The notes under the pieces are model-generated. The model was given only the letters and a program-made list of their open reading frames with translations. It was not told where the DNA came from and made no database searches. 64,000 nt of DNA from the NCBI GenBank assembly GCA_020052415.1, contig JAGVPB010000094.1, forward strand, positions 102,881 to 166,880, in the 5' to 3' direction. This document shows, piece after piece, positions 1 through 64,000 of the stretch (positions are counted from its first letter, which is position 1; each line of letters opens with the position of its first letter). The stretch is from Bacteroidales bacterium (GTDB taxonomy: Bacteria; Bacteroidota; Bacteroidia; Bacteroidales; JAADJA01). The position numbers were made by a program, and so were the translations under genes.

Positions 1-1566
1 GCTGGGCTATTTCATAAGCCTCCTTTCTTGCAGCTTCAATCTGTTCATTGTTTGCTTTGGTAAAAAAAACAAGTTCTTTGGCAACAGCATCAACTACATC
101 ATTGTAATTATCCTCATTTCGTTCAATTGTTGTTACAGCATGATGTTCAACATTGAAATTATATTTCACCCAAAGGCCAAAGCCTGCAAGAGAAGTTGTT
201 AATGTTGGTATTTTAAATGCAATACTTTCAAGCGGAGTATAGCCCCAGGGTTCGTAATAGGAAGGAAAAACTGTAACATCAAAACCTGTAAGCAACTGGT
301 AATAATCGAAATTAAAAATTCCATCCATACCGTTCAAATAAACCGGAACAAAAACGACTTTTACATTATCACCCGGGCCATTGGAAATGTTATTCTCCCT
401 GATTTTTTTAAGAACCGGATCATGGTTCTTATCATACAGCACATGAGTAAGGTATTCGTTTGACACTGGCAGGTTGAAGTCGGCTTTACCAATATGATCA
501 ATCAGATCTTTTCTTGGCCCTGCATTGCTTCCGGGAACAGTAATAAGAGCTATGACTTGTCGTTTCAGCTTCTTATCCGAATTCAGCTTTCCAAGGGCAT
601 CAATATAAATATCAATGCCTTTATTCCAGAACTCATACCTTCCACTGGTGAGAATGATAAGCGCATTTTCTTCAATTTTTTGATTCAACAGCGATTCCAC
701 TACCAGAATGATTCTGGCTCTTGCTGTTTTTCTTTGCGTTTCAAATTCCCCGGTGTTTGGTAGGAAAACATCTGAGAACCCGTTTGGCGTCACTACATCA
801 GGTTCTTTATTTAGCAAATACTTACATTCGTTGGCAGTAATATCACTCACGGTTGTAAAGCAATCAGCTTCCTTAGCAGAATTATACTCCAGTGAAAATT
901 TTGATGTAATGCCCAATTGCCGTGCAAGTTCAGAGGGATTGTATTTTTCAAGATCACTGTAAAGCCGAAGATTATTGCCTGAAATTGATCTTCCCAAAGT
1001 AGTGGCATGAGTTGTAAATACAGTTGCAACCTGAGGCACTTTATCTTTCAGGTAAAGCACGCCCGCGCCTGTCATCCATTCATGAAAATGGCCGATAATT
1101 TTATCATTGGCTGTTACATAAAAGTTGTAAAAGCTTTCAATTACAATTCCTGCTGCATATCCGAACAGGGCGGGTTCAACATAGTCCCAGCCTCCCGACA
1201 ATGAATCAAGCTTATAAGTTTCCCAGAACTCAGCAAATATCTGATCCTTTATAATAAAAAAAGGCGTAAAGTCAACTAAAACGGCTATAGGTTTGCCGGG
1301 TATATTCCACCTTCCGGTTCTAATTCTTAATCCTTCCTTTTCAGCACTTTCATGCCATGCTTTGAATAATGACTTGTCATCAACAAAATCAGGATTTTCA
1401 ACTGTCTCTTTCCAAACATCGGGACCGATAAAAATATATTTATCATCATACCCGTCAACCATTGACATATATTTTGATGACAGAACCGTATAGATCCCTC
1501 CGACCTTATTACAAACTTCCCAGCTTACTTCGAACAGATATCCCGGCGTTGATAACTCACTAGTCA
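1..1566 (-). CDS. glycogen synthase, GT3 (eukaryote-like) family; C-terminal end lies outside the window
   Basis: Hand translation of the minus strand from ATG (1566-1564) gives MTSELSTPGYLFEVSWEVCNKVGGIYTVLSSK. Later motifs are HFHEWMTGAG, TTHATTLGRS and FPSYYEPWGYTPLES, typical of GT3 glycogen synthases. The frame stays open to position 1, and the ORF is absent from the track because it has no stop in the window. Confidence 0.85.
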
Positions 1567-1619
1567 TTATTATTCAATTTGAGAAAAGATATACTACAAT
1601 AACTTTTAATAAATGTTTG

Positions 1620-1627
1620 CAAATTTA
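1620..1627 (-). promoter_or_regulatory. Bacteroidota -7 promoter element (TAnnTTTG) for the glycogen synthase gene
   Basis: The minus strand reads TAAATTTG about 54 nt upstream of the ATG at 1566, matching the published Bacteroides TAnnTTTG -7 consensus. Confidence 0.3.
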
Positions 1628-1780
1628 AGGGTTAACTTTTACCAAAGTCATCATTATTATTAACAATTTCCCTGACAACGCAACTTAAAACCTTAGTCCT
1701 TCATCTATTATACATAAATCTTTTTGGCCTATAGTCTGACTATACATAGACACTTAAAAATTACATTTAAATCATTTATC

Positions 1781-2092
1781 ATGAAAACTAACAATTTATG
1801 TATTCAAATTCTGTATGTGTTTATATTTCTTTCAAGTCAAACCTCCGCCCAAAATTCAGTATTGTCAGAATGTAATTGGTACAAACTCGCGGTTCAACAG
1901 ACGGGTATTCACCAAATAACATATAGTGACCTCATGAGCTACGGGATCAATCCTTCACAACTTAACCCCAAACACATCAGGCTTTACGGAAATGGTAACG
2001 GAATGTTGCCTGAAGATAATAATTCATTCAGGTATGATGACTTACAGGAGAATGCCATTTTTGTCTATTCACTGAAAACTATGGCTTCATAA
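1781..2092 (+). pseudogene. truncated remnant of a PorU-family / C25 peptidase gene (signal peptide plus ~70 aa homologous segment only)
   Basis: MKTNNLCIQILYVFIFLSSQTSAQ is followed by NWYKLAVQQTGIHQITYSDLMSYGINPSQLNPKHIRLYGNGNGMLPEDNNSFRYDDLQENAIFV. This aligns with residues ~170-240 of both full-length PorU-like ORFs (e.g. IRVYGNGGGMLPENVNEFRYDDLQENSIYV). The ORF stops after 103 aa and its 3' end is overlapped by the convergent gene ending at 2065. Confidence 0.65.
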
Positions 2093-3579
2093 ACATAAAT
2101 TTCAGCATCTTTCCAGCCATCCCAACCAAGGCCAGCCTTGTCTCGGGAACAATGACCTAAAAATTCATTATGATTCCAGCCGGTTTCTGTTGCAACTTGT
2201 GGTAAAAAAGTGCCGCTGCGATTACCCTTTTTAATATAAATGCCGTTTTTGCCAAGTTCGATTTCATTAACAGATTCGATCTTTTTTAAGGGTGTCAGTA
2301 CGGATATTTCTATGATGATTTTCTGTAATTCACTTTTACTCACAGGTACGAAGCGTTTATCCTGAGTTGAAGATGCAATTGCCATTTGCTGCACAACTTC
2401 AAATAATGGTTCTTCCTGGTCGAACCTTCCGATACATCCCCGCAGTTCATCGTTCATTTTCAGGGTAACAAAAGCACCGCATTTTGTTTTTATTGCATCT
2501 GAAAAAGTTTCAGATTTAAGTTGAGCTAAATTATTTTCCGAAATATAGCTTTCAATGGTGATTCGCGCAATATTCAACAGGTCTTTTTTGTCAGTGTCAG
2601 TCAAATAAAAATCCGATTGTTCTTTTAGTTTCTTACTTACAACAATTGAATTATACCCTACCACCCTGTTTGAGTCACCATATTTTGTATCCCCTGAATT
2701 TTGATAAGTGATCAAATCGTACTTTAAATCATCAATATTAGTAGTCAGATATAACAAAGTAAGGATGGAAGTCCAGCCGCAAGCCCTTGTTGCAAGCCCC
2801 GGTACATTATTATTAATGCCGTCGCTAAGTTCTGATAAAAACATATCCGGATCGTTTGTAAGAATACTCTCAGCAGTTTTTTTGTCAATTATAACAGCAT
2901 TTTTATAACCAGGATAATGCGAAAAATCTGAACTGACAACAAATAAATTTGATTCATTAAAGTAGGGTTGTAACGCCACAGCTATTTTATGACAATCTTC
3001 CTGAGATTGGGTTCCGATTACTATTGGCACAATTCGAAATCCATCCTTCAATTTATATTGCAAAAAGGGTAATTGTACTTCAACGGAATGTTCCTGTTTG
3101 AAAGCCTGGGCATTAGAATTGAATATCCTGTTCTCTGAACTTAGTTTTTCTGCGAGTTCAGTATTTACTTTAACTCTTCCCAGGGGAGTAATAAAATCAC
3201 CGGAAGTAAATATTGAAGCTCCTTCAAAATACGAGGTGTGACTTGATGCAATTATAAAGACATTATTATAAAATTTTTCTGTATCAATTTGATTAAACCC
3301 TGAAGCTGCAACCCCTCCGGAATAAATATAACCTGCATGCGGTGAAATAACAGCCAGAACATTTTGGAATTTTCCAGGAACAGCATTCTTATAAAGATTC
3401 GCAAGTATTAGATTAAGTTCTTCTTTATCTGAAGGGTAAAACTGACCGGCAAAATCAGGCTGCTTGTCAAGCGGGTTATGGTTTTGAGCCTTATCATCAG
3501 TTTTATCCTGAGATGAACAACAGTTACAAAATAAAACAAATACAATAAGTAAATTGATGAAATAGTTTTTCTTATTCAT
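2065..3579 (-). CDS. AmmeMemoRadiSam system fusion protein: Memo-like (protein B) N-terminal half plus AMMECR1 (protein A) C-terminal half, with N-terminal signal peptide
   Basis: The Memo-like region carries GQFYPSD and VISPHAGYIYSGGVAASGF. The AMMECR1 region carries CGAFVTLKMNDELRGCIGRF and GTFLPQV. The N-terminus MNKKNYFINLLIVFVLFCNCCSSQ looks like a secretion or lipoprotein signal. Confidence 0.85.
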   Translation of the reverse strand: MNKKNYFINLLIVFVLFCNCCSSQDKTDDKAQNHNPLDKQPDFAGQFYPSDKEELNLILANLYKNAVPGKFQNVLAVISPHAGYIYSGGVAASGFNQIDTEKFYNNVFIIASSHTSYFEGASIFTSGDFITPLGRVKVNTELAEKLSSENRIFNSNAQAFKQEHSVEVQLPFLQYKLKDGFRIVPIVIGTQSQEDCHKIAVALQPYFNESNLFVVSSDFSHYPGYKNAVIIDKKTAESILTNDPDMFLSELSDGINNNVPGLATRACGWTSILTLLYLTTNIDDLKYDLITYQNSGDTKYGDSNRVVGYNSIVVSKKLKEQSDFYLTDTDKKDLLNIARITIESYISENNLAQLKSETFSDAIKTKCGAFVTLKMNDELRGCIGRFDQEEPLFEVVQQMAIASSTQDKRFVPVSKSELQKIIIEISVLTPLKKIESVNEIELGKNGIYIKKGNRSGTFLPQVATETGWNHNEFLGHCSRDKAGLGWDGWKDAEIYVYEAIVFSE

Positions 3580-3617
3580 TTTTATATAAATTTGAAAACC
3601 ATAAACAAATGTAAGGA

Positions 3618-5762
3618 ATGTTTATCAAACCTGCAAATAGAGTAAAATTTTCAATCTTCATCCTGGGATTTACATCAATAATTACCCAAATTATTGTGTT
3701 GAGGGAATTCCTGACTGTATTTAACGGAAATGAATTAATTACCGGGATGATTCTTGCAAATTGGATGCTGTTAACAGGATTGGGAGCCTTATTGGGAAGT
3801 TCATTAAAAAAATATTATATAAATTTCAATGCAATAAGTTACACACATATATTAATCGGGATATTACCTATCATTATTGCATTTTTAATTTATTATTTAA
3901 GAAATATACTTTTCCCGGCTGGTAAAATGATTAATCTTCTTGAAGTATTTTTTACTTCTTTAATTTTACTCGCTCCTTTTTGCATTCTTGCCGGAATATT
4001 ATATACTGTCTTTGCCCATCTCCTTTCATCTATTTTAAAATCGAATGTCATCAATAAAGTATATGCCATTGAAGCATTTGGTAGCATTGCAGGTGGAATT
4101 CTCTTTAATTTTTTACTGATATTTATTTTCAAAACTTTTTTTAGCCTGACACTTCTATTAATAATTAACTTTTCCACAGCAATAATACAGTTTTATATAA
4201 CCGATAAAAAAGCAATAGCTTACGTCACATCCCTCATAACCATTTTATTAACTCTCGTTATCATTACATCTGATTTAGAACGAAAAGCTGTTCAACTCCT
4301 CTATCCCAATCAGGAGCTGATCTATTTTAAAGACACGGCATACGGTAAGATAGTCGTTACAAAAACTGCAAATCAATACAACTTTTATGAAAACGGAAAT
4401 TTTCTATATACCAATAATAATAATATTCAGAATGAGGAGAACGTGCACTATGCTATGTCGCAGCATGCGCATCCTGAAAATGTTTTACTGATTTCAGGTG
4501 GCGCCTCAGGAATGCTGCACGAAATTTTGAAATATAATATAAGTTCCGTAGATTATATTGAGCAGAACAAAAACCTGATTGAAGTTGCTGAACTTTATAC
4601 AAGCAATATTATCCATCAGGATAATATTAACATTATTCATAATGATGCACGACTTTTTTTAAAAAATAAATCTGATAAAAAATATGATGTTGTATTGGTT
4701 AGCCTTCCTGATCCAACTAGTGTTCAAATCAACAGGTATTTCACGCTCGAATTTTTTGAGGAATTGAAAAAACACCTGAATGAATTTGCAATCGTTTCAA
4801 TCAGCCTTTCTTCAGTTTCAAATTATATGGGAGAGCAATCAATAAATATTAACTCATCAATATTCTCAACATTGAAACTTTTTTTCCAGAGTGTTACAAT
4901 AATTCCAGGTGGGAAAAATTATTTTATTGCATCCGACGGTCATCTTTCTACTGCAATAGCAAGCTTGATTGAAGAAAAAAAAATAAAAAACGAATATGTA
5001 AACTACTATTATCTTGAAGACACCCTAATCTCAAAAGAAAGTAAATTAATTGAGGATATTATTTCAGAGGATATTGTTATCAACAATGATTTTAAACCTG
5101 TGGTTTATTATTTTCAGTTGCATTATTGGTTAAGCTATTTTAAAGTTAATTATTTGATATTCTTCGCAATTCTTATAGTTTTTGCAGTTTTGATCATTGT
5201 CAGACTTAATTATCTTAATTTCGGACTTTTCGTTACAGGGTTTACGGCATCATCCCTGGAGCTTATTTTAATCATAGCTTTTCAGGTAATTTATGGATAC
5301 ACATATCAAATGATGGGGATAATCATTACTTTTTTCATGGCTGGTTTAATGTTTGGTTCATTGATTTTGGCCGAAAGAATAAAGGTTAGGATAAAGACCT
5401 ACAGTTTAATTCAATATACCATAGGCATTTTTTCAATATTAGTCACTTTAACTTTACTATTACTCAGGTCAAGTTCATTAAATGTTATTTTAGTTCATTT
5501 CATTTTTATTGTGCTAATTTCGGCTACAGGGATGCTGACCGGTCTGCAATATGCAATTTCATCAAAACTTAGAATTGTTTCTATATCCCAGATAGCAGCA
5601 ACCACTTATGCAACCGACTTATTAGGGTCGGCATTGGGGGCAGTACTCGTTACCTCCTTTATTATTCCTTTTTTTGGAATTATTAAAGTTACTCTTATTA
5701 TTGCCATACTAAATTTCATCACCGGTCTGTTTGTTTTAATAAAGTCAAAAAATAGTAATTGA
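3618..5762 (+). CDS. polytopic membrane protein with central spermidine-synthase-like (class I SAM-fold) domain
   Basis: By eye there are ~7 hydrophobic segments, then a soluble domain with LLISGGASGMLHEILKY and DVVLVSLPDPTS (spermidine synthase-like GGGxG / D..DP motifs), then ~6 more hydrophobic segments. Confidence 0.7.
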   Translation: MFIKPANRVKFSIFILGFTSIITQIIVLREFLTVFNGNELITGMILANWMLLTGLGALLGSSLKKYYINFNAISYTHILIGILPIIIAFLIYYLRNILFPAGKMINLLEVFFTSLILLAPFCILAGILYTVFAHLLSSILKSNVINKVYAIEAFGSIAGGILFNFLLIFIFKTFFSLTLLLIINFSTAIIQFYITDKKAIAYVTSLITILLTLVIITSDLERKAVQLLYPNQELIYFKDTAYGKIVVTKTANQYNFYENGNFLYTNNNNIQNEENVHYAMSQHAHPENVLLISGGASGMLHEILKYNISSVDYIEQNKNLIEVAELYTSNIIHQDNINIIHNDARLFLKNKSDKKYDVVLVSLPDPTSVQINRYFTLEFFEELKKHLNEFAIVSISLSSVSNYMGEQSININSSIFSTLKLFFQSVTIIPGGKNYFIASDGHLSTAIASLIEEKKIKNEYVNYYYLEDTLISKESKLIEDIISEDIVINNDFKPVVYYFQLHYWLSYFKVNYLIFFAILIVFAVLIIVRLNYLNFGLFVTGFTASSLELILIIAFQVIYGYTYQMMGIIITFFMAGLMFGSLILAERIKVRIKTYSLIQYTIGIFSILVTLTLLLLRSSSLNVILVHFIFIVLISATGMLTGLQYAISSKLRIVSISQIAATTYATDLLGSALGAVLVTSFIIPFFGIIKVTLIIAILNFITGLFVLIKSKNSN

Positions 5763-5789
5763 TCCTGAAATCAGGAATTGAAAACCAAC

Positions 5790-6956
5790 ATGGCTCAAAA
5801 ATTAATTAATAAAAGACGGTTTTTAAAAGAAGGCATCCTGGGAGCAGGGGCGTTAAGTTGCGGAATATTCAATATAAACCCGCTTAATGTGAAAGCCGGT
5901 GAATTATTAGGTTTGCAGGACAAGGAATCTGAAGGATTCAAAGAAAGCTGGAAAATAGAATCCAAATTTTATATCAACACTCCTAAGGGATTAAAATGTC
6001 AGCTTTGCCCGAATGAATGTAAAATGCTGCTTAATGAAACCGGCGATTGTAGAACCAAAGTAAATATTGAAAACAGGCTTATTTGCATTGCTTACGGTAA
6101 TCCATGCGCAATTCATATTGATCCAATAGAAAAAAAACCACTTTATCACTTTTATCCAGGATCCAGTGCCTTTTCGATTGCTACTGCAGGATGTAATCTG
6201 GCATGTCTGAATTGTCAAAACTGGGAGATTTCCCAATCCAGTCCTTACTCAACAAGAAATTATGATTTATCACCTGAAAAAGTCGTGGATGAGTGTGCAA
6301 AGAACAATTGTAAATCCATTGCCTATACATATTCTGATCCGGTGGCATTTTATGAATATACACTTGACACTGCAATCATTGCCCGTGAAAAAAATATTAA
6401 AAATGTAATTGTCAGCGCTGGCTATATTAATGAAAAGCCATTAAGAGAATGGTGCAAATATATTGATGGTGCACATATTGATTTGAAATCCTTTTCAAAT
6501 GAAATATATGAAATGCTGAATGCCGGGAAGCTAGAACCCGTTCTGAATACATTAAAAATAATGAAAGAAGAGGGTGTATGGCTCGAAATTATCAATCTGA
6601 TAATTCCCACTTGGACGGATGATCTGGATATGATTAAAAAAATGTGTGATTGGCTCGCTGAAAATGGTTTTGAATCAACACCCCTGCATTTTAGCAGATT
6701 TCAACCTCTTTATAAATTGACCAACTTACCTGCAACCCCGGTTTCTGTTTTAGACAAAGCAAGGGAAATTGCACTTTCCCGGGGAGTAAACTTTGTTTAT
6801 ATTGGTAATGTGCCTGGTACCTTGGCAGAAAATACTTTTTGTCCTGATTGTAAAAAAGTCGTCATTTCAAGGAAAGGCTTCAGAATACTTGAAAACAATT
6901 TAGATGCAGGGAAATGCAAATTCTGCAAAGCCGCAATACAAGGCATTTGGGATTGA
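5790..6956 (+). CDS. AmmeMemoRadiSam system radical SAM enzyme with twin-arginine (Tat)-like leader
   Basis: The CxxxCxxC motif is CNLACLNC. Extra Cys clusters are CQLCPNEC near the N-terminus and CPDC...CKFC near the C-terminus. The N-terminus is MAQKLINKRRFLKEGILGAGALSCGIF. The track begins at the alternative TTG at 5778, but the ATG at 5790 is preferred. Confidence 0.85.
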   Translation: MAQKLINKRRFLKEGILGAGALSCGIFNINPLNVKAGELLGLQDKESEGFKESWKIESKFYINTPKGLKCQLCPNECKMLLNETGDCRTKVNIENRLICIAYGNPCAIHIDPIEKKPLYHFYPGSSAFSIATAGCNLACLNCQNWEISQSSPYSTRNYDLSPEKVVDECAKNNCKSIAYTYSDPVAFYEYTLDTAIIAREKNIKNVIVSAGYINEKPLREWCKYIDGAHIDLKSFSNEIYEMLNAGKLEPVLNTLKIMKEEGVWLEIINLIIPTWTDDLDMIKKMCDWLAENGFESTPLHFSRFQPLYKLTNLPATPVSVLDKAREIALSRGVNFVYIGNVPGTLAENTFCPDCKKVVISRKGFRILENNLDAGKCKFCKAAIQGIWD

Positions 6957-7439
6957 TATAACTTCACCAGAATCGATCCTTTTTTTATTAAATAAACACA
7001 TCAAATAAATTAATGCTTATAGAGTTTAAATTTCCGTTAGAAGTAGTTTTTTAATTCAGATAAATATAACAATTTCACAGGATTTACGTAATAATGCTAT
7101 TAAATTGAGTTAAAAAATCAATAATTTAAGTTTAATAACTTTGATATTCATGTAATTGCTCAGACAGAATAAGAATTAATGTTCACTCCATACCATTTCT
7201 TTTCAGAATTTTCTATTCAGCGAGCAGGAATAGGAACAGAGTTATTGTAACAAGAATGCATTAATCATTTTGATTTTTTTTGAAATTTATAATTTTAGTT
7301 TTGTTGGAAAAAATTAAGTTTGTACACTCGCTTTTATTGTTTCTTATAACATTGATCAAATTATGGAATCTTAAATTGGAATTGCAACAAACTAAATTTC
7401 ATACTGTTATGAAATTTTATAAAAAATTTTTACAGAACA

Positions 7440-7470
7440 GGGTTACCTTTTATTGATTTACAGAATTAAC
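7440..7470 (+). promoter_or_regulatory. conserved motif GGGTTACC-N-CAGAATTAAC upstream of the sigma factor gene (candidate ECF-type promoter)
   Basis: GGGTTACCTTTTATTGATTTACAGAATTAAC ends 9 nt before the GTG start at 7480. It is 25/31 identical (ungapped, hand count) to 12864-12894. Confidence 0.5.
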
Positions 7471-7479
7471 TATTGAAAA

Positions 7480-8052
7480 GTGCAGGAATTTAAGGCAGAA
7501 GAAATATTAGAAGGCCTTCAGAATAGAGACACTGACGTTCTGGATTATATCTACAGAAACTTTTTCAATCAGATAAAAGTTTTTATTGTCCAAAATGATG
7601 GTACTGATGAAGATGCAAAGGATATATACCAGGATGCGATTTTAGTGATTTATCAAAAGACCCGAAAGGAAAACCTGATACTTAGTTGTTCTTTTAATAC
7701 TTATTTATATTCAGTTTGCAGATTACTGTGGCTAAAACAACTCGAATACAGGAAATTAAATAAAACTATAATTGAAGAATCTGCAAAGTTTATTGAATTG
7801 GATGACGATGTAGCTAACGTTTACAGGACAAATGAGCGATATATGTTATATCAGGATCATTTTAAAAGGCTTAGTTATAGTTGTCAGAAAATTTTAGAAC
7901 TTTTTCTTGCAAGAATTCAATTAAAAGAAATTGCAAGGATTCTAAGACTTAAAAGTGATGATTACGTGAAAAAGAGAAAACATCAATGCAAAGAAAAATT
8001 AATTGCAAGCATTAAAAATGACCCAAGGTTTAAAGAAATAATGAAACAATAA
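7480..8052 (+). CDS. RNA polymerase sigma factor, sigma-70 family, ECF-like (regions 2 and 4)
   Basis: The region-2-like segment is DAKDIYQDAILVIYQK...FNTYLYSVCRLLWLKQ. The region-4 HTH-like segment is LKEIARILRLKSDDYVKKRKHQCKEKL. The start is GTG, with an in-frame TGA two codons upstream. Confidence 0.75.
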   Translation: MQEFKAEEILEGLQNRDTDVLDYIYRNFFNQIKVFIVQNDGTDEDAKDIYQDAILVIYQKTRKENLILSCSFNTYLYSVCRLLWLKQLEYRKLNKTIIEESAKFIELDDDVANVYRTNERYMLYQDHFKRLSYSCQKILELFLARIQLKEIARILRLKSDDYVKKRKHQCKEKLIASIKNDPRFKEIMKQ

Positions 8053-8072
8053 AATTCTAAATTATCTTAAAA

Positions 8073-8813
8073 ATGAATAAATCCTATAATCAAATCGAAG
8101 ATTTTCTTGATGGCAATTTAATTGGAAAGGAATTAAGTATATTTATCAGCCAGAAAGAATTGGATAAGGAACTTGCAAAGGAAATTGAGCTTAGGTTCGA
8201 AGTAAATGAATTAATAAAGGATAATGGATTTTTCGAATTGAGAGAAAAACTCGAACTTCAGAGAAATGAATCCTATGTAAATAGTTCAATTATTAAGTTC
8301 AGAAAAGATTTATTTAAAACGTGGCATTTTGCCGCTGCTTCTTTTGCTCTTATCCTTGTTGTAGGCGGATTATGGTATATTTTATCGAACAAGCCCTATT
8401 CCACTGAAAAATTAGTTAGTAAATATTATAAACCTGCTCACCCTTTATTACAGGTTAGGTCAGCTGAAATTAAAAGTGATGATGCCCTTGCCACGGCATT
8501 CAAATATTATAAGGACAATGATTTCAACAGCGCTCTTAAATATTTTAATTCATTAGAAAATCAAATGACTGCAAAGTTTTATTCAGGAGTATGTTTTATT
8601 GAATTAGAACAATATGATGATGCTATTGAATCGTTCACAGCAGTAATTAATGACAATGACAATTTATTTGTAGAACAGGCAAACTGGTATTTAGGACTTA
8701 TCTATTTAATGGACAATCAAAAAAATAAGGCCATTGAACAGTTTGAAAAGATTTCTAAGGACGAAAATTACTATACTTCCCAGGCAAAAGAAATATTAAA
8801 ATATCTCAACTAA
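8073..8813 (+). CDS. anti-sigma-like single-pass membrane protein with extracytoplasmic TPR domain
   Basis: It lies 20 nt downstream of the sigma gene. The N-terminus IEDFLDGNL resembles anti-sigma N-termini. There is one TM segment (WHFAAASFALILVVGGLWYIL) and C-terminal TPR-like repeats (AFKYYKDNDFNSALKYF, AKFYSGVCFIELEQYDDAIESF, ANWYLGLIYLMDNQKNKAIEQF). Confidence 0.6.
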   Translation: MNKSYNQIEDFLDGNLIGKELSIFISQKELDKELAKEIELRFEVNELIKDNGFFELREKLELQRNESYVNSSIIKFRKDLFKTWHFAAASFALILVVGGLWYILSNKPYSTEKLVSKYYKPAHPLLQVRSAEIKSDDALATAFKYYKDNDFNSALKYFNSLENQMTAKFYSGVCFIELEQYDDAIESFTAVINDNDNLFVEQANWYLGLIYLMDNQKNKAIEQFEKISKDENYYTSQAKEILKYLN

Positions 8814-11800
8814 TATTTTTTCTTTTCCTGTATATTCTAAAGCCGATATAAACGGTTACTAAAATTAGAAGAAAAGCTACAGGATAAATTAAATACCTCC
8901 TGTATGAATAGGTGATAATGGTTGAATTATCACCTATTTGTACATAAGCAGCCCAAAAATATGGATGAGAATGTATTTGATCAGATTCAGTTATATAGGT
9001 CAGCTTTGAATTTCTAAGTGCATCATCAATATTCAATCCTTTATTCAGATTATGATAAAACTTTTCCATTATATTAGCACTGGAAATATCTTCTATTTCC
9101 CATAATGTCATGACAATAGAAGGAACACCTGCATACATAAATCCCCTGGCAAGACTCATGATTCCTTCTCCCTTACTGAACTTACCTATGCCTGTTTTAC
9201 ATGCACTTAAAACCACCAATTGGGCATTTAGGTTGAGATTGTAAATTTCATAATTATTCAGAAATCCATCCTCCGCCGAATCATTATTTAAAGTAAAAAC
9301 TAATTTTGATTTAAGTGGATCTTCATCATTTATTAAGGTATGCATTGCAAAATGAAGTATTTTAAACTTATTGGCATCGGATTTAACAAATTTCTCGGTA
9401 GCCTCCTCACCAGTCACAACTTTGCCATATACTTCTGAACTAATATTATTTACTTCATCAATTGAATAATCCAAAGGTGTAAGCATTGAGAATTTATCCC
9501 ATGAGACCTTATGTTCAGAGTTCAAATCTGCTAAGTTCAAATAGGTTGGGGCCATAGCCAACAACTTACCATTGTTTTTCTTCTTAACATTATGTTTAAA
9601 CATTATGGTCGCTGAATAAATGTAAGATACAGAATATTGATTAATTACATAGTTTAAATTTCTGAAATCCAATTTATCCGGGACATAATCATCCATTAAT
9701 AAGGCTTCGAAAGTTAAGTAACCCAATATACCATCCGGAACGATCAGCAAACTTTTATGATCCTTGGTAACTCCAATATTTTCCAATAATATTTTATAAA
9801 AATAATAACTGCTTTGAATAAAATCTTTATAAGTCTCCTTCGTAAAATCATGACCCGGAAAGACATTTATCAAAGACATAAGCCCGATAACTTTTTCAGA
9901 GATATTACCTTCAATTATTTGCTTTTTATAAATCACTGTGTCATGCGAAATTAAAAATGTTAACAAGGCTGAATCAACAATTTTATACTCTATAAATATT
10001 TCGTCCTTCTCAAGTCTTTGCTGAATATCCTTAACTTCGATAACATCCACACTATATTTAAGCTGGAAATAGTCGGGATAATTATTTTCAATATGATCAA
10101 TCAGGCTGTCGTATTTTAATGATTCTTCAAAGATTATTTTTTTTAATGAAAAAATTTTATTGCTGTCAGGCATGCTTTTTTGACTTTCGTCATATAGGTT
10201 GATTTTATATAATGAAATTTCTTTATTAAGGTTTTGTTCCTTTGCTTTTATATTTTCAGGAATTTTACCAATTTCGATAGCCTCAGATTGCCTTAACGAA
10301 GATAAAAGAATTGCAGCTTTACCTTTTTCCGAAAACTCAAAAGCTTTATATAAATAATCAATGTCGTTGGTCTTCTCATAAAGATCTGTTGCTACAAGTA
10401 CAATTGAATTATAAATATCATATACATAATCATTTATTAATAGCTTAGTATTTTCGTCCTTATATGAGGATAAAATTTTCTCAAACAAGATTATTGTTAA
10501 TTTATTTACCTCGAAGCTTGCTTGTAGATCTGCAATCTTATGACTGTATTTTCTATAGTAAAGATAAAGTGCATCAGATTTTTTATACAAGGCAATAAAA
10601 TTGTTAAACTCTAAGTCAATGTCATCAATTGATGGATTCGAATATAAATTGTAATCATTGAATTTTTTTATTGTAGAAACAATAGCTTTTTGATAAACTT
10701 CCAACGCCTGTTCAATTTTATCCATATCGTAATACAAATCGGCAAGGTTAATTAAAACCAAAGAAACTTCAGTATTTTTAAAACCAAAAATCTCCTTATA
10801 AATTCTTAATGCATCATTAAATAAATTAACAGCTTCATTATACTTCTTCTGATTTGTACAAAATTGTCCATAAGCACTATAACTTCCTGCTGTATGGTAA
10901 CTATCTTTACCGTATAATTTTTCTGAAATTGAAATGGCCTTTTTATAATTCTCTTCAGCCTTAGAAAAGTCATTCAAACTAAAATAACACCTTGCTGAAT
11001 TTCTTAAGGCTTTAATGCTATTTTCCGGACTAAAGTTGTCAATTAGACAATCATTATAAAATTCAATCGCTTTTTGCAGGTTACCCAGTTTTTCATAAAT
11101 AACCCCAAAATTGAGGTATAATTCATTTATAACTGAATTTGTTGTAATAGAATTCTTTCGATACAATTCCAAAGCCTGTTCCTGGTAAGTAAGAGCTTTA
11201 TTATAATCACCTAACAAAATAAATATCGAACCTATATTAAAATATATCGGGGCAAGGCCAAAGTATTCCAAACCGAAATTTGAAATATAAATTTCTTCTG
11301 CTTTACTCAGATAATTCAAAGATTCGTTTGACTCTCCCATTATATACAAAAACCTGCCATAATTAAGGTATCCGGAAGCGAGCTGCGGATCGTTCTTATT
11401 AAGAAACTTTTCTTTCAATAATACTGATTGATTGAAATATAATTTCGCACTGTCATACAATCCCATATTTGAATTAGCAATGCCTATGTTTAAATACAAT
11501 GAAGCAATTGTAATATCAGATGGATAAACTCTTGACCTCTCAATCGAAAGTGCTTTATTATAAAAACCAAGTGCAGCTTTATTATCCTTTAAGCTAATTT
11601 CAAGGTTTCCAAGTGATTTATAAACCAACGGTGTTAGGCTGTCATATTTTTCATTTTCACAATAATCACGAGCAAGTTTAAGGCATTTTAGTGAACTATC
11701 AATTTCGCCATATTTAAATAATAAATTCCCTTTAATAAAGAAAAACTCTGCATGTACTTTTTTTGAATCTATCCCTTTAGAATTTAGAAAAATTTCGGAA

Positions 11801-12132
11801 GACTTTAAATAATGGAATGCTGAATCAAAAATTCCTTTTGTTTGAAATGATTGTGAAATAAGGATTTGACATTTTAAATATTTCTCCCTTTGATCAATTT
11901 GTAAATATAACAGCGAAGCTTTTTTGTAAAAAAACAATGCCGAATCGAACTGTGCCTGCAAATATAGAGAATCAGCTTTATAAAAGTTTTGAAATGCTTT
12001 CGAGGTCAATTCGGAAGTATCAATTGATTGGCTGTTTGAATTGACAGATGATAAACCAGACACTTTATTATTGCAACAAAATACCGTTAATAAAGCTATT
12101 AATACAAATCCGTTTAAAAAAAATTTGTTCAT
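8806..12132 (-). CDS. exported TPR-repeat / CHAT-domain (caspase-fold protease) protein with C-terminal membrane anchor
   Basis: The N-terminal signal is MNKFFLNGFVLIALLTVFCCNN. About 600 aa of TPR-like repeats follow. The CHAT region contains ILHFAMHTLINDEDPLKSKLVF and LVVLSACKTGIG (His and Cys dyad context). The C-terminal TM is YPVAFLLILVTVYIGF, followed by RIYRKRKNIS. Confidence 0.8.
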   Translation of the reverse strand: MNKFFLNGFVLIALLTVFCCNNKVSGLSSVNSNSQSIDTSELTSKAFQNFYKADSLYLQAQFDSALFFYKKASLLYLQIDQREKYLKCQILISQSFQTKGIFDSAFHYLKSSEIFLNSKGIDSKKVHAEFFFIKGNLLFKYGEIDSSLKCLKLARDYCENEKYDSLTPLVYKSLGNLEISLKDNKAALGFYNKALSIERSRVYPSDITIASLYLNIGIANSNMGLYDSAKLYFNQSVLLKEKFLNKNDPQLASGYLNYGRFLYIMGESNESLNYLSKAEEIYISNFGLEYFGLAPIYFNIGSIFILLGDYNKALTYQEQALELYRKNSITTNSVINELYLNFGVIYEKLGNLQKAIEFYNDCLIDNFSPENSIKALRNSARCYFSLNDFSKAEENYKKAISISEKLYGKDSYHTAGSYSAYGQFCTNQKKYNEAVNLFNDALRIYKEIFGFKNTEVSLVLINLADLYYDMDKIEQALEVYQKAIVSTIKKFNDYNLYSNPSIDDIDLEFNNFIALYKKSDALYLYYRKYSHKIADLQASFEVNKLTIILFEKILSSYKDENTKLLINDYVYDIYNSIVLVATDLYEKTNDIDYLYKAFEFSEKGKAAILLSSLRQSEAIEIGKIPENIKAKEQNLNKEISLYKINLYDESQKSMPDSNKIFSLKKIIFEESLKYDSLIDHIENNYPDYFQLKYSVDVIEVKDIQQRLEKDEIFIEYKIVDSALLTFLISHDTVIYKKQIIEGNISEKVIGLMSLINVFPGHDFTKETYKDFIQSSYYFYKILLENIGVTKDHKSLLIVPDGILGYLTFEALLMDDYVPDKLDFRNLNYVINQYSVSYIYSATIMFKHNVKKKNNGKLLAMAPTYLNLADLNSEHKVSWDKFSMLTPLDYSIDEVNNISSEVYGKVVTGEEATEKFVKSDANKFKILHFAMHTLINDEDPLKSKLVFTLNNDSAEDGFLNNYEIYNLNLNAQLVVLSACKTGIGKFSKGEGIMSLARGFMYAGVPSIVMTLWEIEDISSANIMEKFYHNLNKGLNIDDALRNSKLTYITESDQIHSHPYFWAAYVQIGDNSTIITYSYRRYLIYPVAFLLILVTVYIGFRIYRKRKNIS

Positions 12133-12290
12133 GGAAGGAAATAACTCCTTAAATTAATAGAACGTTGCACCGATAAAGAATAAATCATTATTCCTGCATA
12201 TTTTAATTCAATATTCCATCGAACACAATCAAAACAATCTTACTTAATCGAAAAACTTCTCTGTCGGGTCAATATTAGCAAGCGAAATAA

Positions 12291-12325
12291 AAAAGGGAAA
12301 TAATCTGAGCGAAAATTTCCCTTTT
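12291..12325 (-). terminator. rho-independent terminator downstream of the small secreted-peptide gene
   Basis: A perfect 11-bp stem pairs AAAAGGGAAAT (12291-12301) with ATTTCCCTTTT (12315-12325). On the minus strand it is followed by a T-rich run. Confidence 0.6.
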
Positions 12326-12498
12326 AATAAATCAAATCTCTTCAAGTACCAGAAAATTTTACCCTTATCCCTATATAAAACAAGAGACAATAATTCAACC
12401 ATTAGCAAATCTATTTATAATTTGCAACGTACGAAACTTATCTCTACAAATTGAAATAAGCTGTAAAATCTTTACAAAATCTCTCTGATAATAAAACT

Positions 12499-12681
12499 TT
12501 ATTCCGGAACGTAAACTCCATTAACATCCGCAGCACTATTTCCCTGAATATCATTACCTGGAGAAGTAGATGTACCTGAATTACCGTTGGCATCAGTACC
12601 AGTTTCATCAGAGAATACATTTAAAGTAAAAAAAACAAAGAACATAGCCATAATAATGGCAACAAAACCTCTCTTTTTCAT
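12499..12681 (-). CDS. small secreted protein (60 aa), Gly/Asn/Ser/Thr-rich mature part
   Basis: MKKRGFVAIIMAMFFVFFTLNVFS is a signal-like segment followed by a low-complexity DETGTDANGNSGTSTSPGNDIQGNSAADVNG tail. The gene has its own TAnnTTTG element (12725-12732, minus) and terminator (12291-12325). Confidence 0.5.
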   Translation of the reverse strand: MKKRGFVAIIMAMFFVFFTLNVFSDETGTDANGNSGTSTSPGNDIQGNSAADVNGVYVPE

Positions 12682-12724
12682 AAACCCTCAATTTTAAAAT
12701 TAATACAATTTTCGAATGACGATT

Positions 12725-12732
12725 CAAAAATA
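12725..12732 (-). promoter_or_regulatory. Bacteroidota -7 promoter element (TATTTTTG) for the small secreted-peptide gene
   Basis: The minus strand reads TATTTTTG 44 nt upstream of the ATG at 12681. Confidence 0.3.
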
Positions 12733-12863
12733 GTACTATTTTTCAATTTGGGACTTTTTTTTTCAATTTTTCACATATTTTATTAAATACATTATATTAA
12801 ATGCTGGTTATCAGTAAATTAATAATATTTTTTATTTTTTTAGTAAAAATAATTACAAAACCA

Positions 12864-12894
12864 GGGTAACCTTTTTTTCGATTTCAGAATTAAC
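12864..12894 (+). promoter_or_regulatory. second copy of the conserved GGGTWACC-N-CAGAATTAAC motif, upstream of the histidine kinase-like gene
   Basis: GGGTAACCTTTTTTTCGATTTCAGAATTAAC lies 44 nt upstream of the ATG at 12938. The upstream flank TACAAAACCA also resembles TACAGAACA at the first site. Confidence 0.5.
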
Positions 12895-12937
12895 AAATGG
12901 AGTGTAGTGCGTATTTCTTGACCTTTAATTTGCAGAA

Positions 12938-13729
12938 ATGAATAGAAAGTTGACTTATAAAGAGTTAGAGGAAAAGGTATCCGAAATGGAAAGTAAACTT
13001 ACCTTGAAGGATAAAGAAGTACATAAGTTAAAGTCATCCTTTCTATCGAATATTTCACACGAAATTCGAACCCCGATGAATGTGATAGTTGGATTCTCCT
13101 ATCTGCTAAATGATCCACATTATGACCAAAATCAAAAGGAATTCTTTGTTGGAGAGATAAATAAAAACAGTAAAGAATTACTCAGGTTAATTGATAACAT
13201 TATTTTAACTGCCAAGATTGAGACGGATGATATTAAGCTCGAAATGAATATTTGTGATATTCAAACCTTGATGGAGGAACTTTATACTCAAATTCGAAAA
13301 TTTGTTAATTCTAATTTAAACAATAAAGTTGAATTAAAATTCATTCAAAATACTTTAAAATCGAATTATCAGATTTTCACAGACAGGGAGAAGTTTATGC
13401 GCGCGATGTTTAATATGATAGAAAACGCAATTAAATTTTCAAAAAATAATTCTGTCGAATTTGGTTACAATATAATTAATGACAAATTTGTTGATTTCTT
13501 CATTAAAGATAATGGAATTGGTACCAATGGTGAAATCAATTTCTCCGGCCGGAAATTAAGTCTTATTGAACCGGATGATAATTCAGATTTTTATGAAACC
13601 AGGATTGGACTTACTATATCTGATAAATTGATCAGGTTGCTTGGCGGAAAGTTAAAAATAAAATCCTCAATTGGAAAAGGATCCTCTTTTAATTTTACAA
13701 TACCTCTGTTAGTAGAAAAGCCTGTATAA
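12938..13729 (+). CDS. soluble histidine kinase-like protein (coiled coil + HisKA + HATPase_c), no sensor or TM domain
   Basis: The H-box is SFLSNISHEIRTPMN, the N-box-like segment is MIENAIKFS, the G1-like segment is IKDNGIG and the G2-like segment is GLTISDKLIRLLGG. No hydrophobic segment is present and no response regulator gene lies nearby. Confidence 0.7.
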   Translation: MNRKLTYKELEEKVSEMESKLTLKDKEVHKLKSSFLSNISHEIRTPMNVIVGFSYLLNDPHYDQNQKEFFVGEINKNSKELLRLIDNIILTAKIETDDIKLEMNICDIQTLMEELYTQIRKFVNSNLNNKVELKFIQNTLKSNYQIFTDREKFMRAMFNMIENAIKFSKNNSVEFGYNIINDKFVDFFIKDNGIGTNGEINFSGRKLSLIEPDDNSDFYETRIGLTISDKLIRLLGGKLKIKSSIGKGSSFNFTIPLLVEKPV

Positions 13730-13750
13730 ACGATACAGGCTAAGAATTAA

Positions 13751-13778
13751 GCCATCCAATATTGGGTGGCTTTTTTTT
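13751..13778 (+). terminator. rho-independent terminator after the histidine kinase-like gene
   Basis: The hairpin GCCATCCAAT/ATTGGGTGGC is followed directly by T8. Confidence 0.7.
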
Positions 13779-13896
13779 ATTTACCGTTAATCTATTACAA
13801 TTCGAATGGTTGAAAGAAATAATTTCAGGCTATAACAATCTAAAATTCCTGTAAATTTTAATTTGCTTTGCAATAAAAATAAATTAAATATTGCTT

Positions 13897-16530
13897 CTAT
13901 CGCTTTAACAATAAAAGCTGCTCTTCAATTACCTTTATTTTATTTTCAGCATCCTTTTTCTTATTAATCTCCTTTTGAATGACGGAAGAAGGAGCTGTAC
14001 TTACAAATCTTTCATTTTCCAGTTTCTTTATTACCGACTTGAGAAATCCTTTTGTATATTCAAGTTCATTCTCTAGTTTTATTATTTCCTTATCATGATC
14101 TATAAGCCCGGAAACCGGTACATAAAATTCTGTCGACTTTACTACAAAGGAAGCAGCATCAGGTACTTTCGCGTCAACATATAAAATATTGCTGATTTTA
14201 CACAGCTTGGCAATTACACTATCGAAAGTATGATCAGGTACTTGTTTATTATTTTTTTTAATAAATAAATCTATAAACTCTTTGTGAGGAATATTTTTCT
14301 CTTTACGCAAATTACGGATAGCCATAATGACTTCACTTTCAAGTTCAAATTTTTGTAAAATTCGAAAATCAGAACTACTTTGAACATTTATTCCGGCAAC
14401 CATTATACTCTCATTTTCTCCTCTCTCACCTAAATGATGCCATATTTCTTCTGTTATAAATGGCATAAAAGGATGTAAAAGCTTCATTAATCCTTCAAAA
14501 AGAGAAATAGTTTTTTTATAGGTCACCTCATCTATTGGAAGCTGGTAGCCAGGTTTAATCATTTCAAGATACCAGGAACAGAAGTCATCCCAGATTAATT
14601 TATACACTGTCATTAAGGCATCTGAAATTCTGTACTTCGAAAATTGATCATTTAGGGTTGCAATTGTAAAATTCAACTTTGACTCAAACCACTGTACAGA
14701 TGTCGCAGCATATTCTGGCTGATCAAGGGTTTGGTTAATCTCCCACCCTTTTACAAGCCTCATCGCGTTCCAAATTTTATTGCTAAAATTTCTTCCCTGT
14801 TCACACAATACCTCATCGAATGGCAAATCATTTCCTGCCGGAGAAGTAAGTAACATTCCCATACGAACGCCATCAGCTCCATATTTATTGATAAGTTCAA
14901 TGGGATCAGGAGAGTTACCAAGTGATTTTGACATCTTCCTTCCAAGTTTATCGCGAACAATGCCTGTTAAATATACATTTTTAAAAGGTATTTTTTTCTG
15001 ATACTCAAGACCAGCCATAATCATTCGTGCTACCCAAAAGAAAAGTATTTCAGGTGCGGTAACCAAATCATTCGTAGGGTAATAATATGTAATTTCCTGG
15101 TTTGATGGATTCCTTATACCATCGAAAACAGAAATTGGCCATAACCATGATGAAAACCAGGTATCAAGGACATCTTCATCCTGCCTTAAATCGTCAATTT
15201 TCAGGTTCTTCAAATTAAGATCATTTTTTGCAATTTCAAAAGCCTGTTCTTTGGACCGGGCAACAATCACTTCATTATCTGGTGTGTAATATGCTGGAAT
15301 TCTTTGCCCCCACCATAATTGCCGTGAAATACACCAATCACGTACATTTTCCATCCAATGCCGGTATGTATTTATAAATTTTGCCGGATGAAATTTAATT
15401 GTACCGTTTAATACAACATCCAAGGCAGGTTTAGCAAGCCTGTCCATTTTAAGAAACCATTGGAGTGAAAGCTTAGGTTCGATGGCTTCATCAGTTCTCT
15501 CGGAAAAACCAATTTTATTTACATAATCCTCAATTTTTACAAGATTGTTCTCTTTTTCGAGTTCAATAATAATTTTTTTCCTTGCTTCAAACCGATCTTC
15601 ACCTACAAAAATTTGTGCCTTCTGACTAAGGGTCCCGTTGTCCTCAAATATGTCAATTGTCGGTAATTTATGTCTTATCCCGATTTCATAATCATTAATA
15701 TCATGTGCAGGAGTTATCTTCAGGCAACCAGTGCCAAATTCCATGTCAACATATTCATCTTCAATAACAGGAATGACACGGTCAATTAACGGAACCAGAA
15801 CTTTCTTACCCAGAAATTTTTTAAATCTCGTATCATTGGGATTGACGCAGACAGCCGTATCACCTAAGATGGTTTCGGGACGAGTAGTGGCAATAGTGAT
15901 CCAGTCCTCTTCATCTGTCACTCTATACCTGATATAATAGAGTTTGGAATGAACTTCCTTATAAATAACCTCTTCATCCGACAAAGCAGTTAATGCCTTC
16001 GGGTCCCAGTTGACCATACGGATACCACGATAAATAAGACCTTTATTATAAAGGTCAATAAACACGTCAATCACAGATTGGTAAAGAGATTCATCCATCG
16101 TAAACCTCGTTCGTTCCCAATCACAGGAAGCTCCAAGCTTTTTCAGTTGTTCAAGGATAATGCCTCCATGTTTTTCTTTCCAATCCCAGGCATGTTTTAA
16201 AAATTCTTCCCTTGAAATAGATGATTTCTCAATGCCCATTTCTTTCAATTTGCCAACAACTTTAGCTTCTGTTGCGATGGAAGCATGGTCAGTCCCGGGC
16301 AACCAGAGAGCATTTTTACCCAGCATGCGTGCCCGCCGCACCAAAACATCCTGTAAAGTATTGTTCAGCATGTGACCCATGTGCAATACGCCTGTAACAT
16401 TCGGAGGAGGTATTACGATACAATACGGGTCCCTGTCATCCGGTACACTTCTGAAAAAGCCATTATCCATCCAGAACTTATACCACTTATCCTCAGTCTT
16501 CAATGGTTCGTATTTACTGGGAATATTCAT
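13897..16530 (-). CDS. valS: valine--tRNA ligase
   Basis: At 877 aa it carries the class I HIGH-type motif [24 protein letters not shown], and a C-terminal coiled coil. Confidence 0.95.
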
Positions 16531-16586
16531 AAGATATTTTTTATTTGAACAGGCAAAAGTAGAAAAAACATGTTTAGAGCATCCTG

Positions 16587-17210
16587 TTATTGCGAGAATA
16601 AAAAGTCCTTTGAATCCATTCCTAAATTAAATATCAAATCAATAACACTCATATTTGGAATAAATCCTGTTTGCGTATTAAATACCTGCCAATAAGGTTT
16701 AGAATTTAGATTTGATTTATTTTTAGGTATAATGTCGTATCGAAGATCAACCATTCCGGGCAATGCTTTTTTTAGATATGAATTATTGTATTCAATTGAC
16801 TTTTGGGCATTCAACACTCTTAAAATCATATTAAGAACTAATGAATTATAATCAAATAAAAATTTATAATTTTTGATGTAAAAAGGTTCCAGTGCATCTC
16901 TGTAAAATAAGAAATAAGGCGAATGATTATAGGCCGATACGATTGCCCGCCAATGCTTCAGCTGCCAATTCACAGAATAATCAATTCGAATGTCTTTGAT
17001 TTTAGTATGGTTTCCGTTAGTTTTTATGACTGGTATAGTCAAAATCAGCTTCCCGTTGCCGGTACAAATTTCACAACGATTGCGATAGGTCTGCTTTGTA
17101 TAATTTTCATCACCTTCAATGATGATTGAATCAGCTTTCATTATCCAGAAGAAGTATTCGATTGGAGGTAAGTATGCCGTAGAAAGCAGTATGGACAATG
17201 GTCTCATCAT
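16587..17210 (-). CDS. WbqC-like family protein
   Basis: [12 protein letters not shown]...[12 protein letters not shown] resembles the WbqC family (PF08889). The internal Met at 17210 is preferred because the track N-terminus runs through the terminator hairpin of the upstream gene. Confidence 0.6.
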
Positions 17211-17243
17211 AATTCCAAATGACAAAAATAACAAAGATAAGGC

Positions 17244-17275
17244 ATAAAAAAAGGTGCACACTGTATGCACCTTTT
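17244..17275 (-). terminator. rho-independent terminator after the thioredoxin gene
   Basis: A perfect 10-bp stem pairs AAAAGGTGCA (17249-17258) with TGCACCTTTT (17266-17275), with a T-run on the minus strand. Confidence 0.65.
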
Positions 17276-17293
17276 CAATATTGCTTATATTCT

Positions 17294-17662
17294 TTAATTA
17301 GCTGCGACTGGCTTATTCAACAAAACCTCATCAATTGCTCCTTTAAGAGCATCTTTCGGGAGGGCGCCCGTTGCCATTTGCGGTTTTCCATCCTTCGGGC
17401 AGAACAACATTGACGGGATGCTTCTGATACCAAAAGCAGCTGCAAGTTCCTGTTCCATTTCCGTATCTACTTTATAAATATTGATTTTACCATTGTATTC
17501 AACAGATAATTCCTCCAGGATAGGAGCTACCATTTTGCATGGACCGCACCAGTCGGCGTAAAAGTCTATTAAACATGGTAACTGGCCTTCAAACTGCCAA
17601 TCTTTATTCTTTTCGTAATTAAAAACTTTTTCCAAAAAAGTCTGTTTTGATAAATGTTCCAT
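17294..17662 (-). CDS. thioredoxin (cytoplasmic, CGPC active site)
   Basis: DFYADWCGPCKMVAP is present and there is no signal peptide. Confidence 0.85.
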   Translation of the reverse strand: MEHLSKQTFLEKVFNYEKNKDWQFEGQLPCLIDFYADWCGPCKMVAPILEELSVEYNGKINIYKVDTEMEQELAAAFGIRSIPSMLFCPKDGKPQMATGALPKDALKGAIDEVLLNKPVAAN

Positions 17663-17685
17663 TTTATTAGTTATTATTTATTTTT

Positions 17686-18213
17686 TTAAGATTTTTCACC
17701 ATTGATTTTAAGTACAAACTCATCTATTATCCTGATATAATCTTCTTTCGTAAGAGCACCGGGCTGCATCGCAGGCTTACCGGTTGCTGGACTGAAAAGA
17801 ACTGAAGGAATACTATTAACCCGAAAAACAGATGCAAGTTCTTTCTCTTTATCAGTATTTACTTTATATATTATGACTCTTCCTTTATAATGGTCTGCAA
17901 GTTCATCCATAATAGGTGCTACCATTTTACAGGGTTTACACCAGTCCGCATAAAAATCAATTACACACGGTAGTTCTCCTTTATAAATCCATTCTTCAGG
18001 ATTAGCTTCATAGTCCCAAACTTTAATTTTAAAGTCTGCAACCGTAAGATATGAGGGTTTGATGTCACCATTCGCCAATTGCGGATTATTAAATGAACTG
18101 ACATTGTCAACAGCGGCTGCATTTGTTTTTACCCCGGAATTTTCTGAATTCTGATTACAGGAAGCAGTTATGATTACAGTAATCAGAACCAGTAGTTTAA
18201 TTACTCTATGCAT
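17686..18213 (-). CDS. exported thioredoxin-family (lipo)protein, CKPC active site
   Basis: The signal or lipobox-like N-terminus is MHRVIKLLVLITVIITASC. The active site is DFYADWCKPCKMVAP. Confidence 0.8.
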   Translation of the reverse strand: MHRVIKLLVLITVIITASCNQNSENSGVKTNAAAVDNVSSFNNPQLANGDIKPSYLTVADFKIKVWDYEANPEEWIYKGELPCVIDFYADWCKPCKMVAPIMDELADHYKGRVIIYKVNTDKEKELASVFRVNSIPSVLFSPATGKPAMQPGALTKEDYIRIIDEFVLKINGEKS

Positions 18214-18235
18214 TTTTTATTGTATTATTTAATAA

Positions 18236-18682
18236 TTATTTCTTTTTCTCACCCAAAAGGAATTCATCTATCACCTGTTTGAATGATTCTTTAGGCAATG
18301 CTCCGGTTGACATTTGTGGTTTTCCATTTGCGGGCACAAATAAGACTGATGGAATACTACGAATACCAAACAAGGATGAAAGTTCGCGTTGCTGGTCGGT
18401 GTTTACTTTATAAATGTTGATTTTCCCTTTATATTCATTGGCAAGTTCTTCCATTATTGGCGCAATGAGTTTACACGGTTTACACCAGTCGGCATAAAAA
18501 TCAACGATACAGGGTAATTTACCTTCGTAAACCCATTCCTCAGGATTATCAACATAATTATAAATTTTTTGCTTGAAAGTTTCAGTTGTAAGCTGTTCCG
18601 GCTTAACTGCAGAATTATCCTGCGCACCAACCTGAAAGGCGATGGCAAAGGTTGACAGAAATATTATGAACAAATTTTTCAT
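18236..18682 (-). CDS. exported thioredoxin-family protein, CKPC active site
   Basis: The signal peptide is MKNLFIIFLSTFAIAFQVGAQ. The active site is DFYADWCKPCKLIAP. Confidence 0.8.
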   Translation of the reverse strand: MKNLFIIFLSTFAIAFQVGAQDNSAVKPEQLTTETFKQKIYNYVDNPEEWVYEGKLPCIVDFYADWCKPCKLIAPIMEELANEYKGKINIYKVNTDQQRELSSLFGIRSIPSVLFVPANGKPQMSTGALPKESFKQVIDEFLLGEKKK

Positions 18683-18767
18683 GTTAGACTTAATTTATTG
18701 ATAAAAATAAAAACGCTGCAAAGTTAAAATAATTTTTCAAAGAATATCGCTTAAATATCACTTTTCG

Positions 18768-18775
18768 TATTTTTG
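18768..18775 (+). promoter_or_regulatory. Bacteroidota -7 promoter element (TATTTTTG)
   Basis: TATTTTTG lies 53 nt upstream of the ATG at 18828. Confidence 0.3.
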
Positions 18776-18827
18776 CAGTCAAAATTCATTCCAATTGACA
18801 TTGTGTCATTAAAAGATAATTGAATTT

Positions 18828-19256
18828 ATGAAGTCGCTATTTAAAAATACAGGAATAATGCAATTCGAGAATTTTTTTATTACCGAAGAAAAATGCCTTG
18901 AATACCTTGCCGGTGAAAAATGGAGATCCGGCTTTATTTGTCGAAAATGCGGCCATAACAACTATTGCAAAGGGAAAAGTCCTTTTTCAAGAAGGTGTAC
19001 CAAATGTAAAACGGAAGAGTCAGCTAAAGCCCATACGATTTTTCATAAATGTAAATTTCCATTAACAGAAGCTTTTAAAATTGCGTACCTGGTTTGCCGC
19101 AATCGTGATATTTCTTCTTTTCAACTTTCGGAAGAGTTAAACCTTCGGCGAATGACCTGCTGGAAATTCAAAAAAAAGATTGCAGAATGTATTGATAAGA
19201 GGGGTGATATTGATATTCTTAAGAAAGAATTTTTAAAGAGCAACATTTTAGGCTAA
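18828..19256 (+). CDS. stand-alone IS1595-type transposase zinc-ribbon domain protein (no DDE catalytic domain)
   Basis: CLEYLAGEKWRSGFICRKCGHNNYCKGKSPFSRRCTKCKTEES resembles the Zn_Tnp_IS1595 N-terminal domain. The ORF is only 142 aa and no DDE domain follows. Confidence 0.6.
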   Translation: MKSLFKNTGIMQFENFFITEEKCLEYLAGEKWRSGFICRKCGHNNYCKGKSPFSRRCTKCKTEESAKAHTIFHKCKFPLTEAFKIAYLVCRNRDISSFQLSEELNLRRMTCWKFKKKIAECIDKRGDIDILKKEFLKSNILG

Positions 19257-19261
19257 AAACC

Positions 19262-19296
19262 AAAAAGCGCCTGCCATTTTCAGGCTGACGCTTTTT
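19262..19296 (+). terminator. imperfect bidirectional terminator hairpin between convergent genes
   Basis: AAAAAGCGCCTGCC pairs with GGCTGACGCTTTTT with two mismatches. It is flanked by an A-run and a T-run. Confidence 0.45.
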
Positions 19297-19390
19297 GGAT
19301 GAAAAAAATTACCAATTTATCCTGATTGATAAACGACATTAAAAAGGTTATATTGCAAATATTAAAAAATCCTCAAAAAATATTTCAGAA

Positions 19391-19924
19391 CTAAATTTCC
19401 CCCTGCTGTTTTGCCTTTTCTTCAAACTCCTTAATTAATTCTTCGGGCGATTTTCCCAGATTTTTAATAGATACTGAAGCATCGTCTGCGAATTCATCGT
19501 TCGGATATTTCTGAAGAAATTCTTCATAAATTCTTTTAGCCGTATTTAAATCCCCGATTTCATTTTCATAAACATAACCTTTCAAAAATAAACACTGAGG
19601 TGCTTTTTCATAGTCCGGAAAGTCTTTCAAAATTCTATCGAAAACCTTTATTGCCTTTTGCGGCATATTCAGGTTCATGGCCATGTCACCTGCTTTAAAA
19701 AGAAATTCCGGCGTATCAGAATCACCCGGAAATTCATCTGCATAAGACATATATGCGGCAACGAGAGTACCGGCCTTGTCTTTATCAATCATCTTATTTT
19801 CGTCGGAAAAAAGTTCTTCTTCAAGTGACTTAATAGTGTCCTTTTTATCCTTTTGTGGTGACGAACACGAAATAAAAAAGCCAATAGTCAATACCAAATT
19901 AATTGTTGAAATCCATTTTTTCAT
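19391..19924 (-). CDS. TPR-repeat lipoprotein (YbgF/CpoB-like)
   Basis: The internal start gives MKKWISTINLVLTIGFFISC (lipobox-like). TPR-like segments include AIKVFDRILKDFPDYEKAPQCLFLKGYVY. Confidence 0.55.
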   Translation of the reverse strand: MKKWISTINLVLTIGFFISCSSPQKDKKDTIKSLEEELFSDENKMIDKDKAGTLVAAYMSYADEFPGDSDTPEFLFKAGDMAMNLNMPQKAIKVFDRILKDFPDYEKAPQCLFLKGYVYENEIGDLNTAKRIYEEFLQKYPNDEFADDASVSIKNLGKSPEELIKEFEEKAKQQGEI

Positions 19925-19947
19925 AATTATATCGTTTATCATTTTAA

Positions 19948-20520
19948 TTAACGCTTATTCTTTTTTTTAAGAGGAAATATCATTTTATAGTCCACCTCAA
20001 TATTACCTTTCGAGATATCGAGCAACTTTCTTTTTAACAATACTTTGCGGAGGTTGCTTACCTTATCAACAAACAAAATGCCTTCGAGATGGTCGTACTC
20101 ATGCTGTATGATTCTTGCCATGACACTCGTATATTCTTCGTCAAAAAATTCCCAGTTTTCGTTGTAATACTGTATATGAATCTTAGGTTTTCGCATGATG
20201 TCCTCACGGACATCCGGAATACTCAAACAGCCTTCATTAAACATCCATTCATCTCCTTCTTGGTTTATGATTACCGGATTTATTAAAACTTTTTTAAATC
20301 CAACCGCCTGAGGGTCCTCTTTAGCGTATGGAGTTGCGTCCATAACGAGCAATCGTATCGAAAGGTTAACCTGTGGTGCAGCGAGGCCAACGCCTGAGGT
20401 TGCATACATGGTTTCAAACATATCTGAAATTAAACCGTTCAGATTCGGGTAATTCTTATCAATACTTTTTGCTACTTTCCTAAGAATTGGGTGGCCAAAT
20501 GCTGTAATAGGTAAAATCAT
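19948..20520 (-). CDS. def: peptide deformylase
   Basis: Motifs GVGLAAPQV, EGCLSIP and QHEYDHLEG are present. Confidence 0.95.
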   Translation of the reverse strand: MILPITAFGHPILRKVAKSIDKNYPNLNGLISDMFETMYATSGVGLAAPQVNLSIRLLVMDATPYAKEDPQAVGFKKVLINPVIINQEGDEWMFNEGCLSIPDVREDIMRKPKIHIQYYNENWEFFDEEYTSVMARIIQHEYDHLEGILFVDKVSNLRKVLLKRKLLDISKGNIEVDYKMIFPLKKKNKR

Positions 20521-20530
20521 TTTAACTTTT

Positions 20531-20956
20531 TTAATTACTTCTCTTTTTCAGGTGATCCATGAAGGATTGCAAAATCAGTACTGCGCTGATTTTATCAATA
20601 GTGGCCTTATTTTGTCTATCTTTTTTACTTATGCCTGACATTACCATTGTCTGTAATGCAATTTTCGATGTGAATCTTTCGTCAAATCTTTCGATCATCA
20701 CATCGGGAAATTCTCTCTTCAGCTTTCTTACGAACGGATCAATGAACTTAACAGCCTCAGAGAGTTGATTGTTCATCTTTCGTGGTTCACCAATAACAAA
20801 ACAATCTACATGCTCCCTGTTTAAATAATTTTTCAGATATAAAAATATATCTTTCGAATGTACTGTTTCAAGAGCATTGGCAATGATCCTGTTTTCATCA
20901 GTAACAGCAAGTCCCACACGTTTTTGACCAAAATCTATTGCTAAAATCCTTCCCAT
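20531..20956 (-). CDS. ruvX: Holliday junction resolvase-like protein RuvX (YqgF)
   Basis: The protein starts MGRILAIDFGQKRVGLAVTD. The start was moved to the internal ATG at 20956 because the track begins at an upstream non-ATG codon. Confidence 0.85.
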   Translation of the reverse strand: MGRILAIDFGQKRVGLAVTDENRIIANALETVHSKDIFLYLKNYLNREHVDCFVIGEPRKMNNQLSEAVKFIDPFVRKLKREFPDVMIERFDERFTSKIALQTMVMSGISKKDRQNKATIDKISAVLILQSFMDHLKKRSN

Positions 20957-21039
20957 TTTCGTAGTATTCTTTGAATTCAATCCGTCATCCTCCAGTCCCG
21001 GCAAAATTATAAAGAAGTTTAGATTTCAGGAAAAATATC

Positions 21040-21047
21040 TATTTTTG
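21040..21047 (+). promoter_or_regulatory. Bacteroidota -7 promoter element (TATTTTTG)
   Basis: TATTTTTG lies 19 nt upstream of the dapD ATG at 21066. Confidence 0.3.
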
Positions 21048-21065
21048 ACTACCTAATTAAAGGCA

Positions 21066-21884
21066 ATGTACGAGATTCTGAAGAATGAAATAGAAAAAGC
21101 ATGGGAAAACCGATCTTTACTGAATCAGGAATCTGTAAAGGATTCTATAAGGCAAATAATAGGATTGCTCGATTCCGGCGCTTTAAGGATCGCGGAATTT
21201 TCAAATAATGAATGGCTGGTCAATGAATGGACCAAAAAAGCAGTGATATTGTATTTCCTGATTCAAAAAATGGTGAAAACAGAGATTGGCCCGTTTGAAT
21301 TCCATGATAAAATTCCACTTAAAACAAAGTATTCCGAGATGGGCATAAGGGTTGCACCTCCCGCAATTGCAAGGTACGGTTCGTATATCGCTCCGGGTGT
21401 TATCCTGATGCCATCATACGTTAATATCGGTGCTTATATTGACAGTGGAACTATGGTGGATACATGGGCAACGGTTGGATCATGTGCTCAGATCGGTAAA
21501 AACGTTCATCTGAGCGGTGGTGTCGGAATTGGTGGTGTTCTCGAACCACCGCAGGCAACACCTGTCATAATTGAGGACGGATGCTTCATTGGTTCAAGGA
21601 GCATTGTTGTTGAAGGAGTAATTGTAGAAAAGGAAGCTGTCCTGGGAGCCAATGTGGTTCTGACCATGTCAACAAAAATAATTGATGTTACTGGAACTTC
21701 GCCTGTCGAATCGAAAGGCAAAATTCCTTCCCGGTCTGTTGTTATTCCGGGTTCAATTACAAGAAGTTTCCCGGCAGGTGAGTTTAATGTTTCATGTGCA
21801 CTTATTATTGGTAAAAGAAAGGAATCAACCGATTTAAAAACTTCACTTAATAAAGCCCTGAGAGAATATGACGTTGCAGTCTGA
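21066..21884 (+). CDS. dapD: 2,3,4,5-tetrahydropyridine-2,6-dicarboxylate N-succinyltransferase
   Basis: The left-handed beta-helix hexapeptide region reads MPSYVNIGAYIDSGTMVDTWATVGSCAQIGKNVHLSGGVGIGGVLEP. Confidence 0.85.
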   Translation: MYEILKNEIEKAWENRSLLNQESVKDSIRQIIGLLDSGALRIAEFSNNEWLVNEWTKKAVILYFLIQKMVKTEIGPFEFHDKIPLKTKYSEMGIRVAPPAIARYGSYIAPGVILMPSYVNIGAYIDSGTMVDTWATVGSCAQIGKNVHLSGGVGIGGVLEPPQATPVIIEDGCFIGSRSIVVEGVIVEKEAVLGANVVLTMSTKIIDVTGTSPVESKGKIPSRSVVIPGSITRSFPAGEFNVSCALIIGKRKESTDLKTSLNKALREYDVAV

Positions 21885-22881
21885 TAATTCAAAATATCAT
21901 AAATTCCTGGTCATTCAGACAGCTTCGATTGGCGATGTAATTCTGGCTACTCCGGTTATTGAAAAATTACATAATTATTTTCCGGACTGTGAAATTGATT
22001 TCCTATTAAAAAAGGGTAATGAATCTCTATTTGAATCACATCCTTTTCTTCATAAGATATTGCTGTGGGAGAAATCTGTAAATAAGTATAAAAACCTGTT
22101 GTCTCTCCTTGCCTTAGTTCGAAGGCAGAGGTACGATTGTGTGATCAATATTCAAAGATTTGCTTCATCAGGTTTGATTACACTTTATTCCGGCGCCAAA
22201 CATAAAATCGGTTTTAATAAAAATCCCCTTTCACTTTTCTTTAACACACGGGTAAAACATAAAATTATTCATGGAAACCTCCATGAGGCCGAACGTAACC
22301 TTGACCTGATAAGAATATTAACTGATGATGCCTCATTTCCGGTGAAGCTTTATCCGGGCAAAAACCATTTCGCAAAAGTATCACAGTATAAAACTGTCAG
22401 GTACATTACGATTTCACCTGCTTCCCTTTGGTTCACAAAGCAATACCCCTTTGAAAAATGGGTTGAATTCGCAGGTGAAACCGGTGAAGACATCAGGATA
22501 TATTTCCTGGGATCGGTAAATGATCAGGATTTCTGCGATCGCATAATAAAAAAATCAGGACATAAAGATTCCCTTAACCTTGCAGGGAAGTTAAGTTTTT
22601 TAGAGTCAGCTGCACTGATGAAGGATGCTATAATGAATTTCGTAAATGATTCTGCTCCTTTGCATCTTGCCTCAGCGATGAATGCGCCAACCACAGCTAT
22701 TTTTTGTTCGACTATTCCCGAATTCGGATTTGGCCCGCTGTCAGAAAATTCAGAAATTGTTCAAACTACGGAAAAACTTGCTTGCCGTCCCTGCGGATTA
22801 CATGGCTTTGACAAATGTCCGGAAAAGCACTTTAAATGTGCATTAACCATTAATAAAAACGTTTTATTAAACAGGATATGA
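21868..22881 (+). CDS. glycosyltransferase family 9 (heptosyltransferase-like)
   Basis: FLVIQTASIGDVILATPVIEKL and the C-terminal NDSAPLHLASAMNAPTTAIF are typical of GT9. Confidence 0.75.
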   Translation: MTLQSDNSKYHKFLVIQTASIGDVILATPVIEKLHNYFPDCEIDFLLKKGNESLFESHPFLHKILLWEKSVNKYKNLLSLLALVRRQRYDCVINIQRFASSGLITLYSGAKHKIGFNKNPLSLFFNTRVKHKIIHGNLHEAERNLDLIRILTDDASFPVKLYPGKNHFAKVSQYKTVRYITISPASLWFTKQYPFEKWVEFAGETGEDIRIYFLGSVNDQDFCDRIIKKSGHKDSLNLAGKLSFLESAALMKDAIMNFVNDSAPLHLASAMNAPTTAIFCSTIPEFGFGPLSENSEIVQTTEKLACRPCGLHGFDKCPEKHFKCALTINKNVLLNRI

Positions 22882-23447
22882 TAATTGAAGAAGATATCAA
22901 TAAGGCCGTTGAAGTTTTAAAAGGAGGAGGTATAATTTTGTACCCAACCGATACTATATGGGGCATAGGGTGTGATGCTACCAATAGCCGGGCCGTTCAA
23001 AAAATTATAAAAATAAAGAGCCGTCCCAAAGGATTCAGTTTTATTATTCTGCTTGAAAAGAACAGCAGGATATCCGAATATGTTCAGGAAATTCCTGATA
23101 TTACATGGGATTTGCTAAAAAGCTTCGATACTCCTACTACAATAATTTATTCAAAAGCAAAACATCTTGCAAAAAATGTACCGGCTAATGACGGAAGTAT
23201 TGCAATCCGAATTGTGAAGGATGAATTTTGCCGACGGCTAATCAGCCGGCTTGGAAAGCCAATTATTTCGACATCTGCAAATTTTTCAGGAGAACCTTCA
23301 CCACTTATGTTTAAGGATATTTCTCCCGAACTTAAAAAAAAAGTTGACTACGTTGTGGTTTCAAATCAAAACAAATTAAATAAAGTCAAAGCATCAACAA
23401 TTATAAAGCTGAAGCCAAACGGAGAGTTTGATGTTGTGAGGCAATAA
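22878..23447 (+). CDS. tsaC: L-threonylcarbamoyladenylate synthase (YrdC/TsaC family)
   Basis: ILYPTDTIWGIGCDA and ISTSANFSGEP are present. The start overlaps the upstream stop (ATGA). Confidence 0.8.
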   Translation: MIIEEDINKAVEVLKGGGIILYPTDTIWGIGCDATNSRAVQKIIKIKSRPKGFSFIILLEKNSRISEYVQEIPDITWDLLKSFDTPTTIIYSKAKHLAKNVPANDGSIAIRIVKDEFCRRLISRLGKPIISTSANFSGEPSPLMFKDISPELKKKVDYVVVSNQNKLNKVKASTIIKLKPNGEFDVVRQ

Positions 23448-23502
23448 TAATTTGAAGATTAATTGAGTTAAATTGGAAAAATTTTAAACATTTAGATTCT
23501 TA

Positions 23503-24297
23503 ATGATAAAAGTCGGCTTAATTCAATTTGAACCCAAACTGGGTAAACCGGTGGAAAATATTTCCACACTTCAGGGCCTGCTTGAAAGGGCGCATGGGGC
23601 AGATTTGATTGTATTACCTGAACTTTCCAATTCGGGATATAATTTCGAATCCCGCATGCAGGCATTTGAACTTTCAGAGGAAATAAAATCCGGCGATTAC
23701 ACTGAATTTCTTACCGCACAGGCAAAAAAGAATAATGAATACTTTGTTTCAGGAATCAATGAACGGGCGGAAAATAAACTTTTCAATTCATCAATACTTG
23801 TCGGTCCAAACGGATTGATCGGAACATACAGAAAAATTCATCTTTTCATGAATGAGAAAGACATTTTTGAAAAGGGTGATCTGGAACTTAAAGTTTTTGA
23901 TCTTGGATTTTGCAAAACAGGAATGCTAATTTGTTTCGACTGGATATTTCCTGAGGTTTGGCGAATACTGGCCTTAAAAGGTGCCGATGTAATTTGTCAT
24001 CCATCTAATCTTGTTTTGCCTTATGCGCAACAGGCTGTTCCGGTTCACGGTATGATCAACCGCACTTTCAATATTACAGCCAACCGGATTGGAACAGAAA
24101 AATCATTGACTTTCACAGGGCAATCTTTTATATCGGACCCATCGGGTACAATTCTGAAAATGGCTTCACTGGACAAAGCGGAAATAATACTGGTGGACAT
24201 TGACCCGCAAAAAGCCAGGAATAAAATGATAACTGAAAGAAACCATGCTTTCAATGACAGAATACCATCAGCCTATACTTTTCTTACGCAAAATTAA
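23503..24297 (+). CDS. carbon-nitrogen hydrolase (nitrilase superfamily) protein
   Basis: The Glu/Lys/Cys triad contexts are LPELSNSGY, YRKIHLF and GMLICFDWIFPE. Confidence 0.8.
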   Translation: MIKVGLIQFEPKLGKPVENISTLQGLLERAHGADLIVLPELSNSGYNFESRMQAFELSEEIKSGDYTEFLTAQAKKNNEYFVSGINERAENKLFNSSILVGPNGLIGTYRKIHLFMNEKDIFEKGDLELKVFDLGFCKTGMLICFDWIFPEVWRILALKGADVICHPSNLVLPYAQQAVPVHGMINRTFNITANRIGTEKSLTFTGQSFISDPSGTILKMASLDKAEIILVDIDPQKARNKMITERNHAFNDRIPSAYTFLTQN

Positions 24298-24405
24298 AAT
24301 TTGAATAATAATTCGCTTTCTTCTTACAAAATAATCCTCTAAGCTTCTCACAGCTAAGATTTGCATTCGAGTAAAGCTACAAAAAACCAATGAGATAAAA
24401 AGTTT

Positions 24406-24413
24406 TAATTTTG
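24406..24413 (+). promoter_or_regulatory. Bacteroidota -7 promoter element (TAATTTTG)
   Basis: TAATTTTG lies 37 nt upstream of the ATG at 24450. Confidence 0.3.
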
Positions 24414-24449
24414 CACCGGTTTTTAAACTGACTAATCATCATAATAATA

Positions 24450-26492
24450 ATGTCAGAAAGAGTTAAATATACTATTGAAAAGACCCCGAAAGAAACGCTT
24501 CAAAGGTGGTACTACCTGATGGCACTCGGCAGGGCATTGGATGAAAAAGCACCGAATTATTTAAAGCAGGCGCTTGGATGGTCGTACCATGCACCCTATG
24601 CTGGTCACGATGGAATACAACTTGCCATAGGGCAGGTATTCGATAAAAATACCGACCACCTTTTCCCTTACTACCGCGATATGCTTACCGTAATATCAGC
24701 CGGGCTGACGGCTGAAGAAATTATTCTCAACGGTATATCAAAAGCTACAGATATTGCAGGAGGAGGACGGCACATGTCGAATCACTTTGCAAAGCCTGAG
24801 TGGCATATTCATAATGTTTCTTCTGCAACCGGAAACCACACATTACACGCAGCAGGTGTTGCACGGGCGATAAAAAAGTACAACATCGCTGGTATTGCAA
24901 TCAGTTCACAGGGCGAATCTTCTATGTCGGAGGGTTTTGTTTACGAAGCAATAAATGGAGCAAGCAACGAAAAATTACCGGTGATCTTTGTAATACAGGA
25001 TAACCGGTTCGGAATATCAGTTCCGAAAAAGGATCAAACTGCCAATCTTCATGCTGCAGATAATTTCAGGGGATTCAAAAACCTTAAGATTTTCAAATGT
25101 GATGGGAAAAATGTATTCGAAGCAATGAATACTATGGCTGAAGCTAAAAACTATGTTCAACAAAACCAAATGCCGGCTCTTGTGCATGCTTCAGTGGTTA
25201 GGATCGGCTCCCATTCCAATTCGGATGATCAATTACTCTACAGGGATGATAATGAATTACATTGCATAAAGGCATCGGATCCATTTTTACGGTTCAAAAA
25301 AATAATGATAGCTGCCGGAAGATTTAGTGAGGATGAATTAAAGAAAATTGACGAGGACATTAAAGCGGAAGTATCAAAAGCTCATAAAGCAGCTCTGAAA
25401 GCGCCGGATCCAACTCCGGAATCTATAAATAATCACATAATTCCTGAGCCTTATATTTCGGTAAAATATCCTGAAGGCCTACACGATGGGCAGGGAACCA
25501 AAAAAAAACTGATTGCTGCATTGAATGAAACGCTGAAGGCTGAATTCAGGCTAAATCCTGATGCTTATATCTGGGGCCAGGATGTAGCACATAAAGAGAA
25601 AGGCGGAGTATTTAATGTGACAAAAGGGATGCAACAGGAATTTGGCAAAGAACGGGTTTTCAATGCACCGATTGCGGAGGATTATATCGTAGGGACAGCA
25701 AACGGCATGAGCCGGTTCGATGATAAAATAAGGTTAGTCATTGAAGGAGCCGAATTTGCTGATTATTTCTGGCCAGCCATGGAACAGTTTGTGGAGCTTA
25801 CCCATGAATATTGGCGAACCAACGGTCAATATTCACCCAACGTAACCATACGATTAGCTTCTGGCGGGTATATTGGCGGAGGACTTTACCATTCACAAAC
25901 AACGGAAGGGGCCTTGACAACTTTTCCCGGCATTCGTGTTGTATATCCTTCATTTGCTGATGATGCAGCCGGGTTATTGCGAACCAGCATACGGTCAAAA
26001 GGACCGACACTTTTCCTTGAGCCTAAAGCACTCTATAATGATCCCAAAGCTGAAGCAGCTTTCCCTGATGATTTTGAAGTTCCATTTGGAAAAGCCCGTA
26101 TCCGAAGACCTGGCCGGGATATTACCATTATCACTTATGGTAATACTACTCATATGTGTTTAGAAGCTGCAGTTAGGTTAGCTAAAGAAACCGGTAAAGA
26201 GGCAGAAGTGATTGATTTGCGTTCGCTTATTCCTTTGGATAAGGTTACCATATTGAATTCGTTAAAAAAGACCAACAGGGTATTGGTAGTTCATGAAGAT
26301 AAGGTGTTCAGCGGATTTGGAGGCGAAATTGCCGCTTTAATAGCTGATGAAGCTTTTGAATTTCTTGATGCGCCGGTTAAAAGGGTCGGATCAACATTTA
26401 CCCCGGTAGGATTTAACCGTATTCTTGAGAAAGCGATATTGCCGAATATTGAGAAGATTTACAAAGCAGCCCTGGATTTGATTGCTTATTGA
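24450..26492 (+). CDS. 2-oxoacid (branched-chain alpha-keto acid type) dehydrogenase E1 component, fused alpha/beta subunits
   Basis: The 680-aa protein has an N-terminal TPP-binding alpha-like half (GQGESSMSEGFVYEAINGA) and a C-terminal beta-like half (FNAPIAEDYIVGTANGM, transketolase-C-like end). Confidence 0.85.
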   Translation: MSERVKYTIEKTPKETLQRWYYLMALGRALDEKAPNYLKQALGWSYHAPYAGHDGIQLAIGQVFDKNTDHLFPYYRDMLTVISAGLTAEEIILNGISKATDIAGGGRHMSNHFAKPEWHIHNVSSATGNHTLHAAGVARAIKKYNIAGIAISSQGESSMSEGFVYEAINGASNEKLPVIFVIQDNRFGISVPKKDQTANLHAADNFRGFKNLKIFKCDGKNVFEAMNTMAEAKNYVQQNQMPALVHASVVRIGSHSNSDDQLLYRDDNELHCIKASDPFLRFKKIMIAAGRFSEDELKKIDEDIKAEVSKAHKAALKAPDPTPESINNHIIPEPYISVKYPEGLHDGQGTKKKLIAALNETLKAEFRLNPDAYIWGQDVAHKEKGGVFNVTKGMQQEFGKERVFNAPIAEDYIVGTANGMSRFDDKIRLVIEGAEFADYFWPAMEQFVELTHEYWRTNGQYSPNVTIRLASGGYIGGGLYHSQTTEGALTTFPGIRVVYPSFADDAAGLLRTSIRSKGPTLFLEPKALYNDPKAEAAFPDDFEVPFGKARIRRPGRDITIITYGNTTHMCLEAAVRLAKETGKEAEVIDLRSLIPLDKVTILNSLKKTNRVLVVHEDKVFSGFGGEIAALIADEAFEFLDAPVKRVGSTFTPVGFNRILEKAILPNIEKIYKAALDLIAY

Positions 26493-26548
26493 TCGAATTC
26501 TATAGTTTCTTTTGATAATTGCAGATAACCAGAACAAGAATTAATGGT

Positions 26549-27838
26549 ATGAAGAAGTTTTTCAATAAAAGAGTCAGGGGATGGTTTTTCACAATCCTGG
26601 TAATCATTCTCACCTTTGAATTATCACCTTACATTCTTTCTCCTCTCCTTTTAAGACATTCCTTTTCAAGGAGGGATATTAAAGCAGAATTGAAAAATAC
26701 AGCTTCAACAGAGGAAAATAACGAAAAACAGGAATCATCCAATTCCAACGAATATCTTGGCGACCATATTTTGCATCCATATATGGGTTTTGTTAGTATT
26801 CCCCACCCTAACTACAATGATTTTTGCTTTCCCGGAATAAACCCGGTCACCAAAAAATCAAAAGATAAAATCCATTTGGTAATCATGGGAGGTTCGGTTG
26901 CAAAAGATATCTACAATTATACCGGTGAACGAATAATTCGCAAATTAAAGGAATCGCCAAAATTCAAAGGGAAGGAAATTGATATCGTTGTGTTCGCATT
27001 GGGAGGTTTTAAACAGCCGCAGCAGCTTATGGCTCTTAATTATTTTATGGCACTCGGAGCGGAATATGATATTATCATTAACATTGACGGGTTCAATGAA
27101 ATCGTTTTGCCATATTCTGACAATCTTCCAAACCACGTGTTCCCATCCTATCCACGGCATTGGAATATCTATTCACGGAAAAAACTTGATTCAAAAGTTA
27201 CCTTGCTCATGGGAAAACAGGCGGTAATCAAGAATAACATTAATGATGGCAAACATTTCATGGGCGGTTCAATTATAAAGAACTGCAACTTTTCATTATT
27301 TATTTGGAAAATAATTGAAAATAAAAGAAATCAGGATTTGGCAAGCCTTGAGTCACTGTTAAGAAATGCAGTTGAAAACAGTGAATCGGATTATCAGTCA
27401 ACCGGTATTTATACGACGGTGAAGGATACACTTGAATTCATGAAAGAGCAGGCAAAATTCTGGAGCACATCGTCACGACAAATCGCATATCTTGAAAAAC
27501 CCGCAGGTTTTGAATATTATCATTTTCTACAACCTAACCAGTATGCAGAGGGCTCAAAAGTAATGACCCGTGAAGAAATGGAAATTGCTTTTGAAAGCAA
27601 TCCGTTTGCATACAAAGATGCCGTGAGAATTGGATATCCTCTGTTAAAAGAAGAAGGAAATAATCTGACCGCCGAGGGTGTTAATTTCACCGATTTGACA
27701 AGCTTGTTCATAAATGAAAAACGAAGCGTTTACAATGATAAATGCTGTCACTTCAACCGGCTTGGCTATGACATTATCGCTGATAAAATTTGCGAAACAA
27801 TTATCAGTAAGACTTCCGATCATTCAACCGGCCTATGA
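26549..27838 (+). CDS. membrane-anchored hypothetical protein, possibly SGNH-like
   Basis: The N-terminal TM is WFFTILVIILTF. MGGSVAKD and the C-terminal DKCCHFNRLGYDIIADKI are reminiscent of SGNH block I and the DxxH block V. The start was moved to the ATG at 26549. Confidence 0.4.
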   Translation: MKKFFNKRVRGWFFTILVIILTFELSPYILSPLLLRHSFSRRDIKAELKNTASTEENNEKQESSNSNEYLGDHILHPYMGFVSIPHPNYNDFCFPGINPVTKKSKDKIHLVIMGGSVAKDIYNYTGERIIRKLKESPKFKGKEIDIVVFALGGFKQPQQLMALNYFMALGAEYDIIINIDGFNEIVLPYSDNLPNHVFPSYPRHWNIYSRKKLDSKVTLLMGKQAVIKNNINDGKHFMGGSIIKNCNFSLFIWKIIENKRNQDLASLESLLRNAVENSESDYQSTGIYTTVKDTLEFMKEQAKFWSTSSRQIAYLEKPAGFEYYHFLQPNQYAEGSKVMTREEMEIAFESNPFAYKDAVRIGYPLLKEEGNNLTAEGVNFTDLTSLFINEKRSVYNDKCCHFNRLGYDIIADKICETIISKTSDHSTGL

Positions 27839-28938
27839 ATTCAAAACAGAATGGACGGTGGTTTGAAAAACATCCTGCAATAGTTTTTTCACTCTTTATT
27901 GTCGGCGGAATTCTCGCGATTGATTTTGTATGCTCTGTCTTCATTATTCCTGAGGATTACAATTCCTTCAGGGCTCCAAATCCAAACTATCATCATGATT
28001 TACTTGCGAACCAGGAATCAAAAAATATTTGGGGGGACAGGATTTTCAATATATATACCAATTCTCTTGGTTTTAAAGATAAATCTTGTCGTAAAGTAAC
28101 TTTAACAACGGATAAGAAACGGATTCTTTTTATCGGTGATTCATTTACTGAAAGTATGGGAATGACCTGGGAAGAAAGTTTTATAGGAGTGCTCAGTGAA
28201 AAATTGAAGGAGGTTGAAATTCTCAATGCCGGGGTAGTAAGTTATAGTCCAAAACTTTACTATTTGAAAGTTAAATATCTCCTGGAATATGTTAGGTTGA
28301 AATTTGACGAACTATATGTATTCATTGATAACAGTGACCCACTGAATGAGATCACTTACCAGGATTTCGAACCTTATGATAAAAACGCCATGAAAAAGTT
28401 TGGATATATTGTAAACCGTTTTTTATTCACTCATTCCTATCTCTATTATTCAATTTCCGGTAAAATTACGAGCAATCGTAAATCACGTGTTACCGAAAGC
28501 TGGAACCCGGTGAGCGGACAGAGTGTGCTTGACGAATTTTCAAAGGAAGATGCAAACTTTATTGCAGCCACACTTAACTGGAGTTATTCACCTGATATTT
28601 TTGAAAAATGGGGTAAAAAAGGTCTTCAGCTTGCAGCAGAAAACATGCAAAAACTTTGTGATAAGTGTAATCAAAATAATATAAAAGTTACCGTGGTCAT
28701 TTATCCCTGGCCTTCAATGATAGTGAATAAAGACATTAATAATGTGCAGGTTATTTTTTGGGATAATTTCTGTCAAAAAAACAACCTACGCTTCCTGAAC
28801 CTTTACCCAAAGTTCATTTCCGGTGAAGATCCAAAGGAGGTTATAAGAAAATATTTTATTACTGGCGACGTGCATTGGAGTGAAGAGGGCAACCGGCATG
28901 TTGCGGACATACTAAAAAACTATATTTACAACCAATAG
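27835..28938 (+). CDS. membrane-anchored SGNH/GDSL-type hydrolase or acyltransferase
   Basis: The N-terminal TM is AIVFSLFIVGGILAI. ILFIGDSFTES is the GDS block and GDVHWSEEGNRHVA is the DxxH block. The start overlaps the upstream stop (ATGA). Confidence 0.6.
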   Translation: MNSKQNGRWFEKHPAIVFSLFIVGGILAIDFVCSVFIIPEDYNSFRAPNPNYHHDLLANQESKNIWGDRIFNIYTNSLGFKDKSCRKVTLTTDKKRILFIGDSFTESMGMTWEESFIGVLSEKLKEVEILNAGVVSYSPKLYYLKVKYLLEYVRLKFDELYVFIDNSDPLNEITYQDFEPYDKNAMKKFGYIVNRFLFTHSYLYYSISGKITSNRKSRVTESWNPVSGQSVLDEFSKEDANFIAATLNWSYSPDIFEKWGKKGLQLAAENMQKLCDKCNQNNIKVTVVIYPWPSMIVNKDINNVQVIFWDNFCQKNNLRFLNLYPKFISGEDPKEVIRKYFITGDVHWSEEGNRHVADILKNYIYNQ

Positions 28939-29032
28939 TTTTAAAAATTTTTCCTGCCTCGGTATTGCTATTTCTTTCAGAAATTGTATATTAGCGGTTT
29001 TTAAGCGATAACAATATTTTAATATTAAAACA

Positions 29033-32000
29033 ATGAAAAAGTTGACTCCGTTTCTTTCAAAATTAAGCAGTAAATTTCGTATGCCGGTTATCCTATTATT
29101 AAGCGCCACTTCAGTGGCAGAGGTTATTGCAGGGACCGGTGAGGCCAAAGACTGGTCAATTGTAGCTACTTATACGATTCCTGGCAAAGCTTCCGGTCTC
29201 GCATGGGACGGGACTTACATTTATTTCGGGATATATGGTGCAAATGGCGATGATGTATATAAATTCAACCCAACCAACGGAACCAATGAGCTTTTGTTTA
29301 CTAGCACTGCACTGGAAGACGCCTTTGGGATGACCTGGGACGGAAGCAATTTATGGATCACCGACCATGCCAACAGTTCGTCATTGCCTGCTTATGCTAT
29401 GAAATTCGACATGAGTGGAAATGTGATCAGTCAGTTTAATTTGCCGGATCATTACATGTCGGGGATTGCTTATGATAATGGTAATTTCTGGGCAGCGACC
29501 TATTACCCGAACCCGGGGACCATATACAAACTTGATAATACCGGGGCAATTCTTGACCAGATTCCCTCACCGAATGCCCAGCCCTGGGACGTCTGTATGC
29601 AGGGAAGCGATCTATGGGTCGCTGATTACGATGGTAATACGCTTTATAAGATTAACCAGTCGGGAACAATTCTTGAAAGTCATGCCTGTGAAAATTTGAA
29701 ACCCGCCGGTGTAGTCTTTGATGGCCAGTATTTATGGTATGTTGATGGTGAATTATCTTCGAACAGCACCCTTTACAAAGTCAACCTTTCCGGAGCCGGA
29801 ACACCGCAAATCGAGGTACCCGTAATCATGTACAATTATGGAAATGTTATCCTCGGCGATTCGGCAGTATGGTACTGCGATGTGAACAGCACTGGTACAG
29901 CAGATCTTGTGATCACCAACCTGATCATTCAGAATGCGGTTCCTATCTTTGTTTGGATGGGCTTCCCGCAGACGATCACTCCCGGAGGCTCCATTCAAAT
30001 CCCATTTATTTATAAACCAACCGAACCTATCCCACTTGACACCTGGATAATCATCGAATCCAATGACCCAGTCAGTCCGCAGGTTACGTTACAGGTGACA
30101 GGTGAAGCCGTTTATGACGGACCGCATATTAATGTCCCTAACCAGGTACACGATTATAGTGATGTAAGATTAAATGCCACTACCAGATGGTTTCTTGAAA
30201 TTCAAAATGATGGCGGACAAACTTTGCAGGTAACGGATATTTCGATTACTGATGACCATTTTTATCTTGATCAGAGTGTTACATTTCCCATTTCTGTTAA
30301 TGTTTTGGAAAGTACATATATTGGAATATGGTTCCAGCCGGATGAGGCAATAGTATATAATGGCTATGCCCAAATCAGTCACAATGATATTACTCAGGGA
30401 AATATTCTGGTCAATTTACAGGGAACTGGCATAGATGAAGATTATCCGATGGGAGAATTGCTATGGAATTATACCATCACTACCAGTTGGGATAACAGCA
30501 TAAAGGGAATTTCGCCAATAGGTGATGTAAGCGGTGACGGAGTTGATGATGTAGTGGTTTGTTCTGAGGATGATTTTGTCAGGTGTTTCAATGGGAATTC
30601 TTCAGGAACAGCCGACATTCTTTGGGAAAATGAAGCAGGTTCGCTTTATGCTCAAAACGATATTTGTATTCCGGGTGATCTCAATGGCGATGGCTTCGGC
30701 GATGCAGTTATTGGTTTTGCATGGGGAGTGCGGGCTGTTAAAGCTTTTTCTGGTAAAACCGGGGAACAATTGTGGATTTACGACACCCATGAGTATGGCG
30801 ACGGAGGCTGGGTTTACCAGGTTTCCGGAAATTTTGATTATAACGATGACGGCATAAAAGATATACTTGCAGCTACCGGCAACGATGGCAACAATACAGG
30901 TCCAAAACGTATTTTCTGTTTGAATGGGGTTTCAGGTGAAGTCTTATGGGATACCTTTACCGACGGGCCAAATTTTGGAGTAATCGGAGTTGAGGATTTC
31001 ACAGGTGATTCTACTCCGGATGCTATTGGAGGTGCATCAAATAACGGCGAAACCGAAGGAAAAGTTTATGGAATTGACGGAGCTGACGGCTCTATTACCT
31101 TTACATACACAACGAGCGGAAGTTCGGTTTGGGCTCTGGAACAACTGAAGGATATAAACAATGATGGCATCAAAGATATTATTGCAGGAGACTTTGGCGG
31201 ACATTATTACCTGATTGATCCTGTTACCGGAAATCCGGTTTATTTCGGCAATGTTGGCACTTCACTTTTACTGCGATTCGAACGCCTGAATGATGTGAAT
31301 GGAGACGGATACCCTGATATAGCGATTGGACACAGCGGAACAAATGCCGTAGTTGAAAGCGGATTTAACGGTCAAAATATCTGGCTGACAGGACTGGCAG
31401 ACAAATGCTGGAACATTGATCGTATTGATGACGTCAGCGGTGATGGGATTAATGATTTGGTGGCTGGAACATTATATTCAGGAAATTATTGTTATTTCAT
31501 CAATGGAACCAATGGCGATATACTATTCTCACAAAATTATGGTGAACCTGTTGACGGAATAGCTGCTATTCCTGATATCACAGGCGACGGATCATGGGAA
31601 ATGGTTGTCGGAGGTCGTAACGGTAAATTATATTGTTACTCCGGCGGATTGAACAGTTCAATTTTAAATGCTGACTTCGAGGCTGATACTACTTATGGAC
31701 ACATCCCTTTTGATGTGCAGTTTACCGATCTTACTTCCGGAAATGCAATATCCTGGCAATGGGATTTTGAAAATGACGGAACCATTGATTCTTATGATCA
31801 AAATCCTGTTCATGCCTATTCAACTATTGGTACATACTCCGTTAAAATGATTGCCGGTAATGGTACGGTTACTGACACTGCTTTAAAAATAAATTATATA
31901 ATTGCAGATTCGACAGTCGGCTACTCCGAAATTTTATCAGAAAATAATATTTCAGCAAGTCCTAACCCTTTTAATAAAAATGTAACTGTTTACTATGAAC

Positions 32001-32212
32001 TGACTGATAATGTCACGGTTCAAATTTCGATTTATAATCCCAAAGGTGAAAAAGTAAGGACATTACAGCCAAGTATTTATCAAACCAATGGCAAATACAA
32101 GGTGTTGTGGGATGGCACAAATGATTACGGTCATTATGTGGATCAGGGTATATATTTCGGTTACTTCATGATTGGTAATAATATTAAAGTAATTAAGCTG
32201 ATCAAACAATAG
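29033..32212 (+). CDS. large secreted T9SS cargo protein: beta-propeller (NHL-like) region, FG-GAP/VCBS-type repeats, PKD domain, type A C-terminal sorting domain
   Basis: A signal peptide is present. Repeated DxNGDGxxD loops occur (GDLNGDGFGDAVIG, DVNGDGYPDIAIG, DVSGDGINDLVAG). The PKD-like segment is FTDLTSGNAISWQWDFENDGTIDSYDQNPVHAYSTIGTYSVKM. The C-terminus ASPNPFNKNVTVYYEL...GIYFGYF resembles the Por_Secre_tail CTD. Confidence 0.75.
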   Translation: MKKLTPFLSKLSSKFRMPVILLLSATSVAEVIAGTGEAKDWSIVATYTIPGKASGLAWDGTYIYFGIYGANGDDVYKFNPTNGTNELLFTSTALEDAFGMTWDGSNLWITDHANSSSLPAYAMKFDMSGNVISQFNLPDHYMSGIAYDNGNFWAATYYPNPGTIYKLDNTGAILDQIPSPNAQPWDVCMQGSDLWVADYDGNTLYKINQSGTILESHACENLKPAGVVFDGQYLWYVDGELSSNSTLYKVNLSGAGTPQIEVPVIMYNYGNVILGDSAVWYCDVNSTGTADLVITNLIIQNAVPIFVWMGFPQTITPGGSIQIPFIYKPTEPIPLDTWIIIESNDPVSPQVTLQVTGEAVYDGPHINVPNQVHDYSDVRLNATTRWFLEIQNDGGQTLQVTDISITDDHFYLDQSVTFPISVNVLESTYIGIWFQPDEAIVYNGYAQISHNDITQGNILVNLQGTGIDEDYPMGELLWNYTITTSWDNSIKGISPIGDVSGDGVDDVVVCSEDDFVRCFNGNSSGTADILWENEAGSLYAQNDICIPGDLNGDGFGDAVIGFAWGVRAVKAFSGKTGEQLWIYDTHEYGDGGWVYQVSGNFDYNDDGIKDILAATGNDGNNTGPKRIFCLNGVSGEVLWDTFTDGPNFGVIGVEDFTGDSTPDAIGGASNNGETEGKVYGIDGADGSITFTYTTSGSSVWALEQLKDINNDGIKDIIAGDFGGHYYLIDPVTGNPVYFGNVGTSLLLRFERLNDVNGDGYPDIAIGHSGTNAVVESGFNGQNIWLTGLADKCWNIDRIDDVSGDGINDLVAGTLYSGNYCYFINGTNGDILFSQNYGEPVDGIAAIPDITGDGSWEMVVGGRNGKLYCYSGGLNSSILNADFEADTTYGHIPFDVQFTDLTSGNAISWQWDFENDGTIDSYDQNPVHAYSTIGTYSVKMIAGNGTVTDTALKINYIIADSTVGYSEILSENNISASPNPFNKNVTVYYELTDNVTVQISIYNPKGEKVRTLQPSIYQTNGKYKVLWDGTNDYGHYVDQGIYFGYFMIGNNIKVIKLIKQ

Positions 32213-32504
32213 AAAATTATCGAATGCTTCCATTAAATCTTTGATTGTTACCTAAGATCAAATCAAGTTGATTCATTCATAATATAAGAACAGCCTCGCA
32301 GGGAAGCTCAATGACCTTAAACTGTCATCTGAACAATTGCAATCAAACCAGGTGAGTAATCCGGTTTAATTCCTGAATTTTTACCTAAATTACTGGTGAA
32401 TTCAATTTGATAAAAAGTCGCATTATCCGATTTTGTTCCCAATTTGGTAACTATAATCTGTAATAAATCGTAGGAGCAGGTAAATTTACAATTCAGAAAT
32501 AGCA

Positions 32505-34967
32505 ATGTATAGGTATTTTCTGGTCATCTTTACCGCAATTACCCAAGTTGTTCTGGCTCAGGATGCAGCCTGGAATAAAATTGGTTTGGGAAATTCGGGT
32601 CTGCCAAATGAAACTATCAAATGTATCGAATTTGATAAGGACGGTGCAATGTGGGTCGGGACTTATATGGGTGGTTTGGCCGTCCTGAAGGATGATAAAT
32701 GGACAGTTTATAATACCACCAATTCTGAGCTACCGCACAACTATATAAATGCCATAGCCATTGACCGGAACAATGTAAAATGGATAGGCACCGATGGAGG
32801 CGGATTAACTCAATTTGACGGGCAAACCTGGAAAACATTCAAGACTTCCAACTCGTCACTCCCTTCCAATGTGGTGATGTCGGTATTTGCCGATGATAAT
32901 GGAATCATTTGGGTAGGCACATATTTCGGAGGACTGGCACGGTTCGACGGTACTAACTGGCAGATTTATAAAGATGACAACTCACCCCTGTTGTCAAACA
33001 AAGTTGTTGTCATAAAAAAGGATACTAAAAATTTACTTTGGATAGGAACCCAGGGTGGAGGAGTTGCATCTTTTGACGGTCAAAACTGGAATATTTACAC
33101 CGAAAGAAATTCAAAACTCGCCAGTGATTATATTTATTCCATCGCAATTGATAAGCAGAACAACAAATGGTTTGGTACCGGCGGCGGAGGCCTTGCGGTA
33201 TTCAATGGAGAAAACTGGCTTAGCTTTACTTCAAAAAATTCAAAGATCACGGATGATAATGTAAGGCCAATTTATATCGGGGAACAGGGATATAAGTGGA
33301 TAGGGACCTACATCGGAGGACTGAACTTGTTTGATGGTGAAAAATGGAAGGTTTACGATTACCAGAATTCGTCGGTGCCCGATGATGAAATAACCTGTAT
33401 TTCACATGACCAGTACCGACTTTTGATTGGAACCGAACGGTCAGGCATTATTACATTTCAGGATACCATCAAACAATCCTATACAACCTTATCTGATGAA
33501 CTTGCATTGCAGGAGATAACTCCGGTCCTATTTGAAAAGGAACCCGAGCCTGTCCCAATAAAAAAGGAAGAATCCAAACCTGAAAAGAAAGCGGAATCCA
33601 AACCTGAAAAGAAAGCAGAACCTAAGCCTGAGAAAAAGACACTGCCCAAATCCGAGAAAAAGGCTGAACCCAAGCCTGATCCTGAGAAATTAATAGTTGC
33701 AGACGCTAAGACAGAAAAAAAAGCCAAACCTGAGCCCAAACCTGAGAAAAAAGCTGAACCTAAGATAAAAGACACAGTTCCTGAAGTTCAGAGCATAGTG
33801 ACGCCTCAGCAAAAACATAAAATTGTCGTCATGTTCGATGCCGCCGACCTTAACCGGGATAAAACAAGGATGAACATGTACATGAGGTCCTTTAAAATTT
33901 TATTACGTCACCGGGAACGAATTAATAAATGGTATGATGTCACATTAATGATTTATTCGAGTAATTCCAACATCAATCCGAAGAAAATCATCATCAGTAA
34001 ATCAAAGCTGAACTCGTTACGTGTAGCCAATGTTGTTTATCTCGACGGGGAAACGAACTATACTGAAGCTATCAAAAAAGCATTCGGGACAATTACAAAG
34101 GATTTCAGCAAACAGGGTAATAACCATGTGATATCAGCTACCTACAAATTTATCCGGGAAGATGAAAAAGCAAAGGTGATCATCAAAGAAAACGTTCAGC
34201 AAAACAATATTGTGTTTTCATTGCTTGCCTTTGAAACACGCGGCTGGAAAATGGAATATAAGATGCGCGACCTGGTTCCAAAAGGGAGAAGCCATTATTA
34301 TTCAATCAACCGTGCAAGCATAAAGGATAACTGGTCGGTGACCGCCCAATTCGGGATTTCCATCTTTAAGGGAGACATGGATGTATCACAGGTAATATCC
34401 TTTCCCGGTGTAGTTGGGTTTGCTGTAAATAAACAAGTCCTTTCGACAGGTATTATTAATGGCGGGATCAAGGCACAATTTAATTTCGGTAGCCTGAACG
34501 GAAGTAAAAACAGTTACTCCTTTGAAAACAAATATAAGGAAGGCTGTCTGAATTTCCAGGTCATTCTCAATAATTTGATGAGCAGGAATTTCAGGTTCGA
34601 AACAATCAGGCCTTACGCATTTGCAGGCCTTGGGTTTATAAATTACAGGGTATTGCTTCGCGATGGCAGTGGAAATGTGGTCAATGGATACGGTTATAAA
34701 GTAAATGAAGGAGACATCGAGGGTAATGGAACCGACCCAGAAAAAACATCGGCTGCAACCGACATGATATTCCCTGTAGGTGCAGGTGTAAATTACAAGC
34801 TGAATCCTAAATTAAATCTTGAACTTGAGGCATCATCAAGGTTTATGAACAGCGATAAACTCGATGGTAAATGCCGTTTCGAAAATGATAAATACTGGTT
34901 TGTTTCGATAGGTGTCACCTATTTATTCAGTAACAAGGAATTTCTGGCCGATATCCTGAATCGTTGA
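32505..34967 (+). CDS. secreted multidomain protein: Reg_prop (two-component regulator propeller) repeats, Lys/Pro/Glu-rich repeat linker, degenerate vWA-like region, C-terminal OMP beta-barrel-like domain
   Basis: Repeated W[VI]GT..GGL..F[DN]G..W motifs occur ~7 times. KPEKKAE repeats follow. LDGETNYTEAIKKAF is vWA-like. The C-terminal alternating-hydrophobic strands end in WFVSIGVTYLF. Confidence 0.6.
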   Translation: MYRYFLVIFTAITQVVLAQDAAWNKIGLGNSGLPNETIKCIEFDKDGAMWVGTYMGGLAVLKDDKWTVYNTTNSELPHNYINAIAIDRNNVKWIGTDGGGLTQFDGQTWKTFKTSNSSLPSNVVMSVFADDNGIIWVGTYFGGLARFDGTNWQIYKDDNSPLLSNKVVVIKKDTKNLLWIGTQGGGVASFDGQNWNIYTERNSKLASDYIYSIAIDKQNNKWFGTGGGGLAVFNGENWLSFTSKNSKITDDNVRPIYIGEQGYKWIGTYIGGLNLFDGEKWKVYDYQNSSVPDDEITCISHDQYRLLIGTERSGIITFQDTIKQSYTTLSDELALQEITPVLFEKEPEPVPIKKEESKPEKKAESKPEKKAEPKPEKKTLPKSEKKAEPKPDPEKLIVADAKTEKKAKPEPKPEKKAEPKIKDTVPEVQSIVTPQQKHKIVVMFDAADLNRDKTRMNMYMRSFKILLRHRERINKWYDVTLMIYSSNSNINPKKIIISKSKLNSLRVANVVYLDGETNYTEAIKKAFGTITKDFSKQGNNHVISATYKFIREDEKAKVIIKENVQQNNIVFSLLAFETRGWKMEYKMRDLVPKGRSHYYSINRASIKDNWSVTAQFGISIFKGDMDVSQVISFPGVVGFAVNKQVLSTGIINGGIKAQFNFGSLNGSKNSYSFENKYKEGCLNFQVILNNLMSRNFRFETIRPYAFAGLGFINYRVLLRDGSGNVVNGYGYKVNEGDIEGNGTDPEKTSAATDMIFPVGAGVNYKLNPKLNLELEASSRFMNSDKLDGKCRFENDKYWFVSIGVTYLFSNKEFLADILNR
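33568..33765 (+). repeat. in-frame tandem repeat encoding (E/A)(S/P)KPEKKA units
   Basis: GAATCCAAACCTGAAAAGAAAGC occurs at 33570-33592 and again at 33594-33616 (24-nt period). Degenerate copies continue to ~33765. Confidence 0.85.
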
Positions 34968-35021
34968 TGGGCTCTTTGTTTCCGTACTAAAATAAGCATC
35001 CAGTTTTATCGTTACTTGTCA

Positions 35022-36179
35022 ATGAAAAGTGGAAACTTGCAATTTTTGATTCTTACAACCTATCTCATTCTAATCTCCCATATATGTATTTCACAGAAGG
35101 AGTATGCTAAAAATCCCCATGTTGATTATAATATTGCTATCAGCGATGACAATTACCATATCAGCTACACTTTTATGGATCATTTCGATAATTTTCAAAC
35201 TTTTGAATTGATATTGCCTGTGGAATTTACCGAAAATGAGATAACAGTTTTCGGGGTTCCGTCATGGCTGTTTAATCCTTACTCAGATACCGAATATAAC
35301 CGACAAATCCGCAACAAGGAACTGAGCAAAGGGCTTTTTAAATTAAGCAAAAATACAATTGAGGTTGATAAAAGCGCAGTACTGAGAAGGTATGCCGAAA
35401 CTTTTTGTAAACCTATTGCCGGCATGATCGTCGAATCGCTTGAGGAATATGGCAGAGACACCCGCCGCGACAGGATTGAACTGGCCATCCGGTTCGTACA
35501 GGACATTCCTTATGGCATACCCCAATATTCTGACAAAGCAAGGCATTACGGAGGAGTAATTCCACCACCGGCGCTTCTGAAAAATGGTTATGGCGATTGT
35601 GATTCAAAAGTTCTGCTTTTTGCCGGTATTCTTATCTATCTCATCCCCGGAAATGAAATTATCTTTCTGAACCAGGCCGATCATGTGCTATCTGCTGTAT
35701 TTGGAGAAAAGGAAGAAGGACTCACCTATGTGAACTTTATGAATAAAAATTACCTGGTCGCTGAAACATCAGGTCCCGGACAAAGAAAACTGGGCGAGAA
35801 GGGTAATTATTTCAGGAATAAATTCACAGCTGAACCACTGGATTTCGACCTACCTGAACCATTGCCTTTTGACCCGGATGCTATTGCTGTCAGGTCTGTT
35901 TCGAATAACAGTGTGGATAAAAATAAAGTGGTGATCAAAAACATGTCGGCCAACTATTTTAAATTTCAGCTAAGCTATGACAACAAGAACTGGCAGGATT
36001 TTAATCTGAAAAATAATGAATCAGGCATTTTTAACCTTACAGAGAAAGATTTCGTAATGCTTAGGATACGGGAAAGATCAAAAGGCTTTGCCGTTTATAA
36101 AATCCTGCCCGGGAACTCTTATTCATTTCACTGGGACAACCATTACGAAAAATGGGAACCGGATTTTAAGGTGTTTTAA
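35022..36179 (+). CDS. secreted hypothetical protein with possible transglutaminase-like cysteine protease core
   Basis: The signal-like N-terminus is LQFLILTTYLILISHICIS. GYGDCDSKVLLFAGIL (Cys), ADHVLSAV (His) and LVAETSG (acidic) have spacing reminiscent of transglutaminase-like folds. Confidence 0.35.
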   Translation: MKSGNLQFLILTTYLILISHICISQKEYAKNPHVDYNIAISDDNYHISYTFMDHFDNFQTFELILPVEFTENEITVFGVPSWLFNPYSDTEYNRQIRNKELSKGLFKLSKNTIEVDKSAVLRRYAETFCKPIAGMIVESLEEYGRDTRRDRIELAIRFVQDIPYGIPQYSDKARHYGGVIPPPALLKNGYGDCDSKVLLFAGILIYLIPGNEIIFLNQADHVLSAVFGEKEEGLTYVNFMNKNYLVAETSGPGQRKLGEKGNYFRNKFTAEPLDFDLPEPLPFDPDAIAVRSVSNNSVDKNKVVIKNMSANYFKFQLSYDNKNWQDFNLKNNESGIFNLTEKDFVMLRIRERSKGFAVYKILPGNSYSFHWDNHYEKWEPDFKVF

Positions 36180-36332
36180 GAATCGTTAAAGCAATCTCTA
36201 TTCTTACTATTTTTATCCCCTCGAATCAACTCTGCTTTCCCGTAACACCACTCAGCCCCTATCCCATTGCCCGTTACACATCACCCCCACATCTATATAC
36301 TAAATACTCAAGACTAAACACTAAATAAGGCA

Positions 36333-37670
36333 ATGAAAATCCTACTCATCAATCCCCCGCGCTCGCCACACAACATGATCCTTCAGTCAGCCCCGGATGA
36401 AGCAAAGTATTTTATCCACAAAAAACTTATTGGCCCGCCGCTTGGATTGCTCACCATTGCCGCTGCCGTCAGGGATTTTGATGTCACCTTGTTCGATACC
36501 AAAGGAGAATATGATCTCATCCCTGATGCTCCGCCTCTCGAACAAATGATCATGGAATTACTTCATAGAATTCAACCCGATATCGTAGGCGTATCAATCA
36601 TTACATCAGAATTATATTTTTCAATTGATATCTTTAAAACAATAAAGAATTATAATCCGGATATTCTTACTGTTGCAGGTGGCCTTCATACCACACTTTG
36701 CCCTGAGGACTTTACCGATCCTTCGGTAGATGTGATCTGTCCGGGCCAGTCTGCCAATACTTTCAGAGCTTTGGTCATAAGAAAATCGCAGAACCTTGAC
36801 CTTCGGGATGTGCCGGGCATTTACGTCAATTCGGACAAAGGATTGTTTGCTACTAAAGCTGTTGAATCCAACTGGGATCCTGCAAATGAAAACTTCCTCA
36901 TGCCCGATCGCAGCCTGCTTGAGCGCTGGCGGCAAACCTACAAAGTAGGAAATGCACCTTCACCGACTACCTATCTTTTCACCTCGCTGGGTTGCCCCTA
37001 CCGCTGCACTTTCTGCTCCATCTGGAAAGAGCATAGAGGACTTTATCACCAGCGCACTGTCGAAAGTGTCATTACAGAGCTCAGGCAGATTGATTACGAC
37101 ATCGTCCGCTTTGCGGATGCCAATACCATTGTCAACATCAGTTTTATCAACCGGCTTTTCGACCGGATAAATGAAGAGGGTATCAAAAAAGAATACATCA
37201 TGGATATCCGCGCCGATACGGCGGTTGATCATCCGCAACTGATCGAAAAACTGGCAAATGCAGGTTTAAAGGTAGTCATTTGCGGCTTCGAATCCTTTCG
37301 CGACAGCGAACTGAAAAAATATAACAAGAAGTCCCTTGCTGACCGCATCCACAAGGCCATTGATATTTTTCACCAAAACGGGATTCTTTTGAGAGGGAAT
37401 TATGTTGTTCCCGGCGACTACACCGAAGATGATTTCAAAGCGCTTGCCGAATATGCAAATTCCCACCGTGTCACCTACGCCGGATACACCATACTTACTC
37501 CTATGCCCGGAACGATTTTGTATGAAGAAATGAAAAGCCAGATCATTGACTACGACCTTTCGAAATATAATTTCTTTAACAGTGTCATTAAAACAACTTT
37601 GCCCCTTGATCAGTTTTACGAAAATGTCGGGAAGCTATGGTTGATAAAGAAAGGAAAGGATGTGATTTAG
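36333..37670 (+). CDS. B12-binding-domain radical SAM protein (class B rSAM family)
   Basis: The N-terminus MKILLINPP...GPPLGLLTIAAAV is typical of the B12-binding-type Rossmann domain of this family. The radical SAM motif is LGCPYRCTFCSIW (CxxxCxxC). Confidence 0.8.
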   Translation: MKILLINPPRSPHNMILQSAPDEAKYFIHKKLIGPPLGLLTIAAAVRDFDVTLFDTKGEYDLIPDAPPLEQMIMELLHRIQPDIVGVSIITSELYFSIDIFKTIKNYNPDILTVAGGLHTTLCPEDFTDPSVDVICPGQSANTFRALVIRKSQNLDLRDVPGIYVNSDKGLFATKAVESNWDPANENFLMPDRSLLERWRQTYKVGNAPSPTTYLFTSLGCPYRCTFCSIWKEHRGLYHQRTVESVITELRQIDYDIVRFADANTIVNISFINRLFDRINEEGIKKEYIMDIRADTAVDHPQLIEKLANAGLKVVICGFESFRDSELKKYNKKSLADRIHKAIDIFHQNGILLRGNYVVPGDYTEDDFKALAEYANSHRVTYAGYTILTPMPGTILYEEMKSQIIDYDLSKYNFFNSVIKTTLPLDQFYENVGKLWLIKKGKDVI

Positions 37671-37760
37671 TTTCAGGTTCAAGGTTTCAGGTTTCAAGTT
37701 TCATCTCGCCGTAGGCGAGACAGGTTTTAGGTTTCTGGTTCAAGATTTCAGGTTCCTGTT
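37671..37760. repeat. heptad tandem repeats (TTTCAGG/TTCAAGG-type) flanking a GC stem-loop at a convergent gene junction
   Basis: The left array reads TTTCAGG TTCAAGG TTTCAGG TTTCAAG TTTCA. The hairpin is TCTCGCC-GTA-GGCGAGA at 37704-37720. The right array reads CAGG TTTTAGG TTTCTGG TTCAAGA TTTCAGG TTCCTG. Confidence 0.8.
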
Positions 37761-37908
37761 TAGTTCCATCTGCCGACTGTTGACTGCTATTCTGTTCAGA
37801 GTTCCGGGTTTTGCGTTCAAAAGTAAAACAATCAAACTGCTGGTCGTTGCCTGATAATTCGTTATTCTTATTTCAATTGTTCTTCATTCGTCATTCGATA
37901 TTCAAGTT

Positions 37909-38817
37909 TCAGACTTCAATAACTTTTCCCAGCTCACTCAACGTAATTATCCGGAAATCCCCTTCGATAAATTTTCCGATCTTATATAAGCTGGTGCCAG
38001 CGCCACATTCAATAAACCTGTTTACTTTTAAATTAAGTATCTTTTCCATGGTTTTCATCCAGTTGATCTGGTGGTTCAGATTAGCAGACAATTCACGGAT
38101 AATCTCCTTTTTTTCGGAGAATGTCCTTTGGTCAATACCCGATACAATCCTGTATCCCGAATCCTTTATCACAACTTCCTTTTCAACGAATTCCATGAAA
38201 TTTCGCGAAGCCTCATCCAGCAATGGTGTGTGGTACGGACAGGTCACATTCATGAGTGAAGTGTGCAATGCTCCTTCAAGTCTGGCAAGTTCAAGTACCT
38301 CCTCTATTTCGCTCCTGATACCTGAAATCATATAAGAATAAATACCGTTGGCGTTGGCAATGGTAACGCCTGATTTATTCGACAACAGCTTCAGTATATC
38401 ATTTCTCTCCAGTCCAACAATGCTTCCCATGCCTGTATCGGTGGTGCGCAGGACTCCTTTGATCAGTTCAAAGGCTTTCCTGATAAGATCGAGGCCTCCG
38501 GCAAAGGATATGGAACCACCACAATATAAAGCAGAATACAGTCCCATACTGTAACTGGAAATGTAATCCGGTGTGACCTCCTTACGCTTCAGAATATCAG
38601 ATACCGCACACCCGAAAATATAACTAATATATTGAGCCTCAAGTTCGTGATCCCTGAAATCATTTTCTTTAATATAAAATTTAGTAAGGCTGAAACCGGT
38701 TTTTAAAGATGCCTCCTTGAGCAAATGGTCAATATCGTCTGAATATTGTCGAAGTAATTCGTGTTCATCACCCTTGTATTCCGAAACAAAGGCTGGGAAA
38801 ATAAATCCGGTGAGCAT
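37909..38817 (-). CDS. FabD-like acyltransferase (malonyl-CoA:ACP transacylase family, divergent)
   Basis: The nucleophile elbow SYSMGLYSALYCGG corresponds to GHSLGEYSAL in FabD. Size is 302 aa and the gene lies directly downstream of the ACP gene. Confidence 0.7.
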   Translation of the reverse strand: MLTGFIFPAFVSEYKGDEHELLRQYSDDIDHLLKEASLKTGFSLTKFYIKENDFRDHELEAQYISYIFGCAVSDILKRKEVTPDYISSYSMGLYSALYCGGSISFAGGLDLIRKAFELIKGVLRTTDTGMGSIVGLERNDILKLLSNKSGVTIANANGIYSYMISGIRSEIEEVLELARLEGALHTSLMNVTCPYHTPLLDEASRNFMEFVEKEVVIKDSGYRIVSGIDQRTFSEKKEIIRELSANLNHQINWMKTMEKILNLKVNRFIECGAGTSLYKIGKFIEGDFRIITLSELGKVIEV

Positions 38818-38844
38818 CTTATCGAACTTTGGGGAAACAGTATT

Positions 38845-39150
38845 TTAATTCGTTAAAAGGATGTCATTGCCTTTTTCGATAATGAGCAATTGCATTTGCA
38901 CCAACTCTCCGATGGTTTCAACCGGATGCCTGACGGTGTATTTACCGATGGTTTTCAATTCAATGCCAAGCTTGTATTTCTTTTTGAAAATCTCGATCAA
39001 TTCCAGAAACATTAGTGAATCGCCATCGAGGTCTTTGATAATATTGGTTTGGTCGTTAATCTCATCAATTTCAACTTCACATTCTTCAGCAAAAAAATTA
39101 TATACCACCTCCTTTACTTCCTTCCGTATTTGTTCTGTAATTTCTGTCAT
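38845..39150 (-). CDS. acyl carrier protein
   Basis: DLDGDSLMFLELIEIF contains the DSL phosphopantetheine attachment motif. The start at the internal ATG 39150 (MTEITEQIRKEV) is preferred over 39189. Confidence 0.8.
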   Translation of the reverse strand: MTEITEQIRKEVKEVVYNFFAEECEVEIDEINDQTNIIKDLDGDSLMFLELIEIFKKKYKLGIELKTIGKYTVRHPVETIGELVQMQLLIIEKGNDILLTN

Positions 39151-39241
39151 ACGTCTAACAAATTCTTTTAAAAACAATGAAAACGACACTGCAAAAGTAG
39201 TTAAATTTCCTTACCGGAATTGATGTAATTTTACTGCCGGA

Positions 39242-40651
39242 ATGGACAGGAAATTAAACATAAAGCTGATTTTGTCAGCAGGAGAAGATGATCCGCTTCG
39301 GCTGAGAGATCCTTTTATGCCGGTTTCACTTGCTATACTTGCATCAGTTGCTCCGGAGCATAATTATCATTTCGTTGATATGTTGTGGGAAGATCATGAA
39401 TTTGATTCTCCTGCCGATCTGGTTGGGATAAGCGTGAGAAATTCAGCTGAAAAAACTGCATTTAATTTGGCAGATGAGTACAGGAAGCGAGGATTAATAG
39501 TAATTATGGGTGGGCCGCAGGTTTCTTCCAATCCTTTTGAATCGTTGAAACATGCAAACGCTGTTGCCATCGGGGAAGGTGAAAAGCTCTGGCCGGTGAT
39601 ACTCGAAGACTTTTTAAAAAACGATTTAAGGGATTTTTATGTTTGTTCTCCCGAAAAGTTTGAAGCCAACGGATATCGCATCTTCCGACTTGAAAGTCTG
39701 CCGGATCTTTCGGGATTACCGGTTGCAAAGCGGGAACTCTACCGTAGAAAATACACCTTTGATATGGTTTTTGCTTCGAGGGGTTGTCCGATCAATTGTG
39801 ATTTTTGTTCTGTTTCAGGATTATTTGGTAAAACTTACCGTCTCAGGCCCGAAGAAGAAGTTATTGATGAAATTAAATCCTTCAGTGGTTATTATTACCT
39901 AATTGATGATACAGTTTTTGGCAGGCCATCAACATATAATTATTACCTATCGCTTTATAATAAAATTTCAAAGCTGAATAAAGTCAGATACTGGGTAGGC
40001 CAGGCCAACCTTGACGCCGCATCAGACGAAAGAGGTCAGCAGGTAATCGGAAAGGCAGTGAAAGCAGGTTTGATCTATCTCGCCATGGGCATGGAGTCCT
40101 TAAACCGTGAAGTTTTGAAAAAGAGTGGCAGCATCTCAAAAATGGGTATAAAAAAGGATGAGGATGTTATTGAAAAAATGAAAGCGAACATCCGTTTTAT
40201 TCAGAACCAGGGAATCCTGATTTCAGGTTGGTTTGCCATTGGCTATGAGGATGACAACCCTGAAACCTTCAAACGGACCTATGAATTTTGCCGGGAAATG
40301 AAAATCATGCCTGTGTTTACACCGGTTAAAGCATTTAAGGGAACTGATTTGTACAACCGTCTTTATAGCGAAGGCCGTTTAAGCAATGATGGGATCAATA
40401 TTACCAATGTCCCACATCCACAAATGACAAACGAACAGATACTGCATGCGCTTGAAATGGTAGCTAAAAAGGGATACGGTTTAAAAGAGATCATAAGAAG
40501 GACTGCTTTTTATTGCGGAAAATTAATACGTTGCAGGAATAAACCGCAAGATGTTATCCATAAGACTATTTTTGCACTGATGACACAGATCAGGATGGGA
40601 CAGATAGTGAGAGGGGAAAACAATAGAATGAGAAATAAAATAAGAGTATGA
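39242..40651 (+). CDS. B12-binding-domain radical SAM protein (class B rSAM family), second copy
   Basis: The radical SAM motif is RGCPINCDFCSV (CxxxCxxC). The N-terminal region (PVSLAILASVAPE...VGISV...IVIMGGPQVS) resembles a B12-binding-type domain. Confidence 0.8.
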   Translation: MDRKLNIKLILSAGEDDPLRLRDPFMPVSLAILASVAPEHNYHFVDMLWEDHEFDSPADLVGISVRNSAEKTAFNLADEYRKRGLIVIMGGPQVSSNPFESLKHANAVAIGEGEKLWPVILEDFLKNDLRDFYVCSPEKFEANGYRIFRLESLPDLSGLPVAKRELYRRKYTFDMVFASRGCPINCDFCSVSGLFGKTYRLRPEEEVIDEIKSFSGYYYLIDDTVFGRPSTYNYYLSLYNKISKLNKVRYWVGQANLDAASDERGQQVIGKAVKAGLIYLAMGMESLNREVLKKSGSISKMGIKKDEDVIEKMKANIRFIQNQGILISGWFAIGYEDDNPETFKRTYEFCREMKIMPVFTPVKAFKGTDLYNRLYSEGRLSNDGINITNVPHPQMTNEQILHALEMVAKKGYGLKEIIRRTAFYCGKLIRCRNKPQDVIHKTIFALMTQIRMGQIVRGENNRMRNKIRV

Positions 40652-41058
40652 CTATGTTCGATTTTCGCTTAACGGTCAGGGGCTATGAGTTGGATTCTTA
40701 CGGCCATGTAAATCATGCCGTTTATGTAAATTACCTGGAGCAGGCCCGCTGGGTGATTATCAAGAATGCCGGATTACTTGAAGAGTTTCAAAAGACAGGC
40801 ATTAAGATAGTTGTCGTCAAGTTAAACGTAAGATACATGAGGGAAATCGGTTTGCTGGATGAAATTTTGGTTCAAACGCGGATCAAGAAGGAATCACCTT
40901 ATCTCGTTTTCTATCATTTTATAAAAGAGGCAAATAAAAACCTTCTGATGGCAAGGGCCGTTGTTAAAACCATACTTCTCGGAAAAGAAAAAAAACCGCT
41001 CGATATTCCTGATGAGATGATTCAAAAATTAGAACTTTACCGTCATGGCAATGACTGA
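40648..41058 (+). CDS. hotdog-fold acyl-CoA/ACP thioesterase (4HBT / YbgC-like)
   Basis: VRGYELDSYGHVNHAVYVNYLEQARW is present. The ATGA start overlaps the upstream stop. Confidence 0.8.
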   Translation: MTMFDFRLTVRGYELDSYGHVNHAVYVNYLEQARWVIIKNAGLLEEFQKTGIKIVVVKLNVRYMREIGLLDEILVQTRIKKESPYLVFYHFIKEANKNLLMARAVVKTILLGKEKKPLDIPDEMIQKLELYRHGND

Positions 41059-41800
41059 ACAATACATCCATTGGGAGCAGAAGGAAAGTATCGGTATTCT
41101 TACCCTGAACAATCCGCCTGAAAACTATTTGACCGAACCGGAATTTGTTTCACTGGCGCAGTTAAAGGAATGGCTCAGGGATGATGTCCATGGACTTATC
41201 ATTAACGGAGCCGGAAGGCATTTTTCAGCCGGAGCAGATTTCGATAAAATAAGGAAGCAATCGCTGAATGTATCGGAAATGAAGGATTCGCTGTTGAAAG
41301 GCAATGCTCTTGTAAATTTTATTGCCGATCTTGAGTTGCCTGTAGTGGCCGCCATTTCAGGAATCTGTTTTGGCGGAGGGCTTGAAATCGCACTTGCCTG
41401 CGATATCAGGATTTGTACACAAAGAAGCCTGTTTGCCTTTCCAGAGATCAACCTCAACCTGATCCCTGCATTAGGTGGTTTGAAAAGACTGCAAAACCTT
41501 TGCGGACAAAGGAATGCAATGGAATTACTGATGCGCGGTGATTCGTTGAATGCCCCCCTTGCGCTCGAATTAAAGATCATTGACCAGGTTGTTAAAGGGA
41601 AAGATTGCCGGGATATCGCCATTCAATATTTGAATTCGCTCATACAAGACCGTCCAAAGAAAGTGATTCAAATGCTGATGCGGTCATTCCGCAATGCTGA
41701 AAGGCTTGATTTTGAGGAAGCCCAAAAGAAAGATGTGGAAATGTTTTGCGAGCTTGCCCTTGAGGCATCTTTGTCAGGGAAAAATCAAATGTTCAATTAA
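41045..41800 (+). CDS. enoyl-CoA hydratase/isomerase (crotonase) family protein 1
   Basis: Motifs GAGRHFSAGADFD, CFGGGLEIALACDIRI and FAFPEINLNLIPALGG are present. Confidence 0.85.
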   Translation: MAMTEQYIHWEQKESIGILTLNNPPENYLTEPEFVSLAQLKEWLRDDVHGLIINGAGRHFSAGADFDKIRKQSLNVSEMKDSLLKGNALVNFIADLELPVVAAISGICFGGGLEIALACDIRICTQRSLFAFPEINLNLIPALGGLKRLQNLCGQRNAMELLMRGDSLNAPLALELKIIDQVVKGKDCRDIAIQYLNSLIQDRPKKVIQMLMRSFRNAERLDFEEAQKKDVEMFCELALEASLSGKNQMFN

Positions 41801-41823
41801 TCACTATTCAATACCTGATTATT

Positions 41824-42543
41824 TTGGAAAAGTCATCAAGCATAACATCATACAATACGCTCCAATGGATTGAAGAAAATAAAACCGGCTATTTAATTCC
41901 TGACCGGCCACCGGCCAATGCTATGACTGCTGCTTTTTTTGCAGAACTAAATGATTTGAGGATAAATAAAATTTCAGGATCAGAAGTAAAAGCAATCATC
42001 ATTTATGGGAGAGGGAGACATTTTTCATCGGGAGCCGCCTTGGACGAACTGTACGATATGGTTCTGAAAGAAACAATCATAAATACCGAAGGGAAAATCA
42101 TCCGCTATCCCGATTCGATGAAAAATAACCTCGATGCCCTGCAATTTTTTAATAAGTTAAACATCCCGGTAATTGCAGCTATCAACGGTGTTTGTCTTGG
42201 CTCCGGCCTTGAACTTGCATTGCATTGCCATTTCAGGATTTCTGTTCCTAATGCTGTGCTTGGGCTTCCCGAATCTTCATACAACCTCATGCCCGGACTT
42301 GGCGGTGTTCAGCAATTGCTGGCTAACAGAATATCAAAGATGAATGCAATGGATATTATTTTTAAGGGAAATAGTTTCAGTGCAACAGAAGGATTGAATA
42401 TTGGCATCATTGACAGGATAGTCCCGAAAAACAAACTGATGGAAGCGGCGACTTTGCTTGCGGAAATCTCAGCCAATGATTACAGAAAGTATCTAAAACC
42501 AGATTATTTACATAGGTTTGATGAGCAATTCACAGAAAATTAA
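41824..42543 (+). CDS. enoyl-CoA hydratase/isomerase (crotonase) family protein 2
   Basis: Motifs GRGRHFSSGAALDE, CLGSGLELALHCHFRI and LGLPESSYNLMPGLGG are present. The start is TTG. Confidence 0.8.
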   Translation: MEKSSSITSYNTLQWIEENKTGYLIPDRPPANAMTAAFFAELNDLRINKISGSEVKAIIIYGRGRHFSSGAALDELYDMVLKETIINTEGKIIRYPDSMKNNLDALQFFNKLNIPVIAAINGVCLGSGLELALHCHFRISVPNAVLGLPESSYNLMPGLGGVQQLLANRISKMNAMDIIFKGNSFSATEGLNIGIIDRIVPKNKLMEAATLLAEISANDYRKYLKPDYLHRFDEQFTEN

Positions 42544-42552
42544 TCTGCAAAC

Positions 42553-43701
42553 ATGGTGAACGAAGTTGAAACAGGGATCAGGGTAAAAGTTTCCGGGACA
42601 GGTTCTTATCTTCCGGGAAAGGCGATCACGATTGACGAGGTTGATCATTACCTGGGAAAGCTCGATCATGCTCCTCTGAAGATAAGGAAATGGCTCGAAA
42701 GGATGAAGGAATTGATGAAGGAAATACTTGAAGTAGAGCATTATTATTTTGCAATTGATCCTGTTACCCGGCAGTTCACTGAAGACAATATTTCGATGTC
42801 AGTGAAGGCGGCGAAGCTTGCATTGGATTCTGCCGGTCTCAAAAGCGGTGATATTGACCTCATTGTTTACGGGAGCGCGCACCAGGATCAAATGCCCACG
42901 GCATCGGTTCGAATACAGGAAGCACTTGGAATTGAAAAATGCGGTGAGCTTTCTATTCATGCCAATTGTACATCCGCTTATAAAGCCCTTCTGACTGCCT
43001 TTGATATGCTTCGTCTTGGCCGGTATAAACGTGCATTGGTTTTGTCATCAGGCATGTCGTCATCCGAACTGAGGGCCGAATATTACAACCAGCCATTGAT
43101 AAAAAAAGAGGAAGTATTTCTCCGGTACTTTTTGAGTGATGGCGCCGGTGCCCTGGTTCTTGAGGCCAATCCTGAAAACAGGGAAGGATTGTTTATCGAA
43201 AATGTGATGATGGAATCGGTCGGTGGTAAAAAACCGGCAGCCATGCTCAACCGCCGTCCTGCCTACTGGATGAATCCCAGGGATGAATTTGAAGGGGGTT
43301 ATCACCACCTGTCGCAAATGTTCAACGAACAGCTCCGGCTGCATTTTTTTAATGATGATGGCTCTGTGTTTTACAAAGGACTGAAGAAAATGATTGATGC
43401 TTACAACATTCAGGTTGAGAAAATCAGGTTCTTCCAGGTTAACTTTCCTTCGAAGCATATTTCGGAGCTGGTGATGGAGGAGTGTGAACTTCTTAGAATA
43501 CCCAAAAGCAAACTTTACTCAAAAATGAGCACCATGGGGTACCTCGGGCCGCCAATGGTTTTTGTTTGCCTCGACCGAATCCTGAAGGAAGAAAAACTCG
43601 AAGGAAACGATATAATACTTAGCTTTGTTACAGAAGTCAGCAAATTTATGCAGGCCGGATTCACGCTACAGTGGCATACTGCCGAACTTACAGGGGCATG
43701 A
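42553..43701 (+). CDS. KASIII (FabH)-like thiolase-fold protein; Cys retained, His/Asn positions apparently substituted
   Basis: The active-site Cys context is HANCTSAYKAL. By hand alignment to E. coli FabH, HQAN corresponds to FQVN and HGNTSAAS corresponds to MGYLGPPM. Confidence 0.7.
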   Translation: MVNEVETGIRVKVSGTGSYLPGKAITIDEVDHYLGKLDHAPLKIRKWLERMKELMKEILEVEHYYFAIDPVTRQFTEDNISMSVKAAKLALDSAGLKSGDIDLIVYGSAHQDQMPTASVRIQEALGIEKCGELSIHANCTSAYKALLTAFDMLRLGRYKRALVLSSGMSSSELRAEYYNQPLIKKEEVFLRYFLSDGAGALVLEANPENREGLFIENVMMESVGGKKPAAMLNRRPAYWMNPRDEFEGGYHHLSQMFNEQLRLHFFNDDGSVFYKGLKKMIDAYNIQVEKIRFFQVNFPSKHISELVMEECELLRIPKSKLYSKMSTMGYLGPPMVFVCLDRILKEEKLEGNDIILSFVTEVSKFMQAGFTLQWHTAELTGA

Positions 43702-44723
43702 TAAACAGGATCGGGATCATCGGTTGCGGTAAAATGGGAACAGATTTATTTAACTTTCTGAACAACTTTCCTTTTTGCATTACCATGATCGGCAAATATC
43801 CTGAAAGTGTTGGCAATATTAAAAAAGCCTGGCTTCGAAAGCTGAACAGGTCACTTGTTTTAGGAATAACAGATGAAGATTCCCTGAAAGAGAAGGCCAA
43901 ACAGGTAAAATTCAGCTTTGATTTGAATGATCTTTCAGAAACCGACCTCGTGATTGAAAGCATAACAGAGGACCAAAAGTTAAAATCGGAATTATTTAAG
44001 GAACTTGATCATATCCTCCCGCCTGAAACAATTTTTACAACCAATACTTCCTCTATTCCGTTATCCATGCTTGTACCATCGGTCAGAAGAAGTGCGGTAT
44101 TTCTCGGATTACATTTCTTTTATCCGGTGGCCATGAAAAACATTGTTGAGATAAATACAACAGGCAACGTGAATCAACACACGCTTAACTTAGTTACTGA
44201 ATTCTTGAATAAAACCGACAGGTTCTTTATTGCCCTTACCAAAGAAAACCATTTTCTGACCAACCGCCTTTTCCTCAAGTTGCAGGCTGGTGCTTTTAAT
44301 ATTCACAAAGAGGAAAATACTTCCATTGAATGGCTGGATAAACTGGTAAGTGAAACTCTTTTCCCGGCCGGGATTTTTCGTTTCTTCGATCAGGTTGGCA
44401 ACGATATCATGTACACATCGGTTAAAAATTATATTGCAAATTATCCCGACCGTAGTTTTTATGAACCCTTGTTGGCCGCGCTGAAAGAAAAGACAGATCA
44501 AAACTTCCTGGGTGTGAAATCCGGGAAAGGATTCTACGATTATACCGGCCACACAGGCACGTCGGCATCCCTTGTTTTATCGGATATATCAGCCGGAAAG
44601 CAAAAGGAGATCAGCCAAAAACTTTTAAATTATTATCTAGAACCTATCGAAAATGCACTTCTGCAGAAAATCTGTTCCCGAAGTGAAATGGAACACATTG
44701 TAAAAGAATATACCGGTTTTTAA
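43698..44723 (+). CDS. 3-hydroxyacyl-CoA dehydrogenase family protein (NAD-binding)
   Basis: IGIIGCGKMGTD is the Rossmann motif and HFFYPVAMKNIVEI is the HADH catalytic His context. The start at ATG 43698 forms an ATGA overlap with the upstream stop. Confidence 0.8.
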   Translation: MINRIGIIGCGKMGTDLFNFLNNFPFCITMIGKYPESVGNIKKAWLRKLNRSLVLGITDEDSLKEKAKQVKFSFDLNDLSETDLVIESITEDQKLKSELFKELDHILPPETIFTTNTSSIPLSMLVPSVRRSAVFLGLHFFYPVAMKNIVEINTTGNVNQHTLNLVTEFLNKTDRFFIALTKENHFLTNRLFLKLQAGAFNIHKEENTSIEWLDKLVSETLFPAGIFRFFDQVGNDIMYTSVKNYIANYPDRSFYEPLLAALKEKTDQNFLGVKSGKGFYDYTGHTGTSASLVLSDISAGKQKEISQKLLNYYLEPIENALLQKICSRSEMEHIVKEYTGF

Positions 44724-44813
44724 AATTATTTATAATATTGCGGCCTGATTTACTTTTAAAAGAAACAAATTACCGGATTGACTGTTAATCCTGCTTTCGA
44801 ATCTGCTGACTGA

Positions 44814-46034
44814 ATGAACAACAAAGTACTGATCACCGGCCTCAATGTTATTTCCTCTCTCGGGCTTAATTTGCAAAGCAACTGGGAGAATGTACTCAGG
44901 GGTAAAAGCGGGATTAAAAGAATTACCCTCTTCGACCCTTCCGGTTTACAGACTCAGATCGCGGCGCAGGTGCCGGATGAATTTGAAGAATATGCCGCCC
45001 GTAAGGTCAGGAAAAGGCTTGCCCGCCAGATGACCCGTGTAACAAAGATGTGTTACCTGTGCGCTCTCGATGCCGTCGAAAACAGCGGGATTAACTTTGA
45101 GAATTTCGATAAATCACGATGTGCAGTCATACTTGGTGTTGTCAATACCGGCAATTCGAGTGTGGAAAAGGATACCGACGCCAAGAACCGCATCATCAAA
45201 GGCATGAACAACGCCATGTCGGCATGGATTTCTATAGAATATGGGCTTACCGGCCCGAATTACACGGTGGCTACCGCCTGTTCAAGTTCCGCTTATGCCA
45301 TTGGCCTGGGCTATGACCTGATCAAGAGCGGACAGGCAGATATAGTGATCACCGGCGGCGCCGATTCCATCATCAATCCTGAAGAAATCTCAGGATTTAA
45401 TGAGCTTTTTGCCTTGTCAATCGAAAATGATCCTCCCGAAAAAGCAAGCAAGCCTTTCTCGAAAAACCGCGATGGATTTGTGATCGGTGAAGGAGCCGGA
45501 ATCATGATCCTCGAATCGGAAGTTTCAGCAAAAGCAAGACATGCTCAAGTTTATGCGGAAGTCGCCGGATATTCATTCACCAATGAGGCTTATAGCATCA
45601 TGGCTCCCATGAAAGACGGCGAAGGCATGGCCCATACAATAGAACTCGCGATTAAGAATTCCGGCATAAATAAAGCGGAAGTGGATTATATCAATGCTCA
45701 TGGCACAGCCACTACATTGAACGACAAGTATGAGACTTTGGCCATTAAAAAAGTTTTTGGCGACAGGGCTTACCATATTCCCGTTTCGTCAAGCAAATCC
45801 ATGATCGGCCATACGGTTGGCGCTGCCGGCGTCATAGAGGGAGCGATATCAGTTTTAAGCGTTCTTTACAATAAGCTGCCTCCTACCATCAATCTGGATG
45901 AACCTGACCCCGAACTCGATCTCGATTATGTCCCCAACCATTCCCGTGACCAGAATGTCAGGGTTGCTTTGTCCAATTCCTTTGCTTTTGGAGGGCATAA
46001 TGTGACGCTGGTGTTCAGGAAGGGAAAGGAATAG
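44814..46034 (+). CDS. beta-ketoacyl-ACP synthase II-like (FabF-type KS) with intact Cys-His-His triad
   Basis: The triad contexts are ATACSSSAYAIG (Cys), INAHGTATTLND (His) and SKSMIGHTVGAAG (His). Confidence 0.85.
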   Translation: MNNKVLITGLNVISSLGLNLQSNWENVLRGKSGIKRITLFDPSGLQTQIAAQVPDEFEEYAARKVRKRLARQMTRVTKMCYLCALDAVENSGINFENFDKSRCAVILGVVNTGNSSVEKDTDAKNRIIKGMNNAMSAWISIEYGLTGPNYTVATACSSSAYAIGLGYDLIKSGQADIVITGGADSIINPEEISGFNELFALSIENDPPEKASKPFSKNRDGFVIGEGAGIMILESEVSAKARHAQVYAEVAGYSFTNEAYSIMAPMKDGEGMAHTIELAIKNSGINKAEVDYINAHGTATTLNDKYETLAIKKVFGDRAYHIPVSSSKSMIGHTVGAAGVIEGAISVLSVLYNKLPPTINLDEPDPELDLDYVPNHSRDQNVRVALSNSFAFGGHNVTLVFRKGKE

Positions 46035-46133
46035 GATAGTTCTGAGTTCTGAGTTCAAAGTACGAAGCTTTCCCCTTTTGAAGGGGGCAGGGGGATGAAA
46101 AATAAATATTAATGCATAAAAAAATTAACTAAC

Positions 46134-46547
46134 ATGAAAAGAAAAGCAACTGCGGTTTGGCTGGGATCCGGAAAGGAAGGCAAAGGCCAACTATCAACAC
46201 AAAGCGGTGTTTTAAAACAAGTTCAGTACTCCTACACCTCACGTTTTGAAGAAGGAATCGGAACAAATCCTGAAGAGCTTGTTGCTGCAGCCCATGCCGG
46301 TTGTTTTACAATGAAGCTGAGCTTCAACCTCACTGATGTTGGATTTATCCCTGACCGGCTTGAAACCGGTTGTGAAATAACCTTTGAAGGCGGAATAATA
46401 ACAAGCTCGCATTTGGAGGTGAAGGCTCGGGTAAAGGGCATAACAGAAGAAAAATTTGAAACGGCAGTGAAGGATGCAGAAAAGAACTGCCCTGTCTCAA
46501 AACTGCTCAACACAAAAATTTCCGTTTCCTATAAGCTGAATCAATAG
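46134..46547 (+). CDS. OsmC family peroxiredoxin
   Basis: The 137-aa protein has NPEELVAAAHAGCFTMKL and EKNCPVSK, the two conserved Cys contexts of OsmC. Confidence 0.8.
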   Translation: MKRKATAVWLGSGKEGKGQLSTQSGVLKQVQYSYTSRFEEGIGTNPEELVAAAHAGCFTMKLSFNLTDVGFIPDRLETGCEITFEGGIITSSHLEVKARVKGITEEKFETAVKDAEKNCPVSKLLNTKISVSYKLNQ

Positions 46548-46632
46548 AAAACAGGCATCCGGAATTAGTAAAAAGGTGGAATTACACAACCATTGTGGGT
46601 AAGCGAAATGATAAAAAACTATTGGAAATGAT

Positions 46633-49600
46633 TCAATCTGTTAGTACAAGTTTCTGCCTTTGCACCGATACCGCTTTCTGTTCATCTGTTACGATAAGAG
46701 TATAAAGGTAAATCCCGCTTTTCAGTTTGTTACCCTTTCCGTCATTGCCATTCCATATAAAAAATGGAGTGTAGGTTGATTCAGTCACTATTTTCGTGTG
46801 ATAATTCAGGACGATTCTCCCTGCAAGGTCAAATATATCGAGGGTAATGTCGAGCTCATCGCCCGGATTGTTGTGGTCAAAAGAAAAAGTAGTTTGATCC
46901 TTAAAAGGATTTGGAGAATTCTTAACCTGGTTCAAAGCCAGCACAGCATTCTGGTTGATCAAAAATTCAATCGTCTTTTCAGCAGGGTTATTGTAGTTAT
47001 CCCAGGCTTTTAATGTCAGGGTGTGAAGCCCGTCGGGTAAATTATAGAACGGGTAATATATTTTACCGCTTTGGTAGCTGTCAATGTCCTGTACATAATA
47101 TTCACTCAGGTATATTACATTCGAATAATCGTTATCGAGAGTTGCTAAAATTTCGTGACCTATTCCGCCAGCCGAAAGGTTGATACCGCTTAAGTCATTA
47201 ATAAAAGCAAGCATAATAGGATTTTCATGTGTCTGATCGCCCGATACGAAAGTAAGATCGTTCAGAAACAGGTCAATTTGTGGCCCCTCATTATCCGAAA
47301 CTGCATTTGTATTTATTCCTCCAATTATGATCTCATTGTTATAACCCATAGCATCGGCATCATTAGAAAATGAATAGTAGCTGATTTTACCGGAACCATA
47401 CTCATACGCAATGTCCTTAGGCATCATAAAGGTAAACACAAAACTGCCTGCAGTTACGGTGGCTTCACCAGTCCATATCTTTTTATCCTGGCATAAGAAA
47501 GTTATTGGATAGCTGTAGGTATCATTTCCAATGGTATTATAGCGCGTCGGTTTGTCATAAAGTGTAATATAAACTTTACCGTTAAAGTTAGTAATTTTAT
47601 TACCTGCCTCATCAATGATCTCTCCTTCAGCATAAATTAAATCCAGCGCCTGTAAAGTATCTGACGCCATTTGGGTAGATTTATTCAGGATTTTAACAGT
47701 CCTCACATTATATGTTGAGTATGCCATTTTAAGAGCCGGATCACCAACGAGAATAAAATTCCGTGTAGTGAGTTGCCCGGGAGGTTTTGAGTGCTTTATT
47801 ATGTCGCCAAGATACGGATGCTCTCCGTCGGTAAGATTAAAAGCTGCATCCAATACCCGTTGATTGACGGTGAAATTCGATTGTGCATAAGCAAGTCTCG
47901 TGGTTGTAAAAAGTGCAATTCCGCCACCATGAGGATTCAGGAAAACCATTTCTCCTCCGGTGGAAAGCTCTGGCTCGTCGAATCTTGTAAACTCGCAGGT
48001 TGCAGTAATAAACACGGGCATTTTACCAACATTGGTCCAGTCCTGTATGTCATTCGATCCTAATATTCGTTCGTGCGCCCAGCCGGCTTTACCTCCATGT
48101 CCGACATAATTAACGATAAGTGCGCCGTTGTTTACAGCATTGTTGATTGCTTCTGTTACAGCTGGGTAGCGATAACCTGCAGGTGTTTTGACCTGGGGGT
48201 ATGCATCGAGGTAAATTTTTTGTTCATTGTAAAGTTCAGGGATGAATCCTGCTCCGTTGGCAAGGCTGTCAGCTTGTTCGAGGTGAAGATTGCCATCTTC
48301 GTCATCAGCTATAAAGCAGATTTTTGATCTCCAGGTCCCAAAAACGGGTTCGGTGGTTGCAAGGTAAAGATTAATTTTATCAATAGCGGTCTGGGCTTCC
48401 TCAACGGTTTGAACCGGGAATCTTCCGATACCAATGTCTAATTGCCCCACTCCGTCGTTTCCTTCATTTTCATCAAGAAATCCATAAAAATCATCAATAA
48501 CAAAACTCGAAGCCGTGATCCATGATTCTTCGTTTTGAAATGCAGGGATGAAATTGGAATTGTTCTCATACCTGTTTTTCGGATCAAAAGAGCCATCTCC
48601 AAATAAAACGAGAAAGCGTGGTTCATTCCCTTCATATTTGTCATACAGCATTTTCATATAATCACGTATGGCCGTAGGATCCTGTTTCCCTGAAGAAAAT
48701 TCATTATAGATTTCTTTTGTCCCAACCACCTTAATTTCAAAACTGTCTCTTGAAACATGGAGTGCAGCCAGCTCATTTGCCTGGTCAATAAACAAAGGAT
48801 GAGAAACGATTACCATATCAAAAGGCCCATCGCCATGCAAATCCTGGTTGTCAACCATTTCCACAAACTCCGGTGAGTAATATTCGCTTCCGTCGAAGGC
48901 AACGAATTCGCGAAGTGAATCGGTTTGAACGGTAAATAACAGTTCGCCGGCGTTTGATTCCGGTTCAATTTTAAAAGGTATGATGGGGTTGGTAATGTCC
49001 CAGACCATAAGGCCGGGATTAGAATTGGTAATTGTAAATTCAGAAACAGCGCCATCCAATACCGAAGATAATTGCCTGAACATAAGCTGCCCGTTATCAA
49101 ACTTAAGATTGCTTGAGGCATTTACCATAATGTAATTAAGCCAGGCAATGGAGGAAAGCGTAGATGGCAGATATTCGAATTTCACATTTACATCGGTATT
49201 GCCGGTATAGTAAGTAAGTGTCTTTTTTTTCTTCTGGGCATATTTTGTCGAACTGGGCGAAACAAGTGTCAATATCATGGTATCGTTCAAATCGTTATTT
49301 ACATGTAAGGCCATCAGTTCATTTTCAAAGCTCCTGTTGGCAACTTCGGTCTTTATGATTACAGGATCGCTTGTAACAATATTCGGGAAGTTGAACTGAT
49401 ACTCCCGGTTGTTAATTTCACCAAATACGTCTCCATACCAGACTTTTCCGGATTGGATCAGGTTGATTTCCTCATCCTCAACCACTTGGTAATCGTTATA
49501 TTTTGTTACATAATTAGAGGGGTTTGAGGCAACTGATAATACGGTTTGCAGTCTCTTTCCCGGCTCTGCAGAAATAGTCAGGTAATAGTAATTATGGTCG

Positions 49601-50439
49601 TCATAATAATTCACATAATAGGTGAAATATCCAAGCACGTTTTGCCAAACATTCGGATCCATTCCATAAAATAAAATATAATCACCCTGATTGAAAACGC
49701 CATCATCTTCACCAATAACCTGAATGGCATTTTCCTGAAGGTCGTCGTATCTGAATTTATCATTCGCTTCGGGCAACATGCCTCCACCATTGCCAAATAT
49801 CCTGATCATTGTCGGATTAACTGAAGCCGGATCAATTCCGAAACTCTCAAGATCATTGTACCCTATTTTATAGATTCCGGACTTGCCGGTTTTGATTTTA
49901 ATCCATTGTCCGGAGCTGAGAACAGAATGTTCTGCATAATTCCGGCTTTTGACAACCGGGTAATTAGAATTTGCTGTTACATCAATTTTTATCCGGTAGA
50001 AAATTAATTTTTCATAATTCCCGTTTTCGTTATTAAATCTAAGAGGTAAGAATGAAATGATCCCCAAAGGGACTTTCCTGTCAACCACCACAAAGGTGTT
50101 TATTGTGATATCCCTATCCCTAAACTGAATACCGGATAAATAATTACTCTCTTCAGCAGAACAGGGTTCAAATAATACAGAATCGAAAGAGGCATTAATT
50201 TCCGAATTGTATGAACCGATGGAGATGGATTCGGTATATAATGGCAATTGCGTGGGAATATCGGTAAATGCACCTTCGAAGTACAGGTATTCTGTAAAGA
50301 TTCCATTTTCACCCGACTCCTTTACCAATCCTTTCCAGTGGATTTCACTGCTGATAAATTGCGAAAGTGCCGTTACACTATGAATAAATGATAAAAGTAT
50401 AAAAAGGAGTATGTTTTTTCTCATATCCGGATTGCTCAA
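46633..50439 (-). CDS. porU: PorU-family T9SS C-terminal signal peptidase/sortase (peptidase C25-like), paralog A
   Basis: The 1268-aa protein has a signal peptide. The C25 catalytic contexts are VNYVGHGG (His) and FITATCEFTRFD (Cys). The C-terminus NSPNPFKDQTTFSF...GIYLYTL is a T9SS CTD-like domain. Confidence 0.75.
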   Translation of the reverse strand: MSNPDMRKNILLFILLSFIHSVTALSQFISSEIHWKGLVKESGENGIFTEYLYFEGAFTDIPTQLPLYTESISIGSYNSEINASFDSVLFEPCSAEESNYLSGIQFRDRDITINTFVVVDRKVPLGIISFLPLRFNNENGNYEKLIFYRIKIDVTANSNYPVVKSRNYAEHSVLSSGQWIKIKTGKSGIYKIGYNDLESFGIDPASVNPTMIRIFGNGGGMLPEANDKFRYDDLQENAIQVIGEDDGVFNQGDYILFYGMDPNVWQNVLGYFTYYVNYYDDHNYYYLTISAEPGKRLQTVLSVASNPSNYVTKYNDYQVVEDEEINLIQSGKVWYGDVFGEINNREYQFNFPNIVTSDPVIIKTEVANRSFENELMALHVNNDLNDTMILTLVSPSSTKYAQKKKKTLTYYTGNTDVNVKFEYLPSTLSSIAWLNYIMVNASSNLKFDNGQLMFRQLSSVLDGAVSEFTITNSNPGLMVWDITNPIIPFKIEPESNAGELLFTVQTDSLREFVAFDGSEYYSPEFVEMVDNQDLHGDGPFDMVIVSHPLFIDQANELAALHVSRDSFEIKVVGTKEIYNEFSSGKQDPTAIRDYMKMLYDKYEGNEPRFLVLFGDGSFDPKNRYENNSNFIPAFQNEESWITASSFVIDDFYGFLDENEGNDGVGQLDIGIGRFPVQTVEEAQTAIDKINLYLATTEPVFGTWRSKICFIADDEDGNLHLEQADSLANGAGFIPELYNEQKIYLDAYPQVKTPAGYRYPAVTEAINNAVNNGALIVNYVGHGGKAGWAHERILGSNDIQDWTNVGKMPVFITATCEFTRFDEPELSTGGEMVFLNPHGGGIALFTTTRLAYAQSNFTVNQRVLDAAFNLTDGEHPYLGDIIKHSKPPGQLTTRNFILVGDPALKMAYSTYNVRTVKILNKSTQMASDTLQALDLIYAEGEIIDEAGNKITNFNGKVYITLYDKPTRYNTIGNDTYSYPITFLCQDKKIWTGEATVTAGSFVFTFMMPKDIAYEYGSGKISYYSFSNDADAMGYNNEIIIGGINTNAVSDNEGPQIDLFLNDLTFVSGDQTHENPIMLAFINDLSGINLSAGGIGHEILATLDNDYSNVIYLSEYYVQDIDSYQSGKIYYPFYNLPDGLHTLTLKAWDNYNNPAEKTIEFLINQNAVLALNQVKNSPNPFKDQTTFSFDHNNPGDELDITLDIFDLAGRIVLNYHTKIVTESTYTPFFIWNGNDGKGNKLKSGIYLYTLIVTDEQKAVSVQRQKLVLTD

Positions 50440-50550
50440 ATCAAAAAAAAATTCAACATATAAACATTTATCTTTAGACGGAAATTTACGTCGTTGCGTT
50501 GCGCGGGTTAATTAAAAGACAGTGATTTACAAGATGTTTTCACATCTTTT

Positions 50551-53500
50551 TTATTTCAGTATCACCAGTTTGCTTGTTTCATCAGCTATCTGCCCATCAT
50601 AGCTTTTCACTTTCACCCGGTAAATATACATTCCCTGCTTCAGTTTGCTGCCGCTTTCATCAGTTCCCCGCCAGTTGGGAGAAATGTATTTGTAGCCACC
50701 CGAAAAATAATCATCCTTTAATGTGGTCACAAGCTGACCTTCAAGCGAGTAAATGTTGATGGTAATTTCAAGAGGCTGATCATCCTGATTATGCTCAAAA
50801 GCAAATTTTGTAGTTTCTTTAAAGGGATTCGGGTAATTCATAAGATGGTCAAGCGCCATTTCGGCTGATTCTGCAACTATGAAATCTGTATAAACTGTAG
50901 TTGAATTATTATTGATGTCCCAAACCCTCAGTGAAAGATCGTGGTGGCCGTTACTTAATCTGTAAAATGGATAAGTAACTGTACCGTTAGTAAAATCATC
51001 GAGATCGGATTGATAATAATCGTTCAGAATAAAATTGCCTGTATTATCAAGAGTTGCCTGAATATCATGACCGATTCCGCTTCCAACAGTATTGATCCCG
51101 CTTTCGTCACTGATTTTAGCAAAAAGCAGGGGGTTTTCATCGGTCAAACCTCCGGCAATGAAATGCTCATCGTTCATAAAGAGCTGCACCTCCGGCCCTT
51201 CGGTATCCACTGCCATATTTTGCTCATAACCTCCCACAACGATATCCATGAAGTAACCTGCAGCATCTTCGGCGTCATTTTTTGCATAGTAACTTATTTT
51301 CCCGAAACCATAATCATAGGCAATATCTTTGGGTACAATAAATGAAAACGACCATTCACCGTTGCTCACAGTGGCCATACCCTTATAAAGCGGATTTTTC
51401 TGAATGTAAAAATTGGTTTGTATGCTGGCCGGGTCATTACCGAGTGTGGTATATCTCGATGGTTTGTCATAAACTGTCGGGAAAAGCACTCCATTAAATC
51501 CCGTTAGCTTATTTCCAAGGTAATCCTGCATCTCACCCGAAACACTTACATTCGATAATGCAGTAAGGGTATCGGTGGGTTCGATGATGGATATATCATT
51601 AATTTTCAGAGTAACCACATCTTGTTTCGGAAAAGCAAATTTAAGGGCGGGATCACCAAGCAAAACAAATTTTCGGGTATTCTCCGTGCTTCCGGAAGCG
51701 TTTTTTGAAAGGCGTATCACATCTCCCATACGCAAATATTCACCTTCTGATTTTTGCAAAGTGTAGGTGAAGAAATTTTTGTTCAGAGTGGCATTGGCGC
51801 CAGCATAAGTTGCACGGGTTGTACTGTATAAGGAAATACCTCCGCCGTGCGAATTCAGAAAAATCAATTCTCCGGCGGATGTTCTTTCCGGATCATCAAA
51901 GCGGCTGAACTCACAGGTAGCAGTAAGAAATACAGGCAAATTATCAAAATTGTCCCAGCTATTGATATCAGCCACTGTTAATATGCGCTCATGGGCAAGT
52001 CCCAGCTCGCCGCCATGTCCGACGTAATTGACAATTAACGCTCCTCTTTCAACACGGTTAGTGATATCCTGTGTTACCTTAGGATATAACTCCCCGCTTG
52101 GCGTTGATTCCTGAATATAGGAATCAAGATAAATTTTATCAATGTTGATGTTTTTATTCGTGGTATCAATTTGATGCGCCAGTTTTTCAGTATCATTGAA
52201 ATGCAGGTTACTGTCCTCATCGTCGGCAATGAGGCATACAACGTTACGCCAGTCACCCATTACATCGTCGGTGTTAACAGCATAATGAATGACCTTATCA
52301 ACAGCTTCGGTTGCCTGTTGAAGTGTTCTTACAACAAAGCGTCCGACACCGATATCCAGTAAATTATCCCCGTCGAGGTTTGCATAAAAATCATCGGTTA
52401 TATAAGAACCGATGGGATTAAGCGATTCCATTGATTCCCATGTCGGCACAAAATTGGAGTTGTTTGCAATCCTGTCTTTATAATCAAACGACGCATCACC
52501 AAAAAGCAGAAGATATTTTGGTTCATTACCTGAAGATGCATTATCGTAAAGCATTTTAACAAAATCACGAATAGCCGAAATATCAGCGGCCCCGCTCGAG
52601 AATTCATTATAAATATCCTGCAATTGAACTACTTCAACATTCATATTGTCCTGAATCCTGTGGTGTTCGGCAAGGCGATTCGCTTCATTAATAAATTCAG
52701 GCGGGGTAACAATGATCAGTTCAATATCGCTGAGATCATGAAGGTTTTGATTGTCAATTTTGCCCACGATCTCAACGGCGAACAATGAAGCACCATCAAA
52801 CGCTATGAATTCCTGCAACTCATTTGATTCGGTCCTGAAAACGAGTTGATTTAAACCGGCCGTTGATTCAACCTTTTCGGGATTGATGCGGTCCGTGATA
52901 TTCCAAATTGAAACATCAGTAGTGATTTTTGTTAAAGTATATTCAGCAACACATTCCTGGTTTGCAGTTCTTAAATCGCGAAAGATCATCTGTCCGCCTT
53001 CAAAACTGAGATTTCGGACATAATTGATCGTAAAATAATTCAAAAATCCCAGGGATGATGACATTGGCTTGTTGTATTCAATCATGATGTTCAAATCCTT
53101 GCTGTACACCATAAGAGTGGTCGAATCAAATTTGGTTTTTGCATAGTCCTGATTATTATCATTGTTATAGTTTGACCTTGCACATAGAAGGTTCAGAATA
53201 TTTGTACTGTTCACAAAAACATCAAATGTGCTTTCAATATCTGATTTTGCCGCTACATCTACATCAATATGAACAGGCGATGACAAATCAAGATTTGGAA
53301 TACTGATGCCCTGAATTAAAGTTGTTGTCAGATCGAAGGTTTCGCCGTACCACATCCTTCCCGTACTGATCAGGTTGTTTTCTTCAAGTTCATGGTGGTA
53401 TGCATCGTTGTATTTCGAACAGAACAATGTCGGAGTAAGTTGGGAAGACGGCTGATTCTGTATTCGTTTTCCCAATCCCGCATCGGCTGTGATAAAATAA

Positions 53501-54351
53501 TAGTTGCGGTTTGAATAAAGGTGAGGATATTTATGAAGTTTATTATCCGACGCTGAGTATTTCCATTCATCAGGCGATTCTCCATAAAATAAAATGTAAT
53601 CCCCGGCATCGAATACTCCGTCATCTTCTCCAGCAACATAAATGGAGTTTTCCTGTAAATCATCATACCTGAATTCATTGACATTTTCGGGCAGCATTCC
53701 CCCACCGTTGCCATAAACTCTGATATTTTTTGGATTTAATGAATTTATATCCATACCCATTGCACTTAAATCCTGTGCACTAATTTTGTATATTCCTGAA
53801 TTTGAAACCGCTACTTTATACCAGTTCCCGTTTGCCAATGCAGAATTTTCCGCATAGTTTGAGCCCTTCTTCTGCCAGGCATCTCCATCCAATGCTTCAC
53901 AGGTTAATTCAACTTCAAAAGAAATAAGTTTTTCATACAATCCTGTCAGTTCATTTTTACGAACCGGGATAAAGCTGACAACAGCATACGGATTTTTCAT
54001 TTCATAAGCCAGGGACGCCTCCACTTCAATTTCATTTCCGATGATTTCTGCATTTTCAACGGTTTTGATTTCACTGCTGGTTAAAGGTTCAAACACTTTG
54101 TTTTTAAGCATTACTACGAGGTTTGACCCGGTGATATTTAACCGATACCTTTCAAAATATAGCGGAAGAAAATTATTTTCTGCATCATTGGTACATTCAT
54201 CACTCCGCAGGATAGATATCGCTGTGTTCTCCGAAATTTGTATTTGCCGGGTGCCCGACCAATGAATTGTTCTTGTGTATGACTGGACTTCTGAAAAACA
54301 TAATACAGGTATTAACAATAAGATGTGAAGAACTAAACTTTTCGATTTCAT
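50551..54351 (-). CDS. porU: PorU-family T9SS C-terminal signal peptidase/sortase (peptidase C25-like), paralog B
   Basis: The 1266-aa protein has a signal peptide. Catalytic contexts are VNYVGHGG and FLTATCEFSRFD. The C-terminus is NYPNPFKETTKFAF...GMYIYRV. It is collinear with paralog A along its whole length. Confidence 0.75.
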   Translation of the reverse strand: MKSKSLVLHILLLIPVLCFSEVQSYTRTIHWSGTRQIQISENTAISILRSDECTNDAENNFLPLYFERYRLNITGSNLVVMLKNKVFEPLTSSEIKTVENAEIIGNEIEVEASLAYEMKNPYAVVSFIPVRKNELTGLYEKLISFEVELTCEALDGDAWQKKGSNYAENSALANGNWYKVAVSNSGIYKISAQDLSAMGMDINSLNPKNIRVYGNGGGMLPENVNEFRYDDLQENSIYVAGEDDGVFDAGDYILFYGESPDEWKYSASDNKLHKYPHLYSNRNYYFITADAGLGKRIQNQPSSQLTPTLFCSKYNDAYHHELEENNLISTGRMWYGETFDLTTTLIQGISIPNLDLSSPVHIDVDVAAKSDIESTFDVFVNSTNILNLLCARSNYNNDNNQDYAKTKFDSTTLMVYSKDLNIMIEYNKPMSSSLGFLNYFTINYVRNLSFEGGQMIFRDLRTANQECVAEYTLTKITTDVSIWNITDRINPEKVESTAGLNQLVFRTESNELQEFIAFDGASLFAVEIVGKIDNQNLHDLSDIELIIVTPPEFINEANRLAEHHRIQDNMNVEVVQLQDIYNEFSSGAADISAIRDFVKMLYDNASSGNEPKYLLLFGDASFDYKDRIANNSNFVPTWESMESLNPIGSYITDDFYANLDGDNLLDIGVGRFVVRTLQQATEAVDKVIHYAVNTDDVMGDWRNVVCLIADDEDSNLHFNDTEKLAHQIDTTNKNINIDKIYLDSYIQESTPSGELYPKVTQDITNRVERGALIVNYVGHGGELGLAHERILTVADINSWDNFDNLPVFLTATCEFSRFDDPERTSAGELIFLNSHGGGISLYSTTRATYAGANATLNKNFFTYTLQKSEGEYLRMGDVIRLSKNASGSTENTRKFVLLGDPALKFAFPKQDVVTLKINDISIIEPTDTLTALSNVSVSGEMQDYLGNKLTGFNGVLFPTVYDKPSRYTTLGNDPASIQTNFYIQKNPLYKGMATVSNGEWSFSFIVPKDIAYDYGFGKISYYAKNDAEDAAGYFMDIVVGGYEQNMAVDTEGPEVQLFMNDEHFIAGGLTDENPLLFAKISDESGINTVGSGIGHDIQATLDNTGNFILNDYYQSDLDDFTNGTVTYPFYRLSNGHHDLSLRVWDINNNSTTVYTDFIVAESAEMALDHLMNYPNPFKETTKFAFEHNQDDQPLEITINIYSLEGQLVTTLKDDYFSGGYKYISPNWRGTDESGSKLKQGMYIYRVKVKSYDGQIADETSKLVILK

Positions 54352-54601
54352 AATTTTCAGCCGATATTAAGTATTATTGAAAACTGTAAAAATAAATTAA
54401 TTTTTCCGAATGCTTAATGAAATTATATTTGGCAAAGTATTGATAATAAAAGATTTAAATTTATTTTTACCTAAAAACTAAAACTTGATTAAAAACGTTA
54501 TTAGTGAGTTTATATTGTTTTATAAAAGAATCAGGAAAAAATTGCCGGCACTGAATAATATTGCAACTTTTAAAAGTGTACTTCCGATCAAGGAGTATTT
54601 A

Positions 54602-55591
54602 ATGTTTTGTATAATATTACTGGTGTTGACTGCATATCAAACTAAGGGATTTAGCCAGGATCCCGGATTTTCTCAGTTCTATTCTAATCCCCTCTATCTT
54701 AATCCTGCACTGGCCGGAACAGGAGATTGTTCGAGGGTAATGTTTAATTACAGGAACCAGTGGCCGTCAATATCCGCTAATTTTGTTACCTATAGTGCAT
54801 CGGCTGATCATTATTTCAACGTTCTTTCAGGTGGGCTGGGTGTAATCATCACTTCGGATAACATCGGCAGCAACCTGATGAATACATTAAGGGCTGGAGC
54901 AATATATTCCTATCATCTGAAAATAAGCAATGACATTAGCATGAATGCCGGGTTTGAAGCGACATTTCACCAGCAAAAAATAAATTATGGCGACCTGATA
55001 TTCCGTGATATGATAGATCCGGCGACAGGTACTATTAATCCCGGCAGTACTTCTGAGATACCCATTGACAGGAACTCGGTGATCGCCCCGGATTTTTCGT
55101 CCGGTTTGTTGTTGGGAATCAAAGAGTCGTATTTCATCGGAGTTGCGGTTCATCATCTTACCGAACCCACACTTAATTACTATTCAGGGACGGACCACAA
55201 TTTATTGTACCGTAAATACACCCTTCATGGCGGAGCACGTTACATGCTGAATAAGGGTTACATCAGCGGGAAAAACAGTCCCTGGATCATTTCGCCGAAT
55301 TTTCTATATGATTACCAACAAACTGCCCGGCAGTTGAATTTTGGTGTTTATGTTGAAAAATCACCACTTACAGCCGGATTGTGGTACCGGTACGACATTG
55401 ATAATGCTGACGGAATCATTTTGCTGCTGGGAATGAATTATAACAGGTTTAAATTCGGCTATTCCTATGATGTAACTTTATCGCGACTAAAAGGTACAAC
55501 GGGTGGCGCTCATGAAGTTTCGGCGGTATTGTTGGTAAATTGTAATAAAAAAAGAAATAAGCCCGGGGCAATAAAATGTCCGGAATTTTAG
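54602..55591 (+). CDS. T9SS membrane protein, PorP/SprF family
   Basis: The N-terminal signal is followed by QDPGFSQFYSNPLYLNPALAGT, characteristic of the PorP/SprF family. The ATG at 54602 is preferred over the upstream TTG at 54485. Confidence 0.8.
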   Translation: MFCIILLVLTAYQTKGFSQDPGFSQFYSNPLYLNPALAGTGDCSRVMFNYRNQWPSISANFVTYSASADHYFNVLSGGLGVIITSDNIGSNLMNTLRAGAIYSYHLKISNDISMNAGFEATFHQQKINYGDLIFRDMIDPATGTINPGSTSEIPIDRNSVIAPDFSSGLLLGIKESYFIGVAVHHLTEPTLNYYSGTDHNLLYRKYTLHGGARYMLNKGYISGKNSPWIISPNFLYDYQQTARQLNFGVYVEKSPLTAGLWYRYDIDNADGIILLLGMNYNRFKFGYSYDVTLSRLKGTTGGAHEVSAVLLVNCNKKRNKPGAIKCPEF

Positions 55592-55592
55592 T

Positions 55593-55600
55593 TATGTTTG
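55593..55600 (+). promoter_or_regulatory. Bacteroidota -7 promoter element (TATGTTTG) for gldJ
   Basis: TATGTTTG lies 18 nt upstream of the ATG at 55618. Confidence 0.35.
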
Positions 55601-55617
55601 CACCAAATTTTAAAAAA

Positions 55618-57087
55618 ATGAAGTACTTCAGTTTCTTAACGTTCACATTAATAGCTGGTTCACTCCTGCTTTTAACCTCTTGCAAAAAGCAAAAATCAGC
55701 TACTACCGGTTGGGAATACAATAATCCGAAAAACGGTGGATTCGAAGTCGCTGATTATCTTGGACAAATGAATGGTCCCGGTTTGATACTAATCCAGGGT
55801 GGAACCTACACTATGGGTTCGAACGCTGAAGACCCGATGTATGAATGGAACAGCACTCCCCGAAGGGTTACCATTAAGACCTTTTACCTCGATGAAACGG
55901 AGGTTTCCAACCTTGATTATCTTGAATACCTGTATTGGATAAACAGGGTGTTTGGAACCGATTACCCGGAAGTATATCGTAAGGCATTACCGGATACACT
56001 GGTATGGCGCAATCGCCTGGCTTATAATGAACCTATGGTTGAACTTTATCTTCGCCATCCGGCTTACCATTATTATCCGGTAGTTGGAGTCAGCTGGAAA
56101 CAGGCTGCCGATTATTGCTCCTGGAGAAGCGACAGGGTGAATGAAATGCTGCTTGTTGAACGAGGAATCCTGGATCTCGATCCCGACCAGTTGAATGAAA
56201 ATAATTTTAATACCGAAGCCTACCTGGCCGGACAATATGAAGGACTTGTCAACAGGAACCTGCAGGATTTAAATCCGAATAGCACAGGTGAAAGAAGAGT
56301 TAGGATGGAAGATGGTGTAATACTACCGCGCTATCGCCTGCCCACAGAAGCTGAGTGGGAATTTGCAGCTATTGGTCAGATTGGAAACACAGTATATGAA
56401 AGAGTTATTGACAGAAGGATTTATCCATGGAACAGTCATGTACTGAGAACTGATGATAAGAACTATTATGGCAGCTTTTTAGCGAACCACAAAAGAGGAA
56501 AAGGCGATTATGCCGGAGTTTCAGGTGATCTGAACGACGGTGCAATCGGCCCGGCTATGGTTGGTTCATTCTGGCCTAATGATTATGGACTTTTCAATAT
56601 GGCAGGTAATGTTTGCGAATGGGTTGCTGATGTTTATCGTCCGCTAACTTTTGAAGATATGGCTGACCTGAATCCACACAGAGGTAATGTTTTTCAGAGA
56701 AAAGTCAGGGATTCCGAAGGACTTATTGCTGAAAAGGACGAATACGGTAAATTGAAATACGAAGACGTACCCGTTGAAGATATTGTAGATCGCAGGAATT
56801 ACCGAAAATCAAATAACATTAATTATCTCGATGGTGATTTCCAATCCACTGTAAACAGTGAAGATTGGGTAAAACAAAATGAAGATTCAAACTCCGCCAC
56901 CATGTATGATTTTTCTGTAACTTCAATGATCAATGATCATGCAAGAGTTTACAAAGGCGGATCATGGAAGGATAATTCATACTGGATGATGCCCGGTTCC
57001 AGAAGGTTTTTGGATGAGAACCAGGCGACTGATTACATCGGTTTCAGATGCGCAATGGACCGTGTCGGAAGCGATGATGGCCTCTGA
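55618..57087 (+). CDS. gldJ: gliding motility lipoprotein GldJ (FGE-sulfatase/SUMF1-like domain)
   Basis: MKYFSFLTFTLIAGSLLLLTSC is the lipobox, followed by KKQKSATTGWEYNNPKNGGFEV. SUMF1-like segments are YPVVGVSWKQAADYCSWRS and GNVCEWVADVY. The gene is followed by murF, as I recall for Flavobacterium. Confidence 0.85.
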   Translation: MKYFSFLTFTLIAGSLLLLTSCKKQKSATTGWEYNNPKNGGFEVADYLGQMNGPGLILIQGGTYTMGSNAEDPMYEWNSTPRRVTIKTFYLDETEVSNLDYLEYLYWINRVFGTDYPEVYRKALPDTLVWRNRLAYNEPMVELYLRHPAYHYYPVVGVSWKQAADYCSWRSDRVNEMLLVERGILDLDPDQLNENNFNTEAYLAGQYEGLVNRNLQDLNPNSTGERRVRMEDGVILPRYRLPTEAEWEFAAIGQIGNTVYERVIDRRIYPWNSHVLRTDDKNYYGSFLANHKRGKGDYAGVSGDLNDGAIGPAMVGSFWPNDYGLFNMAGNVCEWVADVYRPLTFEDMADLNPHRGNVFQRKVRDSEGLIAEKDEYGKLKYEDVPVEDIVDRRNYRKSNNINYLDGDFQSTVNSEDWVKQNEDSNSATMYDFSVTSMINDHARVYKGGSWKDNSYWMMPGSRRFLDENQATDYIGFRCAMDRVGSDDGL

Positions 57088-57108
57088 TTATTTGTATAAG
57101 ATATTTCG

Positions 57109-57146
57109 AACCCCATTTCAATTAAAGGAATGGGGTTTATTTTTTA
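57109..57146 (+). terminator. rho-independent terminator after gldJ
   Basis: AACCCCATT (57109-57117) pairs with AATGGGGTT (57129-57137), followed by a TTTATTTTTT run. Confidence 0.65.
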
Positions 57147-57157
57147 CTTTTGTTTTG

Positions 57158-58453
57158 ATGAATTCAGTGATTGAAAAATTATATAAAACCTACCGGGATT
57201 TCCCTGATGTTACAACCGATTCGAGGCTGGTCAATCCCGGTTCTATATTCTTTGCGCTTAAAGGAGAAAGTTTTAACGGCAATGAATATGCAGCGGAGGC
57301 CATAAAGAAGGGCGCACGGTTAGCTGTTGTTGATGAATTAAAGGGCGATCCGGGAAAGAATATCCTCGTTGTGGAAAATGTGCTCGACAGCCTGCAGAGA
57401 ATCGCAAAGTTACACCGGCAAAAGCTTGGTTTGAAGATAATTGCCATAACCGGAACAAATGGAAAAACCACCACCAAAGAACTCATGCACCGTGTTCTGA
57501 AAAAAAAATATAAGGTTGGCGCTACAGCAGGAAACCTGAATAACCATATTGGTGTCCCATTGACAATACTTTCATTCAAACCGGGTTTGGAATTCGGAAT
57601 CGTTGAAATGGGCGCAAATCATATCGGAGAAATTACAAGGCTTTGCGACATTGCCCGGCCTGATTTTGGAATAATTACCAACGTCGGAAAAGCACACCTT
57701 GAAGGATTCGGAAACCTGGAAGGAGTAATCAAAGCTAAAACTGAACTTTATAATTTCCTCAGAAAAAATGATGGGATTGTTTTCGTAAATACACAGAATG
57801 AAATACTTCTGAAAGCATCCGTCGGCATTAAATCATCCGGCTACAGTTCCGGTGAAGGAGCTGATTACTCCGGAAAAATCGTCAGGGATTTTCCTTACCT
57901 TACCCTTGATTGTAATTTAGCGAATCATATCTTAAAAATCGAATCAAAGCTTATTGGCAGTTATAATTTTGAAAATATCCTGGCAGCAGTTGCTATTGGT
58001 AACTATTTTGATGTATCTCCCGAAGATATCAAAGAAGCTATCGAATCCTATGAACCCGCAAACAACAGGTCCCAAATTATTAGTACTGCTTCAAACACAT
58101 TGATACTTGATGCTTATAATGCAAATCCGTCAAGTATGAAGGTGGCTATTGAAAATTTCGCCAAAGCGGAATTTAGCAACAAGGTTTTGATATTGGGCGA
58201 TATGTTCGAGCTTGGAAATGAATCTGAAACAGAACACAATGCAATTCTCGATCTGATCCGGTACTTCGGTTTTAAAAAGATATTTCTTGTCGGCAGGGCT
58301 TTTCATAATGCATATAATTCAAAGGAATTTCAAAGTTTTCCAACCGTAATCCAATTGCAGGAGTTTCTTAAGGAACATCCGCTAACAGAAAGTACTGTTC
58401 TGATAAAGGGTTCAAGAAAGATGCAACTTGAAAGGCTGACGCCCGGTTTATAA
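57158..58453 (+). CDS. murF: UDP-N-acetylmuramoyl-tripeptide--D-alanyl-D-alanine ligase
   Basis: ITGTNGKTTTKE is the P-loop and DAYNANPSSM is present. The start is set at ATG 57158 (MNSVIEKLY) because the track N-terminus overlaps gldJ and its terminator. Confidence 0.9.
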   Translation: MNSVIEKLYKTYRDFPDVTTDSRLVNPGSIFFALKGESFNGNEYAAEAIKKGARLAVVDELKGDPGKNILVVENVLDSLQRIAKLHRQKLGLKIIAITGTNGKTTTKELMHRVLKKKYKVGATAGNLNNHIGVPLTILSFKPGLEFGIVEMGANHIGEITRLCDIARPDFGIITNVGKAHLEGFGNLEGVIKAKTELYNFLRKNDGIVFVNTQNEILLKASVGIKSSGYSSGEGADYSGKIVRDFPYLTLDCNLANHILKIESKLIGSYNFENILAAVAIGNYFDVSPEDIKEAIESYEPANNRSQIISTASNTLILDAYNANPSSMKVAIENFAKAEFSNKVLILGDMFELGNESETEHNAILDLIRYFGFKKIFLVGRAFHNAYNSKEFQSFPTVIQLQEFLKEHPLTESTVLIKGSRKMQLERLTPGL

Positions 58454-59509
58454 ATGGATAATTATAGTGTCATCGGCTTAATGTCAGGATCCTCTCTCGA
58501 TGGGCTCGATATCGCCTGCTGTGAATTTTCTTATGATGTAAAATGGAATTTTACCATCCGCCATGCAGAGACTGTAGAATATCCCTCAAATTGGTTGAAA
58601 AGGTTAATAAATATGCCTGTTTCAGATAGTGAAGGCCTGGTGAAAACTCATATTGAATTTGGAAAATACCTCGGCAGGGTCGTAAAAGGTATAGTGAAAA
58701 AAACAGGATTTCGTGCCGATTTTATTGCTTCTCACGGCCATACCATTTTTCACCGTCCGGAAAAAGGTTACACGTTTCAAATCGGAAACGGGAATTCCAT
58801 CGCAGCCATCACAGGAATACCGGCTGTTTATGACTTCCGTTCAGCAGATGTGGCTCTGGGCGGACAAGGCGCTCCGCTTGTACCCATCGGTGACAGGCTG
58901 CTATTCGGTGATTACCCCTATTGTTTAAATTTGGGCGGAATATCGAATATTTCCTTTGAAAATGATAAAAAAAGAATTGCTTTTGATATTTGTCCGGTGA
59001 ATATGGTTTTAAACTATTTGTCATCCCGAAAGGGATTAAAATATGATGATAAGGGTCGGATAGCTTATGGCGGTAAAATAATATCTCCATTATTGGACAA
59101 GCTTAACAGTCTGGATTTTTATCAACAAGACCCACCAAAATCCCTGGGCAGAGAATGGGTCGAACAATTTGTGGTTCCCTTAATCATCGAAGCAACAGGA
59201 ACTCCGGACGACCTGTTGAGAACTTTTACCGAACACATTGCATTCCAGATAGGAAAAATATTGAATCAACATCCTGCCGGGAAAATTTTAGTTACAGGAG
59301 GCGGAGCAAAAAACAAATTTTTAATTGACAGGATGAAAATCATACTGAAATCTGAAATCGTTATCCCCGAAACCAAAATCGTTGATTACAAGGAAGCCCT
59401 GATATTTGCCTTTCTCGGAATATTGAGATGGAAAAACGAAATCAACTGTTTGTCCTCGGTTACCGGAGCCAGCAGAGATTGTTGCTGCGGAGTAATAGCC
59501 CATCCCTGA
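58454..59509 (+). CDS. anmK: anhydro-N-acetylmuramic acid kinase
   Basis: GLMSGSSLDGLDIA is at the N-terminus and LVTGGGAKN is present. The gene abuts the murF stop. Confidence 0.85.
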   Translation: MDNYSVIGLMSGSSLDGLDIACCEFSYDVKWNFTIRHAETVEYPSNWLKRLINMPVSDSEGLVKTHIEFGKYLGRVVKGIVKKTGFRADFIASHGHTIFHRPEKGYTFQIGNGNSIAAITGIPAVYDFRSADVALGGQGAPLVPIGDRLLFGDYPYCLNLGGISNISFENDKKRIAFDICPVNMVLNYLSSRKGLKYDDKGRIAYGGKIISPLLDKLNSLDFYQQDPPKSLGREWVEQFVVPLIIEATGTPDDLLRTFTEHIAFQIGKILNQHPAGKILVTGGGAKNKFLIDRMKIILKSEIVIPETKIVDYKEALIFAFLGILRWKNEINCLSSVTGASRDCCCGVIAHP

Positions 59510-59709
59510 ATACAAAATCAAATGAATCCACCGGAGTCTGATCTCATTGTCAATTAACATACAGGCAGAAATTCAGATATAAAATAAACTTTTACAAACT
59601 CCGTTTGCTCTTGAAAAAATATATTAACATATAACTGTTTAAAATTCAGGTTCGAAAAATTTACCCTCACTTCATATTCGAGTAATTTTACTTTTTCATA
59701 AAAATTGAA

Positions 59710-60441
59710 TTGTTTATGTTGACAGCATTCATTTTACAGATTACGGGAACTGGTCAGGCAGCAGCCGATACACTAAACAGGGTCATTAACAATGCAGCTG
59801 TTCAGTCTGGCCATTTGTCCTTATCATTATGGGATCTTACATTAAAGGGCGGGTGGATAATGATTATTCTTGGAGTTTTTTCAATCATTGCCGTTTACAT
59901 TTTTGTAGAGCGGTATTTATCAATAAACAGGAGTTCAAGGGAAGAAAAGAATTTCATGAATAACATCCGTGATTTTATTCATGATGGCCGGATAGATTCA
60001 GCAATTACATTATGCAGGAACAACGACACTCCAATAGCAAGAATGATTGAAAAGGGATTATCCAGGATCGGAAAACCATTAAGTGACATCAATACTGCTA
60101 TTGAAAATATAGGCAAACTCGAAGTATCGCGCCTTGAGAAAAATATTGCAGGCCTGGCTACTATTTCCGGGGCATCTCCAATGCTTGGATTTCTTGGGAC
60201 AGTAATAGGAATGGTAAAGGCTTTTTACGACATGTCAATGGCTGGAAACAATATTGATATACAATTGCTTTCGACTGGTATTTATCAGGCAATGGTTACA
60301 ACGGTAGGAGGACTTATCGTGGGTATCATTGCTTATATTTGTTATAATATTCTTGTAGCAAGAATCGAGAAACTCGTATTCCTTCTTGAAGCAAGAGCGA
60401 CAGAATTCATGGATGTTCTGCACGAACCTGCAAAAAAATAA
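59710..60441 (+). CDS. MotA/TolQ/ExbB proton channel family protein
   Basis: Three TM segments are present. LATISGASPMLGFLGTVIGM and YQAMVTTVGGLIVGI are typical ExbB/TolQ motifs. Confidence 0.85.
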   Translation: MFMLTAFILQITGTGQAAADTLNRVINNAAVQSGHLSLSLWDLTLKGGWIMIILGVFSIIAVYIFVERYLSINRSSREEKNFMNNIRDFIHDGRIDSAITLCRNNDTPIARMIEKGLSRIGKPLSDINTAIENIGKLEVSRLEKNIAGLATISGASPMLGFLGTVIGMVKAFYDMSMAGNNIDIQLLSTGIYQAMVTTVGGLIVGIIAYICYNILVARIEKLVFLLEARATEFMDVLHEPAKK

Positions 60442-60489
60442 TATTAAGCGGGCTAAAAGAGTTGTTCTTAAACTACTATTAAACAGACA

Positions 60490-60906
60490 ATGGCAATTCA
60501 GACAAGAAATAAATTAAGAACGGATTTCAGCATGGCTTCCATGTCGGACCTGGTATTTTTGCTGCTGATCTTTTTTATGCTTACTTCAACACTTGTAGCT
60601 CCCAATGCAATAAAATTATTGCTCCCTGCAAGTAACAGCCGGACGATTGAGCAACCTCCGAAAATCATAGTATCCATCAATCAGAATCATGATTTTTTCC
60701 TGCAGGGAGTTCAGGTAAATGAATATTCGCTTGAAAGCGGATTAATGGAAAAGCTCACAGGTCAGGAAAGTGTTTCAATCCGCCTTGAAGCAGATAAGAA
60801 CATTCAGGTTCAGTATATTGTAAATGTTATTGATATTGTAAACACTATTAATAAAAAGTACGGTACGAAACATAAAGTTATTTTGGCAACAAGTCCGAAG
60901 AAATAG
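60490..60906 (+). CDS. ExbD/TolR family biopolymer transport protein
   Basis: MSDLVFLLLIFFMLTSTL is a single TM segment, and the size is 138 aa. Confidence 0.8.
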   Translation: MAIQTRNKLRTDFSMASMSDLVFLLLIFFMLTSTLVAPNAIKLLLPASNSRTIEQPPKIIVSINQNHDFFLQGVQVNEYSLESGLMEKLTGQESVSIRLEADKNIQVQYIVNVIDIVNTINKKYGTKHKVILATSPKK

Positions 60907-60983
60907 AAAAACGATATAATATTTTTTCGCAATCGCTCAGCAATAAAAAATCTGGTGGATTGGATAGTTAAATTAGAAGTTCA

Positions 60984-61757
60984 ATGAGCAAAGATAAATA
61001 TAAAGGAATAATCGGTACTGTTGTTTTTCACACAGCCATATTGCTTATTCTTATCCTGCTGGGATTTTCAACTTCACTGCCCTTACCGGGAGAAGAAGGT
61101 GTTGAAGTAAACCTCGGTAACAGCGATGATGGAATTGGTGACATTCAACCCGAAAAACCAATTGCGGCCGACAATAAAACTGAACTTCAAATACAACAAC
61201 AAACAGAGGACGATGGGGAGATTGTAACGCAGGATATAGAAGACGCACCCTCGATTGTCAGGAGCAAAGAGAAAGTTATTGAAAAGAAAACAAATTTAAC
61301 AGAGAAGAAAAAGCCGGAAAAAGAAGAACCACAAATAAATCCGGCAGCACTTTATAAGGGAAAAAGTAAACAGACAGGAGAAGAAGGAAATCAGGGTATT
61401 ACCGGTAAAGCAGGCGACCAGGGAAATCCGAATGGGACTCCTGATTCTGATAACTACAAAGGTCAGGGAGGTTCGGGTGATGGTTTGTCATATAGCCTTG
61501 CCGGACGATCACCCAAATATTTGCCAAAACCTTCAAGTCATTTTACTGAAAACGGAACCGTTGTCGTTCAGATCAGTGTTGACAGGTATGGTAAAGTGAC
61601 ACATGCTGTTGCCATTGATAAAGGATCAAATACTACTGATGCGAACCTCCGCAGATTAGCTGAAGAAGCTGCAAAAAAAGCTGTTTTCAATGCAAATACA
61701 GATGCAGCTGAAGTCCAAAGGGGAACAATAACCTACCACTTTGTTGTAAAAGATTAA
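60984..61757 (+). CDS. TonB-like energy transducer
   Basis: It has an N-terminal TM, a Glu/Lys/Pro-rich linker and a C-terminal TonB-like domain (GTVVVQISVDRYGKVTHAVAIDKGS). Confidence 0.6.
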   Translation: MSKDKYKGIIGTVVFHTAILLILILLGFSTSLPLPGEEGVEVNLGNSDDGIGDIQPEKPIAADNKTELQIQQQTEDDGEIVTQDIEDAPSIVRSKEKVIEKKTNLTEKKKPEKEEPQINPAALYKGKSKQTGEEGNQGITGKAGDQGNPNGTPDSDNYKGQGGSGDGLSYSLAGRSPKYLPKPSSHFTENGTVVVQISVDRYGKVTHAVAIDKGSNTTDANLRRLAEEAAKKAVFNANTDAAEVQRGTITYHFVVKD

Positions 61758-63053
61758 ATGAATTACACTCAGTCACTTGACTATCTTTTCAGTCAGCTTC
61801 CAATGTTTCACAGGATCGGAGCTGCTGCCTACAAAGCCAATCTTGACAATACAATTTCTCTGTGCAGGATTCTTGGAAATCCGGGTAACAAATTTCCTTC
61901 AGTTCACATTGCCGGAACCAATGGCAAAGGTTCTGTTTCGCATATTATCGCTTCTGTTTTGCAGGAAGCCGGATATAAAACCGGGCTTTATACTTCGCCC
62001 CACTTAAAGGATTTTCGGGAAAGGATCAGGATCAACGGGAGAAAAATTCCTAAATCCAATATCACTGAATTTGTAAAAACCTATAAAAGGTCATTTGAAC
62101 CTATTCAACCTTCATTTTTCGAATACACTTTCGGGATGGCTGCCAGGTATTTTGCTGATGAAAAGGTTGATATTGCTGTAATAGAGACGGGAATGGGCGG
62201 GAGACTCGATTCGACCAATGTTGTAAATTCAATCCTGACAGTAATTAGCAACATCGGATACGATCATACTCAGTTTCTGGGTGACACCCTTGAGAAAATT
62301 GCCATTGAAAAAGCCGGTATCATTAAGCCGGGGATACCCGTTATTATTGGTGAGACACGGAATGAAACGAAAGATGTTTTTGTAAGAAAAGCGTTTGAAA
62401 CAAAGTCGCAGATATGTTTTGCCGATGAAAAGTTTAAAGCAGCAAACTCTAAAAAAACAGGTAAACACAATCCAAAATTCCGTATGGATATTTATAGGGA
62501 AGATATCCTTGATTTTAAGGATTTGATTTGCGATCTGACCGGTAATTACCAGTTAAAAAATATTATAACGGCATTTCAATCAGTTGAAACATTGAAAAGC
62601 CTGGGATTTGAGATTACTCCTGATCATCTCCGGCAAGGAATTAAAAAAATCAGAAAAAACACTGGTCTTCAGGGAAGGTGGCAGATCCTTGGCAGGAATC
62701 CTTTAATTGTCTGCGATACCGGGCATAATGTGGATGGAATCAAGCTGGTTTTACAGCAATTGAAAGAAACCCCGCACAAGACATTGCATATTGTTTTAGG
62801 ATTTGTAAAGGATAAAAACATTGACGCCATCATTGACCTTTTGCCAAAGGATGCCTGTTATTATTACTGCAAGGCCAATATTCCGCGTGGCCTTGATCAG
62901 GACAAGCTAAGAGCATCATGCCTTAAAAAAGGACTAACTGGAAAATCGTACCCAACTGTGAAACTTGCTTTTGAAACTGCCAAAAAAAATGCTGATAAAG
63001 AAGATCTCATTTTTGCAGGCGGCAGTACTTTTATTGTGGCAGAAGTTATTTGA
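61758..63053 (+). CDS. folC: bifunctional folylpolyglutamate synthase / dihydrofolate synthase
   Basis: HIAGTNGKGS is the P-loop, with a Mur ligase-like fold. AVIETGMGGRLDSTN is present. Confidence 0.9.
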   Translation: MNYTQSLDYLFSQLPMFHRIGAAAYKANLDNTISLCRILGNPGNKFPSVHIAGTNGKGSVSHIIASVLQEAGYKTGLYTSPHLKDFRERIRINGRKIPKSNITEFVKTYKRSFEPIQPSFFEYTFGMAARYFADEKVDIAVIETGMGGRLDSTNVVNSILTVISNIGYDHTQFLGDTLEKIAIEKAGIIKPGIPVIIGETRNETKDVFVRKAFETKSQICFADEKFKAANSKKTGKHNPKFRMDIYREDILDFKDLICDLTGNYQLKNIITAFQSVETLKSLGFEITPDHLRQGIKKIRKNTGLQGRWQILGRNPLIVCDTGHNVDGIKLVLQQLKETPHKTLHIVLGFVKDKNIDAIIDLLPKDACYYYCKANIPRGLDQDKLRASCLKKGLTGKSYPTVKLAFETAKKNADKEDLIFAGGSTFIVAEVI

Positions 63054-63178
63054 TATAACCCACATTCCATCAAATCTTTGTTTCATAAAATCATGGATTA
63101 TCAACAGAATATTTTCCTATTTCCATCATTCCTCCACAGGTGTGTCTTGGCATATCTTTCCATTTTACCTCGCCACTA

Positions 63179-64000
63179 TCATTCCGGATTTCTAACTTCC
63201 GACATGGATTTAGGCTTAATTGCCATCATTTCGTAAAAAATCTTAATCCAGATCGCAATGCATGGCACTGCCTTCAGGACGTAAGGAATAATCAGGTTCT
63301 CTCGGATTACACCTGGAAACAGGTCAGTCGGCGACAGCGAAGTAAAAATTAATGCAATTGCAAGAAGAAGGATATTTTCAGTTCGAGGAGCCCGGGAATA
63401 AAACCAGATGGAAATCCCGCTCATGGCAATAATAAAAGTCGGTGACTCGGCTTTGTGGTTAAAAATCACAACCCAGATCAGTACAGATGCGAGAGCAAGA
63501 AGCCTGAAATTCAGATTATCATATTGCCTTGTTCTTATGAAAGGAAGCATGAATAAAACTGCACCAACTAATACCAATATGATTTTATCAACTGAAATAC
63601 CAAACCATGTCGCGATCCAACCCATAACTGATAATCCATAGGAAGCAGAGTGATCTGATGCCAGCATATTCATCCAGTTTGAATAAAGCGCTTGTAACTG
63701 TCCAAGGGGTACAACTATCAGGGGCAAAGCAAGAAAGACTATAAACCAAAGGATCACAAATAATCCGAATTTCCACTTTTTTGGATAGAATAAAAACAGA
63801 GCAAAGGCTACTAATCCGAAGATTTTAATAAAAACAGAAAACATAAGGCAAAGTGCAGCTGGCAAGGGTTTATTCTTTTCGAGCAAGCCAAATGAAAGAA
63901 TGATCAAACCAGCTACCAATCCGTTGCTTTGACCATTCTGGAGCGACGTCATCAGCTCAATAATGATGGTGATAAGCATGAAGATTTTCTTTTTTGCATC
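63179..64000 (-). CDS. polytopic membrane protein, GT87/DUF2029-like glycosyltransferase candidate; N-terminus outside the window
   Basis: Multiple hydrophobic segments are present. The minus-strand frame stays open through position 64000 (…DAKKKIFMLITI…). Confidence 0.45.
   Translation of the reverse strand, partial: DAKKKIFMLITIIIELMTSLQNGQSNGLVAGLIILSFGLLEKNKPLPAALCLMFSVFIKIFGLVAFALFLFYPKKWKFGLFVILWFIVFLALPLIVVPLGQLQALYSNWMNMLASDHSASYGLSVMGWIATWFGISVDKIILVLVGAVLFMLPFIRTRQYDNLNFRLLALASVLIWVVIFNHKAESPTFIIAMSGISIWFYSRAPRTENILLLAIALIFTSLSPTDLFPGVIRENLIIPYVLKAVPCIAIWIKIFYEMMAIKPKSMSEVRNPE

Follow-up and report, generated by a model that had tools for sequence, protein, structure and literature searches.

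A ten-gene ACP-dependent cluster conserved in many uncultured bacteria, an uncharacterised variant of the dialkylresorcinol/flexirubin/aryl-polyene superfamily

The 64,000-nucleotide stretch of Bacteroidales DNA analysed here (the window) carries, between positions 36333 and 46034, ten biosynthetic genes whose coordinates are confirmed by the ORF list and translations (Table 1). The original prediction, made from the sequence alone, had named these genes and their domains, the CxxxCxxC motifs of two radical SAM enzymes, ATGA start/stop overlaps at 40648 and 43698 and a 14-nt overlap at 41045, between the thioesterase (TE) and ECHa; ORFs, Pfam matches and translations bear all of this out. The gene calls of public annotators, retrieved by exact-sequence look-up, agree with the window ORFs: the acyl carrier protein (ACP) is on record under that name with a length of 101 aa and a start at 39150, and the HCDH of 341 aa starts at 43698. 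The 239-aa translation of ECHb gave no exact public record in the same look-up, so the annotators used a different start.

Table 1. Features of the cluster (positions are those of the window; lengths in amino acids)
Feature	Position	Strand	Length	Description
rSAM1	36333..37670	+	445	class-B (cobalamin-domain) radical SAM enzyme; motif CPYRCTFC
Convergent spacer, rSAM1/AT	37669..37770	.		GTTTCAG heptamer run; perfect 7-bp hairpin TCTCGCC-GTA-GGCGAGA
AT	37909..38817	-	302	acyltransferase, FabD fold, non-malonyl signature
ACP	38845..39150	-	101	dedicated acyl carrier protein, DSL motif; Pfam PP-binding 31.8 bits
Divergent spacer, ACP-AT pair/rSAM2 operon	39151..39241	.		presumed promoter region, from gene arrangement only
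rSAM2	39242..40651	+	469	radical SAM enzyme with class-B architecture (by fold) and DUF4070 tail; motif CPINCDFC; first gene of operon
TE	40648..41058	+	136	hot-dog thioesterase, YbgC/FadM-like; Pfam 4HBT_2 64 bits
ECHa	41045..41800	+	251	crotonase; Pfam ECH_1 135.8 bits
ECHb	41824..42543	+	239	crotonase; Pfam ECH_1 114 bits; listed TTG start, true start uncertain
KAS3	42553..43701	+	382	Cys-only remote relative of DarB/StlD chain-joining ketosynthases; Pfam ACP_syn_III
HCDH	43698..44723	+	341	3-hydroxyacyl-thioester dehydrogenase (Hbd-like); ATGA overlap with KAS3
KS	44814..46034	+	406	FabF-type elongating ketosynthase; Pfam ketoacyl-synt N and C

A scan of the divergent spacer for sigma-70-type promoters returned nothing above chance. 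The heptamer run of the convergent spacer has a period of 7 and 4.9 copies (TRF), and a 14-mer motif of this spacer is enriched across the window (8 matches against 0.6 expected); the spacer is possibly a bidirectional terminator.

A Pfam-type scan of the ten products found no family match to an SDR, an enoyl reductase or FabZ/FabA, as had been predicted; none was found either among the other window ORFs of at least 200 aa, all of which were scanned except 8073-8813 and 12938-13729. The expectation that beta-oxidation-type enzymes would be the sole candidates for ketoreductase and dehydratases is supported, and even the largest related clusters contain no SDR ketoreductase. DarA, DarG, DarH and a CLF are likewise missing from the window, and an acyl-CoA dehydrogenase, a CoA ligase/transferase and a true thiolase from the cluster.

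KAS3 is the signature enzyme. Its earlier description as KASIII-like obscures what matters most: the His/Asn dyad is lost, so that it is not a FabH-type primer; Asn297 and Tyr330 (each in 100/101 orthologues) stand where DarB and StlD have His and Asn, the catalytic Cys139 alone being kept (101/101). Among NCBIfam models the StlD/DarB family ranks highest (123 bits, cut-off 450), followed by DarB (94 bits, cut-off 550) and FabH (79 bits). KAS3 aligns over its full length with StlD and with bona fide DarB (23% identity to DarB, E 2e-23), and StlD is the sole solved chain with which its sequence aligns throughout; the top six Foldseek matches are all StlD (E 1e-28 to 3e-26, TM 0.73-0.80), ahead of FabH, AbyA1, CorB and OleA. 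Since KAS3 lacks the His and Asn of these enzymes, the same chemistry cannot be assumed. Nor is KAS3 simply a substitute for DarB, since a true DarB is present alongside it in two related loci (L043 and L062). At 65-84% identity across phyla, KAS3 ranks with the best-conserved proteins of the cluster.

The acyltransferase (AT) had been called FabD-like, and is so in fold. Its match to Pfam Acyl_transf_1 is weak (20 bits, cut-off 32.7), and its assignment is based on NCBIfam matches below cut-off (fabD 135 bits, mdcH 142 bits) together with matches to the solved structures of FabD and PksC. In alignment with these structures GHSxG becomes SYSMG, and Arg117, with which FabD binds malonate, becomes Ala115; all 42 orthologues share Ser90, Ala115 and His196. 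By these residues AT would not be malonyl-specific. The ACP shows 63-77% identity across phyla and an invariant GDSLM motif (n=33 sequences).

The predicted Cys/His/His triad of KS is present and invariant (Cys156/His296/His333, 58 orthologues); the protein scores 439 bits with NF005589 (cut-off 387) and 449 with TIGR03150 (cut-off 493.75), and is 62-94% identical across loci. TE falls short of TIGR00051 (61.6 bits, cut-off 68.7) and conserves its N-terminal Asp16 motif. Both glutamates of each crotonase are retained: Glu114 and Glu134 of ECHa, catalytic, in 79/80 orthologues, Glu130 and Glu150 of ECHb in 82/82. The closest solved relative of ECHa is a short-chain enoyl-CoA hydratase (5z7r), those of ECHb enoyl-CoA hydratase and 3-hydroxypropionyl/3-hydroxybutyryl-CoA dehydratases; HCDH matches Pfam 3HCDH_N (123.6 bits) and 3HCDH (51 bits), with 3-hydroxybutyryl-CoA dehydrogenases at the top of its NCBIfam matches. 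By these comparisons all three resemble CoA-dependent short-chain enzymes.

A B12-binding domain had been predicted for both radical SAM enzymes. In rSAM1 it scores above the Pfam cut-off (60.8 bits), as does Radical_SAM (71.4 bits); the top NCBIfam matches, HpnR (135 bits) and BchE (123 bits), lie far under their cut-offs, and orthologues are 58-94% identical. In rSAM2, which matches Radical_SAM (40.8 bits) and DUF4070 (24.6 bits), the B12-binding match stays sub-threshold (21.8 bits, cut-off 32.1), and a class-B architecture is suggested by fold comparison alone: the AF2 model (pLDDT 87.9) finds AprD4, MgmA/QCMT, OxsB, TsrM, CysS and TokK as top Foldseek matches. The closest of these, AprD4, is a diol dehydratase that is not known to use cobalamin; CysS and TokK are solved class-B methylases, crystallised with pantetheinylated ligands. 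In 8 related loci a single ORF encodes HCDH together with a B12-type paralogue of rSAM2, and the window protein closest to the radical SAM half of these fusions is rSAM2 (31% identity, 137 bits).

The cluster is real, and common to many uncultured bacteria. Order and orientation of the ten genes are identical in five Bacteroidales bins (L001, L006, L008, L024 and L076; 40-87% protein identity), two more (L009 and L068) differ by an extra radical SAM gene between KAS3 and HCDH, and bins of Chlorobiota, Marinimicrobia, Spirochaetota, Myxococcota and Fibrobacterota carry the cluster in rearranged form; the core is found in at least six phylum-level groups. As the same genes recur in this way in independent bins, with a core in several phyla, their grouping is far beyond chance; the block is syntenic in many genomes. 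Over 24 metagenome loci selected by KAS3 and with good flanks, ECHa and HCDH were present in all, TE and ECHb in 23, KS in 22, ACP with AT in 18, and rSAM1 in 15, these being 15 of the 18 in which ACP and AT occur. The operon TE-crotonase-crotonase-KAS3-HCDH-KS forms the invariant centre of the cluster. One related arrangement, layout A, has no radical SAM gene whatsoever and an O-methyltransferase instead, so the radical SAM enzymes are tailoring options outside the core.

The original prediction could not match the cluster to flexirubin, dialkylresorcinol or aryl-polyene systems; that claim is not supported, given the best family, sequence and fold matches of KAS3 and the company its relatives keep. 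DarH is found in 23 related loci (316-462 bits, cut-off 300). In L043 darA (uncertain), darB, darG and darH share one operon with HCDH-KS-ACP-PPT-AT; a PPTase lies within the operon of relatives. In another arrangement, layout B, a single block contains cluster genes along with two KS-CLF pairs, an ApeI-like dehydratase, LolA/LolB2_flexi and GT2-DUF2062, and a near-threshold "ladderane-type" radical SAM enzyme also figures among the systems physically merged with relatives. Because of these mergers we regard the cluster as an uncharacterised variant of the dialkylresorcinol/flexirubin/aryl-polyene superfamily. None of the merged genes, be it DarA, DarB, DarG, DarH, KS-CLF, the ApeI-like dehydratase, LolA/LolB2 or the "ladderane-type" radical SAM enzyme, lies in the window itself. 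Known dar clusters possess their own ACP and KS (PMC3949708). No publication describing the ten-gene cluster was found in a search of the full-text literature.

The reading we prefer, at a probability of about 0.4, is that of a self-contained, acyl-thioester-based specialised-metabolite cluster in which KAS3 would join ACP-bound 3-oxo and 2-enoyl chains and the radical SAM enzymes would alkylate them. From gene content, conservation and catalytic residues we infer the following route. AT, without the malonate-binding Arg, would charge the dedicated ACP with a monocarboxylic starter, and KS would extend it with malonyl-ACP to 3-oxoacyl-ACP. Some of this 3-oxoacyl-ACP would be reduced by HCDH and dehydrated by a crotonase to 2-enoyl-ACP, so that the operon would supply both kinds of thioester condensed by DarB/StlD; DarB chemistry requires a 3-oxoacyl and a 2-enoyl thioester (PMC6836626). 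KAS3 would take one chain on Cys139 and couple it head to head with the other; the resulting cyclic dione or related condensed scaffold would be released by TE. The two class-B-type radical SAM enzymes would act on unactivated carbons of the carrier-bound intermediates, with methylation the likeliest modification; rSAM1 would pair with AT-ACP, and rSAM2 would operate at the 3-hydroxy/enoyl stage, in view of the fusion of HCDH to its nearest paralogue. Against this route stand the sub-cut-off scores and lost His/Asn of KAS3, the missing DarA, DarG and DarH, the affinity of rSAM2 to AprD4 and its sub-threshold B12 match, the CoA-dependent look of the crotonases and HCDH, the true DarB beside KAS3 in L043 and L062, and layout A with no radical SAM enzyme.

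Several of the same observations would suit an iterative type II synthase free of enoyl reductase, in which KS, HCDH and crotonases cycle on the ACP to yield a polyene or a polyunsaturated acyl chain; KAS3 would serve only as primer, acyl-transferase or chain-length partner, the radical SAM enzymes would methylate or cross-link the unsaturated chain, and TE would release it. The intact elongating triad, the failure to find an enoyl reductase among the window products scanned, and layout B, where cluster genes join aryl-polyene/flexirubin-type machinery and HCDH is the only candidate reductase for want of an SDR ketoreductase, all favour it; we nevertheless think it unlikely. The type II polyene systems characterised so far rely, to our knowledge, on a KS-CLF heterodimer, and a CLF is missing from the window; KAS3 without His/Asn could not decarboxylate malonyl in the manner of FabH; and the strongest signal, the extreme conservation of KAS3 and its affinity to DarB/StlD, is left without a role.

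Less probable still is a precursor-supply module in which KAS3, HCDH and a crotonase would take the parts of thiolase, Hbd and Crt and provide crotonyl or 3-hydroxybutyryl thioesters, or else branched short acyl units methylated by the radical SAM enzymes, as starter or enoyl partner for another pathway. A DarB-type enzyme would need a crotonyl unit to make the 5-methyl-resorcinol moiety of flexirubin; among characterised enzymes, HCDH and both crotonases are most closely related to short-chain Hbd and Crt, AT appears not malonyl-specific, class-B methylases such as those matched by rSAM2 (CysS, TokK) build branched alkyl groups, and in L043 HCDH-KS-ACP-PPT-AT sit within a darABGH operon. Yet no partner pathway lies near the cluster in the window or in layout A, C4 units need neither a FabF-type KS nor TE, and KAS3, with neither a thiolase-type second Cys nor the FabH dyad, offers no support for acetoacetyl formation. 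An HCDH of beta-oxidation type, a pair of crotonases, an enzyme of thiolase fold and a thioesterase, beside radical SAM enzymes able to activate inert C-H bonds, could also point to a catabolic operon in which a lipid or alkyl-aromatic compound is attacked anaerobically by radical chemistry and then degraded by beta-oxidation; this is most improbable, given the missing acyl-CoA dehydrogenase, CoA ligase/transferase and true thiolase, and the biosynthetic genes (Dar, aryl-polyene-type, LolA/LolB2, glycosyltransferase) with which relatives are merged. The dedicated ACP, the AT, the condensing triad of KS, the PPTase in the operon of relatives and the lack of FabG/FabZ/FabI among the products scanned argue instead for a biosynthetic role, neither housekeeping nor catabolic, in support of the predicted dedicated, ACP-dependent cluster.

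On the preferred reading, of a cluster that joins and alkylates acyl chains, the product would be lipid- or polyketide-like and probably associated with the cell envelope; the methyl-branched lipid first proposed is conjecture. The family to which the cluster belongs is large and uncharacterised, and resides in uncultured, probably anaerobic bacteria.

Our analysis shows the ten co-located genes to constitute a conserved, dedicated, ACP-linked biosynthetic set, in which the FabF-type ketosynthase (KS), the Hbd-like 3-hydroxyacyl-thioester dehydrogenase (HCDH), the crotonases (ECHa and ECHb) and the hot-dog thioesterase (TE) are, by their residues, predicted to be catalytically intact. A six-frame ORF list reproduces each gene at its predicted position, the same genes are called by public annotators, and the three start/stop overlaps read earlier from the sequence are all there. 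The original prediction had also found no SDR, enoyl reductase or FabZ/FabA; this holds among the cluster products and the window ORFs of at least 200 aa covered by the domain scan, which took in all but the two marked in the table. Scans for promoters, terminators and Rfam families gave nothing exceeding chance. The spacer between the convergent rSAM1 and acyltransferase (AT) genes contains a repeat, one 14-mer of which is enriched (8 matches observed, 0.6 expected). Recent horizontal acquisition in this genome finds no compositional signal, GC being 0.40-0.44 in the cluster and 0.39-0.41 in its flanks.

Positions of the cluster genes, of other features of the window and of sets in related loci (window positions unless a locus is named)
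Feature	Position	Strand	Particulars
Ten-gene cluster	36333-46034		rSAM1, AT, ACP, rSAM2, TE, ECHa, ECHb, KAS3, HCDH, KS
rSAM1		plus	radical SAM protein; Pfam B12-binding and Radical_SAM
AT		minus	FabD-fold acyltransferase
ACP	start 39150	minus	101 aa (exact-sequence look-up); Pfam PP-binding
rSAM2		plus	radical SAM protein; Pfam Radical_SAM and DUF4070
TE		plus	Pfam 4HBT_2
ECHa, ECHb		plus	Pfam ECH_1 in each
KAS3		plus	382 aa; Pfam ACP_syn_III
HCDH	start 43698	plus	341 aa (exact-sequence look-up); Pfam 3HCDH_N and 3HCDH
KS		plus	Pfam ketoacyl-synt N and C
ATGA overlaps	40648; 43698		
14-nt overlap	41045		
rSAM1/AT spacer	37669-37770		about 5 GTTTCAG heptamers, then perfect hairpin TCTCGCC-GTA-GGCGAGA, then degenerate GGTTTCA-like units
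hyp387	35016-36179		
OsmC-family gene	46134-46547		
Memo-AMMECR1 fusion	2065-3579	minus	
Radical SAM protein	5778-6956		
Stretch from Memo-AMMECR1 to radical SAM protein	2065-6956		includes 714-aa protein with spermine/spermidine-synthase domain
AT-rich stretch	8001-14000		GC 0.29-0.30
TPR-CHAT protein	8806-12132	minus	1,108 aa
ORFs left out of domain scan	8073-8813; 12938-13729		
Fused E1 alpha/beta component	24450-26492		680 aa; E1_dh and transketolase domains
C25 peptidase pair	46633-55591		about 1,267 aa, each with T9SS C-terminal sorting domain; then PorP/SprF gene
darA(candidate)-darB-darG-darH	L043:474-8018; L062:1334-9682		
rSAM::HCDH fusion	L110:11094-13697		
OsmC gene beside layout-A cluster	L166:5985-6380		

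A scan at one genome per species, with aligned rSAM2 homologues as the query, found 78 loci, spanning Bacteroidales, Rikenellaceae, Marinilabiliales, Prolixibacteraceae, Chlorobiota, Neomarinimicrobiota, Spirochaetota/Leptospirales, Myxococcota and Fibrobacterota. That the gene set would be conserved as a block was borne out: in a tblastn matrix of the ten window proteins, order and orientation of all ten genes are identical in five loci (L001, L006, L008, L024 and L076), and two others (L009, L068) keep the window order with an extra rSAM between KAS3 and HCDH. Marinilabiliales, Chlorobiota and Marinimicrobia bins carry the set without an adjacent rSAM1, and other loci carry rearranged sets. 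Grouping of the ten genes is far beyond chance.

A second scan searched metagenome contigs with an alignment of KAS3, the 382-aa ACP_syn_III protein, and genes were counted in the 24 loci whose flanks extend 7-8 kb or more in both directions. ECHa and HCDH are present in 24/24, TE and ECHb in 23/24, and KS in 22/24; these counts define TE-ECH-ECH-KAS3-HCDH-KS as the invariant heart. ACP plus AT (18 of the 24) and rSAM1 (15 of the 24) form a frequent second module; a B12-type rSAM of any kind occurs in 16, and rSAM2 orthologues are confined to the window-type layout. Across phyla, protein identity is 65-84% for KAS3, 62-84% for KS, 61-79% for ACP and 58-87% for rSAM1, and mostly 30-60% for ECH, HCDH, TE and AT. 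KAS3, with about 1,275 cluster representatives at E ≤ 1e-50 (90% identity clustering), is by sequence the signature protein of the cluster.

The flanks vary, with T9SS cargo proteins and C25 peptidases in the window and ribosomal genes or pyruvate formate-lyase elsewhere, and because they differ between genomes we place the boundaries at the two ends of the ten-gene block. Two neighbours were left out as members: hyp387 and the OsmC-family gene are kept only in the near-identical locus L089, OsmC also once in L166, where it stands independently beside a cluster of another layout. The OsmC protein might shield an oxidation-prone product, though its adjacency may be coincidence. The C25 (gingipain-type) peptidases beyond the cluster are tandem paralogues, and in L001 too such peptidases directly follow it. 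Elsewhere in the window, the Memo-AMMECR1 fusion and a radical SAM protein, on either side of the 714-aa spermine/spermidine-synthase-domain protein, are parts of an 'AmmeMemoRadiSam' trio, and after the fused E1 2-oxoacid dehydrogenase component come two proteins, of 439 and 367 aa, in which Pfam recognises nothing. The AT-rich stretch, which contains the TPR-CHAT gene and compares with GC of 0.37-0.44 over most of the remaining window, may be a foreign island or carry a defence-type gene.

The source organism of the window is uncultured, and the titles of all 78 genome-scan loci are those of metagenome bins or uncultured isolates. Among the 120 matches listed in each of three protein searches no cultured carrier was found: such names as appear are of MAGs or rank-level placeholders, and most of the listed matches carry none. 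From the taxa and their rSAM content we infer an anaerobic lifestyle.

KS appears to be a working elongating condensing enzyme. It exceeds the cut-off of NF005589 with 439 bits, and the Cys/His/His triad originally attributed to it is confirmed, Cys156, His296 and His333 being invariant in 58 orthologues; on the FabF model TIGR03150 it reaches 449 bits, below the 493.75 required. The description of AT as FabD-like stands in part: it matches the NCBIfam fabD/mdcH models at 135-142 bits, below their cut-offs, but Pfam Acyl_transf_1 only weakly, at 20 bits. Alignment with solved FabD and PksC shows the catalytic Ser and His kept, the GHSxG motif changed to (G/S)YSMG, and FabD Arg117, which holds the malonyl carboxylate, replaced by Ala115, invariant in 42 orthologues. 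AT domains lacking this Arg transfer monocarboxylic (starter-type) acyl groups or have hydrolase roles rather than moving malonyl, and AT is thus predicted to be non-malonyl. Together with the sub-cut-off FabF score and the absence of FabG, FabZ and FabI from the scanned proteins, this replacement sets the cluster apart from housekeeping FAS II. HCDH is closest to 3-hydroxybutyryl-CoA dehydrogenases and both crotonases to short-chain enoyl-CoA hydratases, each with its two catalytic Glu kept; TE is a YbgC/FadM-type hot-dog enzyme that retains its Asp.

KAS3 was compared with characterised DarB, StlD and FabH through PDB and NCBIfam. Its best NCBIfam match is the StlD/DarB family (NF005293), at 123 bits against a cut-off of 450, followed by DarB (NF053539), at 94 against 550, and FabH, at 79, also far below cut-off; a true DarB, encoded in the related locus L043, scores 559 and 586 bits on the two DarB/StlD models and is 23% identical to KAS3 over the full length (E 2e-23). 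KAS3 nevertheless resembles StlD/DarB in fold and in length, which at about 380 aa exceeds that of FabH. StlD is the only solved chain to which its sequence aligns full-length, and StlD entries take Foldseek ranks 1-6 (E 1e-28 to 3e-26, TM 0.73-0.80) for its AlphaFold model (pLDDT 77, with low confidence in insertion regions), ahead of FabH, tetronate-forming AbyA1, pyrone-forming CorB/MxnB and OleA. The Cys-His-Asn active site of DarB/StlD is only partly there: Cys139 is invariant in 101 orthologues, while the His common to FabH, StlD and DarB, which in StlD is His302, the residue mutated in PDB 5gk2, has become Asn297, and their Asn has become Tyr330, each in 100/101. Other invariant polar residues are His110, His251, His252, Glu186, Arg191 and Asp196. 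Sequence and model together thus point to the scaffold of StlD/DarB carrying another catalytic set, Cys-Asn-Tyr. Having lost the His/Asn dyad, KAS3 should not be able to act as a FabH-type decarboxylating primer, and on the same ground we rejected it as FabH or an NphT7-type acetoacetyl synthase.

Both radical SAM proteins had been read as B12-binding enzymes with CxxxCxxC motifs. The motifs, CPYRCTFC in rSAM1 and CPINCDFC in rSAM2, are present and conserved in orthologues, and both proteins exceed the Radical_SAM cut-off of 29.5 (71.4 and 40.8 bits); a B12-binding domain is recognised by HMM in rSAM1 (60.8 bits against 32.1) but falls below the Pfam cut-off in rSAM2 (21.8). The rSAM2 model (pLDDT 87.9) has class-B architecture, matching MgmA/QCMT, OxsB, TsrM, CysS and TokK, with AprD4 on top. 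AprD4 has the same two-domain fold and is not known to use cobalamin. On its modelled structure, rSAM2 is likely to be cobalamin-dependent. Both rSAMs are remote from all curated families, the best scores being 64-135 bits, for HpnR, BchE and HpnJ, against cut-offs of 480-650, and the closest solved sequence relative of both is 9CCB, an MCR glutamine C-methyltransferase. CysS and TokK are methylases that were crystallised with pantetheinylated ligands; the rSAM2 model shares their fold (E 5e-14 to 3e-12) and both rSAMs lie beside a dedicated ACP, but identity is at most 18%. In eight loci (L110, L125, L128, L132, L137, L141, L143 and L151) a single ORF of 855-867 aa directly after KAS3 encodes an rSAM fused to HCDH; among the window proteins rSAM2 comes nearest to the rSAM half, at 31% identity. 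We know of no described fusion of a B12-type radical SAM with a 3-hydroxyacyl-CoA dehydrogenase. By its sequence, the fusion ties an rSAM to the ketoreduction step.

Four layouts, A to D, recur among the related loci, layout C being the window type. Layout A reads O-methyltransferase <> TE-ECH-PPTase-ECH-KAS3-(about 220-aa protein)-HCDH-KS and has no rSAM, ACP or AT nearby. In L084, L085 and L166, which have this layout, KAS3 and HCDH flank the protein of about 220 aa, at about 11.2-11.9 kb; Pfam recognises no domain in the L085 copy, and for L166 a weak outer-membrane beta-barrel match is on record, a hint that the product may go to the outer membrane. Layout B begins ACP-KS-CLF-KS-CLF-polysaccharide deacetylase-LolA-LolB2-ApeI-like dehydratase-TE-ECH-ECH-KAS3 and continues with the rSAM::HCDH fusion, then haem-binding protein-KS-ACP-AT-<rSAM3-<rSAM1-GT2/DUF2062; its LolB2, at 86.5 bits, exceeds the cut-off of 60 set for the flexirubin LolB2 model of NCBIfam, and on TIGR04072 (the model named 'lipid biosynthesis B12-binding/radical SAM protein') rSAM3 reaches 308 bits, a little short of the cut-off of 360. 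Layout D consists of supersets; L120, for example, has O-methyltransferase, CLF, DarG-like, DarH, a second ACP and sulfotransferase. A BtrH-like protein in 23 loci passes the NCBIfam DarH model at 316-462 bits (cut-off 300), and in two loci, L043 and L062, complete sets of darA(candidate), darB, darG and darH passing NCBIfam cut-offs adjoin an rSAM2-TE-ECH-ECH-KAS3 operon, so that a true DarB and KAS3 coexist. In the L043 operon the gene order is HCDH-KS-ACP-PPTase-AT-(DarA candidate of 303 aa)-DarB (586 bits against 550)-DarG-DarH; that of L062 is similar and stands beside ABC transporter, second TE and KS genes. In Spirochaetota loci (L003/L025-L038, at about 11.4-18.8 kb) DarG-like/DarH/ACP2 are separated from a TIGR04072-like rSAM by two trypsin-PDZ proteases and a DUF2279 lipoprotein. 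The family has thus merged repeatedly with dialkylresorcinol, flexirubin/aryl-polyene and 'ladderane-type' genes. In the window itself, tblastn (with DarA, DarG and DarH queries from L043/L062) found none of DarA, DarG, DarH, CLF, ApeI-like, LolA/B2, deacetylase, GT2, PPTase, O-methyltransferase or sulfotransferase.

By analogy, the cluster would work most like a dialkylresorcinol-type chain-joining system (DarA-DarB-DarC; StlC-StlD-StlE) that is supplied by beta-oxidation-type enzymes of its own, with tailoring by radical SAM enzymes added. DarB/StlD converts a 3-oxoacyl and a 2-enoyl thioester to a carboxy-cyclohexanedione by Michael and Claisen reactions, and DarA aromatises the product (PMC6836626); dar clusters can have a BtrH-like protein and their own ACP and KS, the latter two being darC and darJ in Azoarcus (PMC3949708). 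KAS3 as a full-length DarB/StlD homologue, its dedicated ACP and KS, the encoded means of making both DarB substrates, and the DarH, DarG-like and whole darABGH genes of relatives fit this likeness; the low KAS3 scores, the lack of the DarA aromatase, DarG and DarH in the window, and the added rSAMs, HCDH, crotonases and TE do not. On our main model, which is tentative and to which we give a probability of about 0.4, AT would supply a non-malonyl starter, KS would make 3-oxoacyl-ACP, and HCDH with one crotonase would turn part of it into 2-enoyl-ACP; KAS3 would join the chains, TE would release the product, and the rSAMs would alkylate unactivated carbons of carrier-bound intermediates. Co-occurrence suggests that rSAM1 works with AT-ACP, and the fusion of a paralogue to HCDH that rSAM2 works around the HCDH step. 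Against this model stand the scores of KAS3 on the DarB models, its altered active site and its coexistence with a true DarB, which together indicate that the reaction may differ from cyclohexanedione formation. That coexistence also weakens the idea of KAS3 as a plain anaerobic stand-in for DarB, and the presence in L043 of a DarA candidate along with rSAM1 and rSAM2 weakens that of an rSAM replacing the DarA aromatase.

It is doubtful that the cluster encodes an iterative polyene or polyunsaturated-chain synthase, free of enoyl reductase, with KAS3 as its primer: layout B favours it, with KS-CLF pairs, ApeI-like dehydratase, LolA, flexirubin-type LolB2, polysaccharide deacetylase and GT2-DUF2062, and discrete KS, ACP and hot-dog TE recall aryl-polyene/flexirubin clusters, but the window lacks CLF and, among its scanned proteins, FabG-type KR, FabZ/ApeI dehydratase and export genes; no aryl-starter genes were seen. 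Canonical flexirubin clusters have FAS-II-type reductases and dehydratases, and a term search of their description finds no hydratases or dehydrogenases (PMC3992019), whereas here reduction and dehydration would fall to HCDH and the crotonases. A short-chain precursor-supply module is quite improbable, and catabolism far more so. By their closest characterised relatives, HCDH and the ECHs recall Thl-Hbd-Crt/reverse beta-oxidation, but thiolase and Bcd/Etf are absent, and the genes are embedded among those for ACP, KS, AT and rSAMs. The 'ladderane-type' FAS II of Kuenenia/Desulfotalea (TIGR04072) likewise combines ACP and FabF-type genes with class-B rSAMs in expected anaerobes, and relatives of the cluster have a near-threshold TIGR04072-type rSAM; in non-anammox phyla, clusters of the ladderane type are a common prediction, their product not known (PMC9902471). 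Ladderane identity was rejected: rSAM2 and rSAM1 score 53.8 and 22 bits on TIGR04072, the window lacks amxFabZ and a phytoene-desaturase-like gene, and the text of the comparative ladderane-cluster study contains neither 'enoyl-CoA hydratase' nor '3-hydroxyacyl-CoA dehydrogenase'. The HMG-type beta-branching cassette (AcpK-PksF-PksG-PksH-PksI) shares ACP, KS, a thiolase-fold enzyme and two crotonases; it is ruled out by KAS3 scores of 27-30 bits on HMGS models (cut-offs 244-360), by the invariant Cys156 of KS where the decarboxylating KS of the cassette has Ser instead of Cys, and by the hydratase Glu pair in both crotonases, and HCDH and TE are additional to it. The cluster rests outside the dialkylresorcinol, aryl-polyene, ladderane, HMG beta-branching and housekeeping FAS II classes, and a full-text literature search found no paper describing this gene set.

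The family bridges the 'resorcinol', 'aryl polyene' and 'ladderane' cluster types, and the ten-gene window version is a compact form that would be easiest to express. KAS3 offers a DarB/StlD-like enzyme with a putatively different catalytic set, and the distinct class-B-type rSAM paralogues linked to ACP chemistry, as many as four, provide rare handles on class-B action on acyl chains; one of these paralogues is the partner of a 3-hydroxyacyl dehydrogenase in the fusion. The abundance of KAS3 representatives, and carriers that, wherever the scans give a title or name, are MAGs, uncultured isolates or rank-level placeholders, imply a common lipid or pigment chemistry of environmental, probably anoxic communities that is entirely unexplored. 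In a more speculative and rather unlikely extension, the rSAMs would act on 3-hydroxy or 2-enoyl intermediates, bound to the carrier, by a new kind of C-C chemistry, for instance cobalamin-dependent carbinol methylation with dehydration by a crotonase, or radical ring closure, and with the Cys-Asn-Tyr joining enzyme yield new branched or carbocyclic envelope lipids. In the fusion, the rSAM would put a methyl group on the carbinol carbon of a 3-hydroxyacyl intermediate, and dehydration would leave a beta-methyl-enoyl unit; Fom3 and GenK, class-B methylases acting on hydroxyl-bearing carbons, are precedents for such methylation. If true, this would be an HMG-synthase-independent way to beta-methyl branches, and the products would be lipids of abundant uncultured anaerobes (Bacteroidales, Spirochaetota, Myxococcota, Marinimicrobia) that could be sources of orphan sedimentary biomarkers.
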